A stretch of 38,853 bases of DNA from the NCBI GenBank assembly GCA_043800535.1, contig JAZDMV010000014.1, forward strand, positions 1-38,853. Direction: 5' to 3'. The stretch is from a bacterium (GTDB lineage Bacteria; Patescibacteriota; Minisyncoccia; Portnoybacterales; GWB1-42-6). Shown here one piece after another: positions 1-38,853 of the stretch. Position numbers and translations under genes: made by a program. How positions within the stretch are numbered: position 1 is the first letter of the stretch; the number at the start of each line of letters is the position of its first letter. The notes beneath the pieces are model-generated. The model had not been told where the DNA came from, searched no databases, and saw only the letters and a program-made list of their open reading frames with translations.

Positions 1-124
1 TCGAGCCCTTCGACGAAGTTTATCCTGAGCAAAATCGAAGGACTCAGGGTAAATTGGATCGAGAACTTCTCTATGCGCCCCGACGATAGTCGGGGGTTAG
101 TTGAAGAATAAATTTTAGAGATTA

Positions 125-778
125 ATGGAAATTCCGGTCTATAAAACCCAAGGCATCATTTTGAAAAAAGCCGAGCTTAATGACACGGATCGGCTTTTGA
201 CGATCTATACAGAAAAATTTGGCAAGATTTTAGTGCGCGCCCGCGGCATAGGCAAAAAGGAGTCAAAATTAAAATGCCTGATTGAGCCATTTAATGTTTA
301 TGAGTTTTTGCTTGCTCGGAGCAAAAATATTGATGTTCTGGCCAATTCTTATCCGATAAAAGAATTTTTAGGGTTGCGTCAGGATTTGGAATCCTTGTCG
401 CTGGCAATCTATTTTGCGGAATTGGTTGATAAATTAATTCCGGCGCCCGAATCAGACGCAAAAATCTGGATGCTTTTGACAAGGGCGATGGAGGCGGTAG
501 ACAAATTTAACTCACCCCAGCCCTCTCTTAAAATAAGAGAGGGAGAAAACACAAAAAGCATCACCCCTCTTAAGGTAAGAGGGGGAGGGGGCGTTATGAT
601 TACATTAGATAATATAAAACCAGCTTTTGAGGAAAAGCTGGTTGAATTTCTGGGTCACCCCAATTTTTCAGTCCGCGGCAAAACTACCGAGCGGGAAATA
701 TCGCATTATTTAGAATCGCTGGCCGGGGAGGAGATAAGGGCTGTCAAATTTTTGAGATCGCTGAGTTTAACTAGTTGA
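125..778 (+). CDS. recO: DNA repair protein RecO (carries an in-frame repeat insertion)
   Basis: 217-aa ORF. The N-terminal pattern YKTQGIILKK..DRLLTIYTEKFGKI.VRARG is typical of the RecO OB-fold region. The 3' end overlaps convergent proS by 73 nt. Confidence 0.75.
   Translation: MEIPVYKTQGIILKKAELNDTDRLLTIYTEKFGKILVRARGIGKKESKLKCLIEPFNVYEFLLARSKNIDVLANSYPIKEFLGLRQDLESLSLAIYFAELVDKLIPAPESDAKIWMLLTRAMEAVDKFNSPQPSLKIREGENTKSITPLKVRGGGGVMITLDNIKPAFEEKLVEFLGHPNFSVRGKTTEREISHYLESLAGEEIRAVKFLRSLSLTS
509..590. repeat. Double stem-loop repeat embedded in frame in recO
   Basis: Hairpins ccctctctt/aagagaggg (521-543) and cccctctt/aagagggg (564-584). Positions 509-543 are 31/35 identical to intergenic 2041-2075. 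Confidence 0.8.
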
Positions 779-1992
779 GTTTCTTTTTCGTTTCTCTTTT
801 TTATCTCCATTGAACCTTTTTCAAGAGTTTTTTCGCTTAAAACAATTCTTATCGGAATGCCGATAAGGTCAGCTTCGGCGAATTTTTGGCCGGGCGAGAC
901 TTCTTCTCTGTCGTCGTATAAAATTTCAACGCCGTCTTTGGTCAAAGCCGCTTCTAAATTATCCGCGACTTTTTTGATCTCGTTGTTAACTGTTTCCTGT
1001 TTACTGCTAACTGTGATTAGATGCGCGCTAAACGGGGCAATTTCTTTTGGCCAAATAATTCCTTGTTCATCGTGAGAAATTTCAACCACGGTACCCATCA
1101 CTCGGCCCGGGCCGATGCCATAGCAGCCCATAATGACAAGCTGCTCTTTGCCATCTTTGTCGCGGAATTTTAATTCAAAAGGTTCAGAATATTTCGTGCC
1201 GAGCTTAAAAATATTGCCGACCTCAATCGCCTTTTCTTCCTTAAAATCGCTTGAGCCGCATTCAGGGCAGGCAGGTGTTTGGTCTTTTATATCCGCGTTA
1301 ACGGCCAGGTTGCATTTTTGACAGACAAAAATTGTGTCTTCGCCGGCGGGCGAAATCGTCTGAAATTCGTGGGAGTATTTTGAAAATGTGCCGCCCGAAG
1401 CCAGAGTCAAAAAAGTTTCTTTGCCCAGGCCTGTTCTCTCAAAGATCTTAAAATAAGCGGTTTTGACTTTATCGTAATATTCGTCCAGGTCTTTTTGGTC
1501 GGCGTGAAAAGAATAGAGGTCTTTCATTAAAAATTCGCGGCCGCGCAGGAGGCCGGATCTGGCGCGGGGCTCGTCGCGGAATTTATCCTGGATCTGGAAA
1601 ACGGCAAAAGGCAGGTCTTTGTATGAAAAAATATGGCTTTTGGCCAGCGGCACGACGATTTCTTCGTGCGTTGGGGCAAGCGCGTAATCCTTGCCTTCTT
1701 TGCCTTTTAATTTAAAAAGCACGTCAAGCGCTTCCCAGCGGCCACTGGCGGCCCAGTTTTCTTTTGGGTTGAGCGCGGGCATTAAAATTTCCTGCCCGCC
1801 AAGCGCGGCCATTTCTTCGCGGATGATATTTTCTATTTTACGCAAAACTTTCAAGCCGAGAGGCAGGAAAGAATAAACGCCGGCTGTCAGTTTGTCCACA
1901 AAACCGGCGCGGGCCAGCAATTTGGCGTTGGCGCTTATTTCGTCGCGTGGCGCTTCCTTAAGAGTTTTGGTAAAAAGGAAAGACTGTCGCAT
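706..1992 (-). CDS. proS: Proline--tRNA ligase (short, archaeal/eukaryote-like type)
   Basis: 428-aa ORF. MRQSFLFTKTLKEAP..ISANAKLLARAGF and the class II motifs (FRDE.RARSGLLRGREF, GCYGIG) are typical of ProRS. Confidence 0.93.
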   Translation of the reverse strand: MRQSFLFTKTLKEAPRDEISANAKLLARAGFVDKLTAGVYSFLPLGLKVLRKIENIIREEMAALGGQEILMPALNPKENWAASGRWEALDVLFKLKGKEGKDYALAPTHEEIVVPLAKSHIFSYKDLPFAVFQIQDKFRDEPRARSGLLRGREFLMKDLYSFHADQKDLDEYYDKVKTAYFKIFERTGLGKETFLTLASGGTFSKYSHEFQTISPAGEDTIFVCQKCNLAVNADIKDQTPACPECGSSDFKEEKAIEVGNIFKLGTKYSEPFELKFRDKDGKEQLVIMGCYGIGPGRVMGTVVEISHDEQGIIWPKEIAPFSAHLITVSSKQETVNNEIKKVADNLEAALTKDGVEILYDDREEVSPGQKFAEADLIGIPIRIVLSEKTLEKGSMEIKKRNEKETQLVKLSDLKNLTALISSPASDSK

Positions 1993-2040
1993 AATTTAGC
2001 TACGGATTACGGATTTTTTACGGATATACGGATGAAATTT

Positions 2041-2075
2041 AACTCGCCCCATCCCTCTCTTTAAAAAAGAGAGGG
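2041..2075. repeat. Intergenic copy of the ccctctctt hairpin repeat
   Basis: Stem ccctctctt (2053-2061) pairs with aagagaggg (2067-2075). It matches recO-internal 509-543. It is preceded by 4x tacggat (2003-2035). Confidence 0.8.
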
Positions 2076-2126
2076 CGTTAAGAAGGTAGAGGATTTATAA
2101 TCTAAGTATAAGGTGTAAAAAGCGTC

Positions 2127-2155
2127 TTGGCAACAAAGGGGTTTTGGGGTAGAAT
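2127..2155 (+). promoter_or_regulatory. Sigma70-like promoter for the 2203 gene
   Basis: TTGGCA (2127-2132), 17-nt spacer, TAGAAT (2150-2155). It is followed by a gaaac(t)-rich low-complexity stretch up to the ATG. Confidence 0.45.
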
Positions 2156-2202
2156 ACAGATATTAAGAAACAGGAAACTGGGAAACTAAGAAACTAGGAA
2201 TT

Positions 2203-4116
2203 ATGGACTTAGAAGAAATTAAAAAACGGCTTTATACGGACAAGCCGGAACTGGGCGCGCGGCCGGAAGCGCCAAAGAAATATGAGCCGGGCTTCGGCCA
2301 GGCGGGCCAGGATAGCCAGGGGCAGGGAAGCTGGGAGAAGGAGCCGGAAAAAATTGCCGGTCCGGGCTTAAGCAGCAAGACAAAAAAGTGGATAAAAACC
2401 GCGGTTTTGGTGTTGGCTGGGTTAGCGGTTGCGGCGGTCGGCATCTGGTTTATATTTTTTCGCAGCTCATTTGACAGCAAAAAAGTTTCGGTCATTGTTT
2501 ATGGCCGCGACAGGGTGGTCAGCGGAGAGGAGGTAAGCTATATGGTGCGTTATCAGAACGGCACGAAAGTTGATCTGAAAAACGTGAAGCTGACTTTTAT
2601 TTATCCTGAAGGCAGTTTGCCAAAGGACACGCAGAATTTGACAACTTTGGGGGAGGCGCAGACAAGCATAGTCGGCGTTCCGGATCTGCCGGCTGGGCAG
2701 GAAGGCAGCATGGAATTTCGGGCCAGCTTAACCGGCCTGAGGGGCGAACAGAAGCAGGCCATTGCAAAGTTAAGCTATAATCCTGGCGGGGCGAGCTCCG
2801 AGTTTGAAAATGAAGGGGAATTTTTGAGCGAAATTTTTATGGTGCCCATTGTGCTTGATTTTGATCTGCCCGAAAGAATTGTCAGCGGCCAGCCTTTAAC
2901 CATCGGATTAAAATACCTGAACACTTCTGACGTTTCGTTCTCTGGCGTGACGCTAAGTATTGAATATCCTTCGGGATTTGATTTTAATTCTTCTTCCCCC
3001 GTTCCGGCCGAAGCAGAAAACAAATGGCAGCTTGCGGAGATCGGGCCGCGCGAGGAGGGAAAAATAATAATTTCCGGCGTGCTTTCCGGGCTTGAAGGAG
3101 AAGTTAAATCATTTAAGGCCAAAGCCGAGCAAAAGCAGGGCGAAATTGTCAAAACAGTTTCCGAAGGCCTGGCTTCAACTTCCATTTCCTTATCCCCGCT
3201 TTCCGTTGCGCTGACAGTTAACAACAGCCGCGATTATTCTGCCAATCCGGGCGAGACCCTCAACTACAAGCTGGCTTATCAGAATTCAACCGATGTCCAG
3301 ATCGGTCCGGTTTTCATTGTTGTCAAATTTGACAGCAAGGTTCTGGATTTTTCAACCTTAAAAACAAACGGGTCTTTCAGCAGCATGGACAATTCAATAA
3401 CCTGGAATGAATCGGTCTTGCGCCAGCTTCGCATGCTGCAGCCGGGCGACAAAAATACGATTGAGTTTTCTCTCCAGGTCAAGGAAAAAGAGGAGTTGCC
3501 TATTAAAAATTTCAGCGACAAGAACTTTCTTGTCGGCGTTTCGGCCAAAATTAATTCGGTCAATATTCCGACCTCGCTTGTCGGCACGCGGCTTGAAGGA
3601 AACGATTCGCTTTCAACCAAATTAAATTCCGTGCTTTTGCTTTCGGCCAAAGGATATTTTAAGGATTCAATTATGCCAAATTCCGGGCCCATTCCGCCCA
3701 CGGTCGGCCAGCAGACAACTTATACGATATATTGGCAGATCGTTAATTTGGCTAACGAAGCAGAAAACGTGGTGGTGGAAAGTTATCTGCCGCCTTATGT
3801 CAGCTGGCTTGGCCGGTTTGAGCCCCCTGACAGCGCCGTTAAATACGATAAAAACAGCGGCAAAATTACCTGGACAATAGGAAAACTGGCGGCCAACACA
3901 GGCATTCTTTCGCCTGTTAAGCAATTGGTTTTCCAGATTGCGCTTCTGCCAAACAGCAACCAGGTTGGCAGCGAGGTCGTGCTTGTAAAAGAATCGGCTA
4001 TCAGCGGGTTAGATGCTTTTACGGCGGCTTCCCTTAATGGCGTTGCCAAACAAATTGAAAGCGATCTGCCTGACGATTCATCCATGATTTATGGCGGCGG
4101 CAAGATCAGGCAATGA
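2203..4116 (+). CDS. Hypothetical membrane-anchored protein with a repetitive beta-rich extracellular region
   Basis: 637-aa ORF. It has a charged N-terminus, one TM helix (AVLVLAGLAVAAVGIWFIFF), then repeated ~100-aa segments with DUF11/CARDB-like character (fold assignment is my inference). Confidence 0.8.
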   Translation: MDLEEIKKRLYTDKPELGARPEAPKKYEPGFGQAGQDSQGQGSWEKEPEKIAGPGLSSKTKKWIKTAVLVLAGLAVAAVGIWFIFFRSSFDSKKVSVIVYGRDRVVSGEEVSYMVRYQNGTKVDLKNVKLTFIYPEGSLPKDTQNLTTLGEAQTSIVGVPDLPAGQEGSMEFRASLTGLRGEQKQAIAKLSYNPGGASSEFENEGEFLSEIFMVPIVLDFDLPERIVSGQPLTIGLKYLNTSDVSFSGVTLSIEYPSGFDFNSSSPVPAEAENKWQLAEIGPREEGKIIISGVLSGLEGEVKSFKAKAEQKQGEIVKTVSEGLASTSISLSPLSVALTVNNSRDYSANPGETLNYKLAYQNSTDVQIGPVFIVVKFDSKVLDFSTLKTNGSFSSMDNSITWNESVLRQLRMLQPGDKNTIEFSLQVKEKEELPIKNFSDKNFLVGVSAKINSVNIPTSLVGTRLEGNDSLSTKLNSVLLLSAKGYFKDSIMPNSGPIPPTVGQQTTYTIYWQIVNLANEAENVVVESYLPPYVSWLGRFEPPDSAVKYDKNSGKITWTIGKLAANTGILSPVKQLVFQIALLPNSNQVGSEVVLVKESAISGLDAFTAASLNGVAKQIESDLPDDSSMIYGGGKIRQ

Positions 4117-4120
4117 TCGT

Positions 4121-5359
4121 ATGTCCAAAATTATAAAAAAAATAGGAAAAGCCGGCGGTCGCGCCGGCCAGTTGCGAACAAGACGGGGGGTTCTCAAGAC
4201 CCCTTTTTTTATGCCGATCGCGACGCGCGGCGCGGTCAAAAATCTGACGCCAGAGGAGCTTAGGGAACTGGGTGCGGAAATTATTTTGGGAAACACGTAT
4301 CACTTATGGCTGCGGCCGGGGTTGGAAGTAATAAAAAGATCAGGTGGCCTGCACGAATTTATGCATTGGGATGGTCCGATCCTGACGGATTCTGGCGGGT
4401 TCCAGGTTTTTTCGCTGGGTGGAAGAGCTGGAAAGGCGCGGGGACAAAATTTTTCTTCTGTGGAACTCGCCCCGCAAGACGCGGGGCTCAAACAGTCCTC
4501 GTGCGAAAAATTTGTCCCCGTGCCTTTTAGTAGTCATGTAAGAATAACTGATGCGGGAGTAGAATTTCGTGATCCCGCGGACGGAAAAAAATATTTTTTG
4601 ACACCGGAAAAAGCAATTGAAATACAGCTGGCGTTGGGCTCGGACATTATTATGGTTTTGGACGAATGCCCGGCGTATCCGGCAACCCGCAAAGAGGCCG
4701 AGCAAGCGGTTGTGCGGACAACGAGATGGGCAGAGAGATGCAAAAAATATTTTGCAGCTCAGATTAAAAAATTAAAAATAAAAAGCAAGAAACCGCTATT
4801 GTTTGGAATAATTCAGGGAGGAATTTATAAAGATCTGCGTCAAAGAAGTGCAAACGAATTGTTAAGAATTGGTTTCGACGGCTACGCCATCGGCGGTGTG
4901 GCGGTGGGCGAGCCAAGAAAATACCTGGCTAAAGTGCTTGGCTGGGTTTTGCCGTTGCTGCCGCAGGACAAACCGCGCTATCTGATGGGGTTGGGGAAGC
5001 CGGAAGAAATAGTCAGGGCTGTGTTATCCGGCATTGATATGTTTGACTGCGTTATTCCGACCAGAGAAGCGAGGCACGGACGCATTTATAAATTCCAAAT
5101 TCCAAAAAACAAGATCCAAACAAATTTCAAATTTCAAACGAGAAAGGCAAAATTTTACGAGACCCTGCAAATAATGAATTCAAAATTTGCAAAAGATATG
5201 CGGGCCCTCGATGAAAATTGTTCCTGCTATGCCTGCCAAAATTACAGCCGCGCTTATATTAATCATCTTTTCAAGATCAAAGAAAACCTTGGGCTGCGGC
5301 TGGCCACCATGCATAATCTTAGATTCTATCTGGATCTGATGACAAGATTGAGAGATTAA
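4121..5359 (+). CDS. tgt: Queuine tRNA-ribosyltransferase (with two in-frame insertions)
   Basis: TPFFMPIATRGAVK, LGNTYHL, LTDSGGFQVFSL, GYAIGG, and the zinc motif CSCYACQNYSRAYINHL. The ATG at 4121 lies 4 nt after the upstream stop, so I prefer it to the track start at 4091. Confidence 0.9.
   Translation: MSKIIKKIGKAGGRAGQLRTRRGVLKTPFFMPIATRGAVKNLTPEELRELGAEIILGNTYHLWLRPGLEVIKRSGGLHEFMHWDGPILTDSGGFQVFSLGGRAGKARGQNFSSVELAPQDAGLKQSSCEKFVPVPFSSHVRITDAGVEFRDPADGKKYFLTPEKAIEIQLALGSDIIMVLDECPAYPATRKEAEQAVVRTTRWAERCKKYFAAQIKKLKIKSKKPLLFGIIQGGIYKDLRQRSANELLRIGFDGYAIGGVAVGEPRKYLAKVLGWVLPLLPQDKPRYLMGLGKPEEIVRAVLSGIDMFDCVIPTREARHGRIYKFQIPKNKIQTNFKFQTRKAKFYETLQIMNSKFAKDMRALDENCSCYACQNYSRAYINHLFKIKENLGLRLATMHNLRFYLDLMTRLRD
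4439..4520. repeat. Nested palindromic element in frame inside tgt
   Basis: Outer arms cggggacaaaattttt (4439-4454) and aaaaatttgtccccg (4506-4520). Inner hairpin gccccgc-aagac-gcggggc (4469-4487). Confidence 0.8.
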
Positions 5360-5368
5360 ATTAAAAAA

Positions 5369-5448
5369 GGCACACAGAGCAGAAGTGGGTTTGTAAAAGG
5401 TGTCTTTCTTGGGGGGAAAGACACGGGCTGCTCGGTGTGCCTATTTTT
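5369..5448 (+). terminator. Long hairpin plus T-run terminator after tgt
   Basis: ggcacacagagcag (5369-5382) pairs with ctgctcggtgtgcc (5428-5441). There is an inner hairpin gtgtctttc/gaaagacac, followed by tattttt. Confidence 0.6.
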
Positions 5449-5458
5449 GTATAAATAA

Positions 5459-5584
5459 GGCGGAAAGGATGCGATAGAGGGAGAGGTGGGCTTTGACCCC
5501 TATCGCGCAGTGGGTGAGCATCCAGAATGGCGTCCTTTGGGTGTGCAGTGCAATTCTGATTGTGTCCGCTGTTTCCAATCCGCC
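5459..5584 (+). ncRNA. Candidate structured RNA (multi-helix, unknown class; strand not established)
   Basis: Closing helix ggcgga/tccgcc (5459-5464 with 5579-5584). It encloses ggatgc..gcatcc, gcgatagaggg..cccctatcgc and cagaat..attctg helices. No ORF is present. Confidence 0.3.
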
Positions 5585-5641
5585 AATTTTCAGAAAGAAC
5601 CGATAAACTATTTAACCCTAACCGTTTTAGCAGTTTTTAGT

Positions 5642-5717
5642 GACATAGCGGTGGAGTGAGCGCCGTTGGGGGGAGACGATCAGTTTACGTCTTCTGGCGA
5701 ACCTCCGCCGCTATGTC
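5642..5717. other. 76-nt imperfect hairpin upstream of the glyQS promoter
   Basis: gacatagcggtggag (5642-5656) pairs with cctccgccgctatgtc (5702-5717). Confidence 0.5.
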
Positions 5718-5750
5718 AAATGTGCGCCTATTATACAGTATCCAGCAAGC

Positions 5751-5779
5751 TTGTCAATAACAATATAAGGCGCTATACT
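5751..5779 (+). promoter_or_regulatory. Sigma70-like promoter for glyQS
   Basis: TTGTCA (5751-5756), 17-nt spacer, TATACT (5774-5779). Confidence 0.5.
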
Positions 5780-5810
5780 GAAAACATAAATTTTAGGCGG
5801 ATTTTGATAA

Positions 5811-7112
5811 ATGACCGACAATAACCTGATGGAAAAGATTGTCAGTTTGTGCAAACGGCGGGGTTTTGTGTATCCTGGTTCGGAAATTTACGGCGGGCTG
5901 CAGGGCTTTTATGATTTTGGACCACTGGGCGTAGAAATGAAAAATAATTTGAAAAAGTTGTGGTGGCGTTGGATGACGATAGAGCATGAAAATATCGTCG
6001 GAATAGACGGCGCAATTATTACCCATCCTAAGGTCTGGGAGGCCAGCGGCCACTTAAAAAGCTTTGTTGATCCCTTAACGGAATGTAAAAAATGTCATCA
6101 TCGTTTTAAAGCCGACGATCTGGAGAGCAACAAATGTCCTGACTGCAGCGGGGAGCTGACCGAGCCAAAAAATTTCAATATCTTAGTGCCGACCCAACTT
6201 GGAGTGATTGAGGGAGAAAAAACGGATGCTTATCTAAGAGGAGAGGCCTGCCAGACAATTTATCTGGATTTTTTAAATGTTGTTAATTCAACGCGGGTGA
6301 AAGTTCCGTTTGGCATCGTGCAGATCGGCAAGGCCTTCCGCAATGAGGTCACTCCGGGCAATTTTTTATACCGCCAGCGGGAGTTTGAACAATGGGACTT
6401 GCAATGGTTTACGCACCCTTGCCAAATGGACAAGTGGTTTGAATACTGGAAGCAGGAACGGATGGATTGGTATAAAAGCATTTTTACTCATCCGGAGAAC
6501 CTTGGTTTTTACGAACACAAAAAGCTGGCGCATTACGCCAAAAAAGCTTTTGACATTGAATATAGTGCTTCGCCTTTCGGCAACAAAGAAATGGAAGGGA
6601 TCCATTGGCGCGGGGATTGGGACCTTTCCGGGCACGGCAAGTATTCGGGCAAGGACCTGGGCTACATGGACCAAGACACTAAAGAAAAGTATATTCCATG
6701 GATCGTTGAGACGTCCGGCGGAGTTGACAGGACATTTTTGTTTCTGTTAATTGATGCCTACGCAGAAGAAAAAGACAGGATTGTTTTAAAACTGAATCCA
6801 AAAGTGGCGCCTTATAAAACGGCCGTATTTCCGCTCTTGGCAAACAAGCCGCCATTGGTGGAATTGGCGAAGAAGATATATGACGATCTTCGCAAGGATC
6901 CGCCAGCTGGCGGGATGGTGGCCTGGGATGATCGGGGCAATATTGGTAAGCGTTATTATTCGCAGGACGAAATTGGCACGCCGTTCTGCATAACAATTGA
7001 TTTTGACAGTTTGGAAAAAGGCGATGTCACGGTTCGCGACCGCGACACGACAAAACAGGAAAGAATAAAAATCGGGGACTTAAAGAGCTTTTTGGAGGAA
7101 AAGTTGAAATAA
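5811..7112 (+). CDS. glyQS: Glycine--tRNA ligase (dimeric alpha2 type)
   Basis: 433-aa ORF. KRRGFVYPGSEIYGGL.GFYDFGPLG and FRNE..PGNFLYRQREFEQ are typical GlyQS motifs. Confidence 0.93.
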   Translation: MTDNNLMEKIVSLCKRRGFVYPGSEIYGGLQGFYDFGPLGVEMKNNLKKLWWRWMTIEHENIVGIDGAIITHPKVWEASGHLKSFVDPLTECKKCHHRFKADDLESNKCPDCSGELTEPKNFNILVPTQLGVIEGEKTDAYLRGEACQTIYLDFLNVVNSTRVKVPFGIVQIGKAFRNEVTPGNFLYRQREFEQWDLQWFTHPCQMDKWFEYWKQERMDWYKSIFTHPENLGFYEHKKLAHYAKKAFDIEYSASPFGNKEMEGIHWRGDWDLSGHGKYSGKDLGYMDQDTKEKYIPWIVETSGGVDRTFLFLLIDAYAEEKDRIVLKLNPKVAPYKTAVFPLLANKPPLVELAKKIYDDLRKDPPAGGMVAWDDRGNIGKRYYSQDEIGTPFCITIDFDSLEKGDVTVRDRDTTKQERIKIGDLKSFLEEKLK

Positions 7113-8048
7113 ATGGTTCAAAAACAAATTCTGGAACTGGCTATTAAAATGGGGGTCAAAGCCGATCTGCGGGGAGAAAAGGCGGTAAAAAAATACCTGG
7201 CCAGGCAAAAGAAAAAGTTTGATGAATTGCCGCCAAAAAGACAGGCGGAATTTGATAAAGAACGATTAGCGAATCCTTATATGGATTCAGGAATATGGGT
7301 GGACGACGCAAAGCCAGTAAAAAAAGCGCTGGCCGGAATTGATATTGGCACAGACGAAATACTGCTGGCCAGAGAATTGAATATAAGCGCTGTTATCAGC
7401 CATCATCCTCTCGGCAAGGGCCTGGCTATGTTGGACGAAGTAATGCATTTGCAGGCGGAGGTTCTCGCGCTTTACGGAATTCCAATAAATATTGCCGAAT
7501 CTTTGCTAAAGGTCAGAATTTCGGAAGTGGCGCGGGGAGTGCATCCTGTTAATCATTATCGGGCAATCAACGCGGCCCAGCTTCTGAAAATTAACTTGAT
7601 GAATGTGCACACTCCGGCCGATAACATGGTGGCCAGCTTCCTTAAAAAAGAAGTGGAAAGGAAAAAACCTGAATATCTTGATGAAGTTGTGGAGATCATA
7701 AAAAACATTGAGGAGTATAAAAGGGCGGCAAAACTCGGAACGCCCGTGAAATTGTTTGCCGGCTCAAAAGAGAACCGGGCAGGAAAGATCGCTTTCACAG
7801 AAATTACCGGCGGAACCGAGGGGTCCAAAGATATTTATCGGAAAATGGCCAATGCCGGCGTTGGCACGATTGTGGCGATGCATCTTTCCGAAGAACACCG
7901 CAAGAATGCGGAAGCCGCGCATATTAATGTCGTGGTTGCTCCGCATATCGCTTCGGATTCGCTCGGCATGAATTTATTTCTAGATGAAATAGAGAAAAAG
8001 GGGATTGAAATTATTCCATGCTCGGGGCTGATTAGGGTTAAAAGATAA
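7113..8048 (+). CDS. NIF3-like (DUF34) dinuclear metal-centre family protein (tentative)
   Basis: 311-aa ORF starting directly after the glyQS stop. The His-rich motifs ISHHPLGKG, NVHTPADN and APHIASDS resemble the NIF3 family. Confidence 0.5.
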   Translation: MVQKQILELAIKMGVKADLRGEKAVKKYLARQKKKFDELPPKRQAEFDKERLANPYMDSGIWVDDAKPVKKALAGIDIGTDEILLARELNISAVISHHPLGKGLAMLDEVMHLQAEVLALYGIPINIAESLLKVRISEVARGVHPVNHYRAINAAQLLKINLMNVHTPADNMVASFLKKEVERKKPEYLDEVVEIIKNIEEYKRAAKLGTPVKLFAGSKENRAGKIAFTEITGGTEGSKDIYRKMANAGVGTIVAMHLSEEHRKNAEAAHINVVVAPHIASDSLGMNLFLDEIEKKGIEIIPCSGLIRVKR

Positions 8049-8057
8049 TTTTTCATG

Positions 8058-8242
8058 TTACTTTTCTGGCAGCAGAAAAGTAACAAAAGACTGCGCGTAG
8101 CGATAAAATTTTGAGAAAATCGGATTCACTTGGCTAAAAATTGACTCGCAAACTCGCGCTCCCCGCCGCAACGGCGGGGGCTCGCTCGCCAATTTTCTTC
8201 CGCCTCGCTCATCGCGATTTTCTGACAAAATTTTTCGATGCG
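8058..8242 (+). repeat. ~185-bp nested-palindrome element, copy A
   Basis: It starts with hairpin tacttttctg-gcag-cagaaaagta. It then has long imperfect inverted arms around a central hairpin ccccgccgcaacggcgggg and ends in aaaatttttcgatgc. Copies are also at 15121, 24610 and 37528. Confidence 0.85.
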
Positions 8243-8271
8243 CGGTTGTAGAATTTAGCAGACAGTAGAAT

Positions 8272-9540
8272 ATGTTCAAGAAATATACATTATCAAATGG
8301 TCTTCGGGTGATCCTGGCGCCGATGGAAGGAGCGCAATCGGTGACGGTTTTGGTATTGGTCGGCACGGGCTCAAAATATGAGACAAAAAAGATCAACGGC
8401 ATCTCGCACTTTCTTGAACACATGTTTTTTAAAGGCACAAAAAAGCGGCCGACAACCATGGAAATCACCTCGGCTCTTGATTCTGTCGGCGGCGCATATA
8501 ACGCTTTCACTGACAAAGAGATGACCGGCTATTGGGCCAAAGTTGATTTCAAACATTTTGACCTGGCGCTTGACTGGGTGGCGGACATCTTTTTGAATTC
8601 AAAAATAGAGGCCGAAGAAGTGGAAAGAGAAAAGGGAGTGATTTTGGAAGAGATCAATATGTATCTGGACACGCCGATGAGATACATCGGCGATCTTTGG
8701 GAGCAGCTTTTATACGGCGACCAGCCGGCCGGTTGGATGATCGCGGGAGAAAAGGAAATCATAAGAGATTTGAAACAGCCGCAATTTATAAAATATTTGC
8801 GGAACCAGTATGTGGCCAAAAACACCATTGTTGTTGTGGCGGGGAACGACAAACAAGTCCAAAGTTCAAAATCCAAAATTCAAAGTTTTTTCAAGGGAAT
8901 AAAGGCGGGAAATTTAAAAAATAAATTAAAAGCGATTGAAAAACAGAACAAGCCGGGTTTAAAAGTGTATTTCAAAGAGACCGACCAGACGCATCTAATC
9001 CTGGGCTGCCGCGGCTATAATGTTTTTGATAAAAATAGATATGCCGCCGTTTTGCTGGGTACGATTTTAGGCGGCTATATGAGCTCGCGGCTTTGGACAG
9101 AAGTGCGGGAACGCAGAGGATTGGCTTATTATGTTCGCGCGGCGCACGAAAATTATACTGATACCGGCTATCTGGCAGCCCATGCCGGAGTTGATAACAC
9201 AAGGGTTGATGACGCGATAAAAGTCATCCTGGACGAATTTAAAAAAGCAAAAGAGCATAAAATTCCCGAAGCCGAAATAAAAAAAGCCAAAGACCATATT
9301 CGGGGTTCAACGCTTCTTTCGCTTGAATCTTCCGACGAAGTGGCCTCTTTTTTGGGCACGCAGGAGGTTCTGAAAAAAGAAATTATGCTGCCCGAGGAAT
9401 TTTTCAAAAAAATAGAAAAAGTGACAGCGGCTGACCTCCAGCGCGTCGCCCGCGATATCTTCCGGCCAGAAAAATTAAACCTGGCCCTAATCGGGCCGTT
9501 TAAGGAAAAAGATAAATTTGAGAAGTTATTAAAGATATAA
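8272..9540 (+). CDS. M16 family (pitrilysin/insulinase-like) zinc peptidase
   Basis: 422-aa ORF with the inverted zinc motif HFLEHMFFKGT (HxxEH). Confidence 0.88.
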   Translation: MFKKYTLSNGLRVILAPMEGAQSVTVLVLVGTGSKYETKKINGISHFLEHMFFKGTKKRPTTMEITSALDSVGGAYNAFTDKEMTGYWAKVDFKHFDLALDWVADIFLNSKIEAEEVEREKGVILEEINMYLDTPMRYIGDLWEQLLYGDQPAGWMIAGEKEIIRDLKQPQFIKYLRNQYVAKNTIVVVAGNDKQVQSSKSKIQSFFKGIKAGNLKNKLKAIEKQNKPGLKVYFKETDQTHLILGCRGYNVFDKNRYAAVLLGTILGGYMSSRLWTEVRERRGLAYYVRAAHENYTDTGYLAAHAGVDNTRVDDAIKVILDEFKKAKEHKIPEAEIKKAKDHIRGSTLLSLESSDEVASFLGTQEVLKKEIMLPEEFFKKIEKVTAADLQRVARDIFRPEKLNLALIGPFKEKDKFEKLLKI

Positions 9541-9544
9541 TTTT

Positions 9545-10564
9545 ATGGACGAGAAAAAAACAACTGAAATTACAACCACGACAATTTTAAAGGCCATAGC
9601 TATAATCCTTGGCGTGGTTTTTATTTATCTTATCAGGAATATTTTGCTAATGCTGTTTGTGTCGGTTATCATAGCTTCGGCCGTGGACGCGCCGATTGAC
9701 TGGCTGGTACGGCATAAAATCAGGCGCGGGCTGGCAGTGGCCATGGTTTATGTTTTGGGCATTGCCATTTTTGGCGGAATGCTTTATTTTATAATCCCGC
9801 AGCTGGCCAGCCAGATGAAGCTTTTGGCTTCCAATATGCCAGAGTACCTCGGCGAGCTTGAAGGGAAACTGCAGTGGCTGGGAGGCAAATTTGGCATAGT
9901 CAGTATGCAGGATTTGTTTTCAAGCGTCGGCGATCGCCTCGGCATGGCGGCAAGCGACCTTTTTGTGGCAACGATAAACTTTTTTGGCGGCGTTTTTTCG
10001 GCCCTGATCGTTTTGATAATTTCAATATACGTGGCGGTGAAAGAACAGGCGGTCAAGAAGTTTTTTGTTTCGCTTTCACCGGCAAAATATGAGGCATATA
10101 TTGAAAATCTGACAGACCGCATTCTTTATAAGCTCGGCGCCTGGTTTCGCGGCCAGATAATTTTGATGGCGGTGATTGGCGTCATGACATATATAGGGCT
10201 TACTTTGCTTAAAGTAAAATTCGCCCTGACGCTGGCCTTGATCGTCGGGCTTTTGGAAATAGTGCCGATAATAGGGCCGATCATTGCGGCCGTGCCGGCA
10301 ATTTTATTCGCTTTATTACAATCGCCTGGCCTGGCTCTTTTGACCGCTGCTTTATATTATGTAATTCAGGAATTGGAAAAATATCTTATCGTGCCGCTGG
10401 TGATGAAGCGAGCAGTGGGACTGAATCCCATATCCATTATGGTGGCGGTCTTGATCGGTGTGGAACTTCACGGCATTATAGGCGCGATTATCGCCATTCC
10501 TGTGGCGGCGGTCATTTCTATTATTTTTCGCGATATAATGTCGAGCCGTAAGGCACAGGCATAA
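9545..10564 (+). CDS. AI-2E family transporter (PerM/UPF0118)
   Basis: 339-aa polytopic membrane ORF. LLEIVPIIGPIIAAVPA is typical of the family. Confidence 0.8.
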   Translation: MDEKKTTEITTTTILKAIAIILGVVFIYLIRNILLMLFVSVIIASAVDAPIDWLVRHKIRRGLAVAMVYVLGIAIFGGMLYFIIPQLASQMKLLASNMPEYLGELEGKLQWLGGKFGIVSMQDLFSSVGDRLGMAASDLFVATINFFGGVFSALIVLIISIYVAVKEQAVKKFFVSLSPAKYEAYIENLTDRILYKLGAWFRGQIILMAVIGVMTYIGLTLLKVKFALTLALIVGLLEIVPIIGPIIAAVPAILFALLQSPGLALLTAALYYVIQELEKYLIVPLVMKRAVGLNPISIMVAVLIGVELHGIIGAIIAIPVAAVISIIFRDIMSSRKAQA

Positions 10565-10601
10565 TGTTTATTAAACATTATGCCCTGAGCTTGTCGAAGG
10601 G

Positions 10602-11129
10602 CTAACGGAGAGAGAACAAGAATATTACGGCCAAAATTGTGACCGATATTTCCACAGCCAGGTCCAGCCAGACCGGGCTTTTGTTTTTGAAAATATGAAA
10701 AGCGCGATGGGGCTTGGCAAAAAATTTAAGGAAAGAAGATTCTGGGAAGCGCCAATAAAGGAAAAGTAGAAGATCAGGTGCAAGAGCTCCTGCTATGGCG
10801 GCAAATGCAAAGGGGCTGAAGTATTTATTGTGAATAAGCAAAAAAGCGATGGCAAAACCGATAAAAAAATCAAGAGCGACTTTTGATAAAGGGATAAAAA
10901 AGCGGGCGCTTGGCCTGATCGTTTTGTCTTTTAGCTCGGAAACTTCGTATTCGTAATGGGGGAATGCTTCCAGAATATAATGGCTGATAAAACTTGCGCC
11001 AAAGGCAAGAGGCAGGGAGGAGATTTGTGAGCCAATGGCTGCACCGACAAGGATATGAGGAGTGAGGATCAAAAGAATTTCTAATTTTCCCGCCTGCCAA
11101 GGCCAATAGTGATTAATCAGTATTGACAC
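10602..11129 (-). CDS. Hypothetical integral membrane protein
   Basis: 175-aa ORF with 5-6 hydrophobic segments and conserved-looking His residues (TPHILVG, SHYILEAFPH). The family is not recognised. Confidence 0.6.
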   Translation of the reverse strand: MSILINHYWPWQAGKLEILLILTPHILVGAAIGSQISSLPLAFGASFISHYILEAFPHYEYEVSELKDKTIRPSARFFIPLSKVALDFFIGFAIAFLLIHNKYFSPFAFAAIAGALAPDLLLFLYWRFPESSFLKFFAKPHRAFHIFKNKSPVWLDLAVEISVTILAVIFLFSLR

Positions 11130-11241
11130 TTTAGACGGTTAAACATAGTGATTTTTCAATTGCGACCTGGTCGCCTTGGCTATTGGCGGGTAGGTAATTT
11201 TTAATTTCTAATCCAGTCCCGCTTCGCAGGACAGATAAAAA

Positions 11242-11271
11242 TTGTCAATTAACAAATTAGTGGTTTATAAT
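11242..11271 (+). promoter_or_regulatory. Sigma70-like promoter; rsmI probably leaderless
   Basis: TTGTCA (11242-11247), 18-nt spacer, TATAAT (11266-11271). The ATG at 11278 is 6 nt downstream and has no SD. Confidence 0.45.
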
Positions 11272-11277
11272 AGGCTT

Positions 11278-12009
11278 ATGGGGACATTATACATCGTGGC
11301 TACGCCGATTGGCAATTTAAAGGATATCACCCTGCGGGCGCTGGAGGTTTTAAAGGAGGTTGATTTGATCGTCTGTGAAGATACGCGGCAGACCATAAAA
11401 CTGCTAAATCATTATAATATTTCAAAGCCGCTGGTCAGCTATTTTCAGCATAGTAAATTGTCAAAAATTGATTATATCGCAGAGCAATTGAAAAATGGTA
11501 AGAGCGTGGCTTTGGTAACTGATGCTGGCACGCCTGGCATAGCGGATCCCGGCGGAGTTTTGATAGATCAGTTGGTCAGTTCATCAGTTCATCAGTTTAA
11601 AACCGAAAAACCGACAGGGAGCGAAGCGACCGAAACTGATAAACTGATTATCACGCCGATTCCCGGTCCCAATGCCGCGGTTGCCGCCTTGAGCGTTTCG
11701 GGCTTTCCGGCGGATAAATTTGTTTTTATGGGTTTTCCGCCGCATAAAAAAGGGAGGAATAAATTTTTTGACGAAGTTGCGGCGGCAAAATATACTGTAG
11801 TTTTCTACGAATCAACGCACCGTATTTTAAAAACACTGGGGCAACTGAAAATGACTTTAAGCCTCGAAAGGCAAATAGTTATTTGCCGAGAACTGACAAA
11901 ACAATTTGAATCAATTTATCGCGGCACAGCCGAAGAAATTTTAAAGACTTTGGAAAACGATAAAAATAATCAGAAAGGGGAGTTTGTTATTGTCATAAAC
12001 CATGAATAA
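11278..12009 (+). CDS. rsmI: 16S rRNA (cytidine1402-2'-O)-methyltransferase
   Basis: GTLYIVATPIGNLKDITLRALEVL..DLI.CEDTR and TDAGTPGIADPG motifs. The track start at 11242 overlaps the promoter, so I prefer the ATG at 11278. Confidence 0.88.
   Translation: MGTLYIVATPIGNLKDITLRALEVLKEVDLIVCEDTRQTIKLLNHYNISKPLVSYFQHSKLSKIDYIAEQLKNGKSVALVTDAGTPGIADPGGVLIDQLVSSSVHQFKTEKPTGSEATETDKLIITPIPGPNAAVAALSVSGFPADKFVFMGFPPHKKGRNKFFDEVAAAKYTVVFYESTHRILKTLGQLKMTLSLERQIVICRELTKQFESIYRGTAEEILKTLENDKNNQKGEFVIVINHE
11576..11648. repeat. In-frame palindromic insertion inside rsmI
   Basis: Arm tcagttcatcagttcatcagttt (11576-11598) versus aaactgataaactgat (11633-11648), 15/16 complementary. It encodes about 23 extra residues (SSSVHQFKTEKPTGSEATETDKL). 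Confidence 0.7.
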
Positions 12010-13420
12010 GAAATTTTACGTCACAACTCCGATCTATTATGTCAACGACCGTCCGCATATTGGCCACGCCTATACCACCGTGGCGGTGGATGTTTTGTCG
12101 CGCTGGCATAAAAAGCAAGGCGAAAAAGTTTTTTTTATGGCCGGTACGGATGAGCATGGTGCAAAAATTGAGCAGGCGGCGGCAAAGAATAACCAAGACG
12201 TACAAAAATTCGTTGACGAAAAAGCACAGGCGTTCAAAGATGCGTGGCAGAAACTTAATATAGAATACGACAATTTTTTGCGCACGACTGATGAAGCGCA
12301 TGTAAAAGCGGTGCAGGCGGCGGTGCAGGCGGTCTATAATAAAGGGTTGATATATAAAGGTGAATATGAAGGGCTTTATTGTGTTGGCTGCGAGCAATAC
12401 AAATTTGAAGATGACTTGGTTGACGGCAAGTGCCGCGAGCATAATATTGAACCGCAGCTGATGAAAGAAGAAAGTTATTTTTTCAAACTTTCTGAATTTG
12501 GCAAAGTTTTGGAAGAAAAAATATCGTCTGACGAATTGGCAATTTTGCCGCAGGAGCGCAAAAACGAAATTCTGAATTTTTTGAGGAGCGGCTTAAAAGA
12601 TATTTCCATTTCGCGCAAAAACGTTAAATGGGGGATTCCCCTGCCTTTTGACGAGGAACAAACAATTTATGTTTGGATTGACGCCTTTTTGAACTATTTG
12701 ACGGGTTTGGGCTGGGATGGAAGTTTAGAGTTTAGAGTTAAAAGTGAAAAGTTAGAGTTTTTCCCGCCGGATTTACAGCTGATGTCCAAAGATATTTTGA
12801 GGGTGCACGCGACTATCTGGCCGGCTTTGCTTCTTGCGCTTGAATTGCCTTTGCCCAAAGAAATTTTTGTGCACGGCTATTTCACGATTGACGGGCAAAA
12901 AATGTCCAAATCCCTGGGGAACGTCATCTGGCCGGAAGAATTAGTTGAAAAATTTGGGGTTGACGGGGCGCGCTATCTTTTGATGTCATCACTCTTGCAA
13001 GGCCAGGACAGCGATGTATCCTGGGAAAAGCTGACAGAAAAATATAATGCAGATTTGGCCAATGGCTTAGGGAATCTGGTTTCAAGGGTCTTGACGTTAA
13101 GTGAAAAGTTAAAAGTGAAAAGTTCAAAGTCGGAGTCAAAAATTGAAAACATGGACGGATTTTTTGCCGAGATAAGGTTAAAAGAAGTTTTAGACGAAAT
13201 TTGGTCGCAGATTGCTTGGGCAAACAGATATATTGAAGAGAAGAGATTGTGGGAATTGGTCAAAATGGATCCCAAAGAAGGAGAGAAAGTTTTAGCCGAA
13301 CTTTTATCTTTGATCTCAGAAATCGGCGAAGCAATCGCGCCGTTCATGCCCGAGACTTCGGAGAATATAAAAAAGATGCTTGAAACCGGAGCGGCCGGAC
13401 CGTTATTCCCAAGAGTATAA
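12002..13420 (+). CDS. metG: Methionine--tRNA ligase
   Basis: The signatures PIYYVNDRPHIGHAYT and KMSKSLGN are present. The start overlaps the rsmI stop (ATGAATAA). Confidence 0.93.
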   Translation: MNKKFYVTTPIYYVNDRPHIGHAYTTVAVDVLSRWHKKQGEKVFFMAGTDEHGAKIEQAAAKNNQDVQKFVDEKAQAFKDAWQKLNIEYDNFLRTTDEAHVKAVQAAVQAVYNKGLIYKGEYEGLYCVGCEQYKFEDDLVDGKCREHNIEPQLMKEESYFFKLSEFGKVLEEKISSDELAILPQERKNEILNFLRSGLKDISISRKNVKWGIPLPFDEEQTIYVWIDAFLNYLTGLGWDGSLEFRVKSEKLEFFPPDLQLMSKDILRVHATIWPALLLALELPLPKEIFVHGYFTIDGQKMSKSLGNVIWPEELVEKFGVDGARYLLMSSLLQGQDSDVSWEKLTEKYNADLANGLGNLVSRVLTLSEKLKVKSSKSESKIENMDGFFAEIRLKEVLDEIWSQIAWANRYIEEKRLWELVKMDPKEGEKVLAELLSLISEIGEAIAPFMPETSENIKKMLETGAAGPLFPRV

Positions 13421-13428
13421 AAACATTC

Positions 13429-13497
13429 AAAAACAAAAACCCCTTCGGCAAAGAACGGGTTTTTGTTTTTACCCCTCACTTGCAAGCAAGTGAGGGG
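13429..13497. terminator. Two bidirectional hairpin terminators between metG and the SOD gene
   Basis: aaaaacaaaaaccc (13429-13442) pairs with gggtttttgttttt (13457-13470). cccctcacttgc (13472-13483) pairs with gcaagtgagggg (13486-13497). Confidence 0.7.
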
Positions 13498-13513
13498 TTT
13501 ATCTGGGACCTTA

Positions 13514-14104
13514 TTAGATCGCTTCTTTGAACCGGTGACTAACGACTTCCCAGTTGATCACTTTGAAAAACGCGTCTATGTAGCCCGCGCGCTTTATTCC
13601 GTAATCAATCATATAAGCGTGTTCAAAAACATCCATGACCAAAATCGGCGCGCACCCTGTCAAATGCCCTTGGTCGTGTTCGTTTATCCAGACATTAAAA
13701 AGATTGTCACCCTCACGATCATAATAAAGGATTACCCAGCCAATACCTCGCATGGCGCACAAGCCCCGGAAATCTTTTCCCCACGATTTGATGTCGCCAA
13801 AATCCTTTCCCATTTTTTTGCATAAAGCAGATCTTTCATCGATGTCTGCGCCACCTTTTATCATATTGCCAAAATAGTATTCGTGCAGACGCATGCCGTC
13901 AAATTCCCAGCCAAAGCGGCGGTTGAGCTCTGAATATTCTGGTGTGCCGAATTTGTCGTCTTTCTTAATCGCAACCAGAATATCGCTTAATTTATTGGTG
14001 TTGGCGACATAGCCCTGATAAAGCGCAAAGTGATTGCTCAAAAGCTGGTCGCTGAAACCCTCAAGGCCGATAAGCTCTTCAAATTTTTTTGGTTCGTAGG
14101 TCAT
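13514..14104 (-). CDS. Fe/Mn-family superoxide dismutase
   Basis: 196-aa ORF. The C-terminal D.FEHAY motif (DVFEHAYMIDYG) and the N-terminal HF.LYQGYV pattern are present. Confidence 0.8.
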   Translation of the reverse strand: MTYEPKKFEELIGLEGFSDQLLSNHFALYQGYVANTNKLSDILVAIKKDDKFGTPEYSELNRRFGWEFDGMRLHEYYFGNMIKGGADIDERSALCKKMGKDFGDIKSWGKDFRGLCAMRGIGWVILYYDREGDNLFNVWINEHDQGHLTGCAPILVMDVFEHAYMIDYGIKRAGYIDAFFKVINWEVVSHRFKEAI

Positions 14105-14158
14105 AGATATCTTTCTGAATTAAGCTTTGAAAAGGCCAAATGATTCTTCGGTGAAAAT

Positions 14159-14187
14159 TTGATATTATCGCGCAAAACCCGTATAAT
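14159..14187 (+). promoter_or_regulatory. Sigma70-like promoter for tatD
   Basis: TTGATA (14159-14164), 17-nt spacer, TATAAT (14182-14187). Confidence 0.5.
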
Positions 14188-14240
14188 TTTACTGTAACAC
14201 GAAATTATGCCCGGTGCTATAACCTCGATAATGTTTTATT

Positions 14241-15107
14241 ATGTTAATAGATACTCACGCGCACGTCAATTTTATCGCATATAAGGACGACGGGGGCCAG
14301 GTGCTTGAAAGGGCGCTGGAAAATGGCGTTTGGTTGATCAATGTCGGCTCGCAGCTTGACACAAGCCGGCGGGCAATCGCCTATGCGGAGAAATTTGACA
14401 AGGGTGTTTTTGCCAGCATCGCTCTCCATCCGATACATCTTAAAGGCCGCAAGATCAAAGAAGAGCTTGATGAGCAGGAGTCTCTGGAATTTGAAACGCA
14501 GGAAGAAAAATTTGATTATGAAAAATATAAGGAGCTGGCCCTTTCGACAGGATCAAGGCAAGCTAATCCAAAGGTTGTGGCGATAGGCGAAACAGGCTTG
14601 GATTATTACCATTTGCGCCAGGAACAGCCCGAAGAGCTGGAGCGTCTGAAAAATCTGCAAAAAGAAGTTTTTAAAAAACATTTGCAGCTGGCGCAGGAGT
14701 TGGGCAAGCCGGTGGCGATTCATTGTCGCGAGGCGCACCAGGATGTGTTGGAGATTCTGAAGGCAGCCGTTAGCAGCAAACAATTAACAGCCGGGGGAGT
14801 GGTTCATTCGTTTTCGGGAAGATGGTCGCAGGCCGAGGAGTATCTTGGCATGGGATTTTATTTGAGCTTCAACGGCATTATCACTTTTGCGCGGGATTAT
14901 GATAGAGTGATACTAAATATGCCGCTTGAGCGTTTGTTAATAGAAACTGATTGTCCGTATCTTGCGCCTGTCCCGTTCCGCGGCAAGCGCAACGAGCCGA
15001 TCTATGTAAAATACGTGGCGGAAAAAATTGCCGAGTTGCGGGGAATCAATTTTGATGAAGTGGCGAAAATAACAACGGAAAACGCGAGGGAATTATTTAA
15101 AATATAG
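14241..15107 (+). CDS. tatD: TatD family metal-dependent hydrolase/DNase
   Basis: MLIDTHAHVNF, IGETGLDYY, VAIHCREA, HSFSG and ETDCPYL motifs. Confidence 0.88.
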   Translation: MLIDTHAHVNFIAYKDDGGQVLERALENGVWLINVGSQLDTSRRAIAYAEKFDKGVFASIALHPIHLKGRKIKEELDEQESLEFETQEEKFDYEKYKELALSTGSRQANPKVVAIGETGLDYYHLRQEQPEELERLKNLQKEVFKKHLQLAQELGKPVAIHCREAHQDVLEILKAAVSSKQLTAGGVVHSFSGRWSQAEEYLGMGFYLSFNGIITFARDYDRVILNMPLERLLIETDCPYLAPVPFRGKRNEPIYVKYVAEKIAELRGINFDEVAKITTENARELFKI

Positions 15108-15120
15108 TTTTTCCAAATGG

Positions 15121-15294
15121 GTTACTTTTTCTGCCGAGAAAAAGTAACCAAAAAGCTCTCGCCACGCTCCAAAATAGAGAAAATCAGGCTCGTTCGGCTA
15201 AAATCGCCTCGTAAACTCCTCATTTCACTCGTCGCTCGGAGATTTCTTAACGCCTCACTCGCCTCGATTTTCTTTCTATTTTTGCGCTATTGCG
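15121..15294 (+). repeat. ~185-bp nested-palindrome element, divergent copy B
   Basis: It starts with ttactttttctg-ccga-gaaaaagtaa and shares ..gagaaaatc.g..tcg.t.ggctaaaa.. and ..cgcctc.ctcg.ctcgattttct.. blocks with copies A and D. Confidence 0.7.
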
Positions 15295-15321
15295 AATTAG
15301 CAGAAGATTTGAATTAATTTT

Positions 15322-15786
15322 ATGTTGGAAATAAAAAAATTTAATGAACCGATCCTGCGCAAAAAGACCAAGCCGGTTGATGAAGTTGATGATGAGATAA
15401 GGAAGCTTGCAAGCTATATGGTGCAGGCGATGTATCAGAACCAGGGTGCGGGCCTGGCGGCCAATCAGATAGGCCTTGATTTGAGCATGGCTGTTGTTGA
15501 CGCGGGGAACGGGCTTAAAATTCTGATAAATCCCAAGCTCCTTTGGGCCGAAGGGCAGAGCTATGAAGAAGAGGGGTGTTTGAGTTTGCCTGGCGTTTTT
15601 TTCAAAATAAAGCGTCCAAAATATATTGAAATTGAGGCATTGGATAAATTCGGCCGGCGCCAGATTATAAAAGCCCAGGACATGGAAGCCCGGGCGATCT
15701 GTCATGAACTTGACCATCTTGACGGGAAATTAATAATTGACAGGATTGGTTTCTGGCAGAGATTAAAATATAAATTTCGGCTGTAA
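15322..15786 (+). CDS. def: Peptide deformylase
   Basis: GAGLAANQIG, EGCLSLPG and HELDHLDG motifs. Confidence 0.92.
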   Translation: MLEIKKFNEPILRKKTKPVDEVDDEIRKLASYMVQAMYQNQGAGLAANQIGLDLSMAVVDAGNGLKILINPKLLWAEGQSYEEEGCLSLPGVFFKIKRPKYIEIEALDKFGRRQIIKAQDMEARAICHELDHLDGKLIIDRIGFWQRLKYKFRL

Positions 15787-15874
15787 TTTTTTATACAAAG
15801 TTGTAAGATATTAATGCTGAAAAAAGAAAGGACGCCGAAGCGCCCTTTTAAAATTCTAAACCTGACTTATCTAT

Positions 15875-16030
15875 CTATTTTATTCGCGTAACGTGCACCA
15901 CCGCGGCCGTCGTTGCTACAATACCAAGGCCGATGGCCCATTTAATTGTAAAAAGACTTCCTAACGTTAAGAAAAAGTACAGACCAAACATGACCGGATA
16001 AATAAATCTGCCTGATCTCTCGATTCTCAT
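15875..16030 (-). CDS. Small hydrophobic protein (51 aa, below the ORF-track cutoff)
   Basis: SD ggaggtg lies 7 nt upstream of the ATG at 16030. The product MRIERSGRFIYPVMFGLYFFLTLGSLFTIKWAIGLGIVATTAAVVHVTRIK has two predicted TM segments. It lies 40 nt downstream of the CcdA-like gene. Confidence 0.5.
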   Translation of the reverse strand: MRIERSGRFIYPVMFGLYFFLTLGSLFTIKWAIGLGIVATTAAVVHVTRIK

Positions 16031-16069
16031 ATTTTTTCACCTCCTTATTTTTAAAGGACTTTTTTAATT

Positions 16070-16873
16070 TTACAGCCACCCAGCCAAAATTACGACTCCA
16101 AGCGCGATAAGGATAATCCCGGCGATAAGATGCAACAGCCGGAGTTTATTTTTGCGCCAGTTTTCCGCTTTTTCGGGAGATAGACCCCAGTACATTGCCA
16201 AAACAATTGCCGCCATAGGCAGAATAAAGATCAGGTTGTATAAAATAAGATAAAGGAAGGCAACAAAGAACGTGGTTTTGGCGGCCAGCATCCCCAGGAT
16301 GATAACGTAAGGGCCTGAAGTGCAGGGCAGAAGAAAAACACTTATTAAAAGCCCGACGGTAAATCCGCCCCAGGGCGATGCTATTCCGCGGACAAGTTCT
16401 TTCATCTTTGGCCGCCAGCGCTGGGGGACTTCCATTAAAAATCCTCCCCCGCCGTACCAGAAATAATCTTTGACGTTCAATAGGCCAAAAATTATGGCCA
16501 CAATTCCCATGGTCGTGTAAAAAGTGCCTGAAAAAGAAAGGGTATAGACGCGGATAAATTCAAGCAAGCCGATGCCCATCAAAAAATATGAAATGAAGAC
16601 CGCGGCGATAAAAGAAAAGCCGGTCAAAAGCGCGCGCTTACGGTTTTCTTGCTCGATCAGCATGGAAGCCATTAGAAGGATCAAAATTGCAAATTCGCAG
16701 GGGTTGATGGCGTCAACCGCCGCGCCGCAGGCAACAGCCCAGGGGGTCAGATTGAGCGAAGATAGGCCGGTTTTGCAAGAAGCGTCCTGTTGGGCAAAAG
16801 CCAGATTGGGAAGTAAAAAAACAACGGTCAGGGAAATAATAATTGCTAGTTTTGTAAAAGTCAGTTTTTTCAT
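16070..16873 (-). CDS. CcdA/DsbD-family thiol-disulfide transmembrane electron transporter
   Basis: 267-aa ORF with a signal-like N-terminus, polytopic, with two membrane-embedded Cys motifs (INPCEF and LLPCTSGPY). Confidence 0.7.
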   Translation of the reverse strand: MKKLTFTKLAIIISLTVVFLLPNLAFAQQDASCKTGLSSLNLTPWAVACGAAVDAINPCEFAILILLMASMLIEQENRKRALLTGFSFIAAVFISYFLMGIGLLEFIRVYTLSFSGTFYTTMGIVAIIFGLLNVKDYFWYGGGGFLMEVPQRWRPKMKELVRGIASPWGGFTVGLLISVFLLPCTSGPYVIILGMLAAKTTFFVAFLYLILYNLIFILPMAAIVLAMYWGLSPEKAENWRKNKLRLLHLIAGIILIALGVVILAGWL

Positions 16874-16902
16874 AGGTGAGTATATAATAGTATATAGTAA
16901 AG

Positions 16903-16931
16903 TTGAAAAAAAGGCAAAAGTGGGGTAGAGT
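16903..16931 (+). promoter_or_regulatory. Possible promoter for leuS
   Basis: TTGAAA (16903-16908), 17-nt spacer, TAGAGT (16926-16931). The ATG is at 16942. Confidence 0.35.
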
Positions 16932-16941
16932 AGAAATAATT

Positions 16942-19900
16942 ATGGAAAAGTATAATCCGCAGGAAATTGAGAAAAAGTGGCAGGAGTTCTGGGAAAAACA
17001 TCCTGAACTTTATTCTGCAAAAGAAGAAGACGGCGAGAAGGCGTATATTTTGGATATGTTTCCTTATCCTTCGGCAGACGGTCTGCATGCCGGCCACGTT
17101 GAAAGCTACACCGCAACGGACATTATTTCGCGGTATTTGAGGATGAAAGGAAAAAATGTTCTGCATCCGCAGGGCTGGGACGCTTTCGGCCTGCCGGCGG
17201 AAAATTTTGCGGTAAAGACAAAAACCCATCCATTAATCACGACCCAACGGGCAATCGCGAATTTTAAGAAACAGATGAACATGATGGGTTTGTCATATGA
17301 CTGGTCGCGGGAAGTCAATTCTTCTGGCTCCGATTACTATAAATGGACTCAATGGTTTTTCCTCCTGCTTTACAAAAATGGTCTGGCTTATAAGGGCAAG
17401 GCGAAAGTCAATTGGTGTCCCAATTGCCAGACGGTTTTGGCCAACGAACAGGCCGAGGGCGGGGTTTGCGACCGTTGCGGCACGCAGGTTGTGCAAAAAG
17501 ACCTGGAGCAATGGTTTTTTAAAATTACTGATTTTATCGAATCCTCCTTGGCTAAAGCTTCGGAAGGGCAGGGACGGAAAACTTCGGGGCTTCTTGACGG
17601 GCTGGATAATATTGATTGGCCCGAACATACAAAAGCGGCGCAGAGAAATTGGATAGGGAAGTCGGAAGGGTCACAGTTTAGAATGCAGGTTAAGGGAGCC
17701 GGTAAATTAAATGCAAAATATGATAAAGTTTTGTTGGCCACTAACAATTTAAGTAAAAAAGAAAGAGTAGAAAAACTGCTGGACAGCGCAGGTTTAAAAA
17801 TAGAGATTTTATTGCCCAAAGATTTAGGCATTGCGGAACAGTCTGCTGGCGAAGAAAGTGATTTATACGAAAATGCCAAAGAAAAGGCTCTTTTATACAA
17901 AGATAAAACCGATTTGCCTGTTTTAGGCCTTGATACTGGTTTTTTCATAAAAGGAGAGATAATCGATCCGGTTAAGGTTAAGCGCAATGCTCTTGCCGGA
18001 AAATCCGAGAAAGACTTAACCCAAAAGGAGATTGCGGAGCTCTTGCTCAATTATTATAGGAACATCGCGACAAAGAATGGCGGAGAAATAGAAGCATATT
18101 GGCAAGACGTGACGGTTTTAGGTTTACCTGACGGGAGAATTGAAACAGCGGGAGATAAGAGGGAGGTCATTTTAACTGATAAAGCCGTGGGAAAAGTTGA
18201 CATTTATTTTCCAGTGAGGTCTCTTTACAAGACAAAAATAACCGGCAAATATACGGCTGAGGAAAATAACGATGAACATTTATTAGGATTAAAACCTTTT
18301 ACGGATTCATTGATAAAGTTGCTTGCCGATCAATCATCTGAAGATTCTCTTAGGGTTTTTACCACTCGCCTGGATACGGTGTTTGGCATGACTTTTGCGC
18401 TGATCGCGCCGGAACATGATATTATCCAAAAATTAAAACCACAGATAGAAAATTGGGAAGAAGTCGAAAAATATATAGAGCAGGCAAAGAAAAAATCCGA
18501 GCTACAAAGAATGACAGAAGAAAAAGAAAAAACGGGTGTTGAATTAAAAGGCATAAAAATAGTTAATCCGTTTACCAAAAAAGAAATACCGCTTTTCGCG
18601 AGCGATTTTGTTTTGGCGCATTACGGCACCGGCGCGGTCATGGCCGTGCCGGGGCACGATTACAGGGATTATGACTTTGCCAAAAAATTCGGCTTGCCGA
18701 TTGTGGAAGTGATAAAAAGCAAGGGCGGCCAGTCATCAATAGAAAAGGAAGCATTTGTGGAAGACGGAGTATTGTCTAATTCGCGCGAATATGACCATAT
18801 GGCTTCAGACGAGGCGCGGGAAAAAATGACGCAGTGGCTTGAAAAAGAGAATATCGGTAAAAAGACTATAAATTATAAAATTCGCGATTGGTTGATTTCG
18901 CGCCAGCGCTATTGGGGCGCGCCGATCCCGATAATTTATTGTGATAAATGTGGTTCGTCAGGCTCACCACAAGTTATTCCTGTCCCAGAAAAAGATCTGC
19001 CGGTTCAGTTGCCCGATGACGTTGACTTTATGCCGACAGGCGAATCCCCTCTTGCGCGCTCAAAAAAATTTCAGGATGTTAAATGCCCCAAATGCGGGGC
19101 GCCTGCCAGAAGAGAATCAGACACGATGGATACTTTCGTCTGTTCAAGCTGGTATTATTTTCGTTATGCTGACCCGCATAACGAAAAGGAATTCGCGTCA
19201 AAGGGGCAGATAAAAAAATGGCTGCCGGTTAACCTGTATGTCGGAGGAGCGGAGCATACGGTTTTACACCTTCTGTATTCGCGTTTTTTCACAAAAGTTC
19301 TGCATAATCTTGGCTATATTGATTTTGACGAGCCGTTTTTAAAACTGCGGCATCAGGGAATTATTCTGGCCGAGGACGGCCAAAAAATGTCCAAATCTCT
19401 TGGCAATGTTATCAATCCGGATGACGTGGTAGCCCAATACGGCGCGGACGCTTTGCGGATGTTTGAAATGTTCATGGGGCCGTTGGAAGATATGAAAAAA
19501 TGGGATACAAAGGGAATAATTGGGATTTATAGATTTTTGGAAAAGACACGGGATTTTCTCCGCGTTTATATTGGTATATTTATTTCTGAGAAAGAGAAAG
19601 AAGATTGGATTGAAGGGGAAGGTGAAATTAGTAAAATTAAAACACCACAAAAAATAAAATCTCTTTTGCATAAATCTATAAAAAAAGTTACAGAAGACAT
19701 TGAGAATTTAAAATTTAATACGGCGATCAGCCAGCTAATGATTCTTAGAAATTCTTTTTATGAATTAAAAGAGGAGTGGCGTATTTTTAGTAAATCTCGG
19801 GGTGAAGTGATAGAAGGGCGAATTATAGAAAGAGCTGATTTTGAAAAATTTATATTGCTTTTAAGTCCTTTTGCCCCACATATATCAGAAGAAATTTGGC

Positions 19901-20163
19901 AAGAAGAATTAAAACATAATAATAGTATTTTTACCGAAAAATGGCCCGAATACGATAAAGATTTGGTTAAAGACGAAATAATTGAGCTGGTCATTCAGAT
20001 AAACGGCAAATTGCGCGATAAAATTTATGTGCCGGCCGATATTTCCGAAGAGGAAGCCAAATCGCAGGCGCTGGCCAGCGAAAAAATCAGATCCGCGCTT
20101 GGCGACAAAGAGCTAAAAAAAACGATTTTTGTGAAAGGGCGTTTAATAAATATAGTTATATAA
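16942..20163 (+). CDS. leuS: Leucine--tRNA ligase with a large internal insertion
   Basis: PYPSADGLHAGHVESYT (HIGH-type), CP1 entry VFTTRLDTVFG, KMSKSLGN. I prefer the start at MEKYNPQEIEKKW. Confidence 0.93.
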   Translation: MEKYNPQEIEKKWQEFWEKHPELYSAKEEDGEKAYILDMFPYPSADGLHAGHVESYTATDIISRYLRMKGKNVLHPQGWDAFGLPAENFAVKTKTHPLITTQRAIANFKKQMNMMGLSYDWSREVNSSGSDYYKWTQWFFLLLYKNGLAYKGKAKVNWCPNCQTVLANEQAEGGVCDRCGTQVVQKDLEQWFFKITDFIESSLAKASEGQGRKTSGLLDGLDNIDWPEHTKAAQRNWIGKSEGSQFRMQVKGAGKLNAKYDKVLLATNNLSKKERVEKLLDSAGLKIEILLPKDLGIAEQSAGEESDLYENAKEKALLYKDKTDLPVLGLDTGFFIKGEIIDPVKVKRNALAGKSEKDLTQKEIAELLLNYYRNIATKNGGEIEAYWQDVTVLGLPDGRIETAGDKREVILTDKAVGKVDIYFPVRSLYKTKITGKYTAEENNDEHLLGLKPFTDSLIKLLADQSSEDSLRVFTTRLDTVFGMTFALIAPEHDIIQKLKPQIENWEEVEKYIEQAKKKSELQRMTEEKEKTGVELKGIKIVNPFTKKEIPLFASDFVLAHYGTGAVMAVPGHDYRDYDFAKKFGLPIVEVIKSKGGQSSIEKEAFVEDGVLSNSREYDHMASDEAREKMTQWLEKENIGKKTINYKIRDWLISRQRYWGAPIPIIYCDKCGSSGSPQVIPVPEKDLPVQLPDDVDFMPTGESPLARSKKFQDVKCPKCGAPARRESDTMDTFVCSSWYYFRYADPHNEKEFASKGQIKKWLPVNLYVGGAEHTVLHLLYSRFFTKVLHNLGYIDFDEPFLKLRHQGIILAEDGQKMSKSLGNVINPDDVVAQYGADALRMFEMFMGPLEDMKKWDTKGIIGIYRFLEKTRDFLRVYIGIFISEKEKEDWIEGEGEISKIKTPQKIKSLLHKSIKKVTEDIENLKFNTAISQLMILRNSFYELKEEWRIFSKSRGEVIEGRIIERADFEKFILLLSPFAPHISEEIWQEELKHNNSIFTEKWPEYDKDLVKDEIIELVIQINGKLRDKIYVPADISEEEAKSQALASEKIRSALGDKELKKTIFVKGRLINIVI
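17725..18324 (+). other. Ham1/RdgB (ITPase)-like domain inserted in LeuS
   Basis: KVLLATNNLSKKERVEKLL, AGEESDLYENAKEKA, LPVLGLDTGFFI and KITGKYTAEENNDEHL line up with the RdgB blocks KVVLATGNVGKVRE, EETGLTFIENAILKA, LPAIADDSGLAV and GKTAAELTREEKSAISHR (recalled from memory). Confidence 0.5.
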
Positions 20164-20166
20164 AAC

Positions 20167-21030
20167 ATGAAATGGGAACAGCCAGAACAGAAATTTTCGA
20201 TTGAAGGACAATTTAATAATCCGGACATTATAGATCTCGGCGGCAAAAAGCTGGAAGTCGTAGACATCAAACCAGATATTCAAAAGACGGAAGTCCCAAC
20301 GATGTTAGTCCCGGGTTGGACGGCGACGCCAAAAACGTTTAAAGATAACATTCTTGATTTGGCGGAACTGAATAGGCGGGTGATTTCAATAAACGCGCCG
20401 CATGGCATAGACGTCTCCGAGCAGCTAGAAAATATTCCCGAGGCCGAATTAAGGAAAGTAGCCGCGATAGCAAAAGTTTTAGAAGATAAAGAAATAGATA
20501 AAATAGATATTGTCGCTCATTCAGAAGGAGGCCTTTACGGAACGATTGCCGCTACTCTCTATCCGGAAAAAATCAGGAATCTGATTTTAGTTGACCCAGC
20601 CAGCATGATAGGCAAAGATAATCCAAGGCGGCTTTCAACAGATTTTTCAATGGATTTTTTGAAGCAGGGAGTAAGAAGTATTAAAGACGGAGAAGCACGG
20701 AAGGCAGTTTTTAGACTGTCAAAGGAATCCGTCAAGGCGATGGTCAAAAATCCGATGCAAGCGGTTAAACAGGTATTCGCGATGTCTAATTCCGATATCC
20801 GCGGAATGTTGGAAAAATTAAAAAAACAAGGAGTTGGTATTTCTGTAATTCACGCAGTTGATGACAAAGCCTTTCCGATGGAGCGTATGCAAGAGATGGT
20901 CAATACTGACCAGGTTGATGGTTTTTATTCCATAAAAGGAACGCACAATGAAATCTTATTGAATCACAAAAGATGTTCAGAGCTTGCCGATCAAGCGCTT
21001 AGCGACTTGGAAAAGAAACAGAGAAGATAA
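20167..21030 (+). CDS. Alpha/beta-fold hydrolase
   Basis: 287-aa ORF. It has the nucleophile elbow VAHSEGG plus downstream Asp (HAVDD) and His (GTHNE). Confidence 0.75.
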   Translation: MKWEQPEQKFSIEGQFNNPDIIDLGGKKLEVVDIKPDIQKTEVPTMLVPGWTATPKTFKDNILDLAELNRRVISINAPHGIDVSEQLENIPEAELRKVAAIAKVLEDKEIDKIDIVAHSEGGLYGTIAATLYPEKIRNLILVDPASMIGKDNPRRLSTDFSMDFLKQGVRSIKDGEARKAVFRLSKESVKAMVKNPMQAVKQVFAMSNSDIRGMLEKLKKQGVGISVIHAVDDKAFPMERMQEMVNTDQVDGFYSIKGTHNEILLNHKRCSELADQALSDLEKKQRR

Positions 21031-21071
21031 TTTTTGTGAAAAATAGGTTAATTAATATTGTTATTTAAAAC

Positions 21072-21395
21072 ATGGCTATATTTTGGATCGTTATTTTAAC
21101 ACTAGCGAATGTGGCAGGGGATTTTTTAATCAAAAAAGCGACGCTGAAGCCAGGATTTTCAGGGATATACCTTGTTGTCGCGGGTGGAATTATCTGGTTA
21201 TTTAGCGCTTTTGGCTGGTTTTATGTTTTAAAGCGCATGGAACTATCAAATACAAATGGTATTTTTGCGGTGCTGACGATTATTTTTGTGCTGGCAGGAA
21301 GCTACTTTTATTTTCACGAAAAAGTTTCCTTTGGCGAAATTGCAGGATTTGTCCTGGCGATTATTTCAATTTATCTTTTGGTAAAATTTGCGTAA
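21072..21395 (+). CDS. Small 4-TM membrane protein (DMT/SMR-like, ArnE/F-like; tentative)
   Basis: 107-aa hydrophobic ORF. The family call comes from overall pattern only. Confidence 0.55.
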   Translation: MAIFWIVILTLANVAGDFLIKKATLKPGFSGIYLVVAGGIIWLFSAFGWFYVLKRMELSNTNGIFAVLTIIFVLAGSYFYFHEKVSFGEIAGFVLAIISIYLLVKFA

Positions 21396-21439
21396 AATTG
21401 TTAGCTGTTAGCTTTTAGGAGATTAGGAAATTAGCTTGT

Positions 21440-21808
21440 ATGGTGATTTATTCTTACAAAGATTTAATTGTGTGGCAAAAAGCAATTAAGCTAGTCGTGG
21501 TTGTTTATGAGATAACCGAAAAATTTCCATCTTCGGAATTGTACGGTCTCGTTTCGCAAATGAGGAGGAGTTCCGTATCTATACCATCAAATATAGCCGA
21601 AGGCAGGATGAGGGGCTCAAGGAAAGAATTTGCTCATTTTTTATTGAATGCTTATGCATCAGGGGCCGAATTGGAAACTCAAATTGAAATCGCAAAAAGA
21701 TTGCCAAAATTAAATAAATTTGATTACTTGGTTTTAGAGCAATTATTGAATGAAATAATGAAAATGCTCAATTCAATCATTGGAAAGCTAAAAGCTAATT
21801 CCCAATAA
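21440..21808 (+). CDS. Four-helix-bundle protein (the '23S rRNA intervening-sequence protein' family)
   Basis: YKDLIVWQKA..L...Y.IT.KFP..E.YGL.SQMRR...SI.SNIAEG pattern. Confidence 0.85.
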   Translation: MVIYSYKDLIVWQKAIKLVVVVYEITEKFPSSELYGLVSQMRRSSVSIPSNIAEGRMRGSRKEFAHFLLNAYASGAELETQIEIAKRLPKLNKFDYLVLEQLLNEIMKMLNSIIGKLKANSQ

Positions 21809-21820
21809 GCTAAAAGCTGT

Positions 21821-22465
21821 ATGAATATAATCAAAGTTGACCCGGAAAATATGCGGGCCTCCCAATACGGCGTGGAAAAGGCCGTGGAGATCATCTTGCG
21901 CGGAGGGATTGTTGTTGCGCCAAGCGACACGGTCTATTCTATTGTGGCGGACGCGACAAACGAGCGGGCGGTAAAAATGGTTTTTAAGATGAAAAAGCGG
22001 CCGGACACAAATCCTGTTTCGGTGATCGTGCGTGATCTAGAAATGACAAAAAAACTGGCTTTTGTGGACAGCAGGATTGAAAAAATTCTGGGAGCTGTCT
22101 GGCCGGGCGCCATAACCGTGGTCTTGCAGAAAAAATATAATCTGCCGGAATTGGTGACTGCCGGCAAACGGACAATTGCGTTGCGTTTTCCTGACTATAA
22201 ACTCTTGTATTATCTGATAAGCGCGGTTGGCCGGCCGCTGACCGCCACCTCAGCAACCATTTTGGGCGAGAAGGCGATGATTAACGCAGAAAGAGTCGCT
22301 TCGCAATTTCGCAAAGAATTCTTCCGGCCGGATCTGATCCTGGACGCGGGCGAATTAAAATTTTGTGAGCCATCAACAGTTCTTGATCTGTCGGGCGAAA
22401 AACCTAAATTTATCCGCATAAGTTCGGTTAACCCAAAGAAGCTGATGGAGATACTTTCTATTTAA
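21821..22465 (+). CDS. tsaC: L-threonylcarbamoyladenylate synthase (YrdC/Sua5 domain)
   Basis: VVAPSDTVYSIVADA.NE.AV..VF..K.RP..NPV.V, and a later PLTATSA motif. Confidence 0.82.
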   Translation: MNIIKVDPENMRASQYGVEKAVEIILRGGIVVAPSDTVYSIVADATNERAVKMVFKMKKRPDTNPVSVIVRDLEMTKKLAFVDSRIEKILGAVWPGAITVVLQKKYNLPELVTAGKRTIALRFPDYKLLYYLISAVGRPLTATSATILGEKAMINAERVASQFRKEFFRPDLILDAGELKFCEPSTVLDLSGEKPKFIRISSVNPKKLMEILSI

Positions 22466-22589
22466 AAGTTCAAATGTCAAAGCGCAAATGTCAGGTTCTC
22501 GACGCGTCCCGCACTGTGCGGGGCTTGCTCGAACAATAATTTTATTTTATTCTTCGAGCGAGCGAAGCGAGTCGAGAAGTTAGAACAAT
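22466..22589. repeat. Intergenic composite repeat (ttcaaa-type low complexity, ccc-gc hairpin, ctcgaacaataat/ttattcttcgagcg module)
   Basis: It has the hairpin cccgcactgtgcgggg. The ctcgaacaataat and ttattcttcgagcg..gtcgagaag blocks recur at 31537-31640. Confidence 0.7.
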
Positions 22590-22604
22590 TTGGATTTGTT
22601 TCTT

Positions 22605-23147
22605 ATGGATTATCAAATTTTTCAATTAATAAATAGCTTGGCCGGGCACTACCAATGGCTGGATGATGTCGGCATTTTTTTGGCGAGTTATTCGCAGTAT
22701 TTTATCGGTGCGGGGATTATTATTTGGATGCTGGCCAAAAAAGACAAAGCAGTTTTCTGGGAAAATTTTAAGATCACGGCGTATTTTTTTGTCACCGCCA
22801 TTGTTTCGCGTTTTGTGTTCGGCGAGGCGATAAAAAGAATTATCGCGCGGCCAAGGCCTTTTGAACTCCATCAGGTGACGCAATTGATCCCTGAAGATCT
22901 GCGCATGTCTTTTCCTTCTGGTCACATGTCTTTTTTCTTTGCTTTTTCCGCTGCGGTTTATTTATACAACAAAAAGGCGGGTATTATTTGTTTTGTGGCG
23001 AGTTTGTTGATGGGTCTTGCGCGAATATACACGGGCGTGCATTATCCGGCCGATATCTTGGGCGGAATGGTTTTGGGGATTTTGGTGGGATGGGGGATGC
23101 ATAGGGTCGGTAAAAAATTTATGCAAGCTCCGCAACAAAATTTATAA
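22605..23147 (+). CDS. PAP2-family phosphatase (undecaprenyl-diphosphatase-like)
   Basis: KR...RPRP, PSGH and RIYTGVHYPADILGG motifs. An alternative TTG start lies at 22590. Confidence 0.82.
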   Translation: MDYQIFQLINSLAGHYQWLDDVGIFLASYSQYFIGAGIIIWMLAKKDKAVFWENFKITAYFFVTAIVSRFVFGEAIKRIIARPRPFELHQVTQLIPEDLRMSFPSGHMSFFFAFSAAVYLYNKKAGIICFVASLLMGLARIYTGVHYPADILGGMVLGILVGWGMHRVGKKFMQAPQQNL

Positions 23148-23158
23148 GATTAAGTTTT

Positions 23159-23196
23159 AAAACAAAATCCCGCAATCATTGCGGGATTTTGTTTTT
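23159..23196. terminator. Bidirectional terminator (PAP2 gene / tRNA-Leu)
   Basis: aaaacaaaatcccgc-aatcatt-gcgggattttgttttt. Confidence 0.75.
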
Positions 23197-23199
23197 ATG

Positions 23200-23283
23200 T
23201 GCCGCGGGAGAGAGTTGAACTCTCATGAGCGTGAGCTCATACGATTTTGAGTCGTACGTGTCTGCCAGTTCCACCACCGCGGC
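23200..23283 (-). tRNA. tRNA-Leu(CAA), class II with long variable arm
   Basis: Hand-folded: acceptor GCCGCGG/CCGCGGC, D arm GTG-GAACTGGCAGA-CAC, anticodon arm TACGA-CTCAAAA-TCGTA, variable arm TGAGC-TCAC-GCTCA, T arm GAGAG-TTCAACT-CTCTC, discriminator A. No CCA is encoded. Confidence 0.85.
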
Positions 23284-23524
23284 ATGATATTTGTAAATTA
23301 TCCAAAAATTTTCTGCCTATGCCACTCTTTAGAAAAACTTCTCTTTTCCTTGCTTCTTTATAATTTTGGAACTCTTCCGAGTGTATTAATGTGAAAGGTT
23401 TATATATTTTAGTGCTCTTATTACATCCTGTATTATGCTGTTTTAGCCGCCGAGACAGTTCGTTGGTTATGCCAATATAGCGGTAATTTTTTTCATTACT
23501 TTTTATTACGTAAAGATATATCAT
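23237..23524 (-). CDS. GIY-YIG nuclease family protein (small UPF0213-like)
   Basis: IYLYVIKS...YRYIGITNELSRRLKQHN..KSTK...PF.LIH.E.F....A..RE.FLKS..GR.FL. The last ~16 codons read into the tRNA-Leu 5' half. Confidence 0.8.
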   Translation of the reverse strand: MIYLYVIKSNEKNYRYIGITNELSRRLKQHNTGCNKSTKIYKPFTLIHSEEFQNYKEARKREVFLKSGIGRKFLDNLQISCRGGGTGRHVRLKIV

Positions 23525-23539
23525 TGAATTTCAGTCTGT

Positions 23540-23648
23540 TCGTACGTGGTCGCCTGAGGCGACTAAATCTGTCAACTCGCCAGAGGCGAGTAAACTTCGC
23601 TGTCCTGCGGCCAGCTTGCCCGCCTCTGGCGGGTTCCACCACCGCGGC
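23540..23648 (-). pseudogene. Displaced copy of the tRNA-Leu 5' half (positions 1-31) with an 84-nt insertion in the D loop
   Basis: GCCGCGGTGGTGGAAC (23633-23648) and CACGTACGA (23540-23548) are identical to the intact tRNA. The D-loop remainder is replaced by three hairpins (cccgccagaggcggg, ctcgcctctggcgag, gtcgcctcaggcgac). Identity stops exactly at the anticodon loop. Confidence 0.75.
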
Positions 23649-23657
23649 TCACTTTTC

Positions 23658-23686
23658 ATCTTATTGGCTGGACGCCTATTTGTCAA
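23658..23686 (-). promoter_or_regulatory. Sigma70-like promoter reading into the displaced tRNA half, the GIY-YIG ORF and tRNA-Leu
   Basis: On the minus strand: TTGACA (23686-23681), 17-nt spacer, TAAGAT (23663-23658). The tRNA-half 5' end lies 9 nt downstream. Confidence 0.55.
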
Positions 23687-23719
23687 TTTGAGAAGATGTT
23701 ATATAATTAAGACAGTAAT

Positions 23720-23826
23720 CGTCATTACGAGTGAAGCGAAGTAATCCCGTGGACAGCGGTAATCAAACGGGATTGCCACGTCGCCCCGCCCCGCACAGTG
23801 CGGGGTGCGGGGCTCCTCGCAATGAC
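23720..23826. repeat. MITE-like palindromic element upstream of parA
   Basis: Terminal inverted gtcattacgag.. / ..ctcgcaatgac, with central hairpin ccccgc-acagt-gcgggg (23789-23805). Confidence 0.65.
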
Positions 23827-23834
23827 ACACAGAT

Positions 23835-24599
23835 GTGGCAAAGATAATCGCGTTCGTCAATCAAAAGGGCGGAGTGGGTAAAACGACTTCGGCCGTTAAT
23901 CTGGCCGCTTATTTGGCGGCGTTCGGAAAATATGTTTTGCTGGTTGATCTGGACCCGCAAGCCAATGCCACAGCCGGCCTTGGTTTTGAGCCGGAGGGAT
24001 TAGATAAAAATTTGTATCACAGCTTAATCGGCCAATCCTCGCCGCAGGAACTTGTGCGCAAAACAAACATCTTTGGCTATGAGATTATTCCTGCTTCGGG
24101 TGATTTGGCAGGCGCGGCGGTTGAGCTTGTGCCTTTAGAAAACCGGGAATTCCGTCTTTGGAACATGCTGCATGCCATTCGCACAAATTATGACTATATT
24201 ATCATTGATTCGCCGCCGAGTTTGGGCCTGCTGACAATTAATGGTCTGGTAGCGGCAGACGAACTGATCATTCCTGTGCAGACAGAATATTATGCGCTTG
24301 AGGGCCTCGGCCAGCTTCTGAAAACGGTTAATTTAATTCAGGAAAATCTTGGCAAGGATTTAAAAATCAAAGGCGCGCTTCTGACAATGTTTGACAAAAG
24401 GAATAAATTGAGCCAGCAGGTGGCCAAAGAAGTTCGTCTGCATTTTCCCGGTTATGTTTTTGAGACGCAGATCCCAAGATGTGTCCGTCTGGGAGAGGCA
24501 CCAAGTTTTGGCAAAACGATTCTCCAGCACGACGCTTCTTCCAAGGGCGGAAAAGCTTATCGCCAGCTGGCGGAAGAAATTTTGAGGATGGAACAATAA
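23835..24599 (+). CDS. parA: ParA/Soj chromosome-partitioning ATPase
   Basis: Deviant Walker A NQKGGVGKTT. GTG start. Confidence 0.9.
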   Translation: MAKIIAFVNQKGGVGKTTSAVNLAAYLAAFGKYVLLVDLDPQANATAGLGFEPEGLDKNLYHSLIGQSSPQELVRKTNIFGYEIIPASGDLAGAAVELVPLENREFRLWNMLHAIRTNYDYIIIDSPPSLGLLTINGLVAADELIIPVQTEYYALEGLGQLLKTVNLIQENLGKDLKIKGALLTMFDKRNKLSQQVAKEVRLHFPGYVFETQIPRCVRLGEAPSFGKTILQHDASSKGGKAYRQLAEEILRMEQ

Positions 24600-24609
24600 T
24601 TTTTTTAAC

Positions 24610-24793
24610 CTACTTTTCTGGCAGCAGAAAAGTAGCAAAAGACTGCTTGCACGAAAAATTTTAACAAAATTTGACTCGCTTCTTGTAAAATTTGCTAAGC
24701 TAAACTTTTCCCCCGACGTACGTCGGGGTCGTCGGCCACGCAAATTTTACCAGTAGCTTGCCTAAATTTTGTGATAAAATTTTTCGATGCAAG
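24610..24793 (+). repeat. ~185-bp nested-palindrome element, copy C (between parA and parB)
   Basis: ctacttttctg-gcag-cagaaaagtag, central hairpin ccccgacgtacgtcgggg, and 3' end gataaaatttttcgatgcaag. Confidence 0.85.
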
Positions 24794-24808
24794 TTATTCA
24801 AATCAAAA

Positions 24809-25708
24809 ATGGCTACTATCGGTAAAGGACTTCATTCCTTAATCCCTCCGAAGTCGGTTTCGCAGCAGGAGCCGGACTTTCCTAAAGTTTCCGGGCCTTT
24901 GGCGCGGATGAAAAAGGAAAGCGTGTTTAATATTGAAATAAATAAGATCAGGCCGAATCCCATGCAACCGCGCCAGGAAATGGACAGGGGAGACCTGGAA
25001 GAGCTGGCCGAATCGATCAAAGAGCACGGGATTTTGCAGCCGCTGATAGTTACCAAAAGCGTCAAGGATGTTGATAAGGGCCAGGATGTTGAATATACCC
25101 TAATTGCCGGGCATAGGCGCTGGGAGGCGGCAAAGATAGCTGGCTTGCCGCATGTGCCCGCAATCATACGCGATTCAACCGAGCAGCAAAAATTAGAATT
25201 GGCGCTGGTTGAAAATCTGCAGCGGGCTGATCTAAATGCCCTGGATAAAGCCAAGGCATTTAAACGGCTGCACGATGAATTTGATTTGACTCACGAGGAG
25301 ATCGGTCAGAAGATGGGTAAAAGCCGCGAAGTCGTGACAAACACTCTGCGCCTGCTTAATTTGCCGCAGGAAATTCAGGACGGTCTGGCTGCCGGCAAAA
25401 TTGCCGAGGGTCACGCCAAAATGATCGCCGGCATCAAAAGCCCGCAGACCCAAAAAGCGCTTTATGACGAAATTTTGCAAAATAACTTAAACGTCAGGCA
25501 GGTTGAGCAAAGAGCGCGGGAAATTTCCGTTTCGGCGCACAAGCGTAAAGTATTTCACGACCCGGAAATTAAAAAAATCGCCGGGCAGCTGACGGCGCAT
25601 CTGGGAAACAAGGTTGATATCAGGCGCTCGGGCGTCGGCGGAAAAGTGGTAATCGATTTTTTAGATAAGGGCGACCTAGAAAACGTGGTGAAAAAAATTA
25701 TAGAGTGA
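24809..25708 (+). CDS. parB: ParB/Spo0J partition protein
   Basis: GILQPLIV and LIAGHRRWEAAK motifs plus an HTH region. I prefer the ATG at 24809 because the track start (24758) lies inside repeat copy C. Confidence 0.9.
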   Translation: MATIGKGLHSLIPPKSVSQQEPDFPKVSGPLARMKKESVFNIEINKIRPNPMQPRQEMDRGDLEELAESIKEHGILQPLIVTKSVKDVDKGQDVEYTLIAGHRRWEAAKIAGLPHVPAIIRDSTEQQKLELALVENLQRADLNALDKAKAFKRLHDEFDLTHEEIGQKMGKSREVVTNTLRLLNLPQEIQDGLAAGKIAEGHAKMIAGIKSPQTQKALYDEILQNNLNVRQVEQRAREISVSAHKRKVFHDPEIKKIAGQLTAHLGNKVDIRRSGVGGKVVIDFLDKGDLENVVKKIIE

Positions 25709-25719
25709 CCCACCACCAA

Positions 25720-25765
25720 TTACTGTTTCCACGACACCGAAACTAACCTTTCGGTGTTTTTGATT
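25720..25765. repeat. 46-bp direct repeat, copy 1 (remnant copy of the RSH gene 3' end; its hairpin can terminate parB)
   Basis: ttactgtttccacgacaccgaaactaacctttcggtgtttttgatt is identical to 26450-26495. It has the hairpin acaccgaaa/tttcggtgt plus a T-run. Confidence 0.95.
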
Positions 25766-25771
25766 AAAAAA

Positions 25772-25800
25772 AGAGCCCGATCAGTTATCTGATGGGCTCT
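25772..25800 (-). terminator. Hairpin terminator of the 181-aa ORF
   Basis: agagcccgatcag-ttat-ctgatgggctct, flanked by an A-run on plus (a T-run on minus). Confidence 0.6.
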
Positions 25801-25826
25801 TTAAAATGTTTGAGCCGAATGTTGTT

Positions 25827-26372
25827 TTATCCTTCGATACTTATACCGCCGTCAAATCTTGCTTTCGCGATAAGGAAATCTTGCAGCTTGGTCCATTCAG
25901 TAGTACCGGCAGGTTTGACCAGCGGCGTCAACTGAAGTTTAAGGTGTTTGACCTCGTTTTTTGGGATGCCGAGGACTTGGGTGATAATAAGAATGCCACG
26001 TTTAAAGGCGATTAAAGGGAAATAGGAATTTTTTGGCAGGTGAAAAATAAAACTTAGCCAGTTTTCTTGTGTAAGATAAAAATCTGTAAATTTGCCATCG
26101 GCGATCAAAGGGTTAATCCTCTGCGTGACTGTGGCTATGACTCGCGGGTCATTTTTTTGGCCATGAGCCCACCACAATGGCGTCGTGATCTGGCCATGTT
26201 GATTATCTTTTTGTCGCACCAGAACATAGCTGGCGTGATAGCAATTATGTCTTGCCACACAACGGGGCCCTGCCTTTGTTGGTTCCGTCTGGTCCGGTAA
26301 TAGCAGATCAGTGAATTTTGCACTGCTTCCATCAAAATCCCACAATAGTCGCATTCGCAGCTTTTCTTTCAT
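25827..26372 (-). CDS. Hypothetical protein (orphan, 181 aa) on a repeat-flanked cassette
   Basis: SD aaaggagg lies 6 nt upstream of the ATG. A possible own promoter on minus is TTGACT-17-TATTTT. I recognise no family. Confidence 0.65.
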   Translation of the reverse strand: MKEKLRMRLLWDFDGSSAKFTDLLLPDQTEPTKAGPRCVARHNCYHASYVLVRQKDNQHGQITTPLWWAHGQKNDPRVIATVTQRINPLIADGKFTDFYLTQENWLSFIFHLPKNSYFPLIAFKRGILIITQVLGIPKNEVKHLKLQLTPLVKPAGTTEWTKLQDFLIAKARFDGGISIEG

Positions 26373-26449
26373 ATAGTCCTCCTTTTTGGGAAAGATCTGG
26401 TTTTCTATTGTTATCTAAAAATAGCAGAGAAATACAGCGCAGTCAATTT

Positions 26450-26495
26450 TTACTGTTTCCACGACACCGAAACTAACCTTTCGGTGTTTTTGATT
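26450..26495. repeat. 46-bp direct repeat, copy 2 (last 15 codons plus stop of the RSH gene)
   Basis: Identical to 25720-25765. Confidence 0.95.
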
Positions 26496-28180
26496 TTTTT
26501 CAATGCCGGGCAGGAGGCGCGATGAACAGAAACGCTGCGGTTAATGGCAACATAGCCTTGGATTGGGTCGCCAGGTTTTGGGTTGCAACATTTGGCAAGA
26601 TTGGTCTGAATATTTGTCTGTCCTTTAACCTCAATAATTGCAAACACCCCCGTTTTTAGCGGCGCGGGTTTGGGAATTGGTTTTGTTTCCGGTTTTTGTT
26701 CTTCCGGTTTTGTGGCCTCGGGTTCCTTGTGTTTTTTAAACCACTCCCTTATTTTGGCCTTGGCCACGTTTGTTTTAGCAAGACGCAGCCAGTCCTGCGA
26801 TGGTTTCTCTTCTTTTTTGGTGATAATTTCTACCATTTGGCCGTTTTGCAGCGCCTGGTCCAACGCCACCATCTTTCCTTCAACTTTTGCGCCGGCGCAT
26901 CTATGGCCCACAGACGTGTGAACGTGATAGGCAAAATCAAGCGGGGTTGCACCTTCGGGCAGATTGATAATGTCGCCGCGAGGCGTAAAAACAAAGATGC
27001 GGTCTTGAAAAAAATCAATTTTGAGCTGTTCAGGAAATTCTTTTGAGCCAGGCGGAAAATCTTCCTGCCATTTTTGCATATCCTGTATCCACTTGAGGTC
27101 TTTTTCCGGCGGCTTGGAAAAAAGGCGTTTTATATAGGCTTTCAGGCCCTTATGCTCGGAATAATACCAGTGGGCGGCAATGCCATATTCTGCCTGCTGG
27201 TGCATCTCAACGGTTTTTATCTGAAATTCCGTTATCTTGCCTTCGGGGCAAAAAACAGTCGTGTGAAGCGAACGATAGCCGTTTGGCTTTGGCAGGGCGA
27301 TGTAGTCTTTAATTCTGCCAGGCAGAGGCCGCCAGAGCTTATGGATGACGCCCATAGCGCCGTAACAGTCGTCGACGTCTTTGACAATAATGCGCAGCGC
27401 GACCAGGTCATATATTTTGTTCAGGTCCATATTATAGCGCTGGAGTTTTCTGTACAAACTGAAATATCGCTTGGCGCGGGAATGGATCTGGATAGGCTGG
27501 ATGTCCGCTTTTTTCATGGCTTTTTCAACGGTGGCCGTGATGCCTTTAAGATATTTTTCGCGCTTTTCATATTGATCGCGAACTTGGCTGACAAGCCATT
27601 TATATTCTTCCGGATAAACGATAGGAAACGCGATGTCTTCAAGTTGGCCCGAAATTTTGCGCATGCCGAGACGATACGCAACGGGCGCGTATATTTCAAG
27701 CGTTTCTCTGGCGAGACGTTTTTGTTTTTCCGGCTCAAACACCCAGACAGTTTTAAGATTTATCAGGCGGTTGACGAGCTTTATCAGAATGACGCGGATG
27801 TCTTTGGCCGTGGCCAATATTAGCTTTCTTAAATTTTCAATATCGCGCTGGGCGCCGCGGTGTTCGATTTTCCCGACGTTTGTCACTCCCTGAACGAGGT
27901 TAAAGATCTCATCGCCAAAAATTTTCTTGAATTGGTGTTCATCAACATCAACCCGTTCCAACGCCTCGTGCAGCAGGCCGGCAGCGATAACTATTGAATC
28001 AAGATGGATATCGGCAAGGGCGAGCGTAATTTCAAGGCAGTGGTCAAAAAGAAGCTGGCCGGAGAGGCGCTTCTGGTCGCCATAGATATTTTGAGCATAA
28101 TCAAAAGCGTGCCCAATGAGGTCAAAATTGAGCTCGGGATTAGCTTGTTTAATTTTGGTGAGAAACTGTTCTTTTCCCAT
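26450..28180 (-). CDS. Long RelA/SpoT homolog, (p)ppGpp synthetase with a degenerate HD domain, plus TGS
   Basis: Synthetase blocks RAKRYFSLYRK, DLVALRIIV, GYRSLHT, EFQIKT, GIAAHWYY. TGS block IFVFTPRGD..LP.GATPLDFAY.VH. The N-terminal HD region reads LLHEALER instead of LLHD..ED. Confidence 0.88.
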   Translation of the reverse strand: MGKEQFLTKIKQANPELNFDLIGHAFDYAQNIYGDQKRLSGQLLFDHCLEITLALADIHLDSIVIAAGLLHEALERVDVDEHQFKKIFGDEIFNLVQGVTNVGKIEHRGAQRDIENLRKLILATAKDIRVILIKLVNRLINLKTVWVFEPEKQKRLARETLEIYAPVAYRLGMRKISGQLEDIAFPIVYPEEYKWLVSQVRDQYEKREKYLKGITATVEKAMKKADIQPIQIHSRAKRYFSLYRKLQRYNMDLNKIYDLVALRIIVKDVDDCYGAMGVIHKLWRPLPGRIKDYIALPKPNGYRSLHTTVFCPEGKITEFQIKTVEMHQQAEYGIAAHWYYSEHKGLKAYIKRLFSKPPEKDLKWIQDMQKWQEDFPPGSKEFPEQLKIDFFQDRIFVFTPRGDIINLPEGATPLDFAYHVHTSVGHRCAGAKVEGKMVALDQALQNGQMVEIITKKEEKPSQDWLRLAKTNVAKAKIREWFKKHKEPEATKPEEQKPETKPIPKPAPLKTGVFAIIEVKGQTNIQTNLAKCCNPKPGDPIQGYVAINRSVSVHRASCPALKKIKNTERLVSVSWKQ

Positions 28181-28194
28181 GCGATTTCCTCCCT

Positions 28195-30303
28195 CTATTG
28201 AGAGACTTCATTGGCGGCTTTGTAATCGCAGTCTTTATTTGAGCATTTTATTCTATTTTTAACGTCAGTCACGAGTAAAGAGTTACATTTTGGGCAATGC
28301 TCGCCGGTTGGTTTATCCCATAAGGCGAAGTCGCATTCGGGCCAGCGCGAGCAGGCATAAAATATCTTGCCGCGGCGGGTCCGTTTTTCATTTATCTTGC
28401 CCTGGCCGCACTTGGGGCAGGCAACACCGGTTTGAACAGCGATATTTTCAGTATAGCGACATTTGGGAAATCCGGAGCAGGCATAGAATTTGCCGAAACG
28501 GCTGGCGCGTATGACAAGGGGCTGCCCGCATTTGGGACATATTTTATCAGTTGGTTCAGCCACATGCTTTTGTTTTTTTACCTCGTCATATTTTTGATTA
28601 AGATGTTCGCTGAACGGTTCATAAAACTCGCGGATGACTTCCTGCCATTTCTGCTGGCCTTCGGCGATCTCGTCAAAATCTTTTTCAATATGCGCGGTAA
28701 ATTTTATATCGACTATTTCAGGAAAATGTTCAACGAGCATGTCATTCACGGTCAGGCCGATGTCGGTCGGAAAAAACTTTTTCTGTTCGTCCTTTTGGAC
28801 GTAGTTTCGGTCCTGGATCGTGGAAATGATCGGGGCATAGGTTGAAGGTCGGCCAATGCCGTTTTTTTCCAGCTCCTTTATCAGGGTTGCTTCTGAAAAG
28901 CGGCCAGGCGGCTGGGTAAAATGTTGGGATGGCGTTAATTTTATTAATTCCAACGGGTCTTTTTCTTCTAGCGGCGGCAATTCCATTTCTTCGTATTTTA
29001 TAGGATACACCTTTAGGAATCCGTGAAATTTTATCATTGAACCGTTGGCGCGGAAGATATAATTATTTTTGTCACTCGCAACGACGCAAGACGCGGCAAT
29101 GTCTATAGTTGTTGAATCAAAGATGGCCTGGTTCATCTGCGAAGCAACAAATCTGCGCCAGATGAGATCATAAAGCTTTGTTAATCTGTCGCCGGGATAC
29201 TTTGGATTTTTGAGTTCGTCTTTTAAAACGTCGGGCGAATTTTGGGGGTTGGTCGGCCGGATCGCTTCATGCGCTTCCTGCGCGCCTTTTGATTTGGTTT
29301 TAAATTTGCGCAAAAAGCCTGCCCAATAATCCTGGCCGTAGCTTTTTATGATAAAATCTTTGGCAACAAAAAGCGCCTGGTCCGAAATGTTGAGCGAATC
29401 AGTGCGGTGGTAGGTGATAAAGCCGCTTTCATAAAGCGACTGGGCAAGCGACATTGTCAGCTTGGCCGAAAAATGCAGTTTCTGCCAGGCCGCCTGCTGA
29501 AGGGTGCTGGTTGTAAAAGGCGGGAAGGGATTTCTCTTGACCTCTTTTTTTTCTATTGCTGTAACTTGGTATTTGGCGCCTTCTAGATCTTTTAAAATTT
29601 TATCGGCATTTTCTTTGGTCTTTATGTCCAGCTTGCCGATAGCTTGGTCGCCTCTTTTTATGAGCGCCGCTGTAAATTCTTTTTCTGGCTGTTTACTGTT
29701 TTCTGTTAACTGTTTTTTGAGCAGCGCTTCGATGCTCCAGTATTCTTCCGGCTCGAAACTCTTTATTTCGCGTTCCCTTTCAGCTATCAGGCGCACGGCT
29801 ACTGATTGGACTCGGCCGGCCGAAAGACCTTTAGCAACTTTTTGCCACAAAAACGGTGAAAGCTTGTAGCCGACAAGCCGGTCAAGAATTCGGCGCGCCT
29901 GCTGGGCGTCAACCAGATCCATATCGATCCGGCGCGGATTTTTTAACGCTTCCTCAATGGCAGATTTTGTAATTTCGTGGAAAACAATTCTTTCTGTGGT
30001 TTTGGGGTCTAATTTTAAGACATGGCTCAAATGCCAGGAGATGGCTTCGCCTTCGCGGTCTTCGTCAGTTGCCAGGATTACTTTTGCTTTTTTCCCCAAC
30101 AATTTTTTTATTGGCGTTATTTTTTTTCTGGCAATTAAGGGCACAACATATTTTGGTTCAAAATTGTTTTCAACATCAATGCCAAGTTCTTTGCGCGGCA
30201 GGTCTCTGACATGGCCAAAAGAGGAAGTGACTGAATAGTCCTTCCCTAAAAATTTCTGGATCGTGCGGGCCTTGGTTGGGGATTCGACGATGATTAAATT
30301 CAT
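28195..30303 (-). CDS. topA: DNA topoisomerase I
   Basis: MNLIIVESPTKARTI..FLG..Y.V.SS.GHVRDLP (Toprim), the active-site region YITYHRTDS, and C-terminal CPKCG zinc ribbons. Confidence 0.93.
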   Translation of the reverse strand: MNLIIVESPTKARTIQKFLGKDYSVTSSFGHVRDLPRKELGIDVENNFEPKYVVPLIARKKITPIKKLLGKKAKVILATDEDREGEAISWHLSHVLKLDPKTTERIVFHEITKSAIEEALKNPRRIDMDLVDAQQARRILDRLVGYKLSPFLWQKVAKGLSAGRVQSVAVRLIAEREREIKSFEPEEYWSIEALLKKQLTENSKQPEKEFTAALIKRGDQAIGKLDIKTKENADKILKDLEGAKYQVTAIEKKEVKRNPFPPFTTSTLQQAAWQKLHFSAKLTMSLAQSLYESGFITYHRTDSLNISDQALFVAKDFIIKSYGQDYWAGFLRKFKTKSKGAQEAHEAIRPTNPQNSPDVLKDELKNPKYPGDRLTKLYDLIWRRFVASQMNQAIFDSTTIDIAASCVVASDKNNYIFRANGSMIKFHGFLKVYPIKYEEMELPPLEEKDPLELIKLTPSQHFTQPPGRFSEATLIKELEKNGIGRPSTYAPIISTIQDRNYVQKDEQKKFFPTDIGLTVNDMLVEHFPEIVDIKFTAHIEKDFDEIAEGQQKWQEVIREFYEPFSEHLNQKYDEVKKQKHVAEPTDKICPKCGQPLVIRASRFGKFYACSGFPKCRYTENIAVQTGVACPKCGQGKINEKRTRRGKIFYACSRWPECDFALWDKPTGEHCPKCNSLLVTDVKNRIKCSNKDCDYKAANEVSQ

Positions 30304-30304
30304 A

Positions 30305-30443
30305 AAAAGTTAAAAGTTTAAAGTGAAAAGTTAAAAATTGCAGTTTATAGTTTAAAGTTTTAAATATGCACTGCGCCGCGATATACCAAAACTTTTCATT
30401 TTTAATTTTAAACTTATGTATTAGCGCGTTAACGCGCTAATAC
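30305..30443. repeat. A/T-rich aaagt-type low-complexity repeat plus a 30-bp perfect palindrome at the dprA stop
   Basis: aagtgaaaagttaaaa (30321-30336) is identical to metG-internal 13099-13114. The palindrome is atgtattagcgcgtt/aacgcgctaatacat (30414-30443). Confidence 0.8.
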
Positions 30444-31523
30444 ATAGTTCATTCCTCCCAGATTTTTAATTTTTCCCTTCATCTCCATCAGGATCATTGT
30501 TGCGTTGACGGACGCGGTATTCATTTTAGTTTGTTCAACGATTTTGTCAATATGGGTTGGCTCGTCGTTCAGAATCTCTAAAATTTTTGCTTCCTCTTCG
30601 TTATCGGGAATGATCTGGCGGACCTGAATTTGTTCGCTTAAACTTTTTAGGTTTAATTCTTCCAGGACGTCATTGGTGTCGCAAACCAATTTTGCGCCCA
30701 TTTTTATCAGGTTATTGGGGCCGGCTGAATACGGCGAATAAATTGGTCCCGGAACTGCGAAAACCTCGCGGTTTTGTTCTAAGCTGTGTTTGGCAGTAAT
30801 CAGCGCCCCTGATCTTTCTTTGGCCTCTATAACTAATGTGCCAAGCGACAGCCCGCTGATAATTCTGTTGCGGGCGTGGAAGTGGTGTTTTAAGGCAGGA
30901 GAGCCAATGGGATATTCTGAAATAACGGCGCCTTTTTCGCTTATTTGTTGCGCCAATTTTCTGTTTGAAGGCGGATAAATGCTTGGGTCGTCAATGCCGG
31001 AGCCGACAACGGCGATAGTACGCCTGCTGTTTTGTAACGCTGCAAGATGAGCTAATGTATCAATGCCGCGGGCCAGGCCCGAAACGATGGTCAATCCGGC
31101 TTGAGCGATCTGGCCGGCCAGATGCGAAGTGACCTGCTGGCCGTAGGAAGACGGGATTCGCGTGCCGACAATGGCGAGCGCCTTTTCGTCCTCGGGGATA
31201 AGGTGACCCCTTACATATATAATAGCAGGCGGGTCGTATATCTCTTTTAAGAGCTTGGGATAATTTTCGTCCAGAATTGTCATGACACTGATGCCGTGCG
31301 TCTCTAATTTTTCAAGTTCTTTGTCCGGGTCAATTGTAATCCTTTGGGCGCATAATTCGTTGACGATATTTTCTTCCAGCCCGGCTTTTTGCAGGTCATA
31401 CTCGCTGGCACGCCACGCATCTTCGAGGCCGCCAAAATAATTAAGAAGCCGCTTTATCCTCTGCGGCCCGATATGCTCGTGGAATTGATTGAAAGCGATA
31501 AAATATTTTGCCTGGGGATGCAT
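30429..31523 (-). CDS. dprA: DNA-processing protein DprA (Smf)
   Basis: SGLARGID..AH, the HF.ARNRIISGLS..TLV.EA..RSGALITA block, and REVFAVPG. Confidence 0.9.
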   Translation of the reverse strand: MHPQAKYFIAFNQFHEHIGPQRIKRLLNYFGGLEDAWRASEYDLQKAGLEENIVNELCAQRITIDPDKELEKLETHGISVMTILDENYPKLLKEIYDPPAIIYVRGHLIPEDEKALAIVGTRIPSSYGQQVTSHLAGQIAQAGLTIVSGLARGIDTLAHLAALQNSRRTIAVVGSGIDDPSIYPPSNRKLAQQISEKGAVISEYPIGSPALKHHFHARNRIISGLSLGTLVIEAKERSGALITAKHSLEQNREVFAVPGPIYSPYSAGPNNLIKMGAKLVCDTNDVLEELNLKSLSEQIQVRQIIPDNEEEAKILEILNDEPTHIDKIVEQTKMNTASVNATMILMEMKGKIKNLGGMNYVLAR

Positions 31524-31536
31524 TATAGCATTTTAT

Positions 31537-31640
31537 TCTTCGAGCGGAGCGCTACAACGTAACGTCGTAGCGCGTAGTCGAGAAGTTTTTCTGAAGGATT
31601 GGTCCTCGACTCGGTTTCACCTCGCTCGAACAATAATCTT
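31537..31640. repeat. Intergenic composite repeat related to 22500-22589
   Basis: It shares ttattcttcgagcg..gtcgagaag and ctcgaacaataat modules, with an internal hairpin gcgctacaacgtaacgtcgtagcgc. Confidence 0.7.
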
Positions 31641-31666
31641 TTTAAACTATAACATCAAAAAAAATC

Positions 31667-31706
31667 CGCGACAAATTTGACAGGATTTCATTACTCATCT
31701 TAATAT
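31667..31706 (+). promoter_or_regulatory. Promoter of island ORF A, with the shared 16-mer
   Basis: cgcgacaaatTTGACA (31667-31682), 17/18-nt spacer, TTAATA/TAATAT (31700-31706). A second TTGACA box lies at 31721-31726. Confidence 0.5.
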
Positions 31707-31781
31707 AAATAAACCGTTCTTTGACAAACCGTGCTTGGCTAAAACCTTTAACCTTCAACACCAAGAAAGGAGCGTACTCAT

Positions 31782-32777
31782 ATGAAGACGCCTGAGAAGT
31801 ATTGGTTCAATGATGCAGAGGAGATTAGAAAACATCTGGGGAATCTGGCTGATTTTAAGAAACTCGTTGACGCGCGGGTCAAAAACGCCGAACAAGGCGA
31901 GAACAACAATCCGTTTGTCATTTTTGGCCGTTTCCTTTTGGACCGCGGCAAAGACAAGCCAATCCAATTTTATCGCCCGCCGATCGTGGAAAGGTTTCCG
32001 GCGATCAGAGACGTTGTAACTGTGGCGGAGGTTGAGGAAGCTTTCCGGCCTCGGACCATTTTTTTCCAGAATTTCTCGACTTCAGAATATTTCATACCGG
32101 ACAGCGTCAATGTTTGCGAAGCTTGCGGTCTTGGCTGGAATATCAAGAATTGCCATGACCTTAAGCATGTGGAAACGCGTTTGGATCCGATTGAGCTGAT
32201 TGAATGGATCGGCCGCAAATTCGGTGATGTCAAAGCGCATTTCCTGGTGCCAAGAGGCAGCATGATCCGTCTGCTTAGGCGGCAGGGCTGGCGGCAGGGC
32301 TGGATGTATAATTTACAATGGAATCCTACTAAGGACGTGAAAGATGTTGATGTTAAGCCCGGCGATGATTATGTTGTTAAACAAGGCGACCGTTTGTGCC
32401 TGGAAGTTTATTCGCTTTTTCATGAAAATTGTTTCAGATCGCATATGATGAAAAAGCGAACAGAGGAGGTCCGGGCTTTGTTTCCAGCTGCTGGCTTCGG
32501 CGAACTTTGGCCGGAGTTGGTCGTAAAAAAAACATCGCGCCATGGGGAAACGGATATTGTCTGGCGCGTCTATACCTTCTTTGGTGCGCTGGAAATCACT
32601 GGCGATGATTGGGGTAAGTTTAAGATCAGTGGTCATCTTTGCGGCCGGGAACTTTCAGAAATAGTTAGCGGTCGGCAGGGGCGTATCCGCTATTGGGACA
32701 TCGAAGGTAACGCCAAAGAACTCGTTGATCAGTTGATTAAGATCCGCGAGACCATAGAGAAAGAAAATAGGAAGTAA
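31782..32777 (+). CDS. Hypothetical protein, 331 aa, Cys/His-rich (island ORF A)
   Basis: SD aaggag lies 9 nt upstream. It has the motifs CEACGLGWNIKNCHDLKH and HENCFRSH. I recognise no family. Confidence 0.7.
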   Translation: MKTPEKYWFNDAEEIRKHLGNLADFKKLVDARVKNAEQGENNNPFVIFGRFLLDRGKDKPIQFYRPPIVERFPAIRDVVTVAEVEEAFRPRTIFFQNFSTSEYFIPDSVNVCEACGLGWNIKNCHDLKHVETRLDPIELIEWIGRKFGDVKAHFLVPRGSMIRLLRRQGWRQGWMYNLQWNPTKDVKDVDVKPGDDYVVKQGDRLCLEVYSLFHENCFRSHMMKKRTEEVRALFPAAGFGELWPELVVKKTSRHGETDIVWRVYTFFGALEITGDDWGKFKISGHLCGRELSEIVSGRQGRIRYWDIEGNAKELVDQLIKIRETIEKENRK

Positions 32778-32807
32778 TAACGAGCCAAGCGCGGTTTGAT
32801 TCAACAA

Positions 32808-32843
32808 AGCCGTTGCCTGTATCATCGGGCAATGGCTTTTTTA
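32808..32843 (+). terminator. Intrinsic terminator after island ORF A
   Basis: agccgttgcc (32808-32817) pairs with ggcaatggct (32828-32837), followed by tttttt. Confidence 0.7.
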
Positions 32844-32849
32844 TTTCCT

Positions 32850-32888
32850 CGCGACAAATTTGACATATTCGCTGTTTTGTTATAGATA
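32850..32888 (+). promoter_or_regulatory. Promoter of island ORFs B-C, with the shared 16-mer
   Basis: cgcgacaaatTTGACA (32850-32865), then TAGATA at a 17-nt spacing (32883-32888). A second TTGACA box lies at 32913-32918. Confidence 0.45.
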
Positions 32889-32933
32889 TAAAGAAAATCC
32901 AAAATCTGTTTTTTGACAAAGAGAGGAGGGTTT

Positions 32934-33428
32934 ATGAATGCCAAGCAGAGAAAATCTTTTTTGTCGTTCCTTTTTTGGGCAAGACGCACGCATGGCTATG
33001 CCGGAGGCGCAAAAGGGGACAATCTTTTAAGAGGAGGTAAGCAGTTTACATGCAGCCGCGGGGTGTTCTCTTACGGGGATACGTTTTTGGACCAAGACCC
33101 TTTTATTGGTCAAGAAACTGTGTGGCATGCCGATAGAGGATGGCTATGGGGAATGAATTATTATGGAGCTATGTTAAGGGCTGGCAAAAGGACTTTGGTG
33201 GTTTCGGCAGAAGAAACATATATGTTTCTTAAGTTTGCTCTTTTGGAGTGTGATGTCACGGCGCCATATAGGGGTCCCAAAAGCCATGCTGAGGGAAATT
33301 GGGTTTACGAAAATGAATGGACGCCCTGGAGCAAGCTTGAGCGTTTCTGCGGCACAGAAGCTATCTTCTACAAGGGTATATTGGTGTATCAGGGTGAGTA
33401 TCACGGAGGGGTGATTGGAACGAAATAA
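32934..33428 (+). CDS. DUF5680-like protein (island ORF B; tentative family call)
   Basis: SD gagaggaggg lies directly upstream of the ATG at 32934. The pattern Y.D.F....F.G.E.V.......WGMNYYG....FLK.AL......YRGP....G.W.Y.......F.G.E.I......VY...YHGG.I matches my recollection of DUF5680. Confidence 0.6.
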   Translation: MNAKQRKSFLSFLFWARRTHGYAGGAKGDNLLRGGKQFTCSRGVFSYGDTFLDQDPFIGQETVWHADRGWLWGMNYYGAMLRAGKRTLVVSAEETYMFLKFALLECDVTAPYRGPKSHAEGNWVYENEWTPWSKLERFCGTEAIFYKGILVYQGEYHGGVIGTK

Positions 33429-33448
33429 AGATCGGGAGGAGAAACGCT

Positions 33449-33748
33449 ATGTCTTCTATGAGTGAAAAAGATGTTATGGTCTATAAGGAAAAGGTGGAAA
33501 AGATGTCGCGGGGGGAATTAGAAAAAAATGCGAAAATTGAAATGAACTGGCTGGCCGATTGTTTCGGGCATTATGACGAATTCAAAACCGCCAGGGATGC
33601 CAGGCGGACGATGCATGATTTTAAGGGTGTGGAGGGATGGCTTAACCAGCTTTCTATATCAAGCAAAGAGCTCTGCATCTGTTTTGAGCGGTTGCATCAA
33701 ATTGCCAAGGAGGATATCAATCACAAGGAAAAATTTGACAGGGAATAA
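33449..33748 (+). CDS. Hypothetical 99-aa helical protein (island ORF C)
   Basis: SD gggaggag lies 7 nt upstream. It starts 20 nt after the ORF B stop, so it is probably co-transcribed. I recognise no family. Confidence 0.6.
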   Translation: MSSMSEKDVMVYKEKVEKMSRGELEKNAKIEMNWLADCFGHYDEFKTARDARRTMHDFKGVEGWLNQLSISSKELCICFERLHQIAKEDINHKEKFDRE

Positions 33749-33768
33749 ACATAAGTCCTGCAACTCAT

Positions 33769-33804
33769 CCGCGGATTCAAAATAGCTGAATCCGCGGTTT
33801 TTTT
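33769..33804. terminator. Bidirectional terminator (island ORF C / mfd)
   Basis: ccgcggattca (33769-33779) pairs with tgaatccgcgg (33787-33797), followed by ttttttt. Confidence 0.75.
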
Positions 33805-35863
33805 ATTTCTTCAATTCTTCCACCGCTTCGTTGAGCATCTGGACATAAAGATTCAGTCCAACCGCGTTGATGGAACCGCTTTGTTCTCGGCCCAAAATAT
33901 TGCCCGCGCCGCGGATTTCAAGGTCGCGCAAAGCGATTTGGTAGCCCGAGCCAAGCGCTTCGGCTTCTTTTAGCGCGTCAAGGCGCTGTTGCGCAATGTC
34001 AGTTAAGTTTTTTGCGTTATATAAAAAGTACGCGTAGGCCTGTTTGTCTGAGCGGCCGATGCGCCCGCGCAATTGGTAACTTTGTGCCAATCCTAAGCGC
34101 GTGGCGTTGGCGACTATTAATGTATTGACATTTGGAAAGTCCAGGCCGTTTTCAATGATGGTTGTGGCAATTAAAATATCAATTTGGCCGGCACCAAATT
34201 CATCCATAACTTTAATAAGCTGTTTTTCATGCAGGCGGCCATGCGCAATGCCGATTTTTGACTGCGGCGCTAATTTTTGAATTTGGCGCCGGGCCAGCTC
34301 GATCGTCTCGACACGATTGTGCAGATAGTAAACTTGCCCGCCGCGCTCTAATTCTTTTTCTATCGCTTCTTTGACTATTTTTTGCGAATATGGCTCAACG
34401 ATTGTTTTGACGCTTAGGCGTCCCGGCGGCGCGGTCTGAATTAATGAAATGTCGCGCAGGCCGGCGAGGGACAGATGCATGGTGCGAGGGATTGGCGTGG
34501 CGCTCATGCTTAAAACATCTACCCCGTAAAACTCACTTCGCTCGTCACGGGGCAGGCTCCCGTAAAACGCTTCGCCTGCTGGCGAATCGCCACGTGGCAA
34601 ACTTTTGCCGCGTCGCAGCCCTTTTAATATTTCTTTCTGCCTGACGCCATATCGTTGCTCTTCGTCAATAATAACCAGTCCCAGATTTTTAAATTCAACA
34701 TCTTTTTGGATCAGGCGGTGCGTGCCGATGGTAATGTCAATTTTGCCCTCTCTCATTTTTTTAATCGTTTCGCGCTGAAGTTTTTTTGATTCAAGCCGTG
34801 AGAGCAGGGCGATATTAACGGGAAATTTTTTGAGGCGTTTGGCAAAAGTCAGATAATGCTGGTGCGCCAAGATCGTAGTCGGTGCCAGCATCGCCACTTG
34901 TTTGCCGGCAGACACGGCCTTGAAAGCCGCGCGCAAAGCAACTTCTGTTTTGCCAAAGCCGACATCCCCACAGATCAACCGATCCATCGGCTTCTCCGAT
35001 TCCATATCTTTTTTTACGTCCTCGATCGCCCGCAGCTGGTCGTCGGTTTCTATGTATTCAAACGAATCTTCAAGTTCTCTTTGCAAAGCATCGTCAGGCG
35101 GGAATTGAAAGCCGCGGACAGCGGCGCGCCGCGCGTAAAGTTCAAATAGTTGCCTGGCTAGTTCAATCGCGCCCTCTTTGACTTTGCGTTTTGTTTTATA
35201 CCATAATGTGCCGCCGAGCCGATGGACGATAGGAGTCTCAAAGCCAATGTAGCGGGATAATTTATTTTCCAGTTCAAGCGGGACGTAAAGCGTGTCGTTT
35301 TTGGCGTAGGAAACAACAAAATATTTTTCCGTTGTGTCGGGCGTCGGCGTCTGGCCAGTCGCTTGGCCTCCGAGTTCTTTGGCATAACCTTTAAAAAATC
35401 CGATACCGTGATCAAGATGGACGAGGTATTCGCCGGGTTTTAAAGTGCTCAATAAATTCTTCGGCGCTTTTTTGACAAGCGATCTTTTTATTTCCTCGTC
35501 TTTTTTCAGGATCTTGACTTCAAGATGATAGATTTCGGCCAGGCGATTTCCAATAAACTCTGATCTATATGCTGTTTCGTTATTAACGGGGAATATATCC
35601 AGAATTCCGCCGCGTTGGGAAAATTCGCCTTTGGCGCCGAGTGTCTGGACACGTTCATATCCCATTTCGGTTAATCGGCGCAGAAGCTCAAACAAGTTTA
35701 TTCTCTCGTCTTTTTCAAGAAAAAGCGCGTTTTCTTTCCACCAGACCTGGGTTTTAGCCAGATTTTCAATTTTTGAAAAATTTTGCGAAAACCAAAAAAC
35801 ATCCCGCTCAAGAAAATAGGGGGTTATGCTGGCGATTAAAATTTTATTTCTGGCTTTATTCAT
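33803..35863 (-). CDS. mfd: Transcription-repair coupling factor, short form (686 aa) with an in-frame insertion
   Basis: RNAP-interacting block YLVHLDHGIG, helicase motifs GDVGFGKTEVA, DEEQRYG, SATPIPRT and GRIGRS. Most of the N-terminal UvrB-homology module seen in ~1150-aa Mfd is missing. Confidence 0.88.
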   Translation of the reverse strand: MNKARNKILIASITPYFLERDVFWFSQNFSKIENLAKTQVWWKENALFLEKDERINLFELLRRLTEMGYERVQTLGAKGEFSQRGGILDIFPVNNETAYRSEFIGNRLAEIYHLEVKILKKDEEIKRSLVKKAPKNLLSTLKPGEYLVHLDHGIGFFKGYAKELGGQATGQTPTPDTTEKYFVVSYAKNDTLYVPLELENKLSRYIGFETPIVHRLGGTLWYKTKRKVKEGAIELARQLFELYARRAAVRGFQFPPDDALQRELEDSFEYIETDDQLRAIEDVKKDMESEKPMDRLICGDVGFGKTEVALRAAFKAVSAGKQVAMLAPTTILAHQHYLTFAKRLKKFPVNIALLSRLESKKLQRETIKKMREGKIDITIGTHRLIQKDVEFKNLGLVIIDEEQRYGVRQKEILKGLRRGKSLPRGDSPAGEAFYGSLPRDERSEFYGVDVLSMSATPIPRTMHLSLAGLRDISLIQTAPPGRLSVKTIVEPYSQKIVKEAIEKELERGGQVYYLHNRVETIELARRQIQKLAPQSKIGIAHGRLHEKQLIKVMDEFGAGQIDILIATTIIENGLDFPNVNTLIVANATRLGLAQSYQLRGRIGRSDKQAYAYFLYNAKNLTDIAQQRLDALKEAEALGSGYQIALRDLEIRGAGNILGREQSGSINAVGLNLYVQMLNEAVEELKK
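34521..34612. repeat. In-frame repeat insertion between helicase motifs II and III of mfd
   Basis: Imperfect tandem cccgtaaaac(tca)cttcgc units (34522-34590), with hairpins ccccgt..acgggg and ggcaaa-ct-tttgcc. It encodes RGKSLPRGDSPAGEAFYGSLPRDERSEFYG. Confidence 0.7.
35796..35835. repeat. 40-bp direct repeat, copy 1 (inside the mfd 5' end)
   Basis: aaaacatcccgctcaagaaaatagggggttatgctggcga is identical to 35984-36023. Confidence 0.95.
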
Positions 35864-35937
35864 TATCTTATAGAATGCCAGGGATGTTTTTTCAGAAAGG
35901 GGTCGGGGAAACTGGGTGTTTCCCCGCGGTGGAAATA

Positions 35938-36051
35938 TTAAAACCGCAAGGTGTTAAGGAGAGAGCCGTATTCGGCGAACGACAAAACATCCCGCTCAAG
36001 AAAATAGGGGGTTATGCTGGCGACCAGAATTTTTTCATTTGTCCTTGACAT
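35938..36051 (-). pseudogene. Remnant duplicate of the mfd 5' end (37-codon ORF)
   Basis: It encodes MSRTNEKILVASITPYFLERDVLSF..., compared with MNKARNKILIASITPYFLERDVFWF in mfd. It contains 40-bp repeat copy 2 (35984-36023). Confidence 0.55.
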
Positions 36052-36074
36052 TCCTGTAGCTATTTGGGTATGAT
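36045..36074 (+). promoter_or_regulatory. Strong sigma70-like promoter driving the structured leader
   Basis: TTGACA (36045-36050), 18-nt spacer, TATGAT (36069-36074). Confidence 0.55.
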
Positions 36075-36084
36075 AGCGTATTCT

Positions 36085-36417
36085 AGTAAAAATAGCAAAG
36101 CGACTAGCAACTAGCCACTAGCGACTAGTAAGAGCTCATGCCAGTCGCTAATCTCTAGTCGCCAGTTGCTATCTATTCTGCCCAGCATCCTATCTGTGAG
36201 TGGCAAAAACCAAAACTATCCCTCCTATTGTTTTGGCAAGTAGCCGAAGTTTAGGGGTATCCTCCTTTTGGAGGCCAATCCCTGACGCTTGCAGGTAGGA
36301 TATTGGGCAGCATTTGTTTATCCTCACACCAGAAGATTATGGGCGTAAGCCAGTGGTGGATGATCTACGTGGTGTGAGGATTTAGCAGTCCTTTAAAAAT
36401 AAGCCGGAGAGGAGGAT
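36085..36417 (+). ncRNA. ~330-nt highly structured leader / candidate cis-regulatory RNA (class unknown)
   Basis: It has a 5' palindromic actagc-rich hairpin (36098-36175). A long-range helix pairs ctgcccagcatcctatctg (36178-36196) with caggtaggatattgggcag (36292-36310). A hairpin pairs atcctcacacc (36320-36330) with ggtgtgaggat (36371-36381). The anti-SD atcctcc (36259-36265) is complementary to the SD ggaggat (36411-36417). Confidence 0.45.
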
Positions 36418-36420
36418 CCT

Positions 36421-36612
36421 ATGGATAGAGATCTGATTATTATAATTAGTTTACTTGTTGTTGCGGTTGTCAGTTATGCTTTTCGGAATCCCGCACGGCC
36501 GGACAGGTATTGGAGGATTTTTTATAAGACGTGCATGTGGGCTGTTATAGCGTATTGTCTGTTATCTGCTTTATGGGACCTGGCAGCGCTTTTTTTCCCG
36601 ATCACTGAATGA
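36421..36612 (+). CDS. Small 2-TM membrane peptide (63 aa)
   Basis: SD gaggagga lies 4 nt upstream. There are two hydrophobic helices (LIIIISLLVVAVVSYAF and CMWAVIAYCLLSALWDLAALFF). Confidence 0.6.
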   Translation: MDRDLIIIISLLVVAVVSYAFRNPARPDRYWRIFYKTCMWAVIAYCLLSALWDLAALFFPITE

Positions 36613-36626
36613 AAGGAGGGAGAGAA

Positions 36627-36779
36627 ATGAAAATTATAACAGGGATAATTCTGGTGTTTGCATTCGTCTGGTTTGCTTCTCGAATAGGAGGTATGGATAA
36701 AAGCTTAAACAGTGTCGTGACATCGTTCGTGGCAGTAGTGATGTTGCTACTTCTATATTTACGGACAATTAAAGTTTAA
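36627..36779 (+). CDS. Small 2-TM membrane peptide (50 aa, below the ORF-track cutoff)
   Basis: SD aaggaggg lies 6 nt upstream of the ATG at 36627. The product is MKIITGIILVFAFVWFASRIGGMDKSLNSVVTSFVAVVMLLLLYLRTIKV. Confidence 0.55.
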   Translation: MKIITGIILVFAFVWFASRIGGMDKSLNSVVTSFVAVVMLLLLYLRTIKV

Positions 36780-36812
36780 ACTAAGGAATTCGGCTTTTTA
36801 AGGCAATTTTAA

Positions 36813-36845
36813 AAGAGGTTTCCTCGCGGAACCTCTTTTTTCTTT
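36813..36845 (+). terminator. Intrinsic terminator after the small-peptide pair
   Basis: aagaggtt(t)cc-tcgc-ggaacctctt, followed by ttttc. Confidence 0.7.
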
Positions 36846-36850
36846 GGCAG

Positions 36851-36920
36851 AAAATCTCCCCTTGCCCCTCCTAAAGGAGGGGAATTTTTTGCTCCCTCCC
36901 TTTAGGGAGGGCTGGGGAGG
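36851..36920. repeat. Double hairpin repeat of the cccctcc family
   Basis: cccctcc-taaa-ggagggg and ccctccc-ttta-gggaggg. It has the same style as 509-590 and 2041-2075. Confidence 0.75.
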
Positions 36921-36922
36921 AT

Positions 36923-37516
36923 TTAGTTGAACTGACTCATTGCCTGCTCAATGCCTTCTTTGAGCGCTAGCTCAATCGTCTGGGAAGTTTTTTGGGTTAT
37001 TTCTTCAGCAGTTTTTTGTTCCTGTTTGTCAAAATTTTTCAGAACAAATTTCTCAATGGAAAGCATTTTTTTGAAAAGCACGCTGAAAAATGTTTTGCCG
37101 ACAGGATGAATGCCTAATCGTATCCGGACAAAATCTTTTGTGCCAAGCGCCTCAATGATAGATCTGACTCCCTTGTGGCCGGCGCAGGAGGCGCCTCGGC
37201 TGAGGCGTATAATTCCCAGCGGCAGATCATAGTCGTCATGAACCACCCAGATGTCTTGGGTGCTTATTTTATAAAAATTGGCTAAATTGGCGGCCGCAGT
37301 GCCTGACAGGTTCATAAATGTCTGGGGCTTGGCAAGGATGAGGTGTTCGTCGCCCGTCTGACCTTTTGACATCAGCGCGTTGGCGCTTTTATCCATCGAC
37401 CATGGTTCAAGCCCGGGAAAATTTTTGTGAAAGCAGTCAATGGCTAAAAACCCGAAATTATGGCGGGTGCGTTCGTATTTAGTTCCCGGATTGCCGAGGC
37501 CGATGATTAATTTCAT
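36923..37516 (-). CDS. pth: Peptidyl-tRNA hydrolase
   Basis: MKLIIGLGNPG.KYE.TRHN.GF and VVHDD.DLP.G..RL motifs. Confidence 0.92.
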   Translation of the reverse strand: MKLIIGLGNPGTKYERTRHNFGFLAIDCFHKNFPGLEPWSMDKSANALMSKGQTGDEHLILAKPQTFMNLSGTAAANLANFYKISTQDIWVVHDDYDLPLGIIRLSRGASCAGHKGVRSIIEALGTKDFVRIRLGIHPVGKTFFSVLFKKMLSIEKFVLKNFDKQEQKTAEEITQKTSQTIELALKEGIEQAMSQFN

Positions 37517-37527
37517 AAATTTTCATT

Positions 37528-37712
37528 TTACTTTTCTGGCAGCAGAAAAGTAACAAAAGACTGCTTGCAGCGACAAAATTTTGAGAAAATCGGATTCGCT
37601 TGGCTAAAAATTGGCTCGTAAACTTCTCCCCCGCAAAGTGCGGGGTCGTCGCTCGCCAATTTTCTACACGCCTCGCTCGTCTCGATTTTCTGATAAAATT
37701 TTTCGATGCAAG
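37528..37712 (+). repeat. ~185-bp nested-palindrome element, copy D
   Basis: Closest to copy A. It has the hairpin tacttttctg-gcag-cagaaaagta, central hairpin ccccgc-aaagt-gcgggg (37629-37645), and 3' end gataaaatttttcgatgcaag. Confidence 0.85.
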
Positions 37713-37736
37713 AGCAAAGAAACGGATTTATTTGCT

Positions 37737-38837
37737 CTATTTAAGAAACTTTTGAATCTCACTATAATTCTCCAGTCCCGCTTTTGGTTCAAGGACATAT
37801 CCTTCGCCGTCAGAAAACATCATATGCTTTGAAACCAGAAGTTGGCTTTCATTGCCGTCAATGATTGTTTTTGAAATATTGTCCGGGGATATTTTTTTGG
37901 CTAACTGCCAGAATTGGGGAAGTTGGGCAAAAGGGATGTTCGTCTTTACGTTTTTCCAAAGTTTTTCAGCTACGCGAATTAGAGGCGGCAGGTCAAAGAC
38001 GGGATTCAAGCCCATTAGTTTTTGTTTGAGTGCTTCTATGACCTGTTGCTGGCGCGCGATCCTGTCAAAGTCGCCGCTTAAAGAATGGCGCGAGCGGATA
38101 TATTTTAAAGCAGTTTCGCCGTCAAGATATCGCCAGCCGGCTTTTAGTTCAAATGTTTGATAGGAATGATTCGGGCCGGGGAATTCTTTGTCAACGATAT
38201 CTTTTTGGACCATTACATTAATTCCGCCCAGCTCATCAATGATCTGCTTGACAACAGAAAGGTCAACTAAAAAATAATAATCAATTTTTTGGCTTGTTAT
38301 TTCTTCAACTTTCTGCACGATAAGGGAAAGTCCGTATTCTTCGCTTTGACTGTTTTTGCCGAACGAATAAAGCGAGTTTATTTTTGAATACTGCTGGCTA
38401 TCCGGTATTTTAACAAAAAGGTCGCGGGGGACGGAAACGAGGTTGGCCTTCATGGAGCCGCCGTTCAAATGAGCCAGTATAATTGTATCGGTGAGGTCAG
38501 GCGCATCGTTGCCCGCGCCGGGCGTTCCCAGAATCAGTATGTTTTTTGGTTCGCTGAAGGAAGAGGGCAACAGGATGTCTGCGGCGCTGGCGGCGGCTGC
38601 TTTTAGGTTCGCGCCGGTTTTTTTGATGATGATTTTTCCCTGGGAAACCGGGGAGCGACCACTGGCAGCAAGGAAGATAGAAAAAATGAAAAAGAGAAGG
38701 CAGAACGTAATCAGCGGCCAAAGCCATTTTTTCATTGCTCCGGCGCGTTGACGAGCAATCTCTTCTTGCAGCAATTTGTTCAGTTGGCGGAAGCGGTCGT
38801 CCATTGCTATTATTATAGCAGGCGCAGGAAGATGCAT
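37737..38837 (-). CDS. LytR-CpsA-Psr (LCP) family protein
   Basis: It has an N-terminal TM anchor, then ILILGT.....APDLTDTIILAHLN, VSVPRDL, KIN..Y and RSRH...GDFDR..RQQ blocks. The start could instead be the internal MDDRF. Confidence 0.85.
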   Translation of the reverse strand: MHLPAPAIIIAMDDRFRQLNKLLQEEIARQRAGAMKKWLWPLITFCLLFFIFSIFLAASGRSPVSQGKIIIKKTGANLKAAAASAADILLPSSFSEPKNILILGTPGAGNDAPDLTDTIILAHLNGGSMKANLVSVPRDLFVKIPDSQQYSKINSLYSFGKNSQSEEYGLSLIVQKVEEITSQKIDYYFLVDLSVVKQIIDELGGINVMVQKDIVDKEFPGPNHSYQTFELKAGWRYLDGETALKYIRSRHSLSGDFDRIARQQQVIEALKQKLMGLNPVFDLPPLIRVAEKLWKNVKTNIPFAQLPQFWQLAKKISPDNISKTIIDGNESQLLVSKHMMFSDGEGYVLEPKAGLENYSEIQKFLK

Positions 38838-38853
38838 AAAGGGAGGGGGCAGG

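Follow-up and report, generated by a model that had tools for sequence, protein, structure and literature searches.

The leuS gene in the window (the whole 38,853-nucleotide stretch that was analysed), which comes from an uncultured bacterium of the Patescibacteria (CPR), raises the question of how a leucyl-tRNA synthetase (LeuRS) comes to hold more than two hundred extra residues within its editing domain, what these residues are, and whether they do anything of their own. To our knowledge the architecture of bacterial LeuRS is regarded as settled by specialists on aminoacyl-tRNA synthetases (aaRS), and a second whole enzyme in the editing domain is unexpected. Searches of the full-text literature gave no account of a LeuRS with a nested Ham1, NUDIX or hydrolase domain, nor of such nesting in CPR bacteria. 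A sequence-only reading had proposed a Ham1/RdgB-like domain of about 220 aa inside LeuS, and the 213-aa insert with its PF01725 and Foldseek matches agrees with this. The host gene has the following landmarks:

16942..20163, forward strand: leuS coding sequence, an open reading frame of 1073 aa counted from the ATG at 16942
17086..17097, forward strand: HIGH signature (HAGH) of the class I catalytic site, by motif position
17650..17697, forward strand: left flank of the insert, WIGKSEG and the first CP1 beta-strand (SQFRMQVKG), from the T. thermophilus alignment to G238
17698..18336, forward strand: nested segment of 213 aa, with no counterpart in solved LeuRS structures or in insert-free orthologues
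18337..18843, forward strand: remainder of the CP1 editing domain (PF13603), from the second hairpin strand and TTRLDT
19384..19398, forward strand: KMSKS signature, by motif position

The leuS reading frame is unbroken from either the TTG at 16903 or the ATG at 16942 through 20163 on the forward strand. The in-frame TTG is probably not the start, and the translation is identical to the 1073-aa database protein P0005. LeuS scores 965.7 bits with the model TIGR00396 (leuS_bact) against a cut-off of 548.4, and in Foldseek the full-length model aligned to the E. coli and Thermus LeuRS with target-normalised TM scores of 0.75-0.83. H49, G51 and H52 of the HIGH region are near-invariant columns among 61 relatives, as are K815-S819 of KMSKS across relatives and, in CP1, T474, T475, R476, D478, T479 and the GTGAVMAVPxHD block. 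The equivalog score, HIGH, KMSKS, the Thr-rich and GTG..HD motifs of CP1 and the anticodon-binding domain were all found, and sequence and model alike indicate that the host is a complete bacterial LeuRS, intact despite the nested domain.

The alignment of LeuS to the T. thermophilus LeuRS (2V0C/1H3N) splits exactly at residues 238|239, hence the net insertion is 213 aa, at 17698-18336 of the window. In the full-length model the left-flank strand is predicted at residues 240-251; on the far side the T. thermophilus alignment resumes at residue 239, in the CP1 editing domain, which matches PF13603 with an E-value of 8e-59. The nested domain thus sits where the first beta-hairpin of CP1 turns, and not just before CP1 as first supposed. 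Between WIGKSEG (from 17650) and RVFTTRLDT (from 18352) lie 227 residues (17671-18351), close to the 225 or so given by the sequence-only reading; in insert-free relatives the two motifs are 23 residues apart, start to start. In one of these, P0012, the empty site reads GISGIDKKLGVFTTRLDT. LeuRS has a classical nested domain in CP1 itself (PMC13114784), and the present insert is likewise a domain within a domain. In the nested-domain survey PF13603 appears solely as an inserted domain and never as a host (PMC13114784), whereas here CP1 itself hosts the insertion and the nesting is two levels deep. The length of the loop at this site (site A) was seen to vary even among insert-free orthologues.

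A chimeric assembly was also considered, as were two or three distinct genes misread as one. Among public reads a single run matched the contig (9% of sampled words), and it did so only through one identical contig of 154 bp inside the insert; the question of an artefact was therefore judged on independent assemblies of orthologues. Both junctions are in frame and no stop codon occurs; seven close LeuRS share the insert at the same site without gaps, and the survey of LeuS orthologues found the same architecture at site A in at least 24 others, with host-core identity from 87% down to about 46%, although close sisters lack it. The insert-bearing LeuRS P0008 is found on five contigs of independent assemblies, and the syntenic neighbour L003 also bears the insert. 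The in-frame reading frame, the orthologues and the independent assemblies exclude both an artefact and a frameshifted separate gene, and we regard this explanation as effectively refuted.

The features within the insert are:

17725..18324, forward strand: core of the Ham1/ITPase fold (KVLLATNN to LIKLL), from PF01725, the AF2 model and Foldseek
17737..17766, forward strand: motif 1, ATNNLSKKER; by hhalign, insert T24, N26 and K29 correspond to RdgB T8, N10 and K13
17851..17886, forward strand: motif 2, EESDLYENAKEK; by hhalign, insert E61, N68 and K72 correspond to RdgB E41, N49 and K53
17929..17940, forward strand: motif 3, LDTG; by hhalign, insert D88 corresponds to RdgB D69
18211..18228, forward strand: PVRSLY, a lineage motif standing where the canonical FGYDP base-pocket loop is found, from the family alignment

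On its own the insert passes PF01725 only marginally, with 23.3 bits where 22.5 are required, and the match is confined to the N-terminal half; the same family matches 10 of 10 aligned relatives, the best at 4.3e-12. Free-standing Ham1-like proteins of 201-209 aa are 37-50% identical to the insert (E 1e-50), P0001 reaching 50%. Single-sequence searches of the PDB gave only weak matches (E 0.08), hence profile and structure searches were required; the profile search returned Ham1/RdgB entries only (2e-7). The AF2 model of the insert (pLDDT 88.5) has the Ham1 fold at residues 19-218 of 227, and Foldseek aligned it to RdgB 1k7k with an E-value of 5e-11 over about 205-208 columns and to Ham1 structures with TM scores of 0.6-0.73, the best being 4bnq at 0.73. 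Both types of search, which the sequence-only reading had named as able to refute it, thus give Ham1/RdgB/ITPase as the best match and over the full length, a likeness well beyond chance, and sequence and model together support that the insert is a complete domain of this family, in frame inside LeuRS. No second Ham1-like gene was found within the window.

It should be noted that the insert lies far below the RdgB/HAM1 equivalog cut-offs of NCBIfam, with 20 bits against 145.35 for TIGR00042 and, for the best of the PRK148xx models (PRK14824), 34.9 against 267. HMM alignments of the insert family to canonical Ham1 members end mid-domain. The four ordered Ham1/RdgB blocks noted from the sequence all have counterparts in E. 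coli RdgB. With the family profile, hhalign covered the N-terminal half only, at 95% probability, and aligned the three N-terminal blocks, while the C-terminal block was aligned by MAFFT via intermediate family members. The C-terminal correspondence is accordingly based on these intermediates together with the Foldseek coverage, without a residue-level structural alignment. Over its whole length, and in its size of about 200 aa, the insert shares the fold of RdgB/Ham1/ITPA (PF01725; 1K7K, 2Q16, 4BNQ, 2J4E). Counterparts of RdgB T8, N10, K13, E41, N49, K53, D69 and G71 are present, but the domain differs by being nested in another enzyme and by belonging to a divergent lineage which, in the searches made, is almost confined to Patescibacteria.

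Membership of the Maf family (YhdE/YceF; PMC3899018), which belongs to the same superfamily, was also considered. The xDTG of the insert, without a preceding acidic residue, resembles the Maf GADT, the catalytic Asp of Maf falls in the D88 column, and house-cleaning of modified nucleotides would fit the insert as well. Maf membership was rejected since Foldseek gave TM scores of only 0.36-0.43 over about 155 columns, against 0.6-0.73 for Ham1, and phmmer an E-value of about 0.7; Pfam had no Maf match to the insert or its relatives and assigns Ham1.

Further, we compared the active-site residues across 30 nested copies. N26 is found in 29 of them and K29 in all (motif 1), E61, K72 and D88 are 30/30, and in the lineage motif P181 is 30/30 and Y186 27/30. 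RdgB binds the triphosphate with Lys13, Lys53 and Arg87 (PMC3899018); the insert R105, present in 25/30 copies, lies one column off Arg87 in the MAFFT alignment. By these alignments the insert keeps the triphosphate-binding, Mg2+ and catalytic residues N10, K13, E41, K53 and D69 of RdgB in 29-30 of the 30 nested copies. The family alignment shows DIYFPVRSLY (in the lineage, (D)IYFPxRSLY) instead of FGYDP and no SHR, hence the base pocket is, judged by its residues, clearly remodelled. The first Asp of the RdgB pair, D68, is Leu87 in the insert, in a column that varies across the lineage (D, L, G, I, F, N). Since N10, K13, E41, K53 and D69 are kept while FGYDP and SHR are replaced, we suggest that the nested domain is probably an active NTP pyrophosphatase of altered specificity. 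As the first Asp, FGYDP and SHR are not conserved, the assignments of activity and substrate are to be taken as guesses.

The sequence-only reading had pointed to the same changes (DD to LD, FGYDP to DIYFP) and concluded that the domain may be catalytically changed or purely structural. Both changes are indeed seen; a loss of catalysis, though, seems unlikely because only the first Asp is gone, and the Asp equivalent to D69 is invariant together with Lys, Glu and Lys. An alternative is nevertheless that catalysis has been lost and that the domain acts as a structural or nucleotide-sensing module which modulates CP1 movement or tRNA handling. Its seat on the mobile CP1 domain, the missing D68, FGYDP and SHR, and the scores far under the RdgB cut-offs would all suit such a role. 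Free-standing relatives miss the same residues, however, which makes these changes a mark of the lineage and not a consequence of nesting; the 30/30 conservation of Lys, Glu, Lys and Asp would be difficult to account for if the domain neither catalysed nor at least bound a triphosphate, and the domain is nested in unrelated hosts too. We hold this alternative to be improbable.

With moderate confidence, we favour a bifunctional protein in which LeuRS carries an autonomous Ham1-type house-cleaning domain of about 205 aa on the CP1 hairpin turn. A single polypeptide would then have two functions, a working LeuRS displaying a whole Ham1/ITPase-fold protein. The nested domain would still cleave a nucleoside triphosphate to NMP and PPi in a house-cleaning role, and with FGYDP and SHR replaced the substrate is probably a non-canonical nucleotide other than ITP or XTP. 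Most likely the domain does its own chemistry; the tether to LeuRS would give constitutive co-expression, and the CP1 region would be the most permissive place for insertion in LeuRS and nothing more. The lineage may have begun as a gene directly upstream of leuS that then moved into it, either in repeated events or with subsequent loss and exchange.

The distribution of the family suggests such autonomy. In LeuRS the Ham1-like domain is also found nested behind CP1 and at the C-terminus, and further hosts are AlaRS, a class II aaRS, TopA, Cbf5/TruB and a TrxR-like protein. The 36 loci surveyed all belong to different assemblies. In relatives the same LeuRS loops hold unrelated hydrolases (NUDIX, PF06821, HAD, NTase); NUDIX, PF06821 hydrolase and HAD domains also occur nested among LeuRS, AlaRS and TopA, and one 1610-aa LeuRS has four nested enzymes (two NUDIX, one Ham1-like and one HAD). 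The other sites and hosts, the unrelated hydrolases in the same loops and the variable site-A loop together suggest that the domain is independent of its host. The fusion is widespread among Patescibacteria (CPR), and the nested Ham1 in LeuRS appears, from these sequences, as one case of a wider pattern there, in which small hydrolases sit inside essential enzymes. The gene directly downstream of leuS (20167-21030), a PF00561-type alpha/beta hydrolase and not PF06821, was considered as a free counterpart of the LeuRS-nested hydrolases and rejected, having no BLAST similarity to them.

Five genomes have free-standing copies upstream of leuS, at distances of 66 bp to 2.3 kb. In the tree these copies fall inside the nested clade or next to it, which suggests an origin next to leuS. 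The strong linkage to leuS, with LeuRS making up 17 of the 23 or more nested hosts in the top 150 profile matches, could also mean functional coupling, against independence. The nested Ham1-like, NUDIX, serine-hydrolase and HAD domains would in that case act on a nucleotide relevant to LeuRS, with Ap4A-type side products, non-canonical ATP analogues and inhibitors mimicking the aminoacyl-adenylate as candidates, and LeuRS would be a scaffold for clean-up or self-protection. LeuRS is by far the commonest host and is occupied at three to four different sites, AlaRS and a class II aaRS are among the others, and the leuS-linked copies make up their own lineage. In three distinct clades of LeuRS the free-standing form is encoded a short way upstream of leuS, and we estimate that chance alone would place the two within 2.5 kb on the same strand in roughly 0.1% of genomes of about 1 Mb. 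Yet TopA, Cbf5/TruB and the TrxR-like protein carry out no adenylate chemistry, many free copies are nowhere near leuS, and close LeuRS sisters without the insert are presumably functional. Adjacency alone favours a local rearrangement into leuS and needs no functional link. We consider coupling unlikely. In L012 and L013 a Peptidase_S66 gene (LdcA/MccF family) lies immediately upstream of the Ham1-like gene; this could be taken in favour of coupling, but S66 enzymes usually have a role in cell-wall recycling.

Elsewhere the Ham1-like lineage accompanies NUDIX, PF06821 hydrolase and HAD genes. We speculate, as a tentative and rather doubtful extension, that in Patescibacteria a set of nucleotide-hydrolase genes (Ham1-like, NUDIX, PF06821 serine hydrolase, HAD/NT5C, nucleotidyltransferase and guanylate kinase) might shuttle between a free cluster, often near leuS, and surface loops, in frame, of LeuRS (at least four sites), AlaRS, a class II aaRS, TopA and Cbf5/TruB. 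The nested enzymes might then aid the synthetase, with LeuRS as a sanitising scaffold on which adenylate-like inhibitors, Ap4A-type by-products and damaged ATP analogues might be destroyed at the point of use.

Purifying selection acts on the insert (pN 0.22 against a pS of 0.82, which is saturated). Signs of exchange were also found. P0009 and P0028 have 85% core identity and only one of them carries the insert; the inserts of P0009 and P0110 are 85% identical, with a host identity of only 57%; between the window and L003 the insert has diverged more at synonymous sites than its flanks; and GC3 is 0.36 in the insert versus 0.40-0.52 in other parts of leuS. All of this would be expected from a selfish or neutral in-frame cassette of no benefit to the cell, spreading among leuS alleles by recombination and persisting because loss by frameshift or nonsense mutation is impossible inside an essential gene; one TopA relative even has an intein beside its Ham1-like domain. 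On the other hand, the only repeat at the insert borders is one of 10 nt, at chance level and not conserved in L003, so that neither terminal repeats nor target-site duplications were found, and Pfam and Foldseek detected no Hint or endonuclease domain in the insert. The active-site residues are strongly constrained, the free-standing orthologues are ordinary cellular genes, and the divergence of the insert broadly follows that of the host (r = 0.70), hence we find a selfish cassette very improbable. Inteins resemble the insert in lying in frame in a conserved essential gene, in their clean presence or absence among relatives and in their signs of lateral exchange. The insert differs in that a Hint fold, splicing motifs and a homing endonuclease are all missing, and in being a conserved metabolic enzyme that is presumably kept in the mature protein. 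To read it as an intein was rejected, as Pfam gave no intein match and the Ham1 fold fills nearly all of it.

The bifunctional LeuRS that we favour illustrates the cargo tolerance of the CP1 region, which is useful for protein engineering. It also provides a strong Rosetta-stone and gene-neighbourhood link of leuS to NUDIX and PF06821 hydrolases and to a divergent lineage of Ham1-like proteins, by which the substrates of these house-cleaning enzymes become a testable question. Further, it points to a strategy of the tiny-genome, salvage-dependent Patescibacteria, in which accessory enzymes are placed in frame within essential genes, and this bears on how tiny genomes retain weakly selected functions. 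Synthetases enlarged by an accessory domain in small genomes are also represented by NF040702 ('isoleucine--tRNA ligase, N-acetyltransferase domain-containing') and by the MetRS of Mycoplasma penetrans, which has tandem N-terminal ancillary domains as terminal appendages (PMC13215547). The extras of the M. penetrans MetRS are terminal, whereas here a whole enzyme lies inside a hairpin of the editing domain and relatives have up to four nested.

The synthetase gene and its signature motifs lie in the window as follows.

16903 (TTG) or 16942 (ATG) to 20163, plus strand: leuS open frame
17086, plus strand: HIGH motif (HAGH)
19384, plus strand: KMSKS motif

The ATG is the start in homologues and in the database copy of the protein (P0005, 1073 aa). 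The product scored 965.7 bits against TIGR00396 (cut-off 548.4), carries the full usual set of Pfam domains and keeps the Thr-rich and GTGAVMAVPxHD blocks of the CP1 editing domain; the columns of these blocks and of both signature motifs are nearly invariant among 61 relatives. These features mark it as a genuine bacterial LeuRS. The long segment that the sequence-only reading had placed before CP1 was recovered, with 227 residues between WIGKSEG (17650) and RVFTTRLDT (18352), as against a start-to-start spacing of 23 residues between the two motifs in insert-free relatives. Alignment to T. thermophilus LeuRS (1H3N/2V0C) puts the exact split at chain residues 238/239 (...PVEG / KEVRIPVFTTRPDT), which leaves a net insertion of 213 aa (17698-18336). 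Empty and filled sites differ cleanly, inside a loop that is itself of variable length. We take the split to correspond to the turn in the editing domain's first beta-hairpin, and the full-length model predicts strands on either side of the insert.

Alone, the insert reached only a marginal 23.3 bits against Pfam Ham1p_like (cut-off 22.5), in its N-terminal half, and its scores against the NCBIfam RdgB/HAM1 equivalog models all fell far short of the cut-offs. An insert-only search of 5.8 billion proteins gave four free-standing proteins of 201-209 aa, 37-50% identical across about 90% of the insert, all four with PF01725. These were aligned with the window insert and with inserts from five further LeuRS; PF01725 is matched by each of the ten sequences, and the profile hit exclusively Ham1/RdgB entries in the PDB (best E 2e-7). 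The AlphaFold model of the insert built on this alignment is confident (pLDDT 88.5, pTM 0.82), and Foldseek matched it to E. coli RdgB at E 5e-11, along with bacterial, archaeal, Plasmodium and human ITPases, over some 205 columns with target-normalised TM up to 0.73. In contrast, Maf proteins were a clearly poorer structural match (TM about 0.4). Profile and structure searches, set beforehand as a possible refutation, thus both returned Ham1-family matches and agree with the Ham1/RdgB-like domain first proposed; the insert is a divergent member of this fold family.

With the full LeuS as query, the same insert was found at the same place in P0006 (1054 aa, 79% identical to the window LeuS), P0008, P0098, P0007, P0009 and P0110, which align gaplessly and have inserts 56-66% identical to that of the window. 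Independent assemblies gave P0008 on five contigs, one of them 487 kb long, and the P0006 contig has the same gene order as the window (deformylase, membrane protein, leuS). The survey of orthologues returned insert-free forms as well, the closest being a Candidatus Portnoybacteria LeuRS of 824 aa, 80% identical in the core and also on a syntenic contig. The full-length model is confident (pLDDT 84.7, pTM 0.71), superimposes on E. coli and Thermus LeuRS with TM 0.75-0.83 and retains the Ham1 secondary structure. Between the window and L003, a syntenic contig with the insert, the insert has pN 0.22 and a saturated pS of 0.82, which indicates purifying selection; judged by pN it evolves faster than its flanks (0.055-0.11). 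From orthologues, independent assemblies, synteny, selection and the predicted structure we conclude that the insert is not an assembly artefact, and the chance of any artefact seems negligible. The flanking leuS parts have a lower pS (0.48-0.61) and a GC3 of 0.40-0.52, compared with 0.36 in the insert, which hints that the histories of insert and host gene are not exactly the same.

For the active site we used hhalign with an RdgB sequence identical to 1K7K at 197/197 positions. RdgB T8, N10, K13, E41, N49, K53, D69 and G71 correspond to T24, N26, K29, E61, N68, K72, D88 and G90 of the insert. Among 30 nested copies from different LeuRS, K29, E61, K72 and D88 are present in all and N26 in 29. 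The triphosphate site of RdgB is formed by Lys13, Lys53 and Arg87, and Maf enzymes use the corresponding Asp as their general base (PMC3899018); R105 of the insert, found in 25/30 nested copies, is one column off Arg87. Some catalytic positions are altered as first claimed: RdgB D68 is replaced by L87, and DIYFPVRSLY stands instead of FGYDP in a remodelled C-terminal half. Further, RdgB E16 is replaced by R32, and the family alignment shows no SHR motif in the insert. The free-standing relatives share the FGYDP replacement and the absence of SHR, so the remodelling is a lineage trait and not a result of nesting. Judged from these residues, the insert probably still hydrolyses some nucleoside triphosphate, probably with a different base specificity. 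A catalytically dead domain with a structural or sensor role, to which the altered positions might point, appears improbable beside the conserved ones.

An exhaustive profile search gave 183 cluster representatives at E <= 1e-10, and the best 150 include many long proteins, among them at least 17 LeuRS. In most of these LeuRS the domain occupies the same site as in the window; in P0150 and P0257 it follows CP1, in P0157 it stands at the C-terminus and overlaps the last part of the match to the anticodon-binding domain, and in P0230 and P0185 it comes in tandem after NUDIX domains. Other hosts are an AlaRS (P0188, which also has guanylate kinase and serine hydrolase domains), two TopA (P0167 and P0154, the latter with a NUDIX domain and a LAGLIDADG intein), Cbf5/TruB (P0163), a class II aaRS (P0207) and a TrxR-like protein (P0181); two-domain proteins join it to NUDIX or a PF06821 hydrolase. 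LeuRS relatives have three recurrent sites, namely the CP1 hairpin, within CP1 (around profile position 146; NUDIX or an aminoglycoside-NTase-like domain) and just after CP1 (PF06821 alpha/beta-hydrolase or HAD). Across these sites, Ham1-like, NUDIX or nucleotidyltransferase, and PF06821 or HAD domains are combined in many ways, with four inserts in one 1610-aa LeuRS; CPR LeuRS with such extra enzymes include P0007, P0009, P0035, P0102, P0110 and P0185. In L046, a Candidatus Gracilibacteria locus, a Ham1-like match lies downstream of the LeuRS N-terminal part in an apparently broken frame (translation table 11), which could reflect the UGA=Gly code of the lineage and hence be a further nested case. 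aaRS with accessory domains and the Ham1 family are known already; in published full text we found no description of Ham1, NUDIX or hydrolase domains nested in LeuRS, or of CPR cases, and a 2026 domain-insertion survey has the LeuRS editing domain as insert only, never as host (PMC13114784). The nested Ham1-like phenomenon is of unusual breadth.

In a neighbour-joining tree built on the LeuRS core, sequences with different insert states are intermingled even among close sisters: P0009 has two inserts and P0028 none at 85% core identity, and the insert-free P0011 and P0012 are sister to the window sequence and P0006. As this is a simple distance tree, it does not fix how often inserts were gained, lost or transferred. 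Host divergence correlates with insert divergence (r = 0.70), and P0009 and P0110 are 85% identical in the insert but only 57% in the host core, which suggests that the nested segment moved between divergent leuS genes. A selfish in-frame cassette might move in this way; the insert borders show no terminal repeats, and we hold that explanation to be very improbable.

Among GTDB species representatives, where every hit is labelled Patescibacteria or resembles them, 12-13 genomes have the domain inside LeuRS and about 22 have a free gene for it, with a product of about 205-220 aa. Five of the free genes are located 66 bp to 2.3 kb upstream of leuS, on its strand, and branch within or beside the nested clade; the remainder form a separate clade. 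The LeuRS of these five belong to three different deep clades, each also with nested forms. The gene is immediately upstream of leuS at these loci.

L004, 835-4007
L013, 2334-3451
L012, 3104-7955
L019, 2369-6759

It is directly preceded by a Peptidase_S66 (LdcA/MccF family) gene in L012 and L013, and the L019 LeuRS has a PF06821-like hydrolase, not Ham1, where the window LeuRS has its insert. The other free copies have NUDIX, PF06821 hydrolase or NT5C-type HAD genes as neighbours; the first two are homologous to domains nested in LeuRS, AlaRS and TopA, and the NT5C neighbour matched none of these. The reading we favour, and think rather probable, is a bifunctional protein: an intact LeuRS would display a house-cleaning NTP pyrophosphatase, autonomous and probably active, which would derive from the adjacent gene upstream of leuS and would have landed in the most permissive loop of the synthetase. 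Because of the leuS linkage, the serious rival is a domain functionally coupled to the synthetase chemistry, which we give roughly one chance in five.

Further genes of the window are listed below.

20167-21030, plus strand: alpha/beta-hydrolase, 287 aa (PF00561, nucleophile motif HSEGG)
709-1992, minus strand: class II aaRS
5811-7112, plus strand: class II aaRS
12002-13420, plus strand: MetRS
26450-28180, minus strand: RelA/SpoT homologue
30429-31523, minus strand: DprA

The hydrolase gene begins 4 nt past the leuS stop codon; considered as a counterpart of the hydrolases nested in other LeuRS, it was rejected for lack of detectable similarity. Translation and housekeeping genes abound in the window, and no extra domain was seen in the two class II aaRS, MetRS, RelA/SpoT homologue or DprA; its own TopA (28195-30303, minus strand) is also without insert. 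The sole tRNA gene, tRNA-Leu(CAA) (23199-23283, minus strand), lies 3 kb downstream of leuS. The product of the gene for TGT, the queuine tRNA-ribosyltransferase (4091-5359, plus strand), has 422 aa, which we judge somewhat long for the family, and matches its Pfam profile in two stretches; it may have a small insertion of its own.

Follow-up and report, generated by a model that had tools for sequence, protein, structure and literature searches.

The stretch of DNA analysed here, from a bacterium of the candidate phyla (the window, 38,853 nt in full), carries on its minus strand a small GIY-YIG nuclease gene lodged between a broken 5' part of a tRNA-Leu gene and a complete tRNA-Leu(CAA). This locus is interpreted, with somewhat better than even confidence, as the occupied site of a homing-type selfish cassette that targets tRNA and tmRNA genes and encodes a minimal Slx1/UPF0213-like nuclease. 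Moreover, about 70 relatives of the same build adjoin other tRNA and tmRNA genes and point to a family of selfish elements, apparently not described before, by which tRNA genes are colonised but not broken. The full-text literature searched contains no account of such an arrangement, subscription literature lying outside the scope of that search.

Along the minus strand, a promoter-like site is followed after 9 nt by psi, as the pseudo 5' part of tRNA-Leu(CAA) is called here, and then by the GIY-YIG open reading frame (ORF), the intact tRNA-Leu(CAA) and a terminator (Table 1). All elements listed in an earlier sequence-only reading were recovered at or within a few bases of the positions given there, including the promoter 9 nt before the half-copy, the complete and foldable tRNA and the terminator behind it. 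The 9 nt separate the -10 hexamer from psi position 1, and the homology of this promoter-like site with the promoter of the relative L080 marks it as the putative native tRNA-Leu promoter. The intact tRNA is the single one called by ARAGORN in the window, scores 53.7 bits against the Rfam tRNA model and is identical to the tRNA of the relative L079 over the 79 nt present on the L079 contig. The terminator consists of a 12-bp stem and a T run behind it; it is two-sided and faces a convergent PAP2 gene. Matches to Rfam leader families stay below threshold (Thr_leader, 31.8 bits with a gathering score of 55) and cover nothing but this hairpin. Co-transcription of the ORF and the tRNA from the tRNA promoter is plausible, an inference that has not been demonstrated. 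Since a second promoter-like site lies within the 3' end of the ORF, 13 nt upstream of tRNA +1, the tRNA may also be transcribed independently, this site being a possible separate tRNA promoter; promoter-like sites just upstream of tRNA +1 are found at 24% of the related loci versus 3.5% of control positions. Another 12-nt match to the tRNA 5' end, at 15907..15896, falls at the end of a coding region and was discarded as a chance match.

Table 1. Features of the tRNA-Leu(CAA) locus in the window.
Feature	Position	Strand	Basis or remark
Sigma-70-type promoter-like site, TTGACA-17-TAAGAT	23658..23686	minus	10/12 match
psi, pseudo 5' part of tRNA-Leu(CAA) with palindromic units inside	23525..23648	minus	tRNA positions 1 to ~41
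Palindromic unit A, CCCGCCAGAGGCGGG + CAAG	23615..23633	minus	inserted after tRNA position 15/16 (D loop)
Decayed D-loop piece and 20-nt unpaired segment (23614-23595), then duplicated unit B'	23576..23614	minus	
Duplicated unit B', TTTA + CTCGCCTCTGGCGAG	23594-23576	minus	extra unit, window-specific
D-loop piece TTGACAGA (23575-23568), then unit B	23549..23575	minus	
Unit B, TTTA + GTCGCCTCAGGCGAC	23567-23549	minus	D-loop/D-stem junction, position 23/24
GIY-YIG nuclease ORF, 95 aa	23237..23524	minus	Pfam PF01541
Promoter-like site within ORF 3' end, GTGGCA-17-GATAAT	23297..23325	minus	9/12 match
Intact tRNA-Leu(CAA), "T"	23199..23283	minus	ARAGORN and Rfam tRNA model
Intrinsic terminator hairpin, AAAATCCCGCAA / TTGCGGGATTTT + T run	23159..23195	minus	direct reading of sequence

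In the duplicated tRNA part, nt 1-16 of the tRNA are repeated exactly at 23648..23633 (E=6e-4 within the window) and nt 24-32 recur, collinearly with the first match, at 23548..23540; these are the two identical blocks of 16 and 9 nt reported before. Between them lie 85 nt with three perfect 6-3-6 palindromes of the type NNNGCCnnnGGCNNN, the sole examples in the 38.8-kb window. Three hairpins had indeed been described, as a replacement of the D loop, but the loop is interrupted rather than replaced, with 19-nt units (a palindrome and a 4-nt tail) at positions 15/16 and 23/24, to which one duplicated unit and a decayed D-loop piece are added. Unit B is the reverse complement of the unit-A format and is located at position 23/24 in nearly all Leu-type loci, units of the A type occupy loop positions 9/10, 13/14, 15/16 or 18/19 in relatives, and local multiplication of units is also seen in L004, L005, L033 and L046. 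The earlier view that identity ends at the first anticodon-loop nucleotide proved incorrect: psi GACTGAAATTC corresponds to tRNA GACTCAAAATC through the anticodon loop (9/11 identical), so that psi extends to about position 41 and ends directly at the ATG. The 15 nt reported before are the distance from the last identical base to the ATG. Entry at the anticodon loop, also proposed before, needs qualification for the window, where the junction of psi and insert lies at about tRNA position 41-43 and not at the first anticodon-loop nucleotide; in L081, a native tRNA-Leu is cleanly split in the anticodon loop. Since psi and tRNA are of the same sequence type in the window, a foreign origin cannot be demonstrated for this copy.

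The 95-aa product matches Pfam GIY-YIG PF01541 (E=1.7e-16, 60.7 bits, cut-off 22.6) and qualifies as a member of this superfamily, in agreement with the first description of a GIY-YIG ORF overlapping the tRNA. The homologue alignment shows no or almost no variation at the catalytic residues Y5, Y16, R26, H30 and E62 (the GIY and YIG tyrosines, the Arg, the His and the metal-binding Glu), and the dN/dS of the ORF is 0.04-0.2. This purifying selection and the retention of catalytic residues are the grounds on which the ORF is regarded as functional, in the absence of activity data for any member. The core spans residues 1-79, while the final 47 nt of the ORF overlap the tRNA and residues 80-95 are read from it because the stop codon is lost. 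Homologues, of 77-80 aa, end at their own stop codon 1-12 nt before tRNA +1, a comparison that identifies the overlap in the window as an atypical loss of the stop codon; in the AlphaFold2 model, pLDDT is 80 overall and below 50 for residues 81-95. Profile searches of the PDB gave 1zg2 (BH0048, E=2e-6) and 1ywl (EF2693, E=8e-6) as best matches, followed by Slx1, and Foldseek on the predicted structure placed 1zg2 (UPF0213 BH0048), HIGLE and Slx1 ahead of I-TevI. The best sequence and structure matches, therefore, are UPF0213 or bacterial Slx1-like proteins of the same fold and size, and a stand-alone domain of about 80-100 aa without any auxiliary domain is also what defines the minimal Slx1/UPF0213 lineage. 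No DNA-binding module for a long target is present in the homologues, which consist of the catalytic domain only. On sequence alignment alone, without structural matching to I-TevI N90, no invariant Asn is visible in their C-terminal part, a residue typical of the UvrC and homing-endonuclease lineage and expected to be absent from Slx1/UPF0213 proteins (PMC1564403). No NCBIfam model matches the ORF. A link to defence systems was set aside, the PADLOC matches being weak only (E ~2e-3), as was a link to phages: no relative appeared in a scan of viral contigs, and the weak matches in Rhizobium and Listeria phages (34-40% identity) are not adjacent to a tRNA. Small stand-alone GIY-YIG proteins are, moreover, very abundant: clustered at 50% identity, 10,537 representatives match the profile (1,893 with E<=1e-10), and most carry no annotation beyond 'GIY-YIG nuclease family protein'.

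The association with tRNA genes recurs widely. In a comparison set of 78 related loci from many phyla, 56 have a tRNA on the same strand starting -23 to +12 nt from the ORF stop, and the ORF is linked to a tRNA or tmRNA in about 72 of the 78 if mirror forms, tandem arrays, decayed ORFs and loci cut by a contig end are included. At least 56 relatives thus share with the window an intact, foldable tRNA 3' of the ORF. This recurrence supports the suggestion of the sequence-only reading that small GIY-YIG genes may have here a general route of spread. The adjoining tRNAs include Leu (CAA, TAG, CAG, TAA), Gln (TTG, CTG), Arg CCT, Met, Gly and Ser, tmRNA is the target in L012 and L019, and the nearest neighbour of an ORF has the same type of target RNA in 56 of 61 cases. 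The opposite side of the ORF usually holds a partial copy of the same RNA gene, broken by 15-19-nt units at loop positions. Duplicated tRNA parts, a point on which the first reading could be checked, were found accordingly at other loci: at 33 of 49 distinct loci, and in none of 85 control regions, the first 30 nt of the tRNA share 9 nt or more of exact sequence with the 170 nt upstream of the ORF, the longest exact match between these parts having a median of 13 nt (5 nt in controls). Psi is variably truncated and decayed among loci, the window included, and other arrangements exist. In the mirror form, a tRNA or tmRNA is followed by the ORF and then by a 3' pseudo-part; L041, L060, L042, L049, L018 and L022 have a 3' pseudo-part or a near-whole, hairpin-riddled pseudo-tRNA downstream of the intact tRNA, and two of these (L049 and L042) have no psi upstream of the ORF. 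Since psi is of the resident tRNA type at some loci and matches a foreign tRNA at others, more than one insertion route, or a later replacement, must be assumed.

The locus is also polymorphic for the presence of the cassette, since the window is occupied and L079, L080 and L082 are not at the syntenic PAP2 / tRNA-Leu / parA locus. In L080, TTGACA-17-TAATAT and a 9-nt leader run directly into tRNA-Leu(CAA), which stands behind the homologous promoter exactly where psi stands in the window; L082 and L083 similarly have a promoter and then the tRNA, without an ORF. The comparison with relatives lacking the insert, thus, agrees with the proposal that the unit carries or regenerates a working tRNA and leaves a displaced 5' half behind the tRNA promoter. 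L081 adds to this a replacement tRNA. In this locus, which stems from the same JGI sample as L079 (3300009538), a perfect tRNA-Leu(CAA) results when two pseudo-halves are joined at anticodon position 34/35, and the insert that separates them contains a complete foreign tRNA-Leu, with no ORF left. A working tRNA of foreign origin is documented in L081, L041 and L060, though not in the window, and the ORF and its tRNA do travel together sometimes, as in these three loci. That they always travel as a unit was rejected as the only mode, since ORF and adjacent-tRNA identities are uncorrelated (Spearman 0.01) and near-identical ORFs adjoin different isoacceptors: ORFs 88-89% identical in nucleotide sequence stand beside Leu(CAA) and Leu(TAG) genes, and one ORF clade is found at CAA, TAG and CAG genes. 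The history of the ORF is, hence, at odds with that of its flanks and its target, as horizontal movement implies. This is also apparent between L044 and L046, which are 96% identical over 3.2 kb and 99-100% identical in psi and tRNA. In their aligned 650 nt, the sole extended divergent block (~84% identity, dS ~1.2) runs from just past hairpin B to the end of the ORF, with a further patch of ~35 nt just downstream of the tRNA, and the pattern is read as a cassette swap with its ends at psi and at the tRNA. Truncated or frameshifted ORFs (L022, L024, L040, L078) correspond to the degeneration and loss cycle of homing endonuclease genes, and tandem arrays occur in L020, L036, L065, L075 and L019.

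These states bear on a more conservative explanation, namely that the ORF is an ordinary repair or housekeeping nuclease of the host, co-transcribed with tRNAs, that psi arises as a by-product where heavily transcribed tRNA genes are locally duplicated or undergo slippage, and that the gene moves through natural transformation and ordinary recombination. This would fit the purifying selection on the ORF and the synteny of the parA-adjoining locus in several Parcubacteria; besides, bacterial Slx1-like proteins were regarded in a survey of 2006 as repair enzymes with vertical inheritance (PMC1564403). Nevertheless, the gene is missing at the same locus in the close relatives L079, L080 and L082, a single ORF clade occupies genes for different isoacceptors, some copies are decayed and others arranged in tandem, the insert interrupts native tRNAs, and divergence is far higher in the ORF block than around it. 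These genes also differ from the UPF0213 and Slx1-like proteins as hitherto understood in their presence/absence polymorphism, their target-linked architecture and their horizontal movement, and a host gene in a tRNA operon is considered quite improbable.

A second possibility is the remnant of a classical element, either a degenerate tRNA-Leu group I intron with its homing endonuclease or the att duplication of an integrase-borne island. Group I introns reside in the anticodon loop of tRNA-Leu in cyanobacteria and plastids, and the insertion in L081, between anticodon nucleotides 34 and 35, falls at the classical site of this intron. The target gene family is thus the same, and in both cases a selfish insertion is tolerated in an essential tRNA. 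Integrases, in turn, classically target tRNA and tmRNA genes at the anticodon loop and the T loop, and the islands and prophages that they mobilise restore the gene with a carried copy, a logic of target duplication shared by the present loci together with the same sublocations and the use of tmRNA (L012, L019). However, no group I/II intron or other Rfam family was detected in the window between 22500 and 24500, even at E<=10, and no intron family in 14 related loci at the gathering threshold. The absence of an intron core, noted from the beginning, is therefore confirmed, and with it the outcome of the check that could have turned the locus into an ordinary intron. The insert is almost wholly ORF, and splicing is not needed because an intact tRNA is always present: there is no ribozyme, and it is a second, intact tRNA gene in the DNA itself that makes up for the interruption. 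Sua5, PAP2, ParA, ParB and RelA/SpoT are encoded in the neighbourhood, with no integrase nearby, as had also been noted. In contrast to integrase-borne islands, there is no tyrosine or serine recombinase, the element measures 0.3-0.4 kb and lies between promoter and tRNA, and its main form duplicates the 5' part of the gene, not the 3' part. This explanation is largely refuted and retains hardly any credence.

The palindromic units deserve separate consideration. They are GC-rich, 15-19 nt long and 25-fold enriched around the ORF and the tRNA, and they are placed solely at loop or junction positions of the tRNA. Their stems are kept paired through compensatory variants (GTCGCC/GGCGAC, ATCGCC/GGCGAT, CCAGCC/GGCTGG, CTAGCC/GGCTAG and others), and both orientations (A, and B as its reverse complement) are present even within one transcript. 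That the units are general genomic repeats was ruled out by this enrichment and by their absence from the rest of the window. The idea that the arms are local inverted copies of adjacent tRNA sequence suits only GGCGG D stems; since units also occur beside GGTGG D stems, as in the window, and their family tracks the ORF clade and not the tRNA, they are inferred to be inherited rather than locally made. In L001, L026 and L027, two units lie in frame inside the folD gene, 1.1 kb from the ORF, as an insertion of 30 nt.

Such properties resemble those of REP/RAYT systems and of the palindromic elements of Rickettsia, in which short GC-rich palindromes are locally multiplied in both orientations. 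Short palindromes in many copies and both orientations, tolerated inside genes, are traits met by the units, which stand in RNA genes and, as in folD of L001, in frame in a protein gene. In contrast, genome-wide dispersal of the REP type is not met by these units of 15-19 nt, near-confined to the neighbourhood of the ORF and the tRNA, and the associated enzyme is a GIY-YIG nuclease, no RAYT (HUH) transposase having been seen in the loci examined. It may thus be asked whether the GIY-YIG protein mainly makes or moves the units, like RAYT with REP, the pseudo-tRNAs being tolerated landing sites and the adjacency to tRNAs serving expression only. The enrichment of units near the ORF in both orientations, their tracking of the ORF clade, the in-frame units of folD and the closest folds, which are those of structure-specific nucleases, are in its favour, whereas units are rare far from the ORF and absent elsewhere in the window, and there are no activity data. 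By itself, such a two-component system would leave the partial tRNA duplication, the empty and occupied states and the cassette swaps unexplained. As the main account, it is judged unlikely, although it is compatible with the homing-type cassette and does not exclude it.

Alternatively, psi and its hairpins could be functional as RNA and act in cis, namely as a tRNA-like leader through which the translation or the processing of the ORF-tRNA precursor is controlled. The compensatory changes in the stems are consistent with this, the tRNA-like helices remain unbroken because the hairpins occupy loop positions only, and the ATG abuts the psi anticodon stem with no Shine-Dalgarno sequence visible. 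Furthermore, the predicted MFE fold of the window precursor pairs the acceptor 3' strand with the psi 5' strand (P ~0.99). Nonetheless, upstream psi is missing in L049 and L042, where the pseudo-tRNA is downstream of the intact one, and mirror forms place the pseudo-part 3' of the ORF, both of which also weaken any role of psi as a required 5' leader or guide RNA. The occurrence of the same unit in both orientations within one transcript, together with the variable truncation and decay of psi, the window included, is likewise difficult to reconcile with such a leader. A related notion, that the hairpins block competition between psi and the real 5' half for the tRNA 3' half, finds no support in the model, because the long-range pairing of psi predicted by RNAfold is the same with and without hairpins; this in silico result counts against the leader as well, which is regarded as highly unlikely.

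The homing-type cassette has a precedent in the mobile endonuclease ORFs (mORFs) of fungal mitochondria, which bring a second copy of a gene terminus and push the native one aside, as in Allomyces atp6 and in Glomus atp6, atp9, cox2 and nad3 (PMC3630166). The features common to both are an endonuclease ORF in an essential gene, a copy of the cut-off part that comes along and a native part that remains as a pseudo-fragment, all of which are found in the window as endonuclease ORF, duplicated target part and displaced native part; in some cases, here L081, L041 and L060, the foreign origin of the working part can be demonstrated. However, mORFs have organellar protein-coding targets, a duplicated C-terminus, full-size LAGLIDADG or GIY-YIG enzymes and no palindromic units, whereas the present loci show bacterial tRNA or tmRNA targets, usually a duplicated 5' part, a Slx1-like domain of 78 aa and a dead copy interrupted by hairpins. 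A GIY-YIG gene among tRNA genes without an intron is also known from T-even phages, since SegB is a free-standing homing endonuclease in the tRNA gene cluster of T4, and its gene spreads via a double-strand break in the allele lacking it, with co-conversion of the flanks (PMC2330249). Neither partial tRNA duplication nor hairpin units are known to accompany SegB, whose setting is phage co-infection rather than cellular chromosomes. Seg proteins are also of greater size and contain DNA-binding domains, whereas the protein described here is of the Slx1/UPF0213 lineage.

By analogy, the only gene of the cassette, a Slx1/UPF0213-type GIY-YIG nuclease of ~78 aa, would cut an unoccupied cognate tRNA gene somewhere between the D arm and the anticodon arm; both the making of this initiating break by the nuclease and its position are inferred, the hairpin positions and the D-loop variants described below being the only hints of site-specific cleavage. 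Repair would then be templated by the occupied allele, with psi and the complete tRNA that flank the ORF as homology arms, leaving the recipient with the native promoter, psi as the former 5' part, the ORF and a working tRNA. The function of the tRNA would be kept by duplicating or replacing a part of it, sometimes all, with no RNA splicing, and the ORF, placed ahead of an essential gene, would rely on the tRNA promoter for its expression. The GC palindromes belong to the element and presumably stabilise it, a role that is inferred: they split the direct repeat of psi and tRNA into stretches of at most 16 nt, and any recombinational deletion crossing them would bring a hairpin into the only working tRNA.

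Several points weigh against this homing-type cassette. No cleavage activity or target is shown for any member, and the protein consists of a catalytic domain whose nearest relatives are structure-specific nucleases (Slx1, HIGLE), not classical homing endonucleases. Moreover, the intact tRNA beside the ORF contains every tRNA-internal sequence, so that the escape of the occupied allele remains unexplained; the only hint is given by D-loop variants lacking the (C/T)AGA motif at the hairpin-B site, which is missing in 12 of 39 intact tRNAs versus 2 of 29 psi copies. In the window, where the ORF has no stop codon, cleavage by RNase P at tRNA +1 would, if it occurs, leave a stopless message.

A bolder and as yet doubtful proposal joins the nuclease and the palindromic units into a gene-replacement addiction device. 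The cassette may supply or rebuild the sole working copy of an essential single-copy tRNA, the units may be actively placed at single-stranded loop positions so that the displaced copy can never be revived, and recombination excising the cassette may put a hairpin into the working tRNA and kill the cell. If all of this held together, a minimal Slx1-like structure-specific nuclease would be the engine of a new kind of mobile element, and an arms race with this nuclease could be the reason why tRNA-Leu stems diverge unusually fast, with compensatory changes, between close relatives in candidate phyla.

Should one large clade of these genes prove to be a selfish cassette colonising tRNA genes, many unexplained small ORFs in genomes of candidate phyla and other organisms would gain a biological role, and homing-type mobility would extend to the Slx1-like lineage, hitherto considered housekeeping. 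This would constitute a third way to inhabit an essential RNA gene, besides splicing and integrase att duplication. The hairpin units, in turn, offer a clean and testable candidate substrate for a minimal structure-specific nuclease. On the practical side, tRNA-Leu genes near cassettes may be foreign and can mislead phylogeny and binning. Annotation of these loci is also affected in two respects: hairpin-riddled tRNA copies are skipped by tRNA finders, and gene callers translate psi, hairpins and tRNAs, thereby giving GIY-YIG proteins false N- and C-terminal extensions.

All parts that the sequence-only reading had described at this locus, from the promoter and the tRNA half-copy through the palindromes and the 95-aa GIY-YIG ORF to the intact tRNA and the terminator, were located (see the table). 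The palindromes of this form in the pseudo 5' part of the tRNA (psi, 23648-23525) are the only ones across the 38.8-kb window, and the 3' end of the ORF runs 47 nt into the intact tRNA-Leu(CAA). No intron or other RNA family was found at the locus with Rfam, even at E<=10; an integrase had been reported as missing, and the surrounding genes, Sua5, PAP2 and ParA, include no recombinase. Since all parts are present without an Rfam intron or a neighbouring recombinase, the initial observation is confirmed. The claim that identity ends at the anticodon loop needs amendment: the exact copy does stop at nt 32, but the 15 nt past 23540 can still be aligned with tRNA sequence, namely the anticodon loop and the 3' side of its stem (GACTGAAATTC versus GACTCAAAATC).

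Features of the tRNA-Leu(CAA)/GIY-YIG locus in the window
Feature	Position	Strand	Detail
Sigma-70-type promoter-like site, TTGACA-17-TAAGAT	23686..23658	minus	10/12 match
Exact copy of first 15-16 nt of tRNA-Leu(CAA)	starts 23648, 9 nt past promoter-like site	minus	within-window match
85-nt stretch after tRNA 5' copy		minus	three perfect palindromes, form NNNGCCnnnGGCNNN
Exact copy of tRNA nt 24-32	23548..23540	minus	
GIY-YIG ORF, 95 aa, ATG start	23524..23237	minus	Pfam GIY-YIG, E=1.7e-16
Promoter-like site in ORF 3' end	23325..23297	minus	9/12 match
Intact tRNA-Leu(CAA)	23283..23199	minus	ARAGORN; Rfam tRNA model, 53.7 bits
Terminator hairpin	23195..23159	minus	

We lean slightly towards considering this locus a homing-type selfish cassette. 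The architecture, the states of the site, the movement of the ORF, and the selection on it are directly observed in the comparisons below. The nuclease would break an unoccupied cognate tRNA gene, a step that is inferred, as is the position of the break, and repair from an occupied allele would copy the ORF in, the homology arms being psi and the intact tRNA. Psi behind the promoter would then be what remains of the old tRNA's 5' part, and the working tRNA beside the ORF would be either rebuilt there or brought in whole. A hint at the nuclease target may lie in the D-loop tail at the site of hairpin B (see below), which reads (C/T)AGA in 27 of 29 psi versus 27 of 39 intact tRNAs. The main difficulty for the cassette model, still unsolved, is what would spare the intact tRNA next to the ORF from cutting.

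The same architecture is observed among relatives of the ORF, whose homologues are usually 77-80 aa long. We compared 78 loci, 25 from reference genomes and 53 from metagenomes, derived from candidate phyla (Parcubacteria groups, Saccharibacteria, Moranbacteria, and Levybacteria) and from metagenome-assembled genomes of Bdellovibrionales, Gammaproteobacteria, Nitrospira, Thermodesulfovibrionales, Bacteroidetes, and Ignavibacteria. A same-strand tRNA starts -23 to +12 nt from the ORF stop in 56 of the 78, the adjoining tRNAs being those for Leu (CAA, TAG, CAG, TAA), Gln (TTG, CTG), Arg (CCT), Met, Gly, and Ser. The remaining loci are mostly contig-end cuts, decayed ORFs before a tRNA, tandem arrays, or mirror forms, in which the ORF comes after a complete tRNA or tmRNA and before a partial 3' copy of it whose T loop contains a hairpin (L011, L012, L019, L075, L077); the link to a tRNA or tmRNA is missing in only about four of the 78. 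Psi, a copy of the 5' part of the adjoining tRNA, lies upstream of the ORF in nearly all loci. When the first 30 nt of the tRNA are compared with the 170 nt preceding the ORF, the longest exact match has a median length of 13 nt, versus 5 nt in control regions, and reaches at least 9 nt in 33 of 49 distinct loci and in none of 85 controls.

Traces of this arrangement are also found in protein databases, where some aligned entries end in ...GRHARLKIV, the translated anticodon arm of tRNA-Leu(CAA), and others start with ...DLVASGDR..., the translated third hairpin and D-stem strand. A profile search for the wider family returned 10,537 cluster representatives, 1,893 of them at E<=1e-10, and many of the best 150 members have "extensions" at the N- or C-terminus that consist of translated psi, hairpin, or tRNA. 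Gene callers extend ORFs through these features (P0002, P0008, P0009, P0012, P0014, P0140-P0289), producing recurrent false N-termini (MADLVASGDR..., MPRWRNPPEAGKLADL...) and the recurrent false C-terminus ...GRHARLKIV. Such peptides could be a search handle for the architecture where the DNA context is missing.

Several states of the tRNA site are observed among relatives. ParA comparison indicated a Portnoybacteria-like window organism and also yielded syntenic relatives. In L080 (ParA 89% identical), the order Sua5, PAP2, tRNA-Leu(CAA), parA is that of the window, with a spacer of 295 nt versus 688 nt. TTGACA-17-TAATAT and the 9-nt leader aaagagtga precede the tRNA +1 in L080, and the homologous TTGACA-17-TAAGAT and gaaaagtga precede the psi +1 in the window; thus, psi occupies the exact place of the tRNA in the unoccupied relative. 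L082 and L083 likewise contain the promoter followed by the tRNA without an ORF, and L079 (ParA 92%) has the same tRNA as the window and neither ORF nor psi. The clearest case among these relatives is L081 (ParA 87%; 1030-1406, reverse strand), in which GCCGCGGTGTCGGAACTGGCAGACGATTGCGACTC follows the promoter and AAAATCGCATGG...CTCTCCCGCGGCA lies ~170 nt on; joined, the pieces give a perfect tRNA-Leu(CAA), and the split falls exactly between nucleotides 34 and 35 of the anticodon. No ORF remains there, and the insert contains a complete foreign tRNA-Leu(CAA), whose acceptor stem, GCCGCTG, is different and of a type also present in L082 and beside the ORF in L001, L027, and L041. Moreover, a 3' pseudo-part or a nearly whole hairpin-riddled pseudo-tRNA lies downstream of the intact tRNA in L041, L060, L042, L049, L018, and L022, where the pseudo-copy and the intact tRNA differ in sequence type. 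From these empty, split, and displaced states, the invariant core is the ORF immediately followed by an intact tRNA, and the pseudo-parts are remains of the former resident tRNA gene.

Three further features of these sites were noted. The ~170-nt insert in L081 is edged by imperfect GC-rich inverted repeats, CCGCCCGCCTTACTTCGCCGCC ... GGCGCAAGGCGAAGCGGGCGCGGC. In the window, a nested inverted-repeat element of ~105 nt (23721-23826) lies between the tRNA promoter and parA, with outer arms GTCATTGCGAG / CTCGTAATGAC, inner hairpins GGCAATCCCGT / ACGGGATT, and a CCCCGC palindrome rich in GC; it resembles a MITE-type insertion, occurs as a single copy in the window, and is missing from L080, and a related CATT...AATGAC element is located between promoter and tRNA in L079. 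Finally, tRNA-Leu(CAA) is strikingly different between close relatives (ParA 87-92% identical; flanks 94%): in comparisons of window 23199-23283 with L080 2349-2433 and with the L081 pseudo-tRNA, and of L029 with L031, the acceptor stem is retained, and the stems of the D, anticodon, and T arms have all changed completely, in a compensated manner. Such change is unusually fast for a tRNA and could result from repeated replacement or from an arms race with the nuclease.

Movement of the ORF is observed independently of its tRNA, since ORF nucleotide identity does not follow adjoining-tRNA identity across 39 distinct Leu-type loci (Spearman 0.01). ORFs 88-89% identical adjoin Leu(CAA) in L035 and L041 and Leu(TAG) in L043, and 81% identical ORFs are found at CAA and CAG genes. 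L029 and L031 carry ORFs 99% identical beside tRNA-Leu(CAA) genes with entirely different, compensated anticodon stems, and psi in these two loci matches the tRNA of L035, a third locus. In turn, L044 and L046 are 96% identical over 3.2 kb, with psi and tRNA 99-100% identical; within an aligned stretch of 650 nt, their sole extended divergent block runs from just past hairpin B to the ORF end and is ~84% identical, with dS ~1.2, and a further differing patch of ~35 nt lies just downstream of the tRNA. This is a cassette exchange whose two boundaries are psi and the tRNA. Decayed ORFs (L022, L024, L040, L081) and tandem arrays (L020, L036, L065, L075, L019) complete the picture and would fit a cycle of invasion, decay, and re-invasion. 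Purifying selection on the ORF is evident (dN/dS 0.04-0.2), with the catalytic residues retained in the alignment. ORF clades track the target RNA type: of 61 ORFs, 56 share this type with their nearest neighbour, and among the five that do not, four have a type seen only once.

The Leu-type hairpin unit consists of a 15-nt palindrome (6-bp stem, 3-nt loop) and a 4-nt tail. In form A, the palindrome precedes YAAR and is inserted after tRNA position 9, 13, 15/16, or 18, with a third unit, also of A form, at position 32/33 in some loci; in form B, TTTA precedes the palindrome, at position 23/24 in nearly all cases. Since form B corresponds to form A in reverse complement, even in the loops (AGA/AAA versus TCT/TTT), the unit is a DNA-level entity used in both orientations. 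Stems remain perfectly paired across many compensatory variants, and all insertion points fall in cloverleaf loops or stem-loop junctions (D, anticodon, and T loops). The palindromes of other ORF clades are different, though also GC-rich: CCCCGCtaaGCGGGG accompanies Gln, and CCTGCCTGCCGGCAGGCAGG accompanies Gly, Met, Arg, and L011. The hairpin family tracks the protein clade rather than the tRNA. Units are 25-fold enriched within ~220 nt of ORF and tRNA (105 in 56.6 kb versus 17 in 226 kb elsewhere), and the distant ones are mostly in other pseudo-tRNA remnants. However, two tandem 15-nt units (CCAGCCTTCGGCTGG, TCCGCCTTGGGCGGA) at 4424-4453 in a folD-like gene (L001 3944..4840, minus strand), shared by L026 and L027, show that units can insert away from ORF and tRNA. 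These 30 nt split the conserved DGF|HP motif in frame, adding 10 residues (SAQGGPAEGW) between the two FolD Pfam domains, and resemble Rickettsia palindromic elements. The role of the hairpins is inferred without functional data; stabilisation of the element is preferred because they cut the direct repeat to stretches of at most 16 nt and would poison deletions crossing them, other readings being that they shield psi from the nuclease or are the nuclease's own substrates.

In its logic, the proposed cassette matches fungal mitochondrial mobile ORFs with a duplicated gene terminus (PMC3630166) as well as free-standing Seg endonucleases, e.g., T4 SegB in the tRNA cluster (PMC2330249). The principle of an endonuclease ORF that keeps its target working via a duplicated gene part is already known. 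What appears to be new is the target class (bacterial tRNA and tmRNA genes), the minimal Slx1-like enzyme lineage, the duplication of the 5' part behind the native promoter, and the dedicated palindromic units; targeted full-text searches, which did not extend to subscription-only work, found small GIY-YIG cassettes that are linked to tRNAs and carry pseudo-tRNA parts interrupted by hairpins nowhere described. The ORF product is a bare GIY-YIG domain; among proteins of solved structure, BH0048 and EF2693, both of UPF0213, are the closest in sequence, with Slx1 next. The AlphaFold2 model of the product (mean pLDDT 80; <50 in the tRNA-encoded tail, residues 81-95) is nearest in fold to BH0048, the plant junction resolvase HIGLE, and Slx1, with the I-TevI catalytic domain ranking after them. 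Bacterial Slx1-like proteins were set apart from the homing-endonuclease lineage in a 2006 survey and regarded as minimal, mostly vertically inherited enzymes (PMC1564403).

The window copy has peculiarities of its own. Its psi and intact tRNA are of the same sequence type and, therefore, a foreign origin cannot be demonstrated for it. Psi is decayed beyond the usual: unit B is duplicated, a piece of 20 nt is scrambled, and the anticodon loop carries mutations. The stop codon of the ORF is gone, so that RNase P cleavage at the tRNA +1 would leave a stop-less message. The promoter-like site in the ORF 3' end could serve the tRNA alone, and such sites before the tRNA +1 are enriched among relatives (24% versus 3.5%). 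In the precursor (23200-23651), RNAfold MFE and ensemble predictions pair the acceptor 3' strand with psi and not with the true 5' half (P~0.99), and likewise the anticodon-stem 3' strand with psi; the psi/acceptor pairing of the MFE fold is the same with or without hairpins. This long-range pairing would amount to an intron-like fold, as a thermodynamic prediction only.

Other element forms were observed among the relatives. tmRNA genes are also targeted (L019 1-760, L012 2628-3330), in the order complete tmRNA, ORF, second hairpin, and copy of the tmRNA T-loop and 3' end; the final codons and stop of these ORFs sit within an A-type palindromic unit, and L019 contains three tmRNA 3' copies in a row. 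In L048 and L050, a 180-aa ORF between the intact tRNA and a downstream pseudo-tRNA (L050 2364-2906) encodes a hydrophobic stretch at the N-terminus and, at the C-terminus, a CxxCxGxG zinc-ribbon-like motif with a weak DnaJ central-domain match, and may be cargo of a larger element form. A tRNA-Arg with an internal deletion joining the D arm straight to the T arm occurs in L068 (384-425), the gene being intact in the near-identical L067. Lastly, in L058 (2241-2383), hairpin units separate the ORF from a tRNA-like gene whose anticodon loop is aberrant.

Follow-up and report, generated by a model that had tools for sequence, protein, structure and literature searches.

A single-gene cassette between duplicated rel 3′ ends at the parB-rel junction of Portnoybacteria-like genomes, probably old and with recently re-copied repeats in one of them

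Several described arrangements resemble parts of the locus reported here. Phage 21 and e14 in the icd gene of E. coli, as well as many islands in tRNA and tmRNA genes, integrate in the 3′ end of a gene and bring along a substitute for that end. The concerted evolution of short repeats, repeat-mediated deletion, and Campbell-type reintegration belong to general recombination biology. The transcription of convergent gene pairs has been analysed in Rickettsia prowazekii (PMC3027695). In the literature, we found nothing specific to the parB-rel junction discussed below, in which an orphan gene lies between two copies of the 3′ end of rel.

The locus belongs to the window, by which we mean the whole stretch of 38,853 nucleotides analysed; its genome is designated W, the related loci L001 to L015, and a suffix "d" marks the distal copy of the repeat (Table 1). 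The initial annotation described a perfect 46-bp direct repeat bracketing one 181-aa open reading frame, and this description holds, as the two copies are identical at 46 of 46 positions, lie 730 nt apart from start to start, and enclose a cassette of 684 bp. The 32-nt core of the repeat occurs at just two sites in the window, even at three mismatches, and 100 shuffles produced no match. The proximal copy is, as had been claimed, the 3′ end of the RSH gene (rel), although it comprises the stop codon, 14 codons, and one further nucleotide, not the last 15 codons. We also considered the repeat as a parS site; its TGTTTCCACG...CGAAAC motif recalls parS half-sites, but the spacer of the palindrome is 6 nt, and no canonical parS (TGTTNCACGTGAAACA, with up to three mismatches) was found within the window.

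Table 1. Features of the parB-rel junction, in window positions.
Feature	Position	Strand	Remarks
parB, chromosome partitioning protein	24809..25708	+	Pfam ParB_N, HTH_ParB, ParB_C; orthologues at all related loci
Spacer between parB stop and distal repeat	25709..25719	.	11 nt, CCCACCACCAA
Distal repeat copy	25720..25765	+	Non-coding fossil of the rel 3′ end including the stop codon; putative parB terminator
Predicted terminator hairpin of the 181-aa gene	25770..25802	-	-19.9 kcal/mol, z = -5.1, then U7
181-aa orphan gene	25827..26372	-	Only sizeable ORF between the repeat copies
Shine-Dalgarno sequence AGGAGG of the 181-aa gene	26378..26383	-	Invariant in four lineages
Sigma-70-like promoter, TTGACT-17-TATTTT	26418..26446	-	Just past the rel stop codon
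Proximal repeat copy	26450..26495	-	rel stop codon, last 14 codons (IKNTERLVSVSWKQ, then stop), 1 nt of the 15th-last codon
Long RSH (Rel), 576 aa	26450..28180	-	Pfam HD_4 7.8e-39, RelA_SpoT 1.8e-38, TGS 1.5e-22

With regard to the neighbouring genes, the ORF list places the parB start at the TTG at 24758, and the homologues begin with MATIGKG, which corresponds to the ATG at 24809; the stop codon is TGA (25706-25708). A RelA_RIS domain is precomputed for the RSH of W and its orthologues, and rel is a single-copy neighbour of topA and parB throughout the clade. The stress or defence role that had been suggested for the orphan on account of its neighbour finds no support, as PADLOC and PHROGs were empty and the RSH belongs to the ordinary long Rel type and not to the toxic small alarmone synthetases. 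A toxSAS toxin-antitoxin pair or another RSH-linked defence module was discarded for the same reasons, with HD, synthetase, TGS, and RIS domains all found in the Rel protein and no match to the PADLOC defence models for any member of the orphan family.

The orphan is a real gene, since its dN/dS is 0.15-0.23 and its promoter, Shine-Dalgarno sequence, and terminator are conserved. The TTGAC and TAnnnT elements keep their spacing in W, L010, L001, and L011, and hairpins homologous to the terminator are found in L001 and L010; an A-run on the opposite side of this terminator makes it potentially bidirectional. The annotation had credited the ORF with a promoter, Shine-Dalgarno sequence, and terminator of its own, and the retention of these predicted signals across lineages supports its being a separate transcription unit. 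The gene is under purifying selection, yet fast-evolving and dispensable. Its product is basic (pI 9.6) and soluble, with an alpha/beta, beta-rich predicted fold, and the family is restricted to the clade, with around five sequence clusters among 5.8 billion proteins, all from metagenomes.

The protein had been said to match no recognisable family, and the searches agree: Pfam gave no match at E <= 1, NCBIfam, PHROGs, and PADLOC were likewise without a match, and a sequence profile search of the PDB gave 0 matches at E <= 10. The structural searches that had been proposed yielded a confident AlphaFold model (pLDDT 83) with no known fold, for which Foldseek found no neighbour at E < 0.001 in the PDB and BFVD (best E 0.03, TM around 0.3). 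Weak Foldseek matches (E >= 0.03) to class I chaperones of type III secretion systems (T3SS) and to ferredoxin-like dimers recurred and were not counted as evidence. In a representative search, P0006, a 2515-aa repeat protein, was matched at E = 4.6e-07; it is of low complexity and adhesin-like, and we took the match as spurious. An origin of the orphan by tandem duplication of the C-terminal region of rel was rejected, with an hhalign probability of 0.25% and nothing from BLASTP, and tblastn in all frames found no trace of the orphan in rel, in parB, or in the rest of the window. A free-standing homing endonuclease was rejected as well, as Pfam (E <= 1) detects no nuclease domain in the 181-aa protein. 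Elsewhere in the window, a genuine GIY-YIG ORF is readily detected by Pfam. Our best guess for the product is not an enzyme but an accessory factor of a binding or adaptor type. The family is very small, confined to one clade, and always found beside rel, and its predicted fold is confident but has no known structural neighbour, which makes it a candidate for structure and interaction studies.

Five other Portnoybacteria-type lineages have homologues of the orphan (30-62% amino acid identity), in each case in the same position between rel and parB. The order in L001, L010, L011, and L002/L006/L007 is rel, in some cases a further ORF, orphan, terminator, distal copy, and parB, and the repeat boundary on the side of the T-run, immediately after ...TTTTT(G/A)ATT, is identical in all occupied loci. 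In the neighbourhoods of the homologues, as the annotation had proposed to inspect them, all family members lie next to rel and are repeat-flanked, and none was found outside the rel-parB slot. The synteny is therefore conserved, as would be expected of a core gene, but the gene is accessory and flanked by the duplication. Other small genes share the rel-parB slot in relatives.

The proposed search for empty sites in related genomes did find empty rel-parB junctions, and eight related loci were counted as empty, with rel and parB convergent. In L005, L012, L013, L014, and L015, the spacers measure 12-193 nt, in L003 and L004 the genes overlap, and L009 was counted by its same shortened RSH, not by its junction. 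In neighbor-joining trees, all outgroups are empty and L005 is the sister of L002. Thus, the ancestral state that had been postulated, with parB and rel convergent and a terminator in the 3′ end of rel, is borne out by the eight empty loci. The only closer relative of W is L008 (rel 95% identical), whose contig ends inside rel, and the proteins of W are found only in metagenome sources.

As the contig was evidently assembled from a metagenome and belongs to an uncultured lineage, the perfect identity of the repeats could be an assembly artefact, either because the copies were collapsed to a consensus or because strains were joined chimerically at the repeat. At 46 bp, the repeat is shorter than the k-mers of early assembly rounds, which counts for such an artefact, but the final k-mers of common assemblers exceed 46, so that copies are normally resolved with their unique flanks. 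Moreover, the gene order and the two copies recur in at least five independent assemblies, and we regard an artefact as most improbable.

The annotation had also reasoned that a perfect repeat implies a recent insertion, that is, a mobile single-gene cassette that entered the empty parB-rel junction of W and whose 46-bp target duplication is still perfect. Besides the repeat itself and the relatives with empty junctions, this idea gains from the distal copy, in which the rel stop codon abuts a short native-looking spacer, and from the horizontal exchange of the orphan gene body between lineages. It fails, however, on the comparison with relatives, as the same gene, slot, and boundary are present in L001, L010, L011, and L002/L006/L007, i.e., in five other diverged lineages, and the cassette ends of W have co-diverged with rel and parB relative to the sister genome L010. 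Between W and L010, the terminator of the orphan and its 5′ untranslated region plus first codons have an identity of 0.82-0.92, a level that rel and parB share, and the flanks have a dS of about 0.6-0.7; since the cassette ends are as diverged as rel and parB, the cassette predates the split of W and L010 (dS about 0.6). In addition, the cassette has no transposase, integrase, homing nuclease, or terminal inverted repeats, no second copy was found within the window or in phage, plasmid, and viral collections, and 46 bp far exceeds the usual length of target-site duplications. A first-time insertion is refuted because the synteny is conserved, and we consider this model improbable for W, a recent re-insertion being part of the explanation that we prefer below. 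What the perfect identity in W most likely records is that the repeat was copied anew recently, not that the gene had just arrived. It is tempting to date the entry of a gene from a perfect repeat on either side of it, and the locus shows that this inference can mislead.

What the repeat may do is suggested by its hairpin. In the distal copy, a 10-bp stem with a 6-nt loop (25733-25758), followed by TTTTTGATT, lies 25 nt past the parB stop. A consensus scan calls both repeat copies terminator-like on the plus strand, in line with the proposal that the hairpin and T-run can serve parB, the activity being a predicted one; the folding energy is -12.6 kcal/mol for the 46-nt repeat and -14.0 kcal/mol in a 76-nt context. 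The distal copy thus looks like an intrinsic terminator of parB embedded in what were the last codons of rel. The hairpin is retained in the distal copies of W, L001, L010, L011, and L002; in L001, it includes three G.U pairs that are valid only in the parB sense, together with one AU-to-CG compensatory pair. The strongest hairpin is that of the empty site L005, at -15.1 kcal/mol in the parB sense vs. -8.5 in the rel sense. In L010 and L011, the hairpin is gone from the rel copies and kept in the distal ones. Across 14 short, related sequences, 89% of the cells are paired vs. 41-51% with slid partners, and the covariation score, which stems from one compensatory pair and several wobbles in these 14 sequences, was reached by 5 of 500 shuffles. 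A change that weakens the hairpin (-3.9 kcal/mol) is present in the distal copy of L007, and one mismatch in that of L002. Non-coding RNAs were considered and rejected for the 100-170-nt spacers between parB and the distal copy in L001 and L002 as well as for the window, as Rfam at the gathering threshold yielded only a tRNA-Leu.

One may then ask whether strong purifying selection, acting on codons and hairpin in one copy and on hairpin and U-run in the other, could keep both identical with no recombination at all. The distal copies are conserved despite saturated synonymous sites (W vs. L010d, 38/40; L002d vs. L010d, 37/40), and 17 of the 46 columns are invariant over 14 repeat copies, as such selection would have it. 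Nevertheless, the copies differ at 4-14 of 40 positions in every genome other than W, with copy-to-copy identities of 75% in L001, around 90% in L002/L006, 30/40 in L010, and 26/40 in L011. Among distal copies, there is free variation in the loop and in the six bases that follow TGGAAA (GCACAC, AATCAA), yet W has the bases of its own rel end there, CAGTAA. The two W copies share these six bases, which lie beyond the part conserved among distal copies, plus W-specific bases, so selection on the hairpin alone is insufficient. Patchy exchange is further indicated by L002 and L006, which have 9 differences in 9731 nt, 4 of which are found within 13 nt of the proximal repeat; at one of the two doublets, each allele agrees with the distal copy. 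Selection by itself is, in our opinion, an improbable explanation.

Other signs of recombination concern the cassette as a whole. In the orphan tree, L001 and L010 are close (82% amino acid identity, dS 0.68), in conflict with the flanks, for which the L001-L010 dS is above 2.9 and W and L010 share 90-91% of their amino acids; the breakpoints lie close to 26350 and 25870 in the window. Different types of rel C-terminus are preserved as fossils in the distal copies. For instance, L002d and L010d are of the TERL type, and L001d reads IKNTDKLVPVSWKAHE before the stop, with 33/39 nt identical to the rel end of the outgroup L012 vs. 29/39 to its own rel. L001 and L002 also share a scar in their distal copies, GCACAC in place of CAG-stop, and the empty site L005 is intact, so that at least one allelic replacement must be assumed. 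A simple vertical history with a single loss was discarded, as it does not fit this contrast. In W, the identity most likely needs recent copying between the copies, through gene conversion or through excision and reintegration. It is not easy for simple gene conversion to carry identity past the stop codon and into a non-homologous flank, and in the distal copy of W, the rel stop codon is followed at once by the short native-type spacer, similar in length to those of empty sites (12 nt in L015 and 22 nt in L005). Integration of a cassette into an empty site via the 46-bp homology, by a single crossover of an excised circle or by a double crossover in which one of the exchanges falls inside the repeat, would leave this arrangement, which gene conversion fits less well.

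An att-type duplication would likewise leave what is seen here, a direct repeat at each junction with one copy completing rel. The cassette could accordingly be the cargo of a site-specific integrative element, with the repeat as the att core and a recombinase supplied in trans, as in satellites or integrons. Classically, duplication of the 3′ end of a target gene marks attL and attR; in addition, all lineages have identical boundaries, and an imperfect palindrome lies inside the repeat. However, Pfam, NCBIfam, and PHROG searches of the sole ORF revealed no tyrosine or serine recombinase in the cassette, none is present in the neighbours parB and rel, and the predicted fold of the orphan is not recombinase-like. 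The known family members are all at one locus beside the rel of their own genome, and some lineages show decay or recoding of the repeats, which would be expected of passive homology but not of a maintained recombinase site. No relatives of the cassette were found in IMG/VR, INPHARED, or PLSDB, which also led us to reject a phage or plasmid origin. We therefore judge this explanation very improbable. As for other classes of element, an IS or MITE was rejected: the only inverted repeats at the cassette ends are the terminator hairpins, and the 38.8 kb searched contain no further copy of the repeat or of the ORF. Compared with integron cassettes, there is no attC-like imperfect palindrome beyond the two terminator hairpins, and the orphan has its own promoter, unlike typical integron cassettes.

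The structure and conservation of the locus, the empty junctions, the purifying selection on the orphan, and the recombination signals are in our view accommodated with reasonable probability by an old cassette with a duplicated dual-function segment that was later re-homogenised through its own homology. In the ancestors of the Portnoybacteria-like clade, parB and rel would have been convergent, and the final 14 codons of rel would have contained the parB terminator. Long ago, an accessory gene equipped with a promoter, Shine-Dalgarno sequence, and terminator would have entered between the two genes, and this entry would have been accompanied by duplication of the segment that starts at the rel stop codon and runs through the U-run. 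The rel-side copy would then have kept the coding role and the parB-side copy the terminator, a subfunctionalisation of a 46-bp element. Both copies would have stayed substrates of homologous recombination and may sometimes have been overwritten, partly or wholly, by gene conversion, and the cassette or its alleles may have been exchanged, lost, and re-gained via the homology of the repeats. On this old-cassette history, the W copies would be identical at 46 of 46 positions because of a recent event of such recombination. We infer the mechanism of duplication and re-homogenisation, like the function of the protein, from the comparison of the loci.

If so, two overlapping functions, rel codons and parB terminator, would constrain gene insertion in a streamlined genome; duplication would resolve the conflict, and in some lineages, the coding copy is recoded and hairpin and homology vanish. 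Forty-odd bases of homology would suffice for concerted evolution and probably for the gain and loss of an accessory gene in related uncultured bacteria. A bolder version, which we consider rather unlikely, is that the repeat is the recombination handle of an integrase-less mini-cassette; the orphan, like the other small genes that occur in the slot, would be excised as a circle of around 0.7 kb or taken up as linear DNA and reinstalled by nothing but homologous recombination in the empty rel-parB junctions of related Patescibacteria. Each cycle would then reset the repeats to identity while giving rel its C-terminus and parB its terminator. CPR genomes, streamlined and naturally transformable, would in this way have a very simple kind of gene mobility, and the fast-evolving basic protein could modulate Rel or chromosome partitioning under diversifying selection.

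Compared with integrative elements of the phage 21/e14 type, the locus shares the flanking direct repeats, of which one is the functional 3′ end of the target and the other a relic, and the relic may differ in type from the functional end, as in L001 (a TDKLVPV-type relic and a TERLISV-type end). In contrast to these elements, it has no integrase and consists of 684 bp with one gene, at one locus, in one clade; its repeats behave as passive homology, with decay, recoding, and homogenisation, and its relic has a putative terminator function. The likeness to concerted evolution by gene conversion, repeat-mediated deletion, and Campbell-type reintegration lies in the lineage-specific bases shared by the copies within a genome, in the substitutions clustered in the repeat of near-identical genomes, and in a sister lineage with an empty allele; here, however, the repeats measure no more than 40-46 bp, and coding constrains one of the copies. 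Among the hypothetical accessory genes restricted to lineages of CPR/Patescibacteria, the orphan is typical in being small, fast-evolving, found only in metagenomes, and without a match in Pfam, NCBIfam, PHROG, or PADLOC, but its locus is unusually well defined. Finally, as with Rho-independent terminators within convergent genes, a hairpin and U-run downstream of one gene lie inside the coding end of the opposing gene, in compact genomes with spacers of 12-22 nt (L015, L005); the difference is that here the embedded terminator has been duplicated, so that its two functions appear to be split over the copies and can be traced across lineages.

In the window, the two copies of the repeat lie 730 nt apart and are identical at 46 of 46 positions, one at the 3′ end of rel (the proximal copy) and the other beside parB (the distal copy). 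They enclose a single small gene, the orphan, which together with its own signals forms the cassette. A promoter-like site (TTGACT-17-TATTTT) lies directly past the rel stop, the Shine–Dalgarno sequence is AGGAGG, and the orphan stop is followed by a strong hairpin and U7 (−19.9 kcal/mol, z = −5.1). Read in the parB sense (plus strand), both repeat copies contain a 10-bp stem, a 6-nt loop, and then TTTTTGATT, scored as terminator-like in a consensus scan. The 32-nt repeat core has no third site in the window even at three mismatches, and none was found in shuffled sequence. The initial annotation had described this arrangement correctly, apart from a one-codon miscount of the rel end. The parA-parB intergenic region contains a nested set of AT-rich inverted repeats (I1, I5, and I8), and canonical parS (TGTTNCACGTGAAACA, up to three mismatches) has no match across the 38.8-kb window.

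Features of the window and of related loci, with their coordinates
Feature	Locus	Positions	Strand	Description
Repeat, distal copy	window	25720-25765		46 nt; exact match to 26450-26495
Repeat, proximal copy	window	26450-26495		46 nt; rel stop codon, last 14 codons, and 1 base
rel (long RSH)	window	26450-28180	minus	576 aa; HD_4, RelA_SpoT, and TGS domains
Orphan ORF	window	25827-26372	minus	181 aa; one ORF between repeat copies
parB	window	24809-25708	plus	convergent with rel; stop codon 11 nt from distal copy
parA-parB intergenic region	window	24596-24790		nested inverted repeats
tRNA-Leu(CAA)	window	23199-23283	minus	
GIY-YIG ORF	window	23237-23524	minus	95 aa; overlaps first 47 nt of tRNA-Leu(CAA)
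tRNA-Leu 5′-end copy (GCCGCGGTGGTGGAAC)	window	23633-23648		perfect 16 nt; upstream of GIY-YIG ORF
Extra ORF between rel and orphan homologue	L002 (L006, L007)	6797-7711 (5797-6711)		304 aa
Hydrophobic ORF between distal copy and parB	L010	1531-1767	minus	78 aa
NUDIX-like ORF between topA and rel	L002	4291-4839		about 180-205 aa; also in L012-L015

Searches of Pfam, NCBIfam, PHROGs, and PADLOC gave no match to the orphan protein. Only four relatives were recovered when 5.8 billion proteins were searched by word index and 1.8 billion cluster representatives were scanned in full with HMMER, two with 59–61% identity (P0002 and P0003) and two with about 30% (P0004 and P0005); a fifth candidate, P0006, was rejected as spurious, being a giant repeat protein. 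On readable contigs, all relatives are found directly after rel, with a convergent parB on their other side; searches of viral contigs, phage genomes, and plasmids recovered none. The orphan-bearing loci from other assemblies are L001, L010, L011, L002 (a Candidatus Portnoybacteria MAG), and L006 and L007, which are near-identical to L002. Pairwise dN/dS is 0.15–0.23 for the orphan versus 0.02–0.10 for rel, parB, and parA; it is therefore a real coding gene, under selection yet fast-evolving. In addition, four lineages keep the promoter and ribosome-binding signals, namely AGGAGG, and TTGAC right past the rel stop with a TAnnnT hexamer after a further 17 nt. Together with the null family searches, these results bear out the proposal that the orphan is a separate, family-less gene.

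Several relatives have a convergent rel/parB junction without the cassette. In L005, a 302-kb contig whose Rel is 89% identical to that of L002 and 74% to that of the window, the gap is only 22 nt, while in four Portnoybacteria-type lineages (L012-L015; Rel 62–73% identical to the window Rel) the spacers are 90, 89, 193, and 12 nt. In the more distant Patescibacteria L003 and L004, rel and parB overlap, with stops overlapping by 4 nt. Rel in these two and in L009 (match to residues 1-484) is shorter, at about 491 aa, and lacks the C-terminal region of the window Rel. In neighbour-joining trees built on Rel and on ParB, the empty outgroups fall outside a pair of sister clades: A, consisting of ((window, L010), L001), all occupied, and B, in which the empty L005 is sister to the occupied L002, L006, and L007.

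Every cassette-bearing locus has a second rel 3′-end copy just past the orphan terminator, and thus the duplication is old. Its T-run-side boundary is at the same nucleotide in all loci (...TTTTT(G/A)ATT, then the orphan terminator). Moreover, sliding comparison of the window with L010 gave identities of 0.82–0.92 in the orphan 5′UTR and first codons and in the orphan terminator, 0.85–0.95 in rel, and about 0.9 in parB (flank dS about 0.6–0.7). As the cassette ends have diverged like the flanks, the cassette was in place before these two lineages split. Judging from these comparisons, the orphan is an insertion dating to about the base of clades A and B and not to the window's recent past. The empty relatives and their placement thus support the ancestral junction, the insertion, and the orphan as initially proposed, while the recent date and the perfect repeat as its proof are contradicted by the common duplication and this co-divergence.

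Outside the window, the two copies are about 90% identical over 39–43 nt in L002 and L006, 75% over 40 nt in L001, 30/40 in L010, and 26/40 in L011. The distal copies are non-coding, and when translated in the rel frame they yield recognisable fossils of the Rel C-terminus, each ending at a stop (IKNTDKLVPVSWKAHE in L001, IKNAERLISVSWKAH in L002, and IKNTERLVSVSWKNQ in L010). Because of these fossils, and because the L002 distal-copy flank (CTGATAGCATAAAG) agrees with the spacer native to the empty L005 (CTGATAAGTATAAGG), we conclude that the distal copy is the original rel end, stranded beside parB. The distal copies of L001 and L002 have in common a GCACAC scar replacing CAG-stop, which implies that an occupied allele of old date was ancestral to both. 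Yet the junction of L005, which groups next to L002, is intact, and copies as decayed as these could not have yielded it by simple recombination; homologous recombination must therefore be assumed to have replaced an allele at least once. This is plausible because the orphan gene is mosaic: the L010 orphan body is L001-like (82% aa identity, dS 0.68) between breakpoints near window positions 26350 and 25870, while the L010 flanks are window-like and those of L001 are separated by dS above 2.9.

Why, then, are the window copies identical? Selection alone does not account for it, since copies elsewhere differ at 4–14 of 40 positions, with the loop and the stretch following TGGAAA variable among distal copies, and at every one of these variable positions, including CAGTAA and window-specific bases, the window distal copy is the same as the rel end of its genome. 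Given a window-L010 split at dS of about 0.6, copies evolving independently should by now differ at several positions, and thus a recent copying event is required. Besides the mosaic orphan of L010, recombination at this locus has a second, independent sign. L002 and L006 have 9 differences in 9731 positions, four of them within 13 nt of the proximal repeat (probability about 6e-8 by our own binomial arithmetic), and at one of two doublets each allele agrees with the distal copy, the pattern expected of patchy conversion. Gene conversion of an L001-like relic would also produce matching copies, but it fits less well, as the window distal copy extends through the rel stop codon, followed by a short unrelated spacer, and a conversion tract would have found no homology past TGGAAA. 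What would fit the window best is that the cassette re-entered an empty junction via the 46-bp homology, through either an excised circle integrating by Campbell-type single crossover or a double crossover with one exchange within the repeat.

The repeat may also matter for parB. In empty-site genomes, a hairpin and U-run lie within the last rel codons, 12–90 nt downstream of the parB stop, the parB sense giving a more stable fold than the rel sense (−15.1 versus −8.5 kcal/mol in L005, because G.U pairs become A.C mismatches on the opposite strand). Although the outgroups L012 and L013 encode TDKLVPV, not TERLISV, a double change from AU to CG preserves their stem. Where the cassette is present, it is the non-coding distal copy that retains the hairpin, held in L001 by three wobbles valid in the parB sense only; in L010 and L011 the hairpin is gone from the rel copy. 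Across 14 repeat copies, 89% of cells are paired versus 41–51% with slid partners. We read the repeat as a putative intrinsic terminator of parB embedded in rel, inferring termination from sequence. The duplication could then have let a gene settle between parB and rel, with parB keeping its terminator and rel its C-terminus.

Other details of these ends deserve mention. In the L010 repeat segment nearly every codon is synonymously changed, while flanking rel is about 90% identical to the window; the last 12 codons (735-786) are “recoded”, by synonymous or multi-step changes, with loss of the hairpin and of repeat homology, which could mean that a patch was imported or that the repeat or hairpin was selected against. 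L006 and L007 (7 differences in 9.7 kb) differ by three consecutive rel substitutions at 5612-5614, and one further substitution, in the L007 distal copy (position 7320), weakens the hairpin. In the empty-site L012, the rel-parB spacer (5241-5330) carries a GC-rich hairpin (GTCCCGCCGCGGCGGGAC) and T-run in the rel sense, and thus the convergent genes appear to have “crossed” terminators, that of rel in the spacer near parB and that of parB inside rel.

The soluble orphan protein is dispensable, as L005 lacks it. All family members are basic (pI 9.0–10.1), with no hydrophobic segment and few invariant polar residues. An AlphaFold2 model from a five-sequence alignment is confident (pLDDT 82.8, pTM 0.77), in which a five-stranded sheet forms the N-terminal part and the C-terminal half is alpha/beta; Foldseek against PDB and BFVD gave no match at E < 0.001, nor did a PDB sequence profile search. 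We tentatively favour a role as a putative nucleic acid or protein binder or adaptor rather than as an enzyme. The stress or defence function first suggested was not borne out, and we consider a part in defence or in a toxin-antitoxin pair unlikely because PADLOC was null and the adjacent RSH is an ordinary long Rel. The association with rel may merely mirror an insertion-tolerant convergent junction, since the slot holds two other unrelated small ORFs in relatives. The 304-aa ORF of the L002 group has no Pfam or PADLOC match, and the 78-aa ORF, found in the L010 lineage only, is another variable occupant. Spacers between parB and the distal copy are 100–170 nt in L001 (10642-10808) and L002 (8347-8450), with no ORF or Rfam match and only their two ends alignable, versus 11 nt in the window and 22 nt in L005. 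The NUDIX-like ORF is absent from the window (28181-28194) and L001, where the topA-rel gap is about 10–14 nt.

A second stretch of the window, 23199-23660 on the minus strand, looks like another single-gene cassette with a duplicated gene end, here that of tRNA-Leu. Past the GCCGCGGTGGTGGAAC copy there is hairpin-rich sequence and then an anticodon-arm-like stretch (CACGTACGA...). In L001, L005, L014, and L015, the tRNA 5′ 15-mer occurs once in the stretch examined, with no duplicate. As for the rel-parB locus, it combines known phenomena in a new form, namely a relic 3′ end beside an insertion, an embedded terminator, and the concerted evolution of a short repeat.

Follow-up and report, generated by a model that had tools for sequence, protein, structure and literature searches.

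A probable site of accessory-gene turnover between dprA and mfd in Candidatus Portnoybacteria

Introduction

Do three genes lodged between dprA and mfd on a candidate-phylum chromosome form one previously undescribed system, or are they separate acquisitions that share an address? Members of the CPR (Patescibacteria) carry very small genomes, in which the greater part of the accessory genes still lacks an explanation. The 38,853-nucleotide stretch of DNA analysed here (the window) comes from a chromosome of Candidatus Portnoybacteria (Patescibacteria/CPR) and carries three plus-strand open reading frames, A, B and C, between these two genes. An earlier note on this DNA had proposed that they are an insulated, co-regulated island with a role in defence, toxin-antitoxin function or competence. 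Comparison of the same junction in relatives, together with family searches and an analysis of the promoters, argues for separate acquisitions.

Results

Organization of the locus

The three reading frames, their Shine-Dalgarno sites, two terminators and two exact copies of a 16-mer are all present as the earlier note described them (Table 1). As it also stated, the large genes from 25.8 to 38.8 kb all lie on the minus strand; besides A, B and C, plus-strand reading frames there are limited to two small ones at 36421-36779. Pfam identifies the neighboring genes as topA, dprA, a short mfd, pth, an LCP-family gene and relA/spoT, and the flanks of A-B-C are intact core genes. No integrase, phage structural or replication gene was found in the dprA-mfd interval, and the sole tRNA of the window is at 23.2 kb. 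The left flank, said to be filled with dispersed repeats, does contain repeat sequence, but this is a single palindromic element with a self inverted match and strong predicted structure (fold z = -5.3), of which a partial copy lies at 22527-22581. In two relatives (L001 and L004) the same position in the dprA leader holds palindromic inserts unrelated to that of the window.

Table 1. Features of the dprA-mfd interval, in window coordinates.
Feature	Position	Strand	Description
Palindromic MITE/REP-like element in dprA leader	31533-31636	.	Terminal inverted repeats 31533-31546 and 31623-31636
dprA promoter (predicted)	31646-31674	-	-35 TTGTCG at 31669-31674, 17-nt spacer, extended -10 TGnTATAGT; from promoter scan
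16-mer, copy 1	31667-31682	+	Two back-to-back divergent -35 boxes: reverse complement of CGACAA (dprA) and TTGACA (A)
A promoter (predicted)	31677-31706	+	TTGACA, 18 nt, TAATAT; 10/12 consensus positions
5' UTR of A (putative)	31714-31781	+	Shine-Dalgarno AAAGGAG; predicted transcription start
Gene A	31782-32777	+	331 aa; contains CEACGLGWNIKNCHDLKH and HENCFRSH; putative zinc site C112, C115, H214, C217
Intrinsic terminator of A (predicted)	32806-32839 (feature to 32849)	+	14-pair stem, then T-run
16-mer, copy 2	32850-32865	+	Duplicated promoter core 5' of the B-C unit
B-C promoter (predicted)	32860-32892	+	-35 TTGACA and -10 region TGTTATAGATATAAA; exact -10 hexamer ambiguous
Gene B	32934-33428	+	164 aa, start ATG 32934; Pfam DUF5680
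Gene C	33449-33748	+	99 aa, charged; starts 20 nt 3' of B; helical according to the earlier note
Intrinsic terminator of B-C unit (predicted)	33769-33797 (feature to 33804)	+	11-pair stem, then T7; adjoins mfd stop codon

Family membership of A, B and C

The earlier note had found no likeness to housekeeping families in any of the three proteins, and this stands: neither A nor C matches a Pfam or NCBIfam family. Scans of all three against NCBIfam and PHROGs returned nothing beyond noise.

A belongs to an unnamed family, as judged from profile matches over most of its length and from four invariant Cys/His residues. An exhaustive profile search yielded 248 clusters at E ≤ 1e-3 and 64 at E ≤ 1e-10, mostly of 310-390 aa, and no variation was seen among 80 sequences at the four positions of the CxxC...HxxC motif (C112, C115, H214, C217); zinc bound there probably stabilises the protein. 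Word-indexed homolog search was insensitive in this case, giving one homolog of A, none of C and four proteins with the 80-sequence profile, and a search of GTDB species genomes found no relatives of A. Full-length family members occur in IMG/VR contigs of 224, 407 and 619 kb and in a 102-kb phage-like contig; in IMG/VR, single-protein scans gave nothing, and an alignment of the main cluster gave the full-length members. Residues 229-324 of A align with Xylella phage Salvo gp31 (hhalign 99.6% probability, E 4e-24), and family member P0013 matches phage proteins of ~100 aa in tblastn (E 1e-7 to 1e-14); the window's A alone has no tblastn match among cultured phages. A also does not carry the GWRKRVI...IHAWG motifs of the main phage-borne cluster: GWRKRVI is present in 58 of 153 family sequences and absent from A and from its counterpart in L001 (A'); the C-terminal domain still aligns. 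Because some CPR chromosomes carry distant relatives of A singly amid housekeeping genes, the family is not exclusively viral. Judged by these matches, A appears to be a phage-derived member of an uncharacterised family. PHROGs and Pfam scans of 80 family members and of the phage proteins that resemble the C-terminal domain returned nothing.

The AlphaFold model of A is confident (pLDDT 88.6), and Foldseek found no match to it in PDB or BFVD at E ≤ 1e-3, with TM at most 0.22 relative to the query. Small phage proteins stand near the top of the BFVD list; they fit the homology of the C-terminal domain and are not significant. Sequence and profile searches of PDB found no relatives of A or B.

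The earlier assignment of B to DUF5680 was right: B matches Pfam PF18931 over model positions 1-104 of 104 (E 2.3e-25, 89.4 bits, cut-off 25), and its WGMNYYG, YRGP and YHGG motifs are largely invariant in homologs. We placed the start of B at ATG 32934 rather than TTG 32913, since the AGAGGAGG Shine-Dalgarno site and the N-termini of homologs (MNAK/MDSK) favor it. A single-sequence AlphaFold model of B was unusable (pLDDT 34), and a literature search found nothing informative on DUF5680 or DUF5715 (see below). C is an orphan with a sole relative, C' in L001; no C-like reading frame was found near other A-family members or in any other locus.

The guess of a defence or toxin-antitoxin role finds no footing in these families or in their layout. 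A, B and C match nothing in PADLOC-DB 2.0 at E ≤ 1, and the type II toxin-antitoxin layout is not seen: there is no toxin or antitoxin domain by Pfam or NCBIfam, gene B lies between A and C, together with a terminator and a promoter, and B, which adjoins C, occurs without C elsewhere.

Content of the junction in relatives

We compared the dprA-mfd junction in 17 loci of Candidatus Portnoybacteria relatives (DprA 55-92% identical), which amount to 15 distinct junctions since L004, L005 and L019 are the same, and found seven kinds of content. Five loci are empty or nearly so (L009 with 24 bp, L010 with 167 bp, L020, L042, and L007 with only a 34-codon mini-ORF). DUF5680 stands alone in L004/L005/L019 and next to a SAM methyltransferase in L008, and these B homologs are 49-55% identical. 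A 155-aa orphan occupies L006 and other orphans occupy L021 and L022, all unrelated to A-B-C, and L001 carries A', a DUF5715 gene and C', with DUF5715 unrelated to B and in its place. The site thus has the traits of a flexible island, with core genes conserved on both sides and content that varies among close relatives down to empty junctions, and the empty-site comparison upholds the earlier reading of the segment as accessory.

The same comparison contradicts the idea that A, B and C are one module, as B occurs alone, beside the methyltransferase, or not at all where DUF5715 stands between A' and C'. The earlier note had named as a refuting observation that the homologs never co-localise elsewhere; this is what is seen for B relative to A and C, and for C relative to the wider A family, whereas A and C occur together in both genomes with this type of A. 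Given these junction contents, B is independent of A and C.

Sequence between cargo genes bears on how such arrays arise. In L008, a remnant of the C-terminus of Mfd, ...VQMLNSAIEELKE*, is encoded in the spacer that separates the two cassettes, immediately 3' of the methyltransferase terminator. In the window, ~10 nt after the terminator of A resemble the last mfd codons and stop (repeat D6), a weak relic.

Divergence of A and C from their counterparts

Between the window and L001, the only two genomes that carry A and C, seven flanking genes show 62-92% amino acid identity and a four-fold-site identity of 0.49-0.67. A is only 52% identical, with a four-fold-site identity of 0.30 (P = 1e-5; dS not computable), and C is only 41% identical, far more diverged than the flanks. 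Close to the ends of A, within ~15 nt of its start and stop codons, homology resumes: its 5' UTR is identical at 65 of 68 positions as against ~60% in the coding sequences (P ~1e-8 versus neutral sites), and the terminator of A is kept in L001. Synonymous sites of A are saturated, and A and C are alleles that have diverged deeply while the regulatory frame around them is conserved. Alleles of this kind are what recombinational exchange would be expected to leave when conflict, most plausibly with phages, maintains diversity; the choice of exchange over fast evolution in place rests on the saturation of A, measured at 43 four-fold codons. We also considered whether the 5' UTR of A contains a structured RNA or one of a known family and rejected both (fold z = 0.08, no Rfam match).

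These alleles raise the possibility that A and C are a functional pair, such as an effector with a modulator or antidote, or a phage-exclusion pair, and that the middle gene is an unrelated passenger. The two co-occur in the same order at the same site in both genomes with this A type, both have diverged far beyond the flanks as co-evolving or co-transferred partners would, and what has been swapped is the slot between them (DUF5680 here, DUF5715 in L001). Against this, the sample is two genomes, the genes lie in separate transcription units with a terminator and a promoter between them, C is without further homologs and has no counterpart near other A-family members, PADLOC offers no match, and distant A-family genes are solitary. 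We regard the pair as a tentative possibility, behind the reading of A, B and C as independent cargo.

The shared promoter core

Promoters and terminators were predicted by consensus match (hexamers and spacing; GC-rich hairpin and T-run) and are conserved across relatives. The 16-mer CGCGACAAATTTGACA occurs exactly twice in the window, and allowing ≤3 mismatches adds just one match, at an unrelated site. Taken alone, two exact copies of a 16-mer within 38.8 kb are of borderline significance; we count the pair as certain because it is conserved at the same places in relatives. The pattern AAATTTGTC(G/A)-N17-TGnTATA(T/G)T lies 5' of dprA in many Portnoybacteria relatives, some of them cargo-free. 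On the cargo side, the A promoters of the window and L001 have identical hexamers and different spacers, and the B-C promoter block matches promoters of relatives: in L004 and L008 those 5' of DUF5680, in L006 that 5' of the 155-aa ORF. Every cargo unit carries one copy of the promoter core. Its 14 nt, CGACAAATTTGACA, are unchanged in eight of nine aligned copies (the ninth has TTGATA), and the exact 14-mer was found, among 10 loci, at the dprA-mfd junction only. A promoter element common to both predicted transcription units, as the earlier note had proposed, is supported, but the 16-mer is not an operator specific to the island, as its core, altered at one position of the cargo -35 half, also occurs at the nearly empty L007 junction, and the left half is the clade-conserved dprA -35.

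A second box, TTTGACAAA, is present near each start (31720 and 32912) as the earlier note said, but a regulatory role for it does not hold up. There are four copies in the window versus 1.2 expected, a count that 5 of 100 shuffles equal or better, and in L004 and L008 the box is not conserved 5' of the B homologs; we rejected it as an operator and treat it as chance. A near-copy, GAAAAATTTGACAGG, at 33728 falls within the conserved KEKFDR coding end of C and was judged coincidental.

The core, which contains the 8-bp palindrome CAAATTTG, might in addition be a transcription-factor site that couples dprA and cargo promoters to a competence-like or stress signal, a reading compatible with a hotspot. 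Its constancy in genomes whose DprA proteins are only 78-92% identical, while its surroundings vary, speaks for such a site, as does the confinement of the exact core to this junction among the 10 loci. The unchanged copies moreover include second ones, in which the dprA half has no promoter role; this retention of the upstream half counts against a simple hotspot and may point to a bound regulator instead of plain inheritance. Two overlapping -35 functions and recent duplication may, however, account for the conservation, and the looser AAATTTGACA is enriched in the window (14 versus 1.9 expected at ≤2 mismatches), which suggests a general promoter context. The locus has no candidate regulator, and the more distant relatives L009 and L010 do not have the motif. 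On balance we consider a factor site unlikely.

Discussion

The dprA-mfd site is probably a hotspot of gene gain, loss and replacement in one Candidatus Portnoybacteria clade, with cargo genes that are independent of one another. A sigma-70-type promoter would face away from dprA, its TTGACA back to back with the dprA -35 TTGTCG so that together they form the core, and any gene behind it would be transcribed towards mfd and end at its own intrinsic terminator. Strains differ in cargo, probably through separate acquisition of functionally independent genes: here a putatively phage-derived A, a stand-alone DUF5680 protein (B) and an orphan that seems to travel with A (C). Tandem joining of two alternative junction alleles would duplicate the promoter and could give the layout of the window, promoter-A-terminator followed by promoter-B-C-terminator. 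We propose stacking because the Mfd relic sits between the two L008 cassettes, and that clear relic, with the weak one in the window, suggests that arrays form in this way. Site-specific recombination at the 16-mer was considered and set aside in favor of stacking, given the Mfd relic and the absence of a recombinase gene between or next to the flanking genes.

In its boldest form, the argument would make the divergent dprA core a dedicated capture-and-express slot in CPR, where incoming DNA, perhaps taken up through dprA-dependent transformation, is fixed as promoter-tagged cassettes, and would make A and C a new phage-derived two-protein conflict system with ancient alleles under balancing selection. 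We think this improbable.

Still less credible is a single co-regulated system of three components serving defence, toxin-antitoxin function or competence. The same promoter core lies 5' of both units, terminators insulate the genes, and adjacency to dprA might hint at competence; yet B is found in L004/L005/L019 without A or C and in L008 with a methyltransferase, A' and C' are found with DUF5715 instead of B, no defence model matches, and the core persists, with one base changed, at the near-empty L007 junction. A decayed prophage or integrative element that brought A is equally hard to credit, for although the A family is found mainly on viral contigs, the interval has no integrase, attachment-site repeats (the promoter copies aside), structural or replication genes or tRNA target, its flanks are intact core genes, and relatives carry one or two cargo genes, unrelated in kind.

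On present evidence, the locus does not reveal a new multi-gene system. Read as a hotspot, it is a clean, small example of accessory-gene turnover, in which a fixed expression slot beside a core-gene promoter holds different orphans in different strains. A defines an unnamed family of at least 248 sequence clusters, common to very large phages and CPR chromosomes, and with a confidently predicted fold that has no relative in PDB or BFVD it makes a sensible candidate for structural work and for testing a role in phage-host conflict.

Comparison with known systems

Integron cassette arrays likewise gain unrelated one-gene units next to a promoter, all oriented alike and bounded by a short repeat. 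Unlike them, the junction array has no intI beside it (its flanks are dprA and mfd) and no attC-like imperfect palindromes; each unit has its own promoter and terminator in place of a single Pc, and the repeat is a -35 region. The resemblance is one of layout only, and the locus is not an integron.

Among single proteins, homologs of the A family's C-terminal domain include Xylella phage Salvo gp31, Caulobacter phage CcrSC gp436 and ~100-aa hypothetical proteins of jumbo phages that resemble them. The gp31-type proteins, which no PHROG or Pfam family covers, have a single domain, whereas A adds a ~230-aa domain with CxxC...HxxC and has lost GWRKRVI and IHAWG. B is similar in size to the stand-alone PF18931 proteins (158 aa) of Bacillus cereus-group megaplasmids, but is encoded at a CPR chromosomal hotspot.

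Flexible genomic islands or hotspots, of replacement and additive types, have been described in marine bacteria and enterobacteria. The dprA-mfd site resembles them in its conserved core flanks, in its empty, single-gene and multi-gene variants, in deeply diverged alleles within conserved borders, and in cargo of unknown or conflict type. It differs in being tiny (0-3 genes), with no tRNA, integrase or integron machinery, and in tying each cargo unit to a copy of one promoter, which is paired divergently with that of a core gene; and one relative, L008, with its relic of the Mfd C-terminus, shows arrays arising by what appears to be stacking.

The dprA-mfd junction is a gene-content hotspot

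Three plus-strand ORFs (A, B and C) lie between dprA and mfd, with topA, pth, an LCP-family gene and relA/spoT also identified by Pfam in the flanks. What the earlier note had observed there was confirmed overall: each ORF has a Shine-Dalgarno site, 20 nt separate B from C, and both predicted terminators and an exact pair of 16-mers are present in the sequence (see table). Its assignment of B to DUF5680 was right (full-length Pfam match, E 2.3e-25), and A and C had no match in Pfam, NCBIfam, PADLOC or PHROGs.

We then gathered junctions of related loci by DprA-based scans of metagenomes and genomes, and found that the dprA-mfd junction is a hotspot of gene content. The scan of species-representative genomes assigned the window to Candidatus Portnoybacteria (Patescibacteria/CPR), with PEYL01000085 as the closest named relative by DprA (80% identity). 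The window is apparently an entire contig, since 38,853 bp is also the length of the longest contig recorded for protein A. Junctions were empty in L009 (24 bp), L010 (167 bp), L020 and L042, and held only a 34-codon mini-ORF in L007, DUF5680 alone in the equivalent loci L004, L005 and L019 (49% identical to B), a SAM methyltransferase plus DUF5680 in L008 (the latter 55% identical to B), an unrelated 155-aa ORF in L006, and other orphan, Cys-rich ORFs in L021 and L022. P0002, which is 51% identical to A and its only close homolog, was found on L001, a 14-kb JGI contig syntenic with the window, on which topA and dprA are followed by A' (the counterpart of A), DUF5715, C' and then mfd. C' is the only relative of C, otherwise an orphan (44% identity in BLASTP local alignment, 41% in global alignment), and the middle gene encodes a VanY-like DUF5715 protein unrelated to B. 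In close relatives (L001, L004-L006, L008), all cargo genes point away from dprA, towards mfd.

With relatives' junctions empty or otherwise filled, the reading of A-B-C as an accessory island is supported. The proposed three-gene module is not, because B occurs without A or C at two distinct junctions (L004/L005/L019 and L008) and A' and C' occur without B in L001; B is independent of the other two. Stand-alone DUF5680 copies were found on Bacillus cereus-group megaplasmids and none in the cultured phages searched; we know of no function for this family.

Several features of neighboring sequence were also observed. The nearly empty L007 junction keeps the promoter core, in a version with TTGATA, and contains a second promoter-like site (TTGACA-17-TATACT), its hydrophobic mini-ORF and a terminator-like hairpin; an Rfam search of it returned nothing at gathering score. 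The window Mfd is short, with UvrB-interaction, CarD/RID and helicase domains present and the TRCF C-terminal domain not matched in Pfam; Mfd length ranges from 657 to 741 aa among relatives because of internal insertions. Between mfd and pth lies a second small plus-strand unit, matched in position in L001 by a 151-aa ORF with weak, transporter-like Pfam matches, and this interval may be another variable spot.

Positions of features in the window and in related loci
Feature	Locus	Position	Strand	Details
Palindrome GTCAAATTTGAC	window	3321-3334		within an ORF
Partial copy of insert	window	22527-22581		between two genes
hyp181	window	25827-26372		181 aa; between parB and relA
dprA	window	30429-31523	minus	left neighbor of A-B-C
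Palindromic insert	window	31533-31636		fold z = -5.3
Palindromic insert	L001	8133-8228
Palindromic insert	L004	about 9925-9990
16-mer CGCGACAAATTTGACA	window	31667; 32850
Promoter of A	window		plus	TTGACA, 18 nt, TAATAT; promoter scan
Promoter facing dprA	window		minus	TTGTCG, 17 nt, TG-n-TATAGT; promoter scan
Second box TTTGACAAA	window	31720; 32912
A	window	31782-32777	plus	331 aa; ORF list and sequence
RRQGWRQGW duplication	window	32272-32301		in A
Hairpin and T-run	window	32806-32839		terminator scan
B	window	ATG at 32934	plus	164 aa; ORF list and sequence
C	window	33449-33748	plus	99 aa; ORF list and sequence
Near-copy GAAAAATTTGACAGG	window	33728-33742		inside 3' end of C
Hairpin and T-run	window	33769-33797		terminator scan
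mfd (short)	window	33803-35863	minus	686 aa; right neighbor of A-B-C
mfd-pth unit	window	35864-36922	plus
Promoter of mfd-pth unit	window	36045-36074		near-consensus, TTGACA-18-TATGAT
Mini-ORFs of mfd-pth unit	window	36421-36779		63 and 56 aa, overlapping, hydrophobic
Nearly empty junction	L007	9718-10000		302-kb contig
Region of the Mfd relic (locus coordinates)	L008	8737-8988		between methyltransferase and DUF5680 cassettes

Each cargo unit carries a copy of one predicted promoter

The 16-mer occurs exactly twice in the window. Two divergent predicted promoters overlap it, one serving A and one facing dprA, and it therefore represents two back-to-back -35 boxes. The dprA half (AAATTTGTC, 17 nt, TGnTATA(T/G)T) is found again in front of dprA in many relatives, some of them cargo-free, which argues against the 16-mer as an operator of the island. 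An alignment of nine promoter copies, taken from six genomes, keeps CGACAAATTTGA(C/T)A throughout and has variable adjoining bases, and the exact 14-mer is restricted to the dprA-mfd junction in the 10 loci searched. Each cargo transcription unit has one promoter copy, giving two in the window, two in L001 and two in L008 (ahead of the methyltransferase and of DUF5680). A -10/leader block, TATAAnTATAAAGAAAA, is common to the DUF5680 promoters of the window, L004 and L008, and also appears in the L006 promoter ahead of the unrelated 155-aa ORF. Both window units therefore use copies of one promoter, so that the suggestion of common regulation stands to this extent, but the element is a feature of the site and not of the island. 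The second box proposed nearer each start is present, but near chance frequency in the window, and it is not kept ahead of B homologs.

The promoter motif has a third near-copy, inside C, which was judged coincidental; this copy encodes the conserved KEKFDR of C. Loose matches to GACAAATTTGACA (≤2 mismatches) are enriched across the window (14 versus 1.9 expected) and include a perfect palindrome. Three genomes have palindromic, MITE/REP-like inserts in the leader of dprA, and the insert differs between the three. Where no such element is inserted, about 9 nt separate the -10 box of the dprA half from the ATG, and the dprA mRNA of these relatives would therefore be nearly leaderless.

Cargo arrays may arise by stacking of junction alleles

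In L008, one frame of the spacer 3' of the methyltransferase terminator encodes ...SNFELIVQMLNSAIEELKE*, a remnant of about 20 codons (VQMLNSAIEELKE*) from the C-terminus of Mfd (...GLNLYVQMLNEAVEEMKK*), and the second promoter copy comes next. This relic indicates that the methyltransferase unit used to be a full junction allele that ended at mfd, and that a DUF5680 allele was later placed in tandem with it. Downstream of the terminator of A, the window has bases (GGCTTTTTTATTTCCTC) similar to those around the mfd stop (GGTTTTTTTATTTCTTC; repeat D6), which may be a weaker trace of the same kind of joining. Arrays would thus arise by stacking alternative junction alleles, without a site-specific recombinase.

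Alleles of A and C appear older than the genome split

We compared the window with L001 and found that seven flanking genes had 62-92% amino acid identity and a 4-fold-site identity of 0.49-0.67, with dS of about 0.8-1.1 for topA, dprA and mfd. In this comparison A showed 52% amino acid identity and a 4-fold-site identity of 0.30 (n = 43, P = 1e-5), and C showed 41% amino acid identity with too few 4-fold sites (n = 4); dS was not computable for either. The control hyp181, a fast-evolving flank protein without a Pfam match, had only 62% amino acid identity to its L001 counterpart but a normal synonymous identity (0.62). A also contains a short in-frame tandem duplication that is missing from the L001 allele.

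The non-coding frame is conserved, with 65/68 positions identical in the inferred 5' UTR of A (P about 1e-8 versus neutral sites), 58/69 in its promoter and 69/82 in the terminator and second 16-mer. Homology is lost within a few codons of A's ATG and is back about 10-20 nt past its stop. The fold test on this 5' UTR was not significant, and Rfam gave no match. Diverged A and C within this conserved frame suggest that their alleles sit in a common regulatory frame and predate the split of the two genomes. The pattern points to allele exchange by recombination, possibly with balancing or diversifying selection.

A belongs to a phage-associated family with a putative zinc site

An exhaustive profile search with A retrieved 248 clusters at E ≤ 1e-3, mostly of 310-390 aa, and the family had no match in Pfam, PHROG or PDB. 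All 80 aligned members have C112, C115, H214 and C217, making the CxxC...HxxC a putative zinc site. The confident AlphaFold model of A from the family alignment (pLDDT 88.6, pTM 0.84) had no significant relative in PDB or BFVD by Foldseek. Some family genes are single, amid housekeeping genes of CPR-like chromosomes, and many are part of phage-like arrays in which small ORFs share a strand (one such contig has 102 kb). A scan of IMG/VR gave 92 viral loci, with full-length members on 224, 407 and 619 kb contigs and many stand-alone C-terminal domains. Overall, the family is largely phage-borne and uncharacterised, and A of the window is a diverged member, without the GWRKRVI and IHAWG motifs.

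These data are best accounted for by a cargo slot between dprA and mfd that comes with its own promoter and is occupied by independent genes, with A drawn from a new phage-associated zinc-motif family. A and C may form a pair, as their joint counterparts in L001 might suggest, but this is less likely than not. For A, a putative role in phage-host conflict is proposed with low confidence, given the relationship of A to phage proteins and the apparently ancient origin of its alleles: its C-terminal domain (residues 229-324) has a homolog in gp31 of Xylella phage Salvo (hhalign 99.6% probability), and others among the hypothetical proteins of jumbo phages of Caulobacter and Xanthomonas.

Follow-up and report, generated by a model that had tools for sequence, protein, structure and literature searches.

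RoxS/RsaE, the actinobacterial 6C RNA and LhrC are base-pairing sRNAs of Gram-positive bacteria with C-rich loops. The SAM-III/SMK box is a translational riboswitch that hides the Shine-Dalgarno (SD) sequence with an internal anti-SD, and the type I toxin mRNAs of the hok, tisB and aapA types have long folded 5´ UTRs. Bacteria of the Candidate Phyla Radiation (CPR) have tiny genomes with few recognisable regulators, and to our knowledge almost nothing has been reported about their regulatory RNAs. In a 38,853-nt stretch of DNA from one of these bacteria (the whole of which is called the window here), the sequence-only reading had described a single ~330-nt folded leader preceding two small membrane peptides and had proposed a riboswitch-like or type I toxin-like locus. 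We found that the structured RNA is real but that the leader is a mosaic, of which relatives keep only positions 36175-36313. Judged from its sequence and homologues, this segment of the + strand is the gene of a structured small RNA of ~139 nt. The CPR/Patescibacteria RNA family to which it belongs is undescribed and absent from Rfam 15.

Like RoxS/RsaE, 6C RNA and LhrC, the window RNA is encoded by a stand-alone gene that has a promoter and a terminator to itself, shows a conserved C-rich hairpin-loop motif presumed to pair with G-rich SD regions, and is conserved unusually widely for an sRNA. Unlike them, it occurs in Patescibacteria next to pth, it presents one loop with an exact anti-SD core instead of several UCCC or C-run loops, and its scaffold is a ~26-bp helix with a three-way junction; none of the Rfam models for these sRNAs scored here or on 20 homologous loci. 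With the SAM-III/SMK box it shares an anti-SD-like sequence in a structured 5´ region ahead of an SD-led ORF, an arrangement seen in the window and in 20/30 loci of the order to which this genome belongs. In contrast to that riboswitch, most loci from other orders and classes have the RNA by itself, the conserved fold does not include the SD, whose distance varies, and one arm (P3) is dispensable, which argues against a ligand pocket. The strong promoter, the long folded UTR and the strongly SD-led ORFs for small hydrophobic peptides recall the hok, tisB and aapA mRNAs. Here, however, it is the RNA rather than the peptide that is conserved, we saw no antisense partner, and both peptides are orphans, with an SD-led membrane ORF absent after the RNA in 42/64 loci. 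The loop also resembles the 3´ tail of 16S rRNA in its CCUCC(U) core and similar flanks, but it is closed off within a hairpin of the 139-nt RNA instead of forming a free 3´ end.

In the window, the RNA is flanked by mfd (transcription-repair coupling factor; 33803-35863, - strand, assigned by Pfam domains and tblastn synteny), which is divergent from the RNA promoter, and by pth (peptidyl-tRNA hydrolase; 36923-37516, - strand, Pfam PF01195, E = 1.6e-57), which is convergent with the RNA unit. The near-consensus promoter described earlier was borne out as a sigma-70-type promoter (TTGACA-18 nt-TATGAT, 36045-36074, + strand) with 11/12 consensus matches. Its -35 box overlaps the ATG of a relic mfd 5´ end, a 37-aa ORF (35938-36051, - strand) that results from duplication of the mfd 5´ end, visible as a direct repeat (35790-35845 and 35978-36033, 91% identity). 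Locus L031, from the same genus, likewise has the start of the genuine mfd gene overlapping the -35 box, and the -10 region of the promoter is kept in the same-genus locus. A palindromic repeat of heptad units (36098-36175, unstranded), which is the 5´ hairpin of the earlier description, lies between promoter and RNA, and because it was inserted there, the promoter in the window is ~100 nt upstream of the conserved RNA. The long-range helix proposed for the leader proved to be even longer than described, with 36175-36201 paired with 36287-36313, and the 62-nt hairpin (hairpin 2; 36320-36381, + strand) was found between the RNA and the first ORF. As had also been noted, two SD-led ORFs with two hydrophobic segments each follow on the + strand, one of 63 aa (36421-36612, SD gaggagga) and one of 50 aa (36627-36779, SD aaggaggg), which would be 56 aa if begun at the ATG at 36609. 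The RNA-peptide transcript would end at an intrinsic terminator (36811-36839, + strand) made of a 12-pair stem and a T run, matching the clean terminator reported before. The dense pairing attributed to the leader is reflected in the folding energy of a 346-nt stretch, -133.9 kcal/mol compared with a shuffle mean of -99.4 kcal/mol (z = -6.6), and none of 100 shuffles folded as well; for the opposite strand, z was -5.7.

The two hairpins that flank the RNA in the window are lineage-specific repeat insertions. Six other copies of the 5´ palindromic hairpin (70-87% identity) are present in the genome, on contigs C32, C10, C5, C25 (two copies) and C11. The 62-nt hairpin has two other copies, on C28 (4624-4658) and C8 (164194-164237), with a match also in genome G011. 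Both hairpins are absent at the same place in a same-genus relative. The concern that the leader might be merely another dispersed repeat is therefore justified for two of its three fold elements but not for the RNA at 36175-36313, for which the genome has a single locus. Hairpin 2 may act as a leaky terminator of the RNA unit.

The predicted fold of the ~139-nt RNA, on which our models R1 and R2 (36175-36313, + strand) are built, consists of the ~26-bp closing helix P1 (the long-range helix given above), a three-way junction and the loop hairpin P2 (36202-36245), with P3 (36252-36284) as the remaining arm, all on the + strand. In an alignment of 14 members, compensatory changes were seen in 27/43 predicted pairs; with 45 members, both sides varied in a compensatory manner in 41/43. 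Standard pairs filled 95.4% of the base-pair cells of the larger alignment compared with 72.4% in shuffles; as the pairs were counted on an alignment fitted to the model, the percentage paired is inflated. None of 500 shuffles reached the observed pairing values, and slid controls were 35-49% paired. The covariation among homologous leaders that had been proposed as a check, examined here with pair counts of our own, is strong for 36175-36313. Across the 45 members, G-U and U-G cells far outnumbered A-C and C-A cells (279 vs 30), which assigns the RNA to the + strand. Conservation of the junction is moderate across members, and its strand is purine-rich. P3 is missing entirely in six short members, which keep P1 and the loop hairpin, and this is evidence against a ligand pocket at the junction; some members are only 83-105 nt long. 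P2 contains an internal loop (36205-36209 opposite 36238-36242, AAGTA; span 36205-36242, + strand) that presumably resembles the loop-E or bulged-G motif. By eye, an AGUA-type 3´ strand opposite GAA(A) was seen in many members from several classes and was absent in family f6.

The apical loop of P2 (36217-36229, + strand) holds ATCCCTCCTA (36219-36228), an anti-SD-like element that is conserved in homologues. All 65 members have CCUCC in this hairpin loop, 64/65 (including 45/45 aligned members) have CCUCCU, and 61/65 have CCCUCCU; the loop is 12-16 nt long, and the stems all vary around it. Such an invariant single-stranded seed in a variable scaffold, with CCUCC in every member and compensation in 41/43 pairs, is a hallmark of a base-pairing sRNA that acts in trans. 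The 3´ end of the genome's own 16S rRNA, GGATCACCTCCTTTCT, has the canonical CCUCC, and when the loop AUC-CCUCCU is set against the 16S rRNA tail AUCACCUCCU, the likeness reaches past the CCUCC core. The leader does carry an anti-SD-like element, as the sequence-only reading held, but not where it was placed: the element then called exact (36259-36265) is part of the variable P3 apex (tcctcc-tttt-ggagg, 36259-36275, + strand), in which the sequence changes among relatives and the pairing is kept.

The RNA was detected in 45/59 genomes of the order (36 of the 44 high-quality ones). In a 151-genome sample of the class, 22 genomes from other orders had it, as did 20 genomes from other classes in a sample of the phylum that also comprised 151 genomes. 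It occurs once per genome, with the exception of one genome that has a tandem pair. A promoter with at least 10/12 consensus matches was found within 75 nt upstream of the RNA at 48/64 loci compared with 28/1280 control windows. Among the 33 loci without any SD-led ORF, a scan placed a terminator directly after the RNA in 19, and further terminators were seen by eye, as in L014; an own promoter together with an own terminator is characteristic of a trans-acting sRNA. The neighbours of the RNA are pth, mfd and an LCP-family gene, which is syntenic with pth too. At 63/64 loci (30/30, 13/14 and 20/20), pth lies no more than 1.6 kb from the RNA, and at 61 the two are convergent. In several loci, 3-5 nt separate the end of the RNA from that of the pth match, the adjacency has outlasted two local inversions (L070 and L099), and in family f1 the RNA unit is located between co-oriented pth and mfd. 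We considered pth as a target through its SD and dropped this idea: among 50 pth starts, GGAGG was found at none and the 4-mer core at five, and since pth has no SD, it is not an obvious target.

In agreement with the earlier statement that the leader fits no known class, no Rfam 15 family matched the RNA. A search of the whole window returned only a tRNA (23200-23283), and with E values up to 10 the search of 35600-37000 gave nothing credible on 36080-36420, the best match being SNORD44 (15.4 bits, E = 5.2). The 20 homologous loci gave 0 matches at E values up to 0.01. A full-text search of the literature found nothing on such an RNA and nothing on loss of the signal recognition particle (SRP) in this group; passages of one article, PMC10768705, concern genes of the host bacterium. 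Separately, ARAGORN found no tmRNA in the genome's own assembly. By Rfam, tmRNA is full-length in 11 of the 13 genomes searched (this one and 12 relatives), this genome gave no more than sub-threshold tRNA-like matches, and its absence from the assembly is probably an assembly gap unrelated to the RNA.

The reading we favor, to which we give about an even chance of being right, is that the RNA is a stand-alone riboregulator that pairs with SD sites and in the window doubles as a leader. Its transcription would start at a near-consensus sigma-70 promoter of its own, and it would present on the P2 arm a CCUCC(U) loop equivalent to the core of the 16S anti-SD tail. The exposed loop would pair with GGAGG SD elements of mRNAs and block 30S binding, acting in trans on SD-led mRNAs and, in this order, first in cis on the small membrane-peptide ORFs with strong SDs in the same transcript. 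Any GGAGG could pair with the loop, so that complementarity to the SDs downstream is no proof, and the best duplex we could draw by hand between the loop and the SD of the first peptide gene has no more than some 6 bp. When the genome was scanned for extended complementarity, only generic strong SDs came up, at 20 ORFs with AGGAGGG or GGAGGGA. In a crude gene set made with our own greedy ORF picker, only 134/845 genes have a GGAGG SD and 475 have no SD. An enrichment of membrane or secreted proteins among SD-led genes was considered and rejected: a hydrophobic N-terminus is encoded by 29/134 GGAGG-led genes compared with 142/475 SD-less genes (Fisher p = 0.065), which is the opposite direction. 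The riboregulator reading leaves the phylum-wide adjacency to pth without an account. The scaffold is strictly conserved in its long P1, the loop-E-like internal loop in many classes and the purine-rich junction strand; this exceeds what a hairpin presenting a seed needs and would fit a protein or ribosome partner.

Two alternatives start from the membrane peptides. The RNA could be a cis-acting, riboswitch-like 5´ UTR or translational switch that controls these genes, which we regard as unlikely. An SD-led ORF with a hydrophobic helix lies within 125 nt after the RNA in the 20/30 loci of the order mentioned above, starting 21-108 nt downstream. In family f6, an SD-led small ORF follows after 29-52 nt in 11/12 loci; ten of these first ORFs encode two hydrophobic helices (L047 and L052 have a short one-helix ORF first and a two-helix ORF second), and eleven of the f6 two-helix peptides form a weakly conserved family. 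Of the other 18 loci of the order, nine have an SD-led hydrophobic ORF, and the anti-SD-like loop could sequester the downstream SDs. Outside the order, however, such an ORF is present in only 2/34 loci although the RNA is still conserved, and what comes right after it there is mostly a terminator or the pth end. The placement ahead of SD-led two-helix ORFs pointed out earlier therefore holds for this lineage and not elsewhere, and the RNA, which persists without downstream ORFs, does not behave like a pure leader or riboswitch consistently positioned upstream of controlled genes. The variable distance to the SD and the dispensable P3 also argue against a switch, as does the lack of any conserved alternative helix or pairing in the linkers between RNA and SDs in the loci inspected. 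Moreover, not even members of one genus share the peptide sequences. For the two window peptides, which had been expected to be conserved in frame, tblastn gave no match in the 63 other loci, and a word-based search of 5.8 billion protein clusters (near lengths only) gave no homologue. Pfam found nothing significant in 13 peptides, both window peptides included, and hhalign against the f6 peptide family returned a probability of 6.4% (E = 0.0057) for the 50-aa peptide and 0.35% for the other. We conclude that the two are orphan ORFs on the promoter of the RNA, lineage-specific passengers. A type I toxin-antitoxin-like locus, in which membrane toxins would be silenced by the structured 5´ UTR, is barely plausible. 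Small hydrophobic ORFs with strong SDs do stand behind a long folded 5´ region, and the peptides show the fast evolution that is common among type I toxins. Yet the two-helix peptides of 50-63 aa lack homologues, no toxin ORF is conserved with the locus, and conservation of the RNA far exceeds that of the peptides. The only minus-strand promoter-like site in the locus (36098-36070) has 9/12 matches, no antisense RNA gene is evident, and we observed no antisense RNA that is conserved.

The remaining alternatives look to the neighbourhood or to a housekeeping role. The close and mostly convergent linkage to pth, its survival through two local inversions, the RNA ends a few nucleotides from the pth match and the f1 arrangement could indicate that the RNA unit serves the pth-mfd region as an antisense or insulator element, which would limit read-through from pth or modulate formation of its 3´ end. 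This would leave the near-invariant loop and the covarying three-way junction unaccounted for, and with an LCP-family gene equally syntenic with pth, the linkage may be inherited gene order; we consider it highly improbable. A single-copy, widespread and strongly promoted RNA might also be a divergent SRP RNA, 6S RNA or 5S rRNA missed by the Rfam models, given that SRP RNA was not found in this genome and 30 relatives or 6S RNA in this genome, but we give this hardly any weight. For SRP RNA, RF00169 had 0 matches in the own genome (E up to 10) and in 0/31 genomes, and RF01854 had 0 matches. The genome encodes no SRP54-type GTPase and no Ffh M domain, and FtsY was not found, so that there would be no SRP protein to bind; the one weak match in the SRP54 search is a Mur-ligase-like ORF. 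A hand-made scan for the helix-8 motif gave one candidate, on C11, where Rfam found nothing. 6S RNA forms a ~180-nt rod that has a bubble in the middle; the fold seen here is a three-way junction, the short forms of 90 nt are too small, and RF00013 had 0 matches in the genome and at the locus. The genome's 5S rRNA is at C6 2600-2711 (82.4 bits), with no RF00001 match at the locus, and no member of these clans scored there even at E values up to 10. The 16S rRNA gene is intact and canonical. A further possibility, which we find doubtful, is that the RNA is a decoy or mimic of the 16S rRNA 3´ tail that binds a protein or the ribosome rather than mRNAs, for example a factor that would recognise the anti-SD tail in 30S maturation or initiation. 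It would be consistent with the likeness of the loop to the 16S tail beyond CCUCC, the phylum-wide scaffold with its loop-E-like internal loop and fixed three-way junction, and the housekeeping-like single copy, strong promoter and wide distribution. On the other side, no candidate partner gene is linked to the RNA, whose neighbours are those named above, and little beyond the loop is universal, with P3 absent in six members and the loop-E-like motif absent in f6.

In a speculative reading, to which we give a low probability, Patescibacteria would have in this RNA a 'free anti-SD' of their own with a housekeeping role: an abundant decoy with the mRNA-docking sequence of the ribosome. By competing with the 30S subunit for SD sites, or by titrating a factor that reads the 16S tail, it would tune how much translation is SD-led and how much is SD-less or leaderless. 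Only a minority of the genes in this genome use an SD, and the adjacent pth has none. The locus also holds a lesson for the interpretation of such leaders, as two of the three fold elements that had appeared intricate come from inserted repeats, with the peptide genes as lineage-specific passengers. A covariance model of the R2 type is ready for annotating Patescibacteria genomes. With its conservation across several classes, single copy, strong promoter, very strong covariation support and anti-SD core, this RNA is a concrete candidate, open to testing, for global control of translation or mimicry of the ribosome tail in the CPR.

The region lies between the transcription-repair coupling factor gene mfd (33803-35863, minus strand) and the peptidyl-tRNA hydrolase gene pth (36923-37516, minus strand), with an LCP-family gene beyond pth, away from the RNA region. 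The sequence-only reading had described a riboswitch-like or type I toxin-like locus here, and the features it listed are present: a promoter at 36045-36074 matching the consensus at 11/12 positions, dense folding of the 346 nt that follow (z = -6.6 relative to shuffled sequence, with 0/100 shuffles as good), two small ORFs at 36421-36612 (63 aa) and 36627-36779 (50 aa), and a terminator at 36811-36839. The opposite strand of the 346-nt stretch also folds well (z = -5.7). That reading had recognized no known leader class, and Rfam 15 likewise gave no credible match to the leader, either at gathering thresholds or at E up to 10. Two neighboring hairpins with CCCTCC and GGAGGG arms just beyond the pth stop codon (36849-36926) are probably the pth terminator region and gave rise to spurious miRNA-like hits in a permissive Rfam search.

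The observation was confirmed only in part, as was the interpretation placed on it. The leader is a mosaic rather than one folded unit, with repeats at both ends. The 5´ palindrome (36098-36175) consists of heptad units and belongs to a dispersed family of palindromic repeats whose 7-nt units end in ACTAG; a DNA-level search of G000, the own genome, revealed six other copies, on contigs C32 (18144-18228), C10 (8433-8511), C5 (614-699), C25 (21042-21109 and 57903-57973) and C11 (7703-7733). Heptad palindromes of a similar kind were also seen beside the RNA or pth in other classes (loci L083, L085, L036 and L095). The 62-nt hairpin (36320-36381), with a GC-rich 12-bp stem and a loop sequence common to its copies, recurs twice in the own genome (C8 164194-164237 and C28 4624-4658), has a match in genome G011 and has no Rfam family match. 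The possibility that the leader is a copy of a dispersed repeat thus holds for these two elements but not for 36175-36313, which occurs at a single locus of the own genome. When 60 relatives were searched, only query positions ~131-276 (window 36175-36320) were repeatedly matched, at 13 loci, all holding pth and eight holding mfd as well. At the corresponding locus of a same-genus relative, the -10 region is kept, the conserved element begins ~25 nt after it, and neither the palindrome nor the 62-nt hairpin is present. A duplicate of the first ~24 mfd codons lies 188 bp upstream (35790-35845 and 35978-36033, 91% identity); the upstream relic retains an ATG overlapping the -35 box of the RNA, and the real mfd start of the same-genus locus is at the position corresponding to this ATG. 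A second mfd N-terminal match of a similar kind was noted in genome G006 (L030).

On the plus strand, the conserved part (~139 nt) forms three stems: P1 pairs 36175-36201 with 36287-36313, P2 spans 36202-36245 and contains both an internal loop and the apical loop 36217-36229, and P3 occupies 36252-36284. The joining strand is rich in purines. RNAalifold predicted 43 pairs from 14 sequences, 27 of them with compensatory changes. Using a covariance model (R1), we collected 45 members, for which 95.4% of cells pair, compared to 72.4% for shuffles and 35-49% when partners were slid; the share is inflated by the fitting of the alignment to the model. Both-side changes occur in 41/43 pairs, and 0/500 shuffles reach the observed values. 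The excess of G-U/U-G over A-C/C-A cells (279 versus 30) places the RNA on the plus strand. A promoter matching at least 10/12 positions lies ≤75 nt upstream of the RNA at 48/64 loci, compared to 28/1280 control windows. We consider it almost certain that the conserved part is a genuine gene for a structured RNA with transcription of its own.

The P2 loop carries CCUCC in 65/65 members, CCUCCU in 64/65 and CCCUCCU in 61/65. An exact anti-Shine-Dalgarno (anti-SD) sequence had been proposed at 36259-36265; this is the P3 apex, where sequence is not conserved, but an anti-SD-like core is indeed invariant in the P2 loop. The own 16S rRNA has a canonical 3´ tail with a core identical to that of the loop. 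The Rfam model matched the 16S rRNA gene on C14 (30584-32745) in pieces, with ~1.3 kb of DNA covering ~330 model positions, indicating a large insertion; a second match lies on C9 (74404-76347), partly at the contig end.

Within its order, the RNA was detected in 45/59 genomes (36/44 of high quality). It was also detected in 28 of 151 genomes sampled across the class, 22 of them outside the order and one with a tandem pair, and, with a broader covariance model (R2), in 22 of 151 sampled across the phylum, 20 of them in other classes; these counts are lower bounds, as the stricter filters of Infernal were used. The tandem copies L058 (G181 C88 11004-11279) are 3 nt apart, with G+C of 0.51 and 0.34. 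An exact-pattern scan of public genomes gave seven stretches, of which R2 confirmed four, in three MAGs labelled Candidatus Portnoybacteria (in NCBI taxonomy, Parcubacteria group of Patescibacteria) and one labelled Saccharibacteria. No Rfam match was found for 20 homologous loci.

No signal recognition particle (SRP) RNA was found in the own genome or 30 relatives. A search for SRP54-type GTPases yielded only P-loop fragments in 26 genomes (G000 and G001-G025) and no hit with E ≤ 1e-10 in any of the 151 genomes sampled across the phylum, no Ffh M domain was found, and the own genome has no G3-motif ORF. The weak hit proved to be a Mur-ligase-like ORF, and the same search gave full-length matches in two MAGs of other phyla. 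An SRP system was thus not found in G000, G001-G025 or the phylum sample, and a literature search returned no description of such an absence in this group. For tmRNA, neither ARAGORN nor Rfam above its threshold gave a hit in the own assembly, probably reflecting an assembly gap; tmRNA is present in 11/13 genomes searched.

SD-led ORFs with at least one hydrophobic helix, starting ≤125 nt from the RNA, follow it at 11/12 loci of family f6 of the own order and at 9/18 other loci of that order, but at 2/14 loci elsewhere in the class and at 0/20 in other classes. Where the ORF is missing, a terminator or the pth end comes next and the RNA is conserved as well as elsewhere. The RNA is therefore a gene in its own right, to which this order has added the peptide genes. 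The riboswitch-like or toxin-like reading is only partly supported: SD-led membrane ORFs are frequent in the order, but the RNA does not depend on them. Among themselves the f6 peptides are weakly related as a family; comparison of the two peptides of the window with it by hhalign gave probabilities of 6.4% and 0.35%. These two gave no tblastn match in any other RNA locus, no Pfam family match and no candidate sharing words in a large protein search, and by sequence comparison are orphans. Translation of both predicted peptides is nevertheless favored by their strong SDs, by the two hydrophobic segments in each and by the repeated occurrence of such ORFs at this position. In another class, an SD-led ORF ~81 nt past the RNA (L089, G238) encodes a very basic 50-aa protein, not a membrane peptide, and the same sequence occurs within a longer ORF call in L090 (G211), of the same family.

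The RNA lies ≤1.6 kb from pth at 30/30, 13/14 and 20/20 loci, convergently in 61; an LCP-family gene is often syntenic as well, and the adjacency may therefore be inherited gene order. The pth gene lacks an SD, with GGAGG at 0/50 pth starts (including 37516 in the window) and a 4-mer core at 5/50, and is not an obvious target for SD pairing. At several loci a -10-like box lies ~7 nt before the pth ATG, suggesting leaderless pth mRNAs.

We propose that the loop would pair in trans with GGAGG SD elements; at loci where SD-led ORFs come after the RNA, it would pair with their SDs in cis as well. This would mirror the action of C-rich-loop sRNAs in other phyla. Such phylum-wide invariance of the loop is compatible with a partner that cannot change, as is true of the SD. 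A partner that recognizes the 16S tail, be it a protein or a site on the ribosome, would explain the invariance just as well, and the conserved scaffold is compatible with that alternative. No specific target emerged: extended complementarity, scanned for in the genome, led only to generic strong SDs, and SD-led genes were not enriched for membrane proteins. SD use in the own genome looks low, with GGAGG for 134, a 4-mer core for 236 and neither for 475 of 845 crude gene calls. We give the explanation as a whole, SD pairing included, about an even chance. The RNA itself combines a covarying fold of defined strand with a promoter that is strong and nearly universal, an invariant apical-loop CCUCC and independence from downstream ORFs. 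With its anti-SD-like loop, this core of the locus represents an undescribed family of RNAs that many Patescibacteria conserve.
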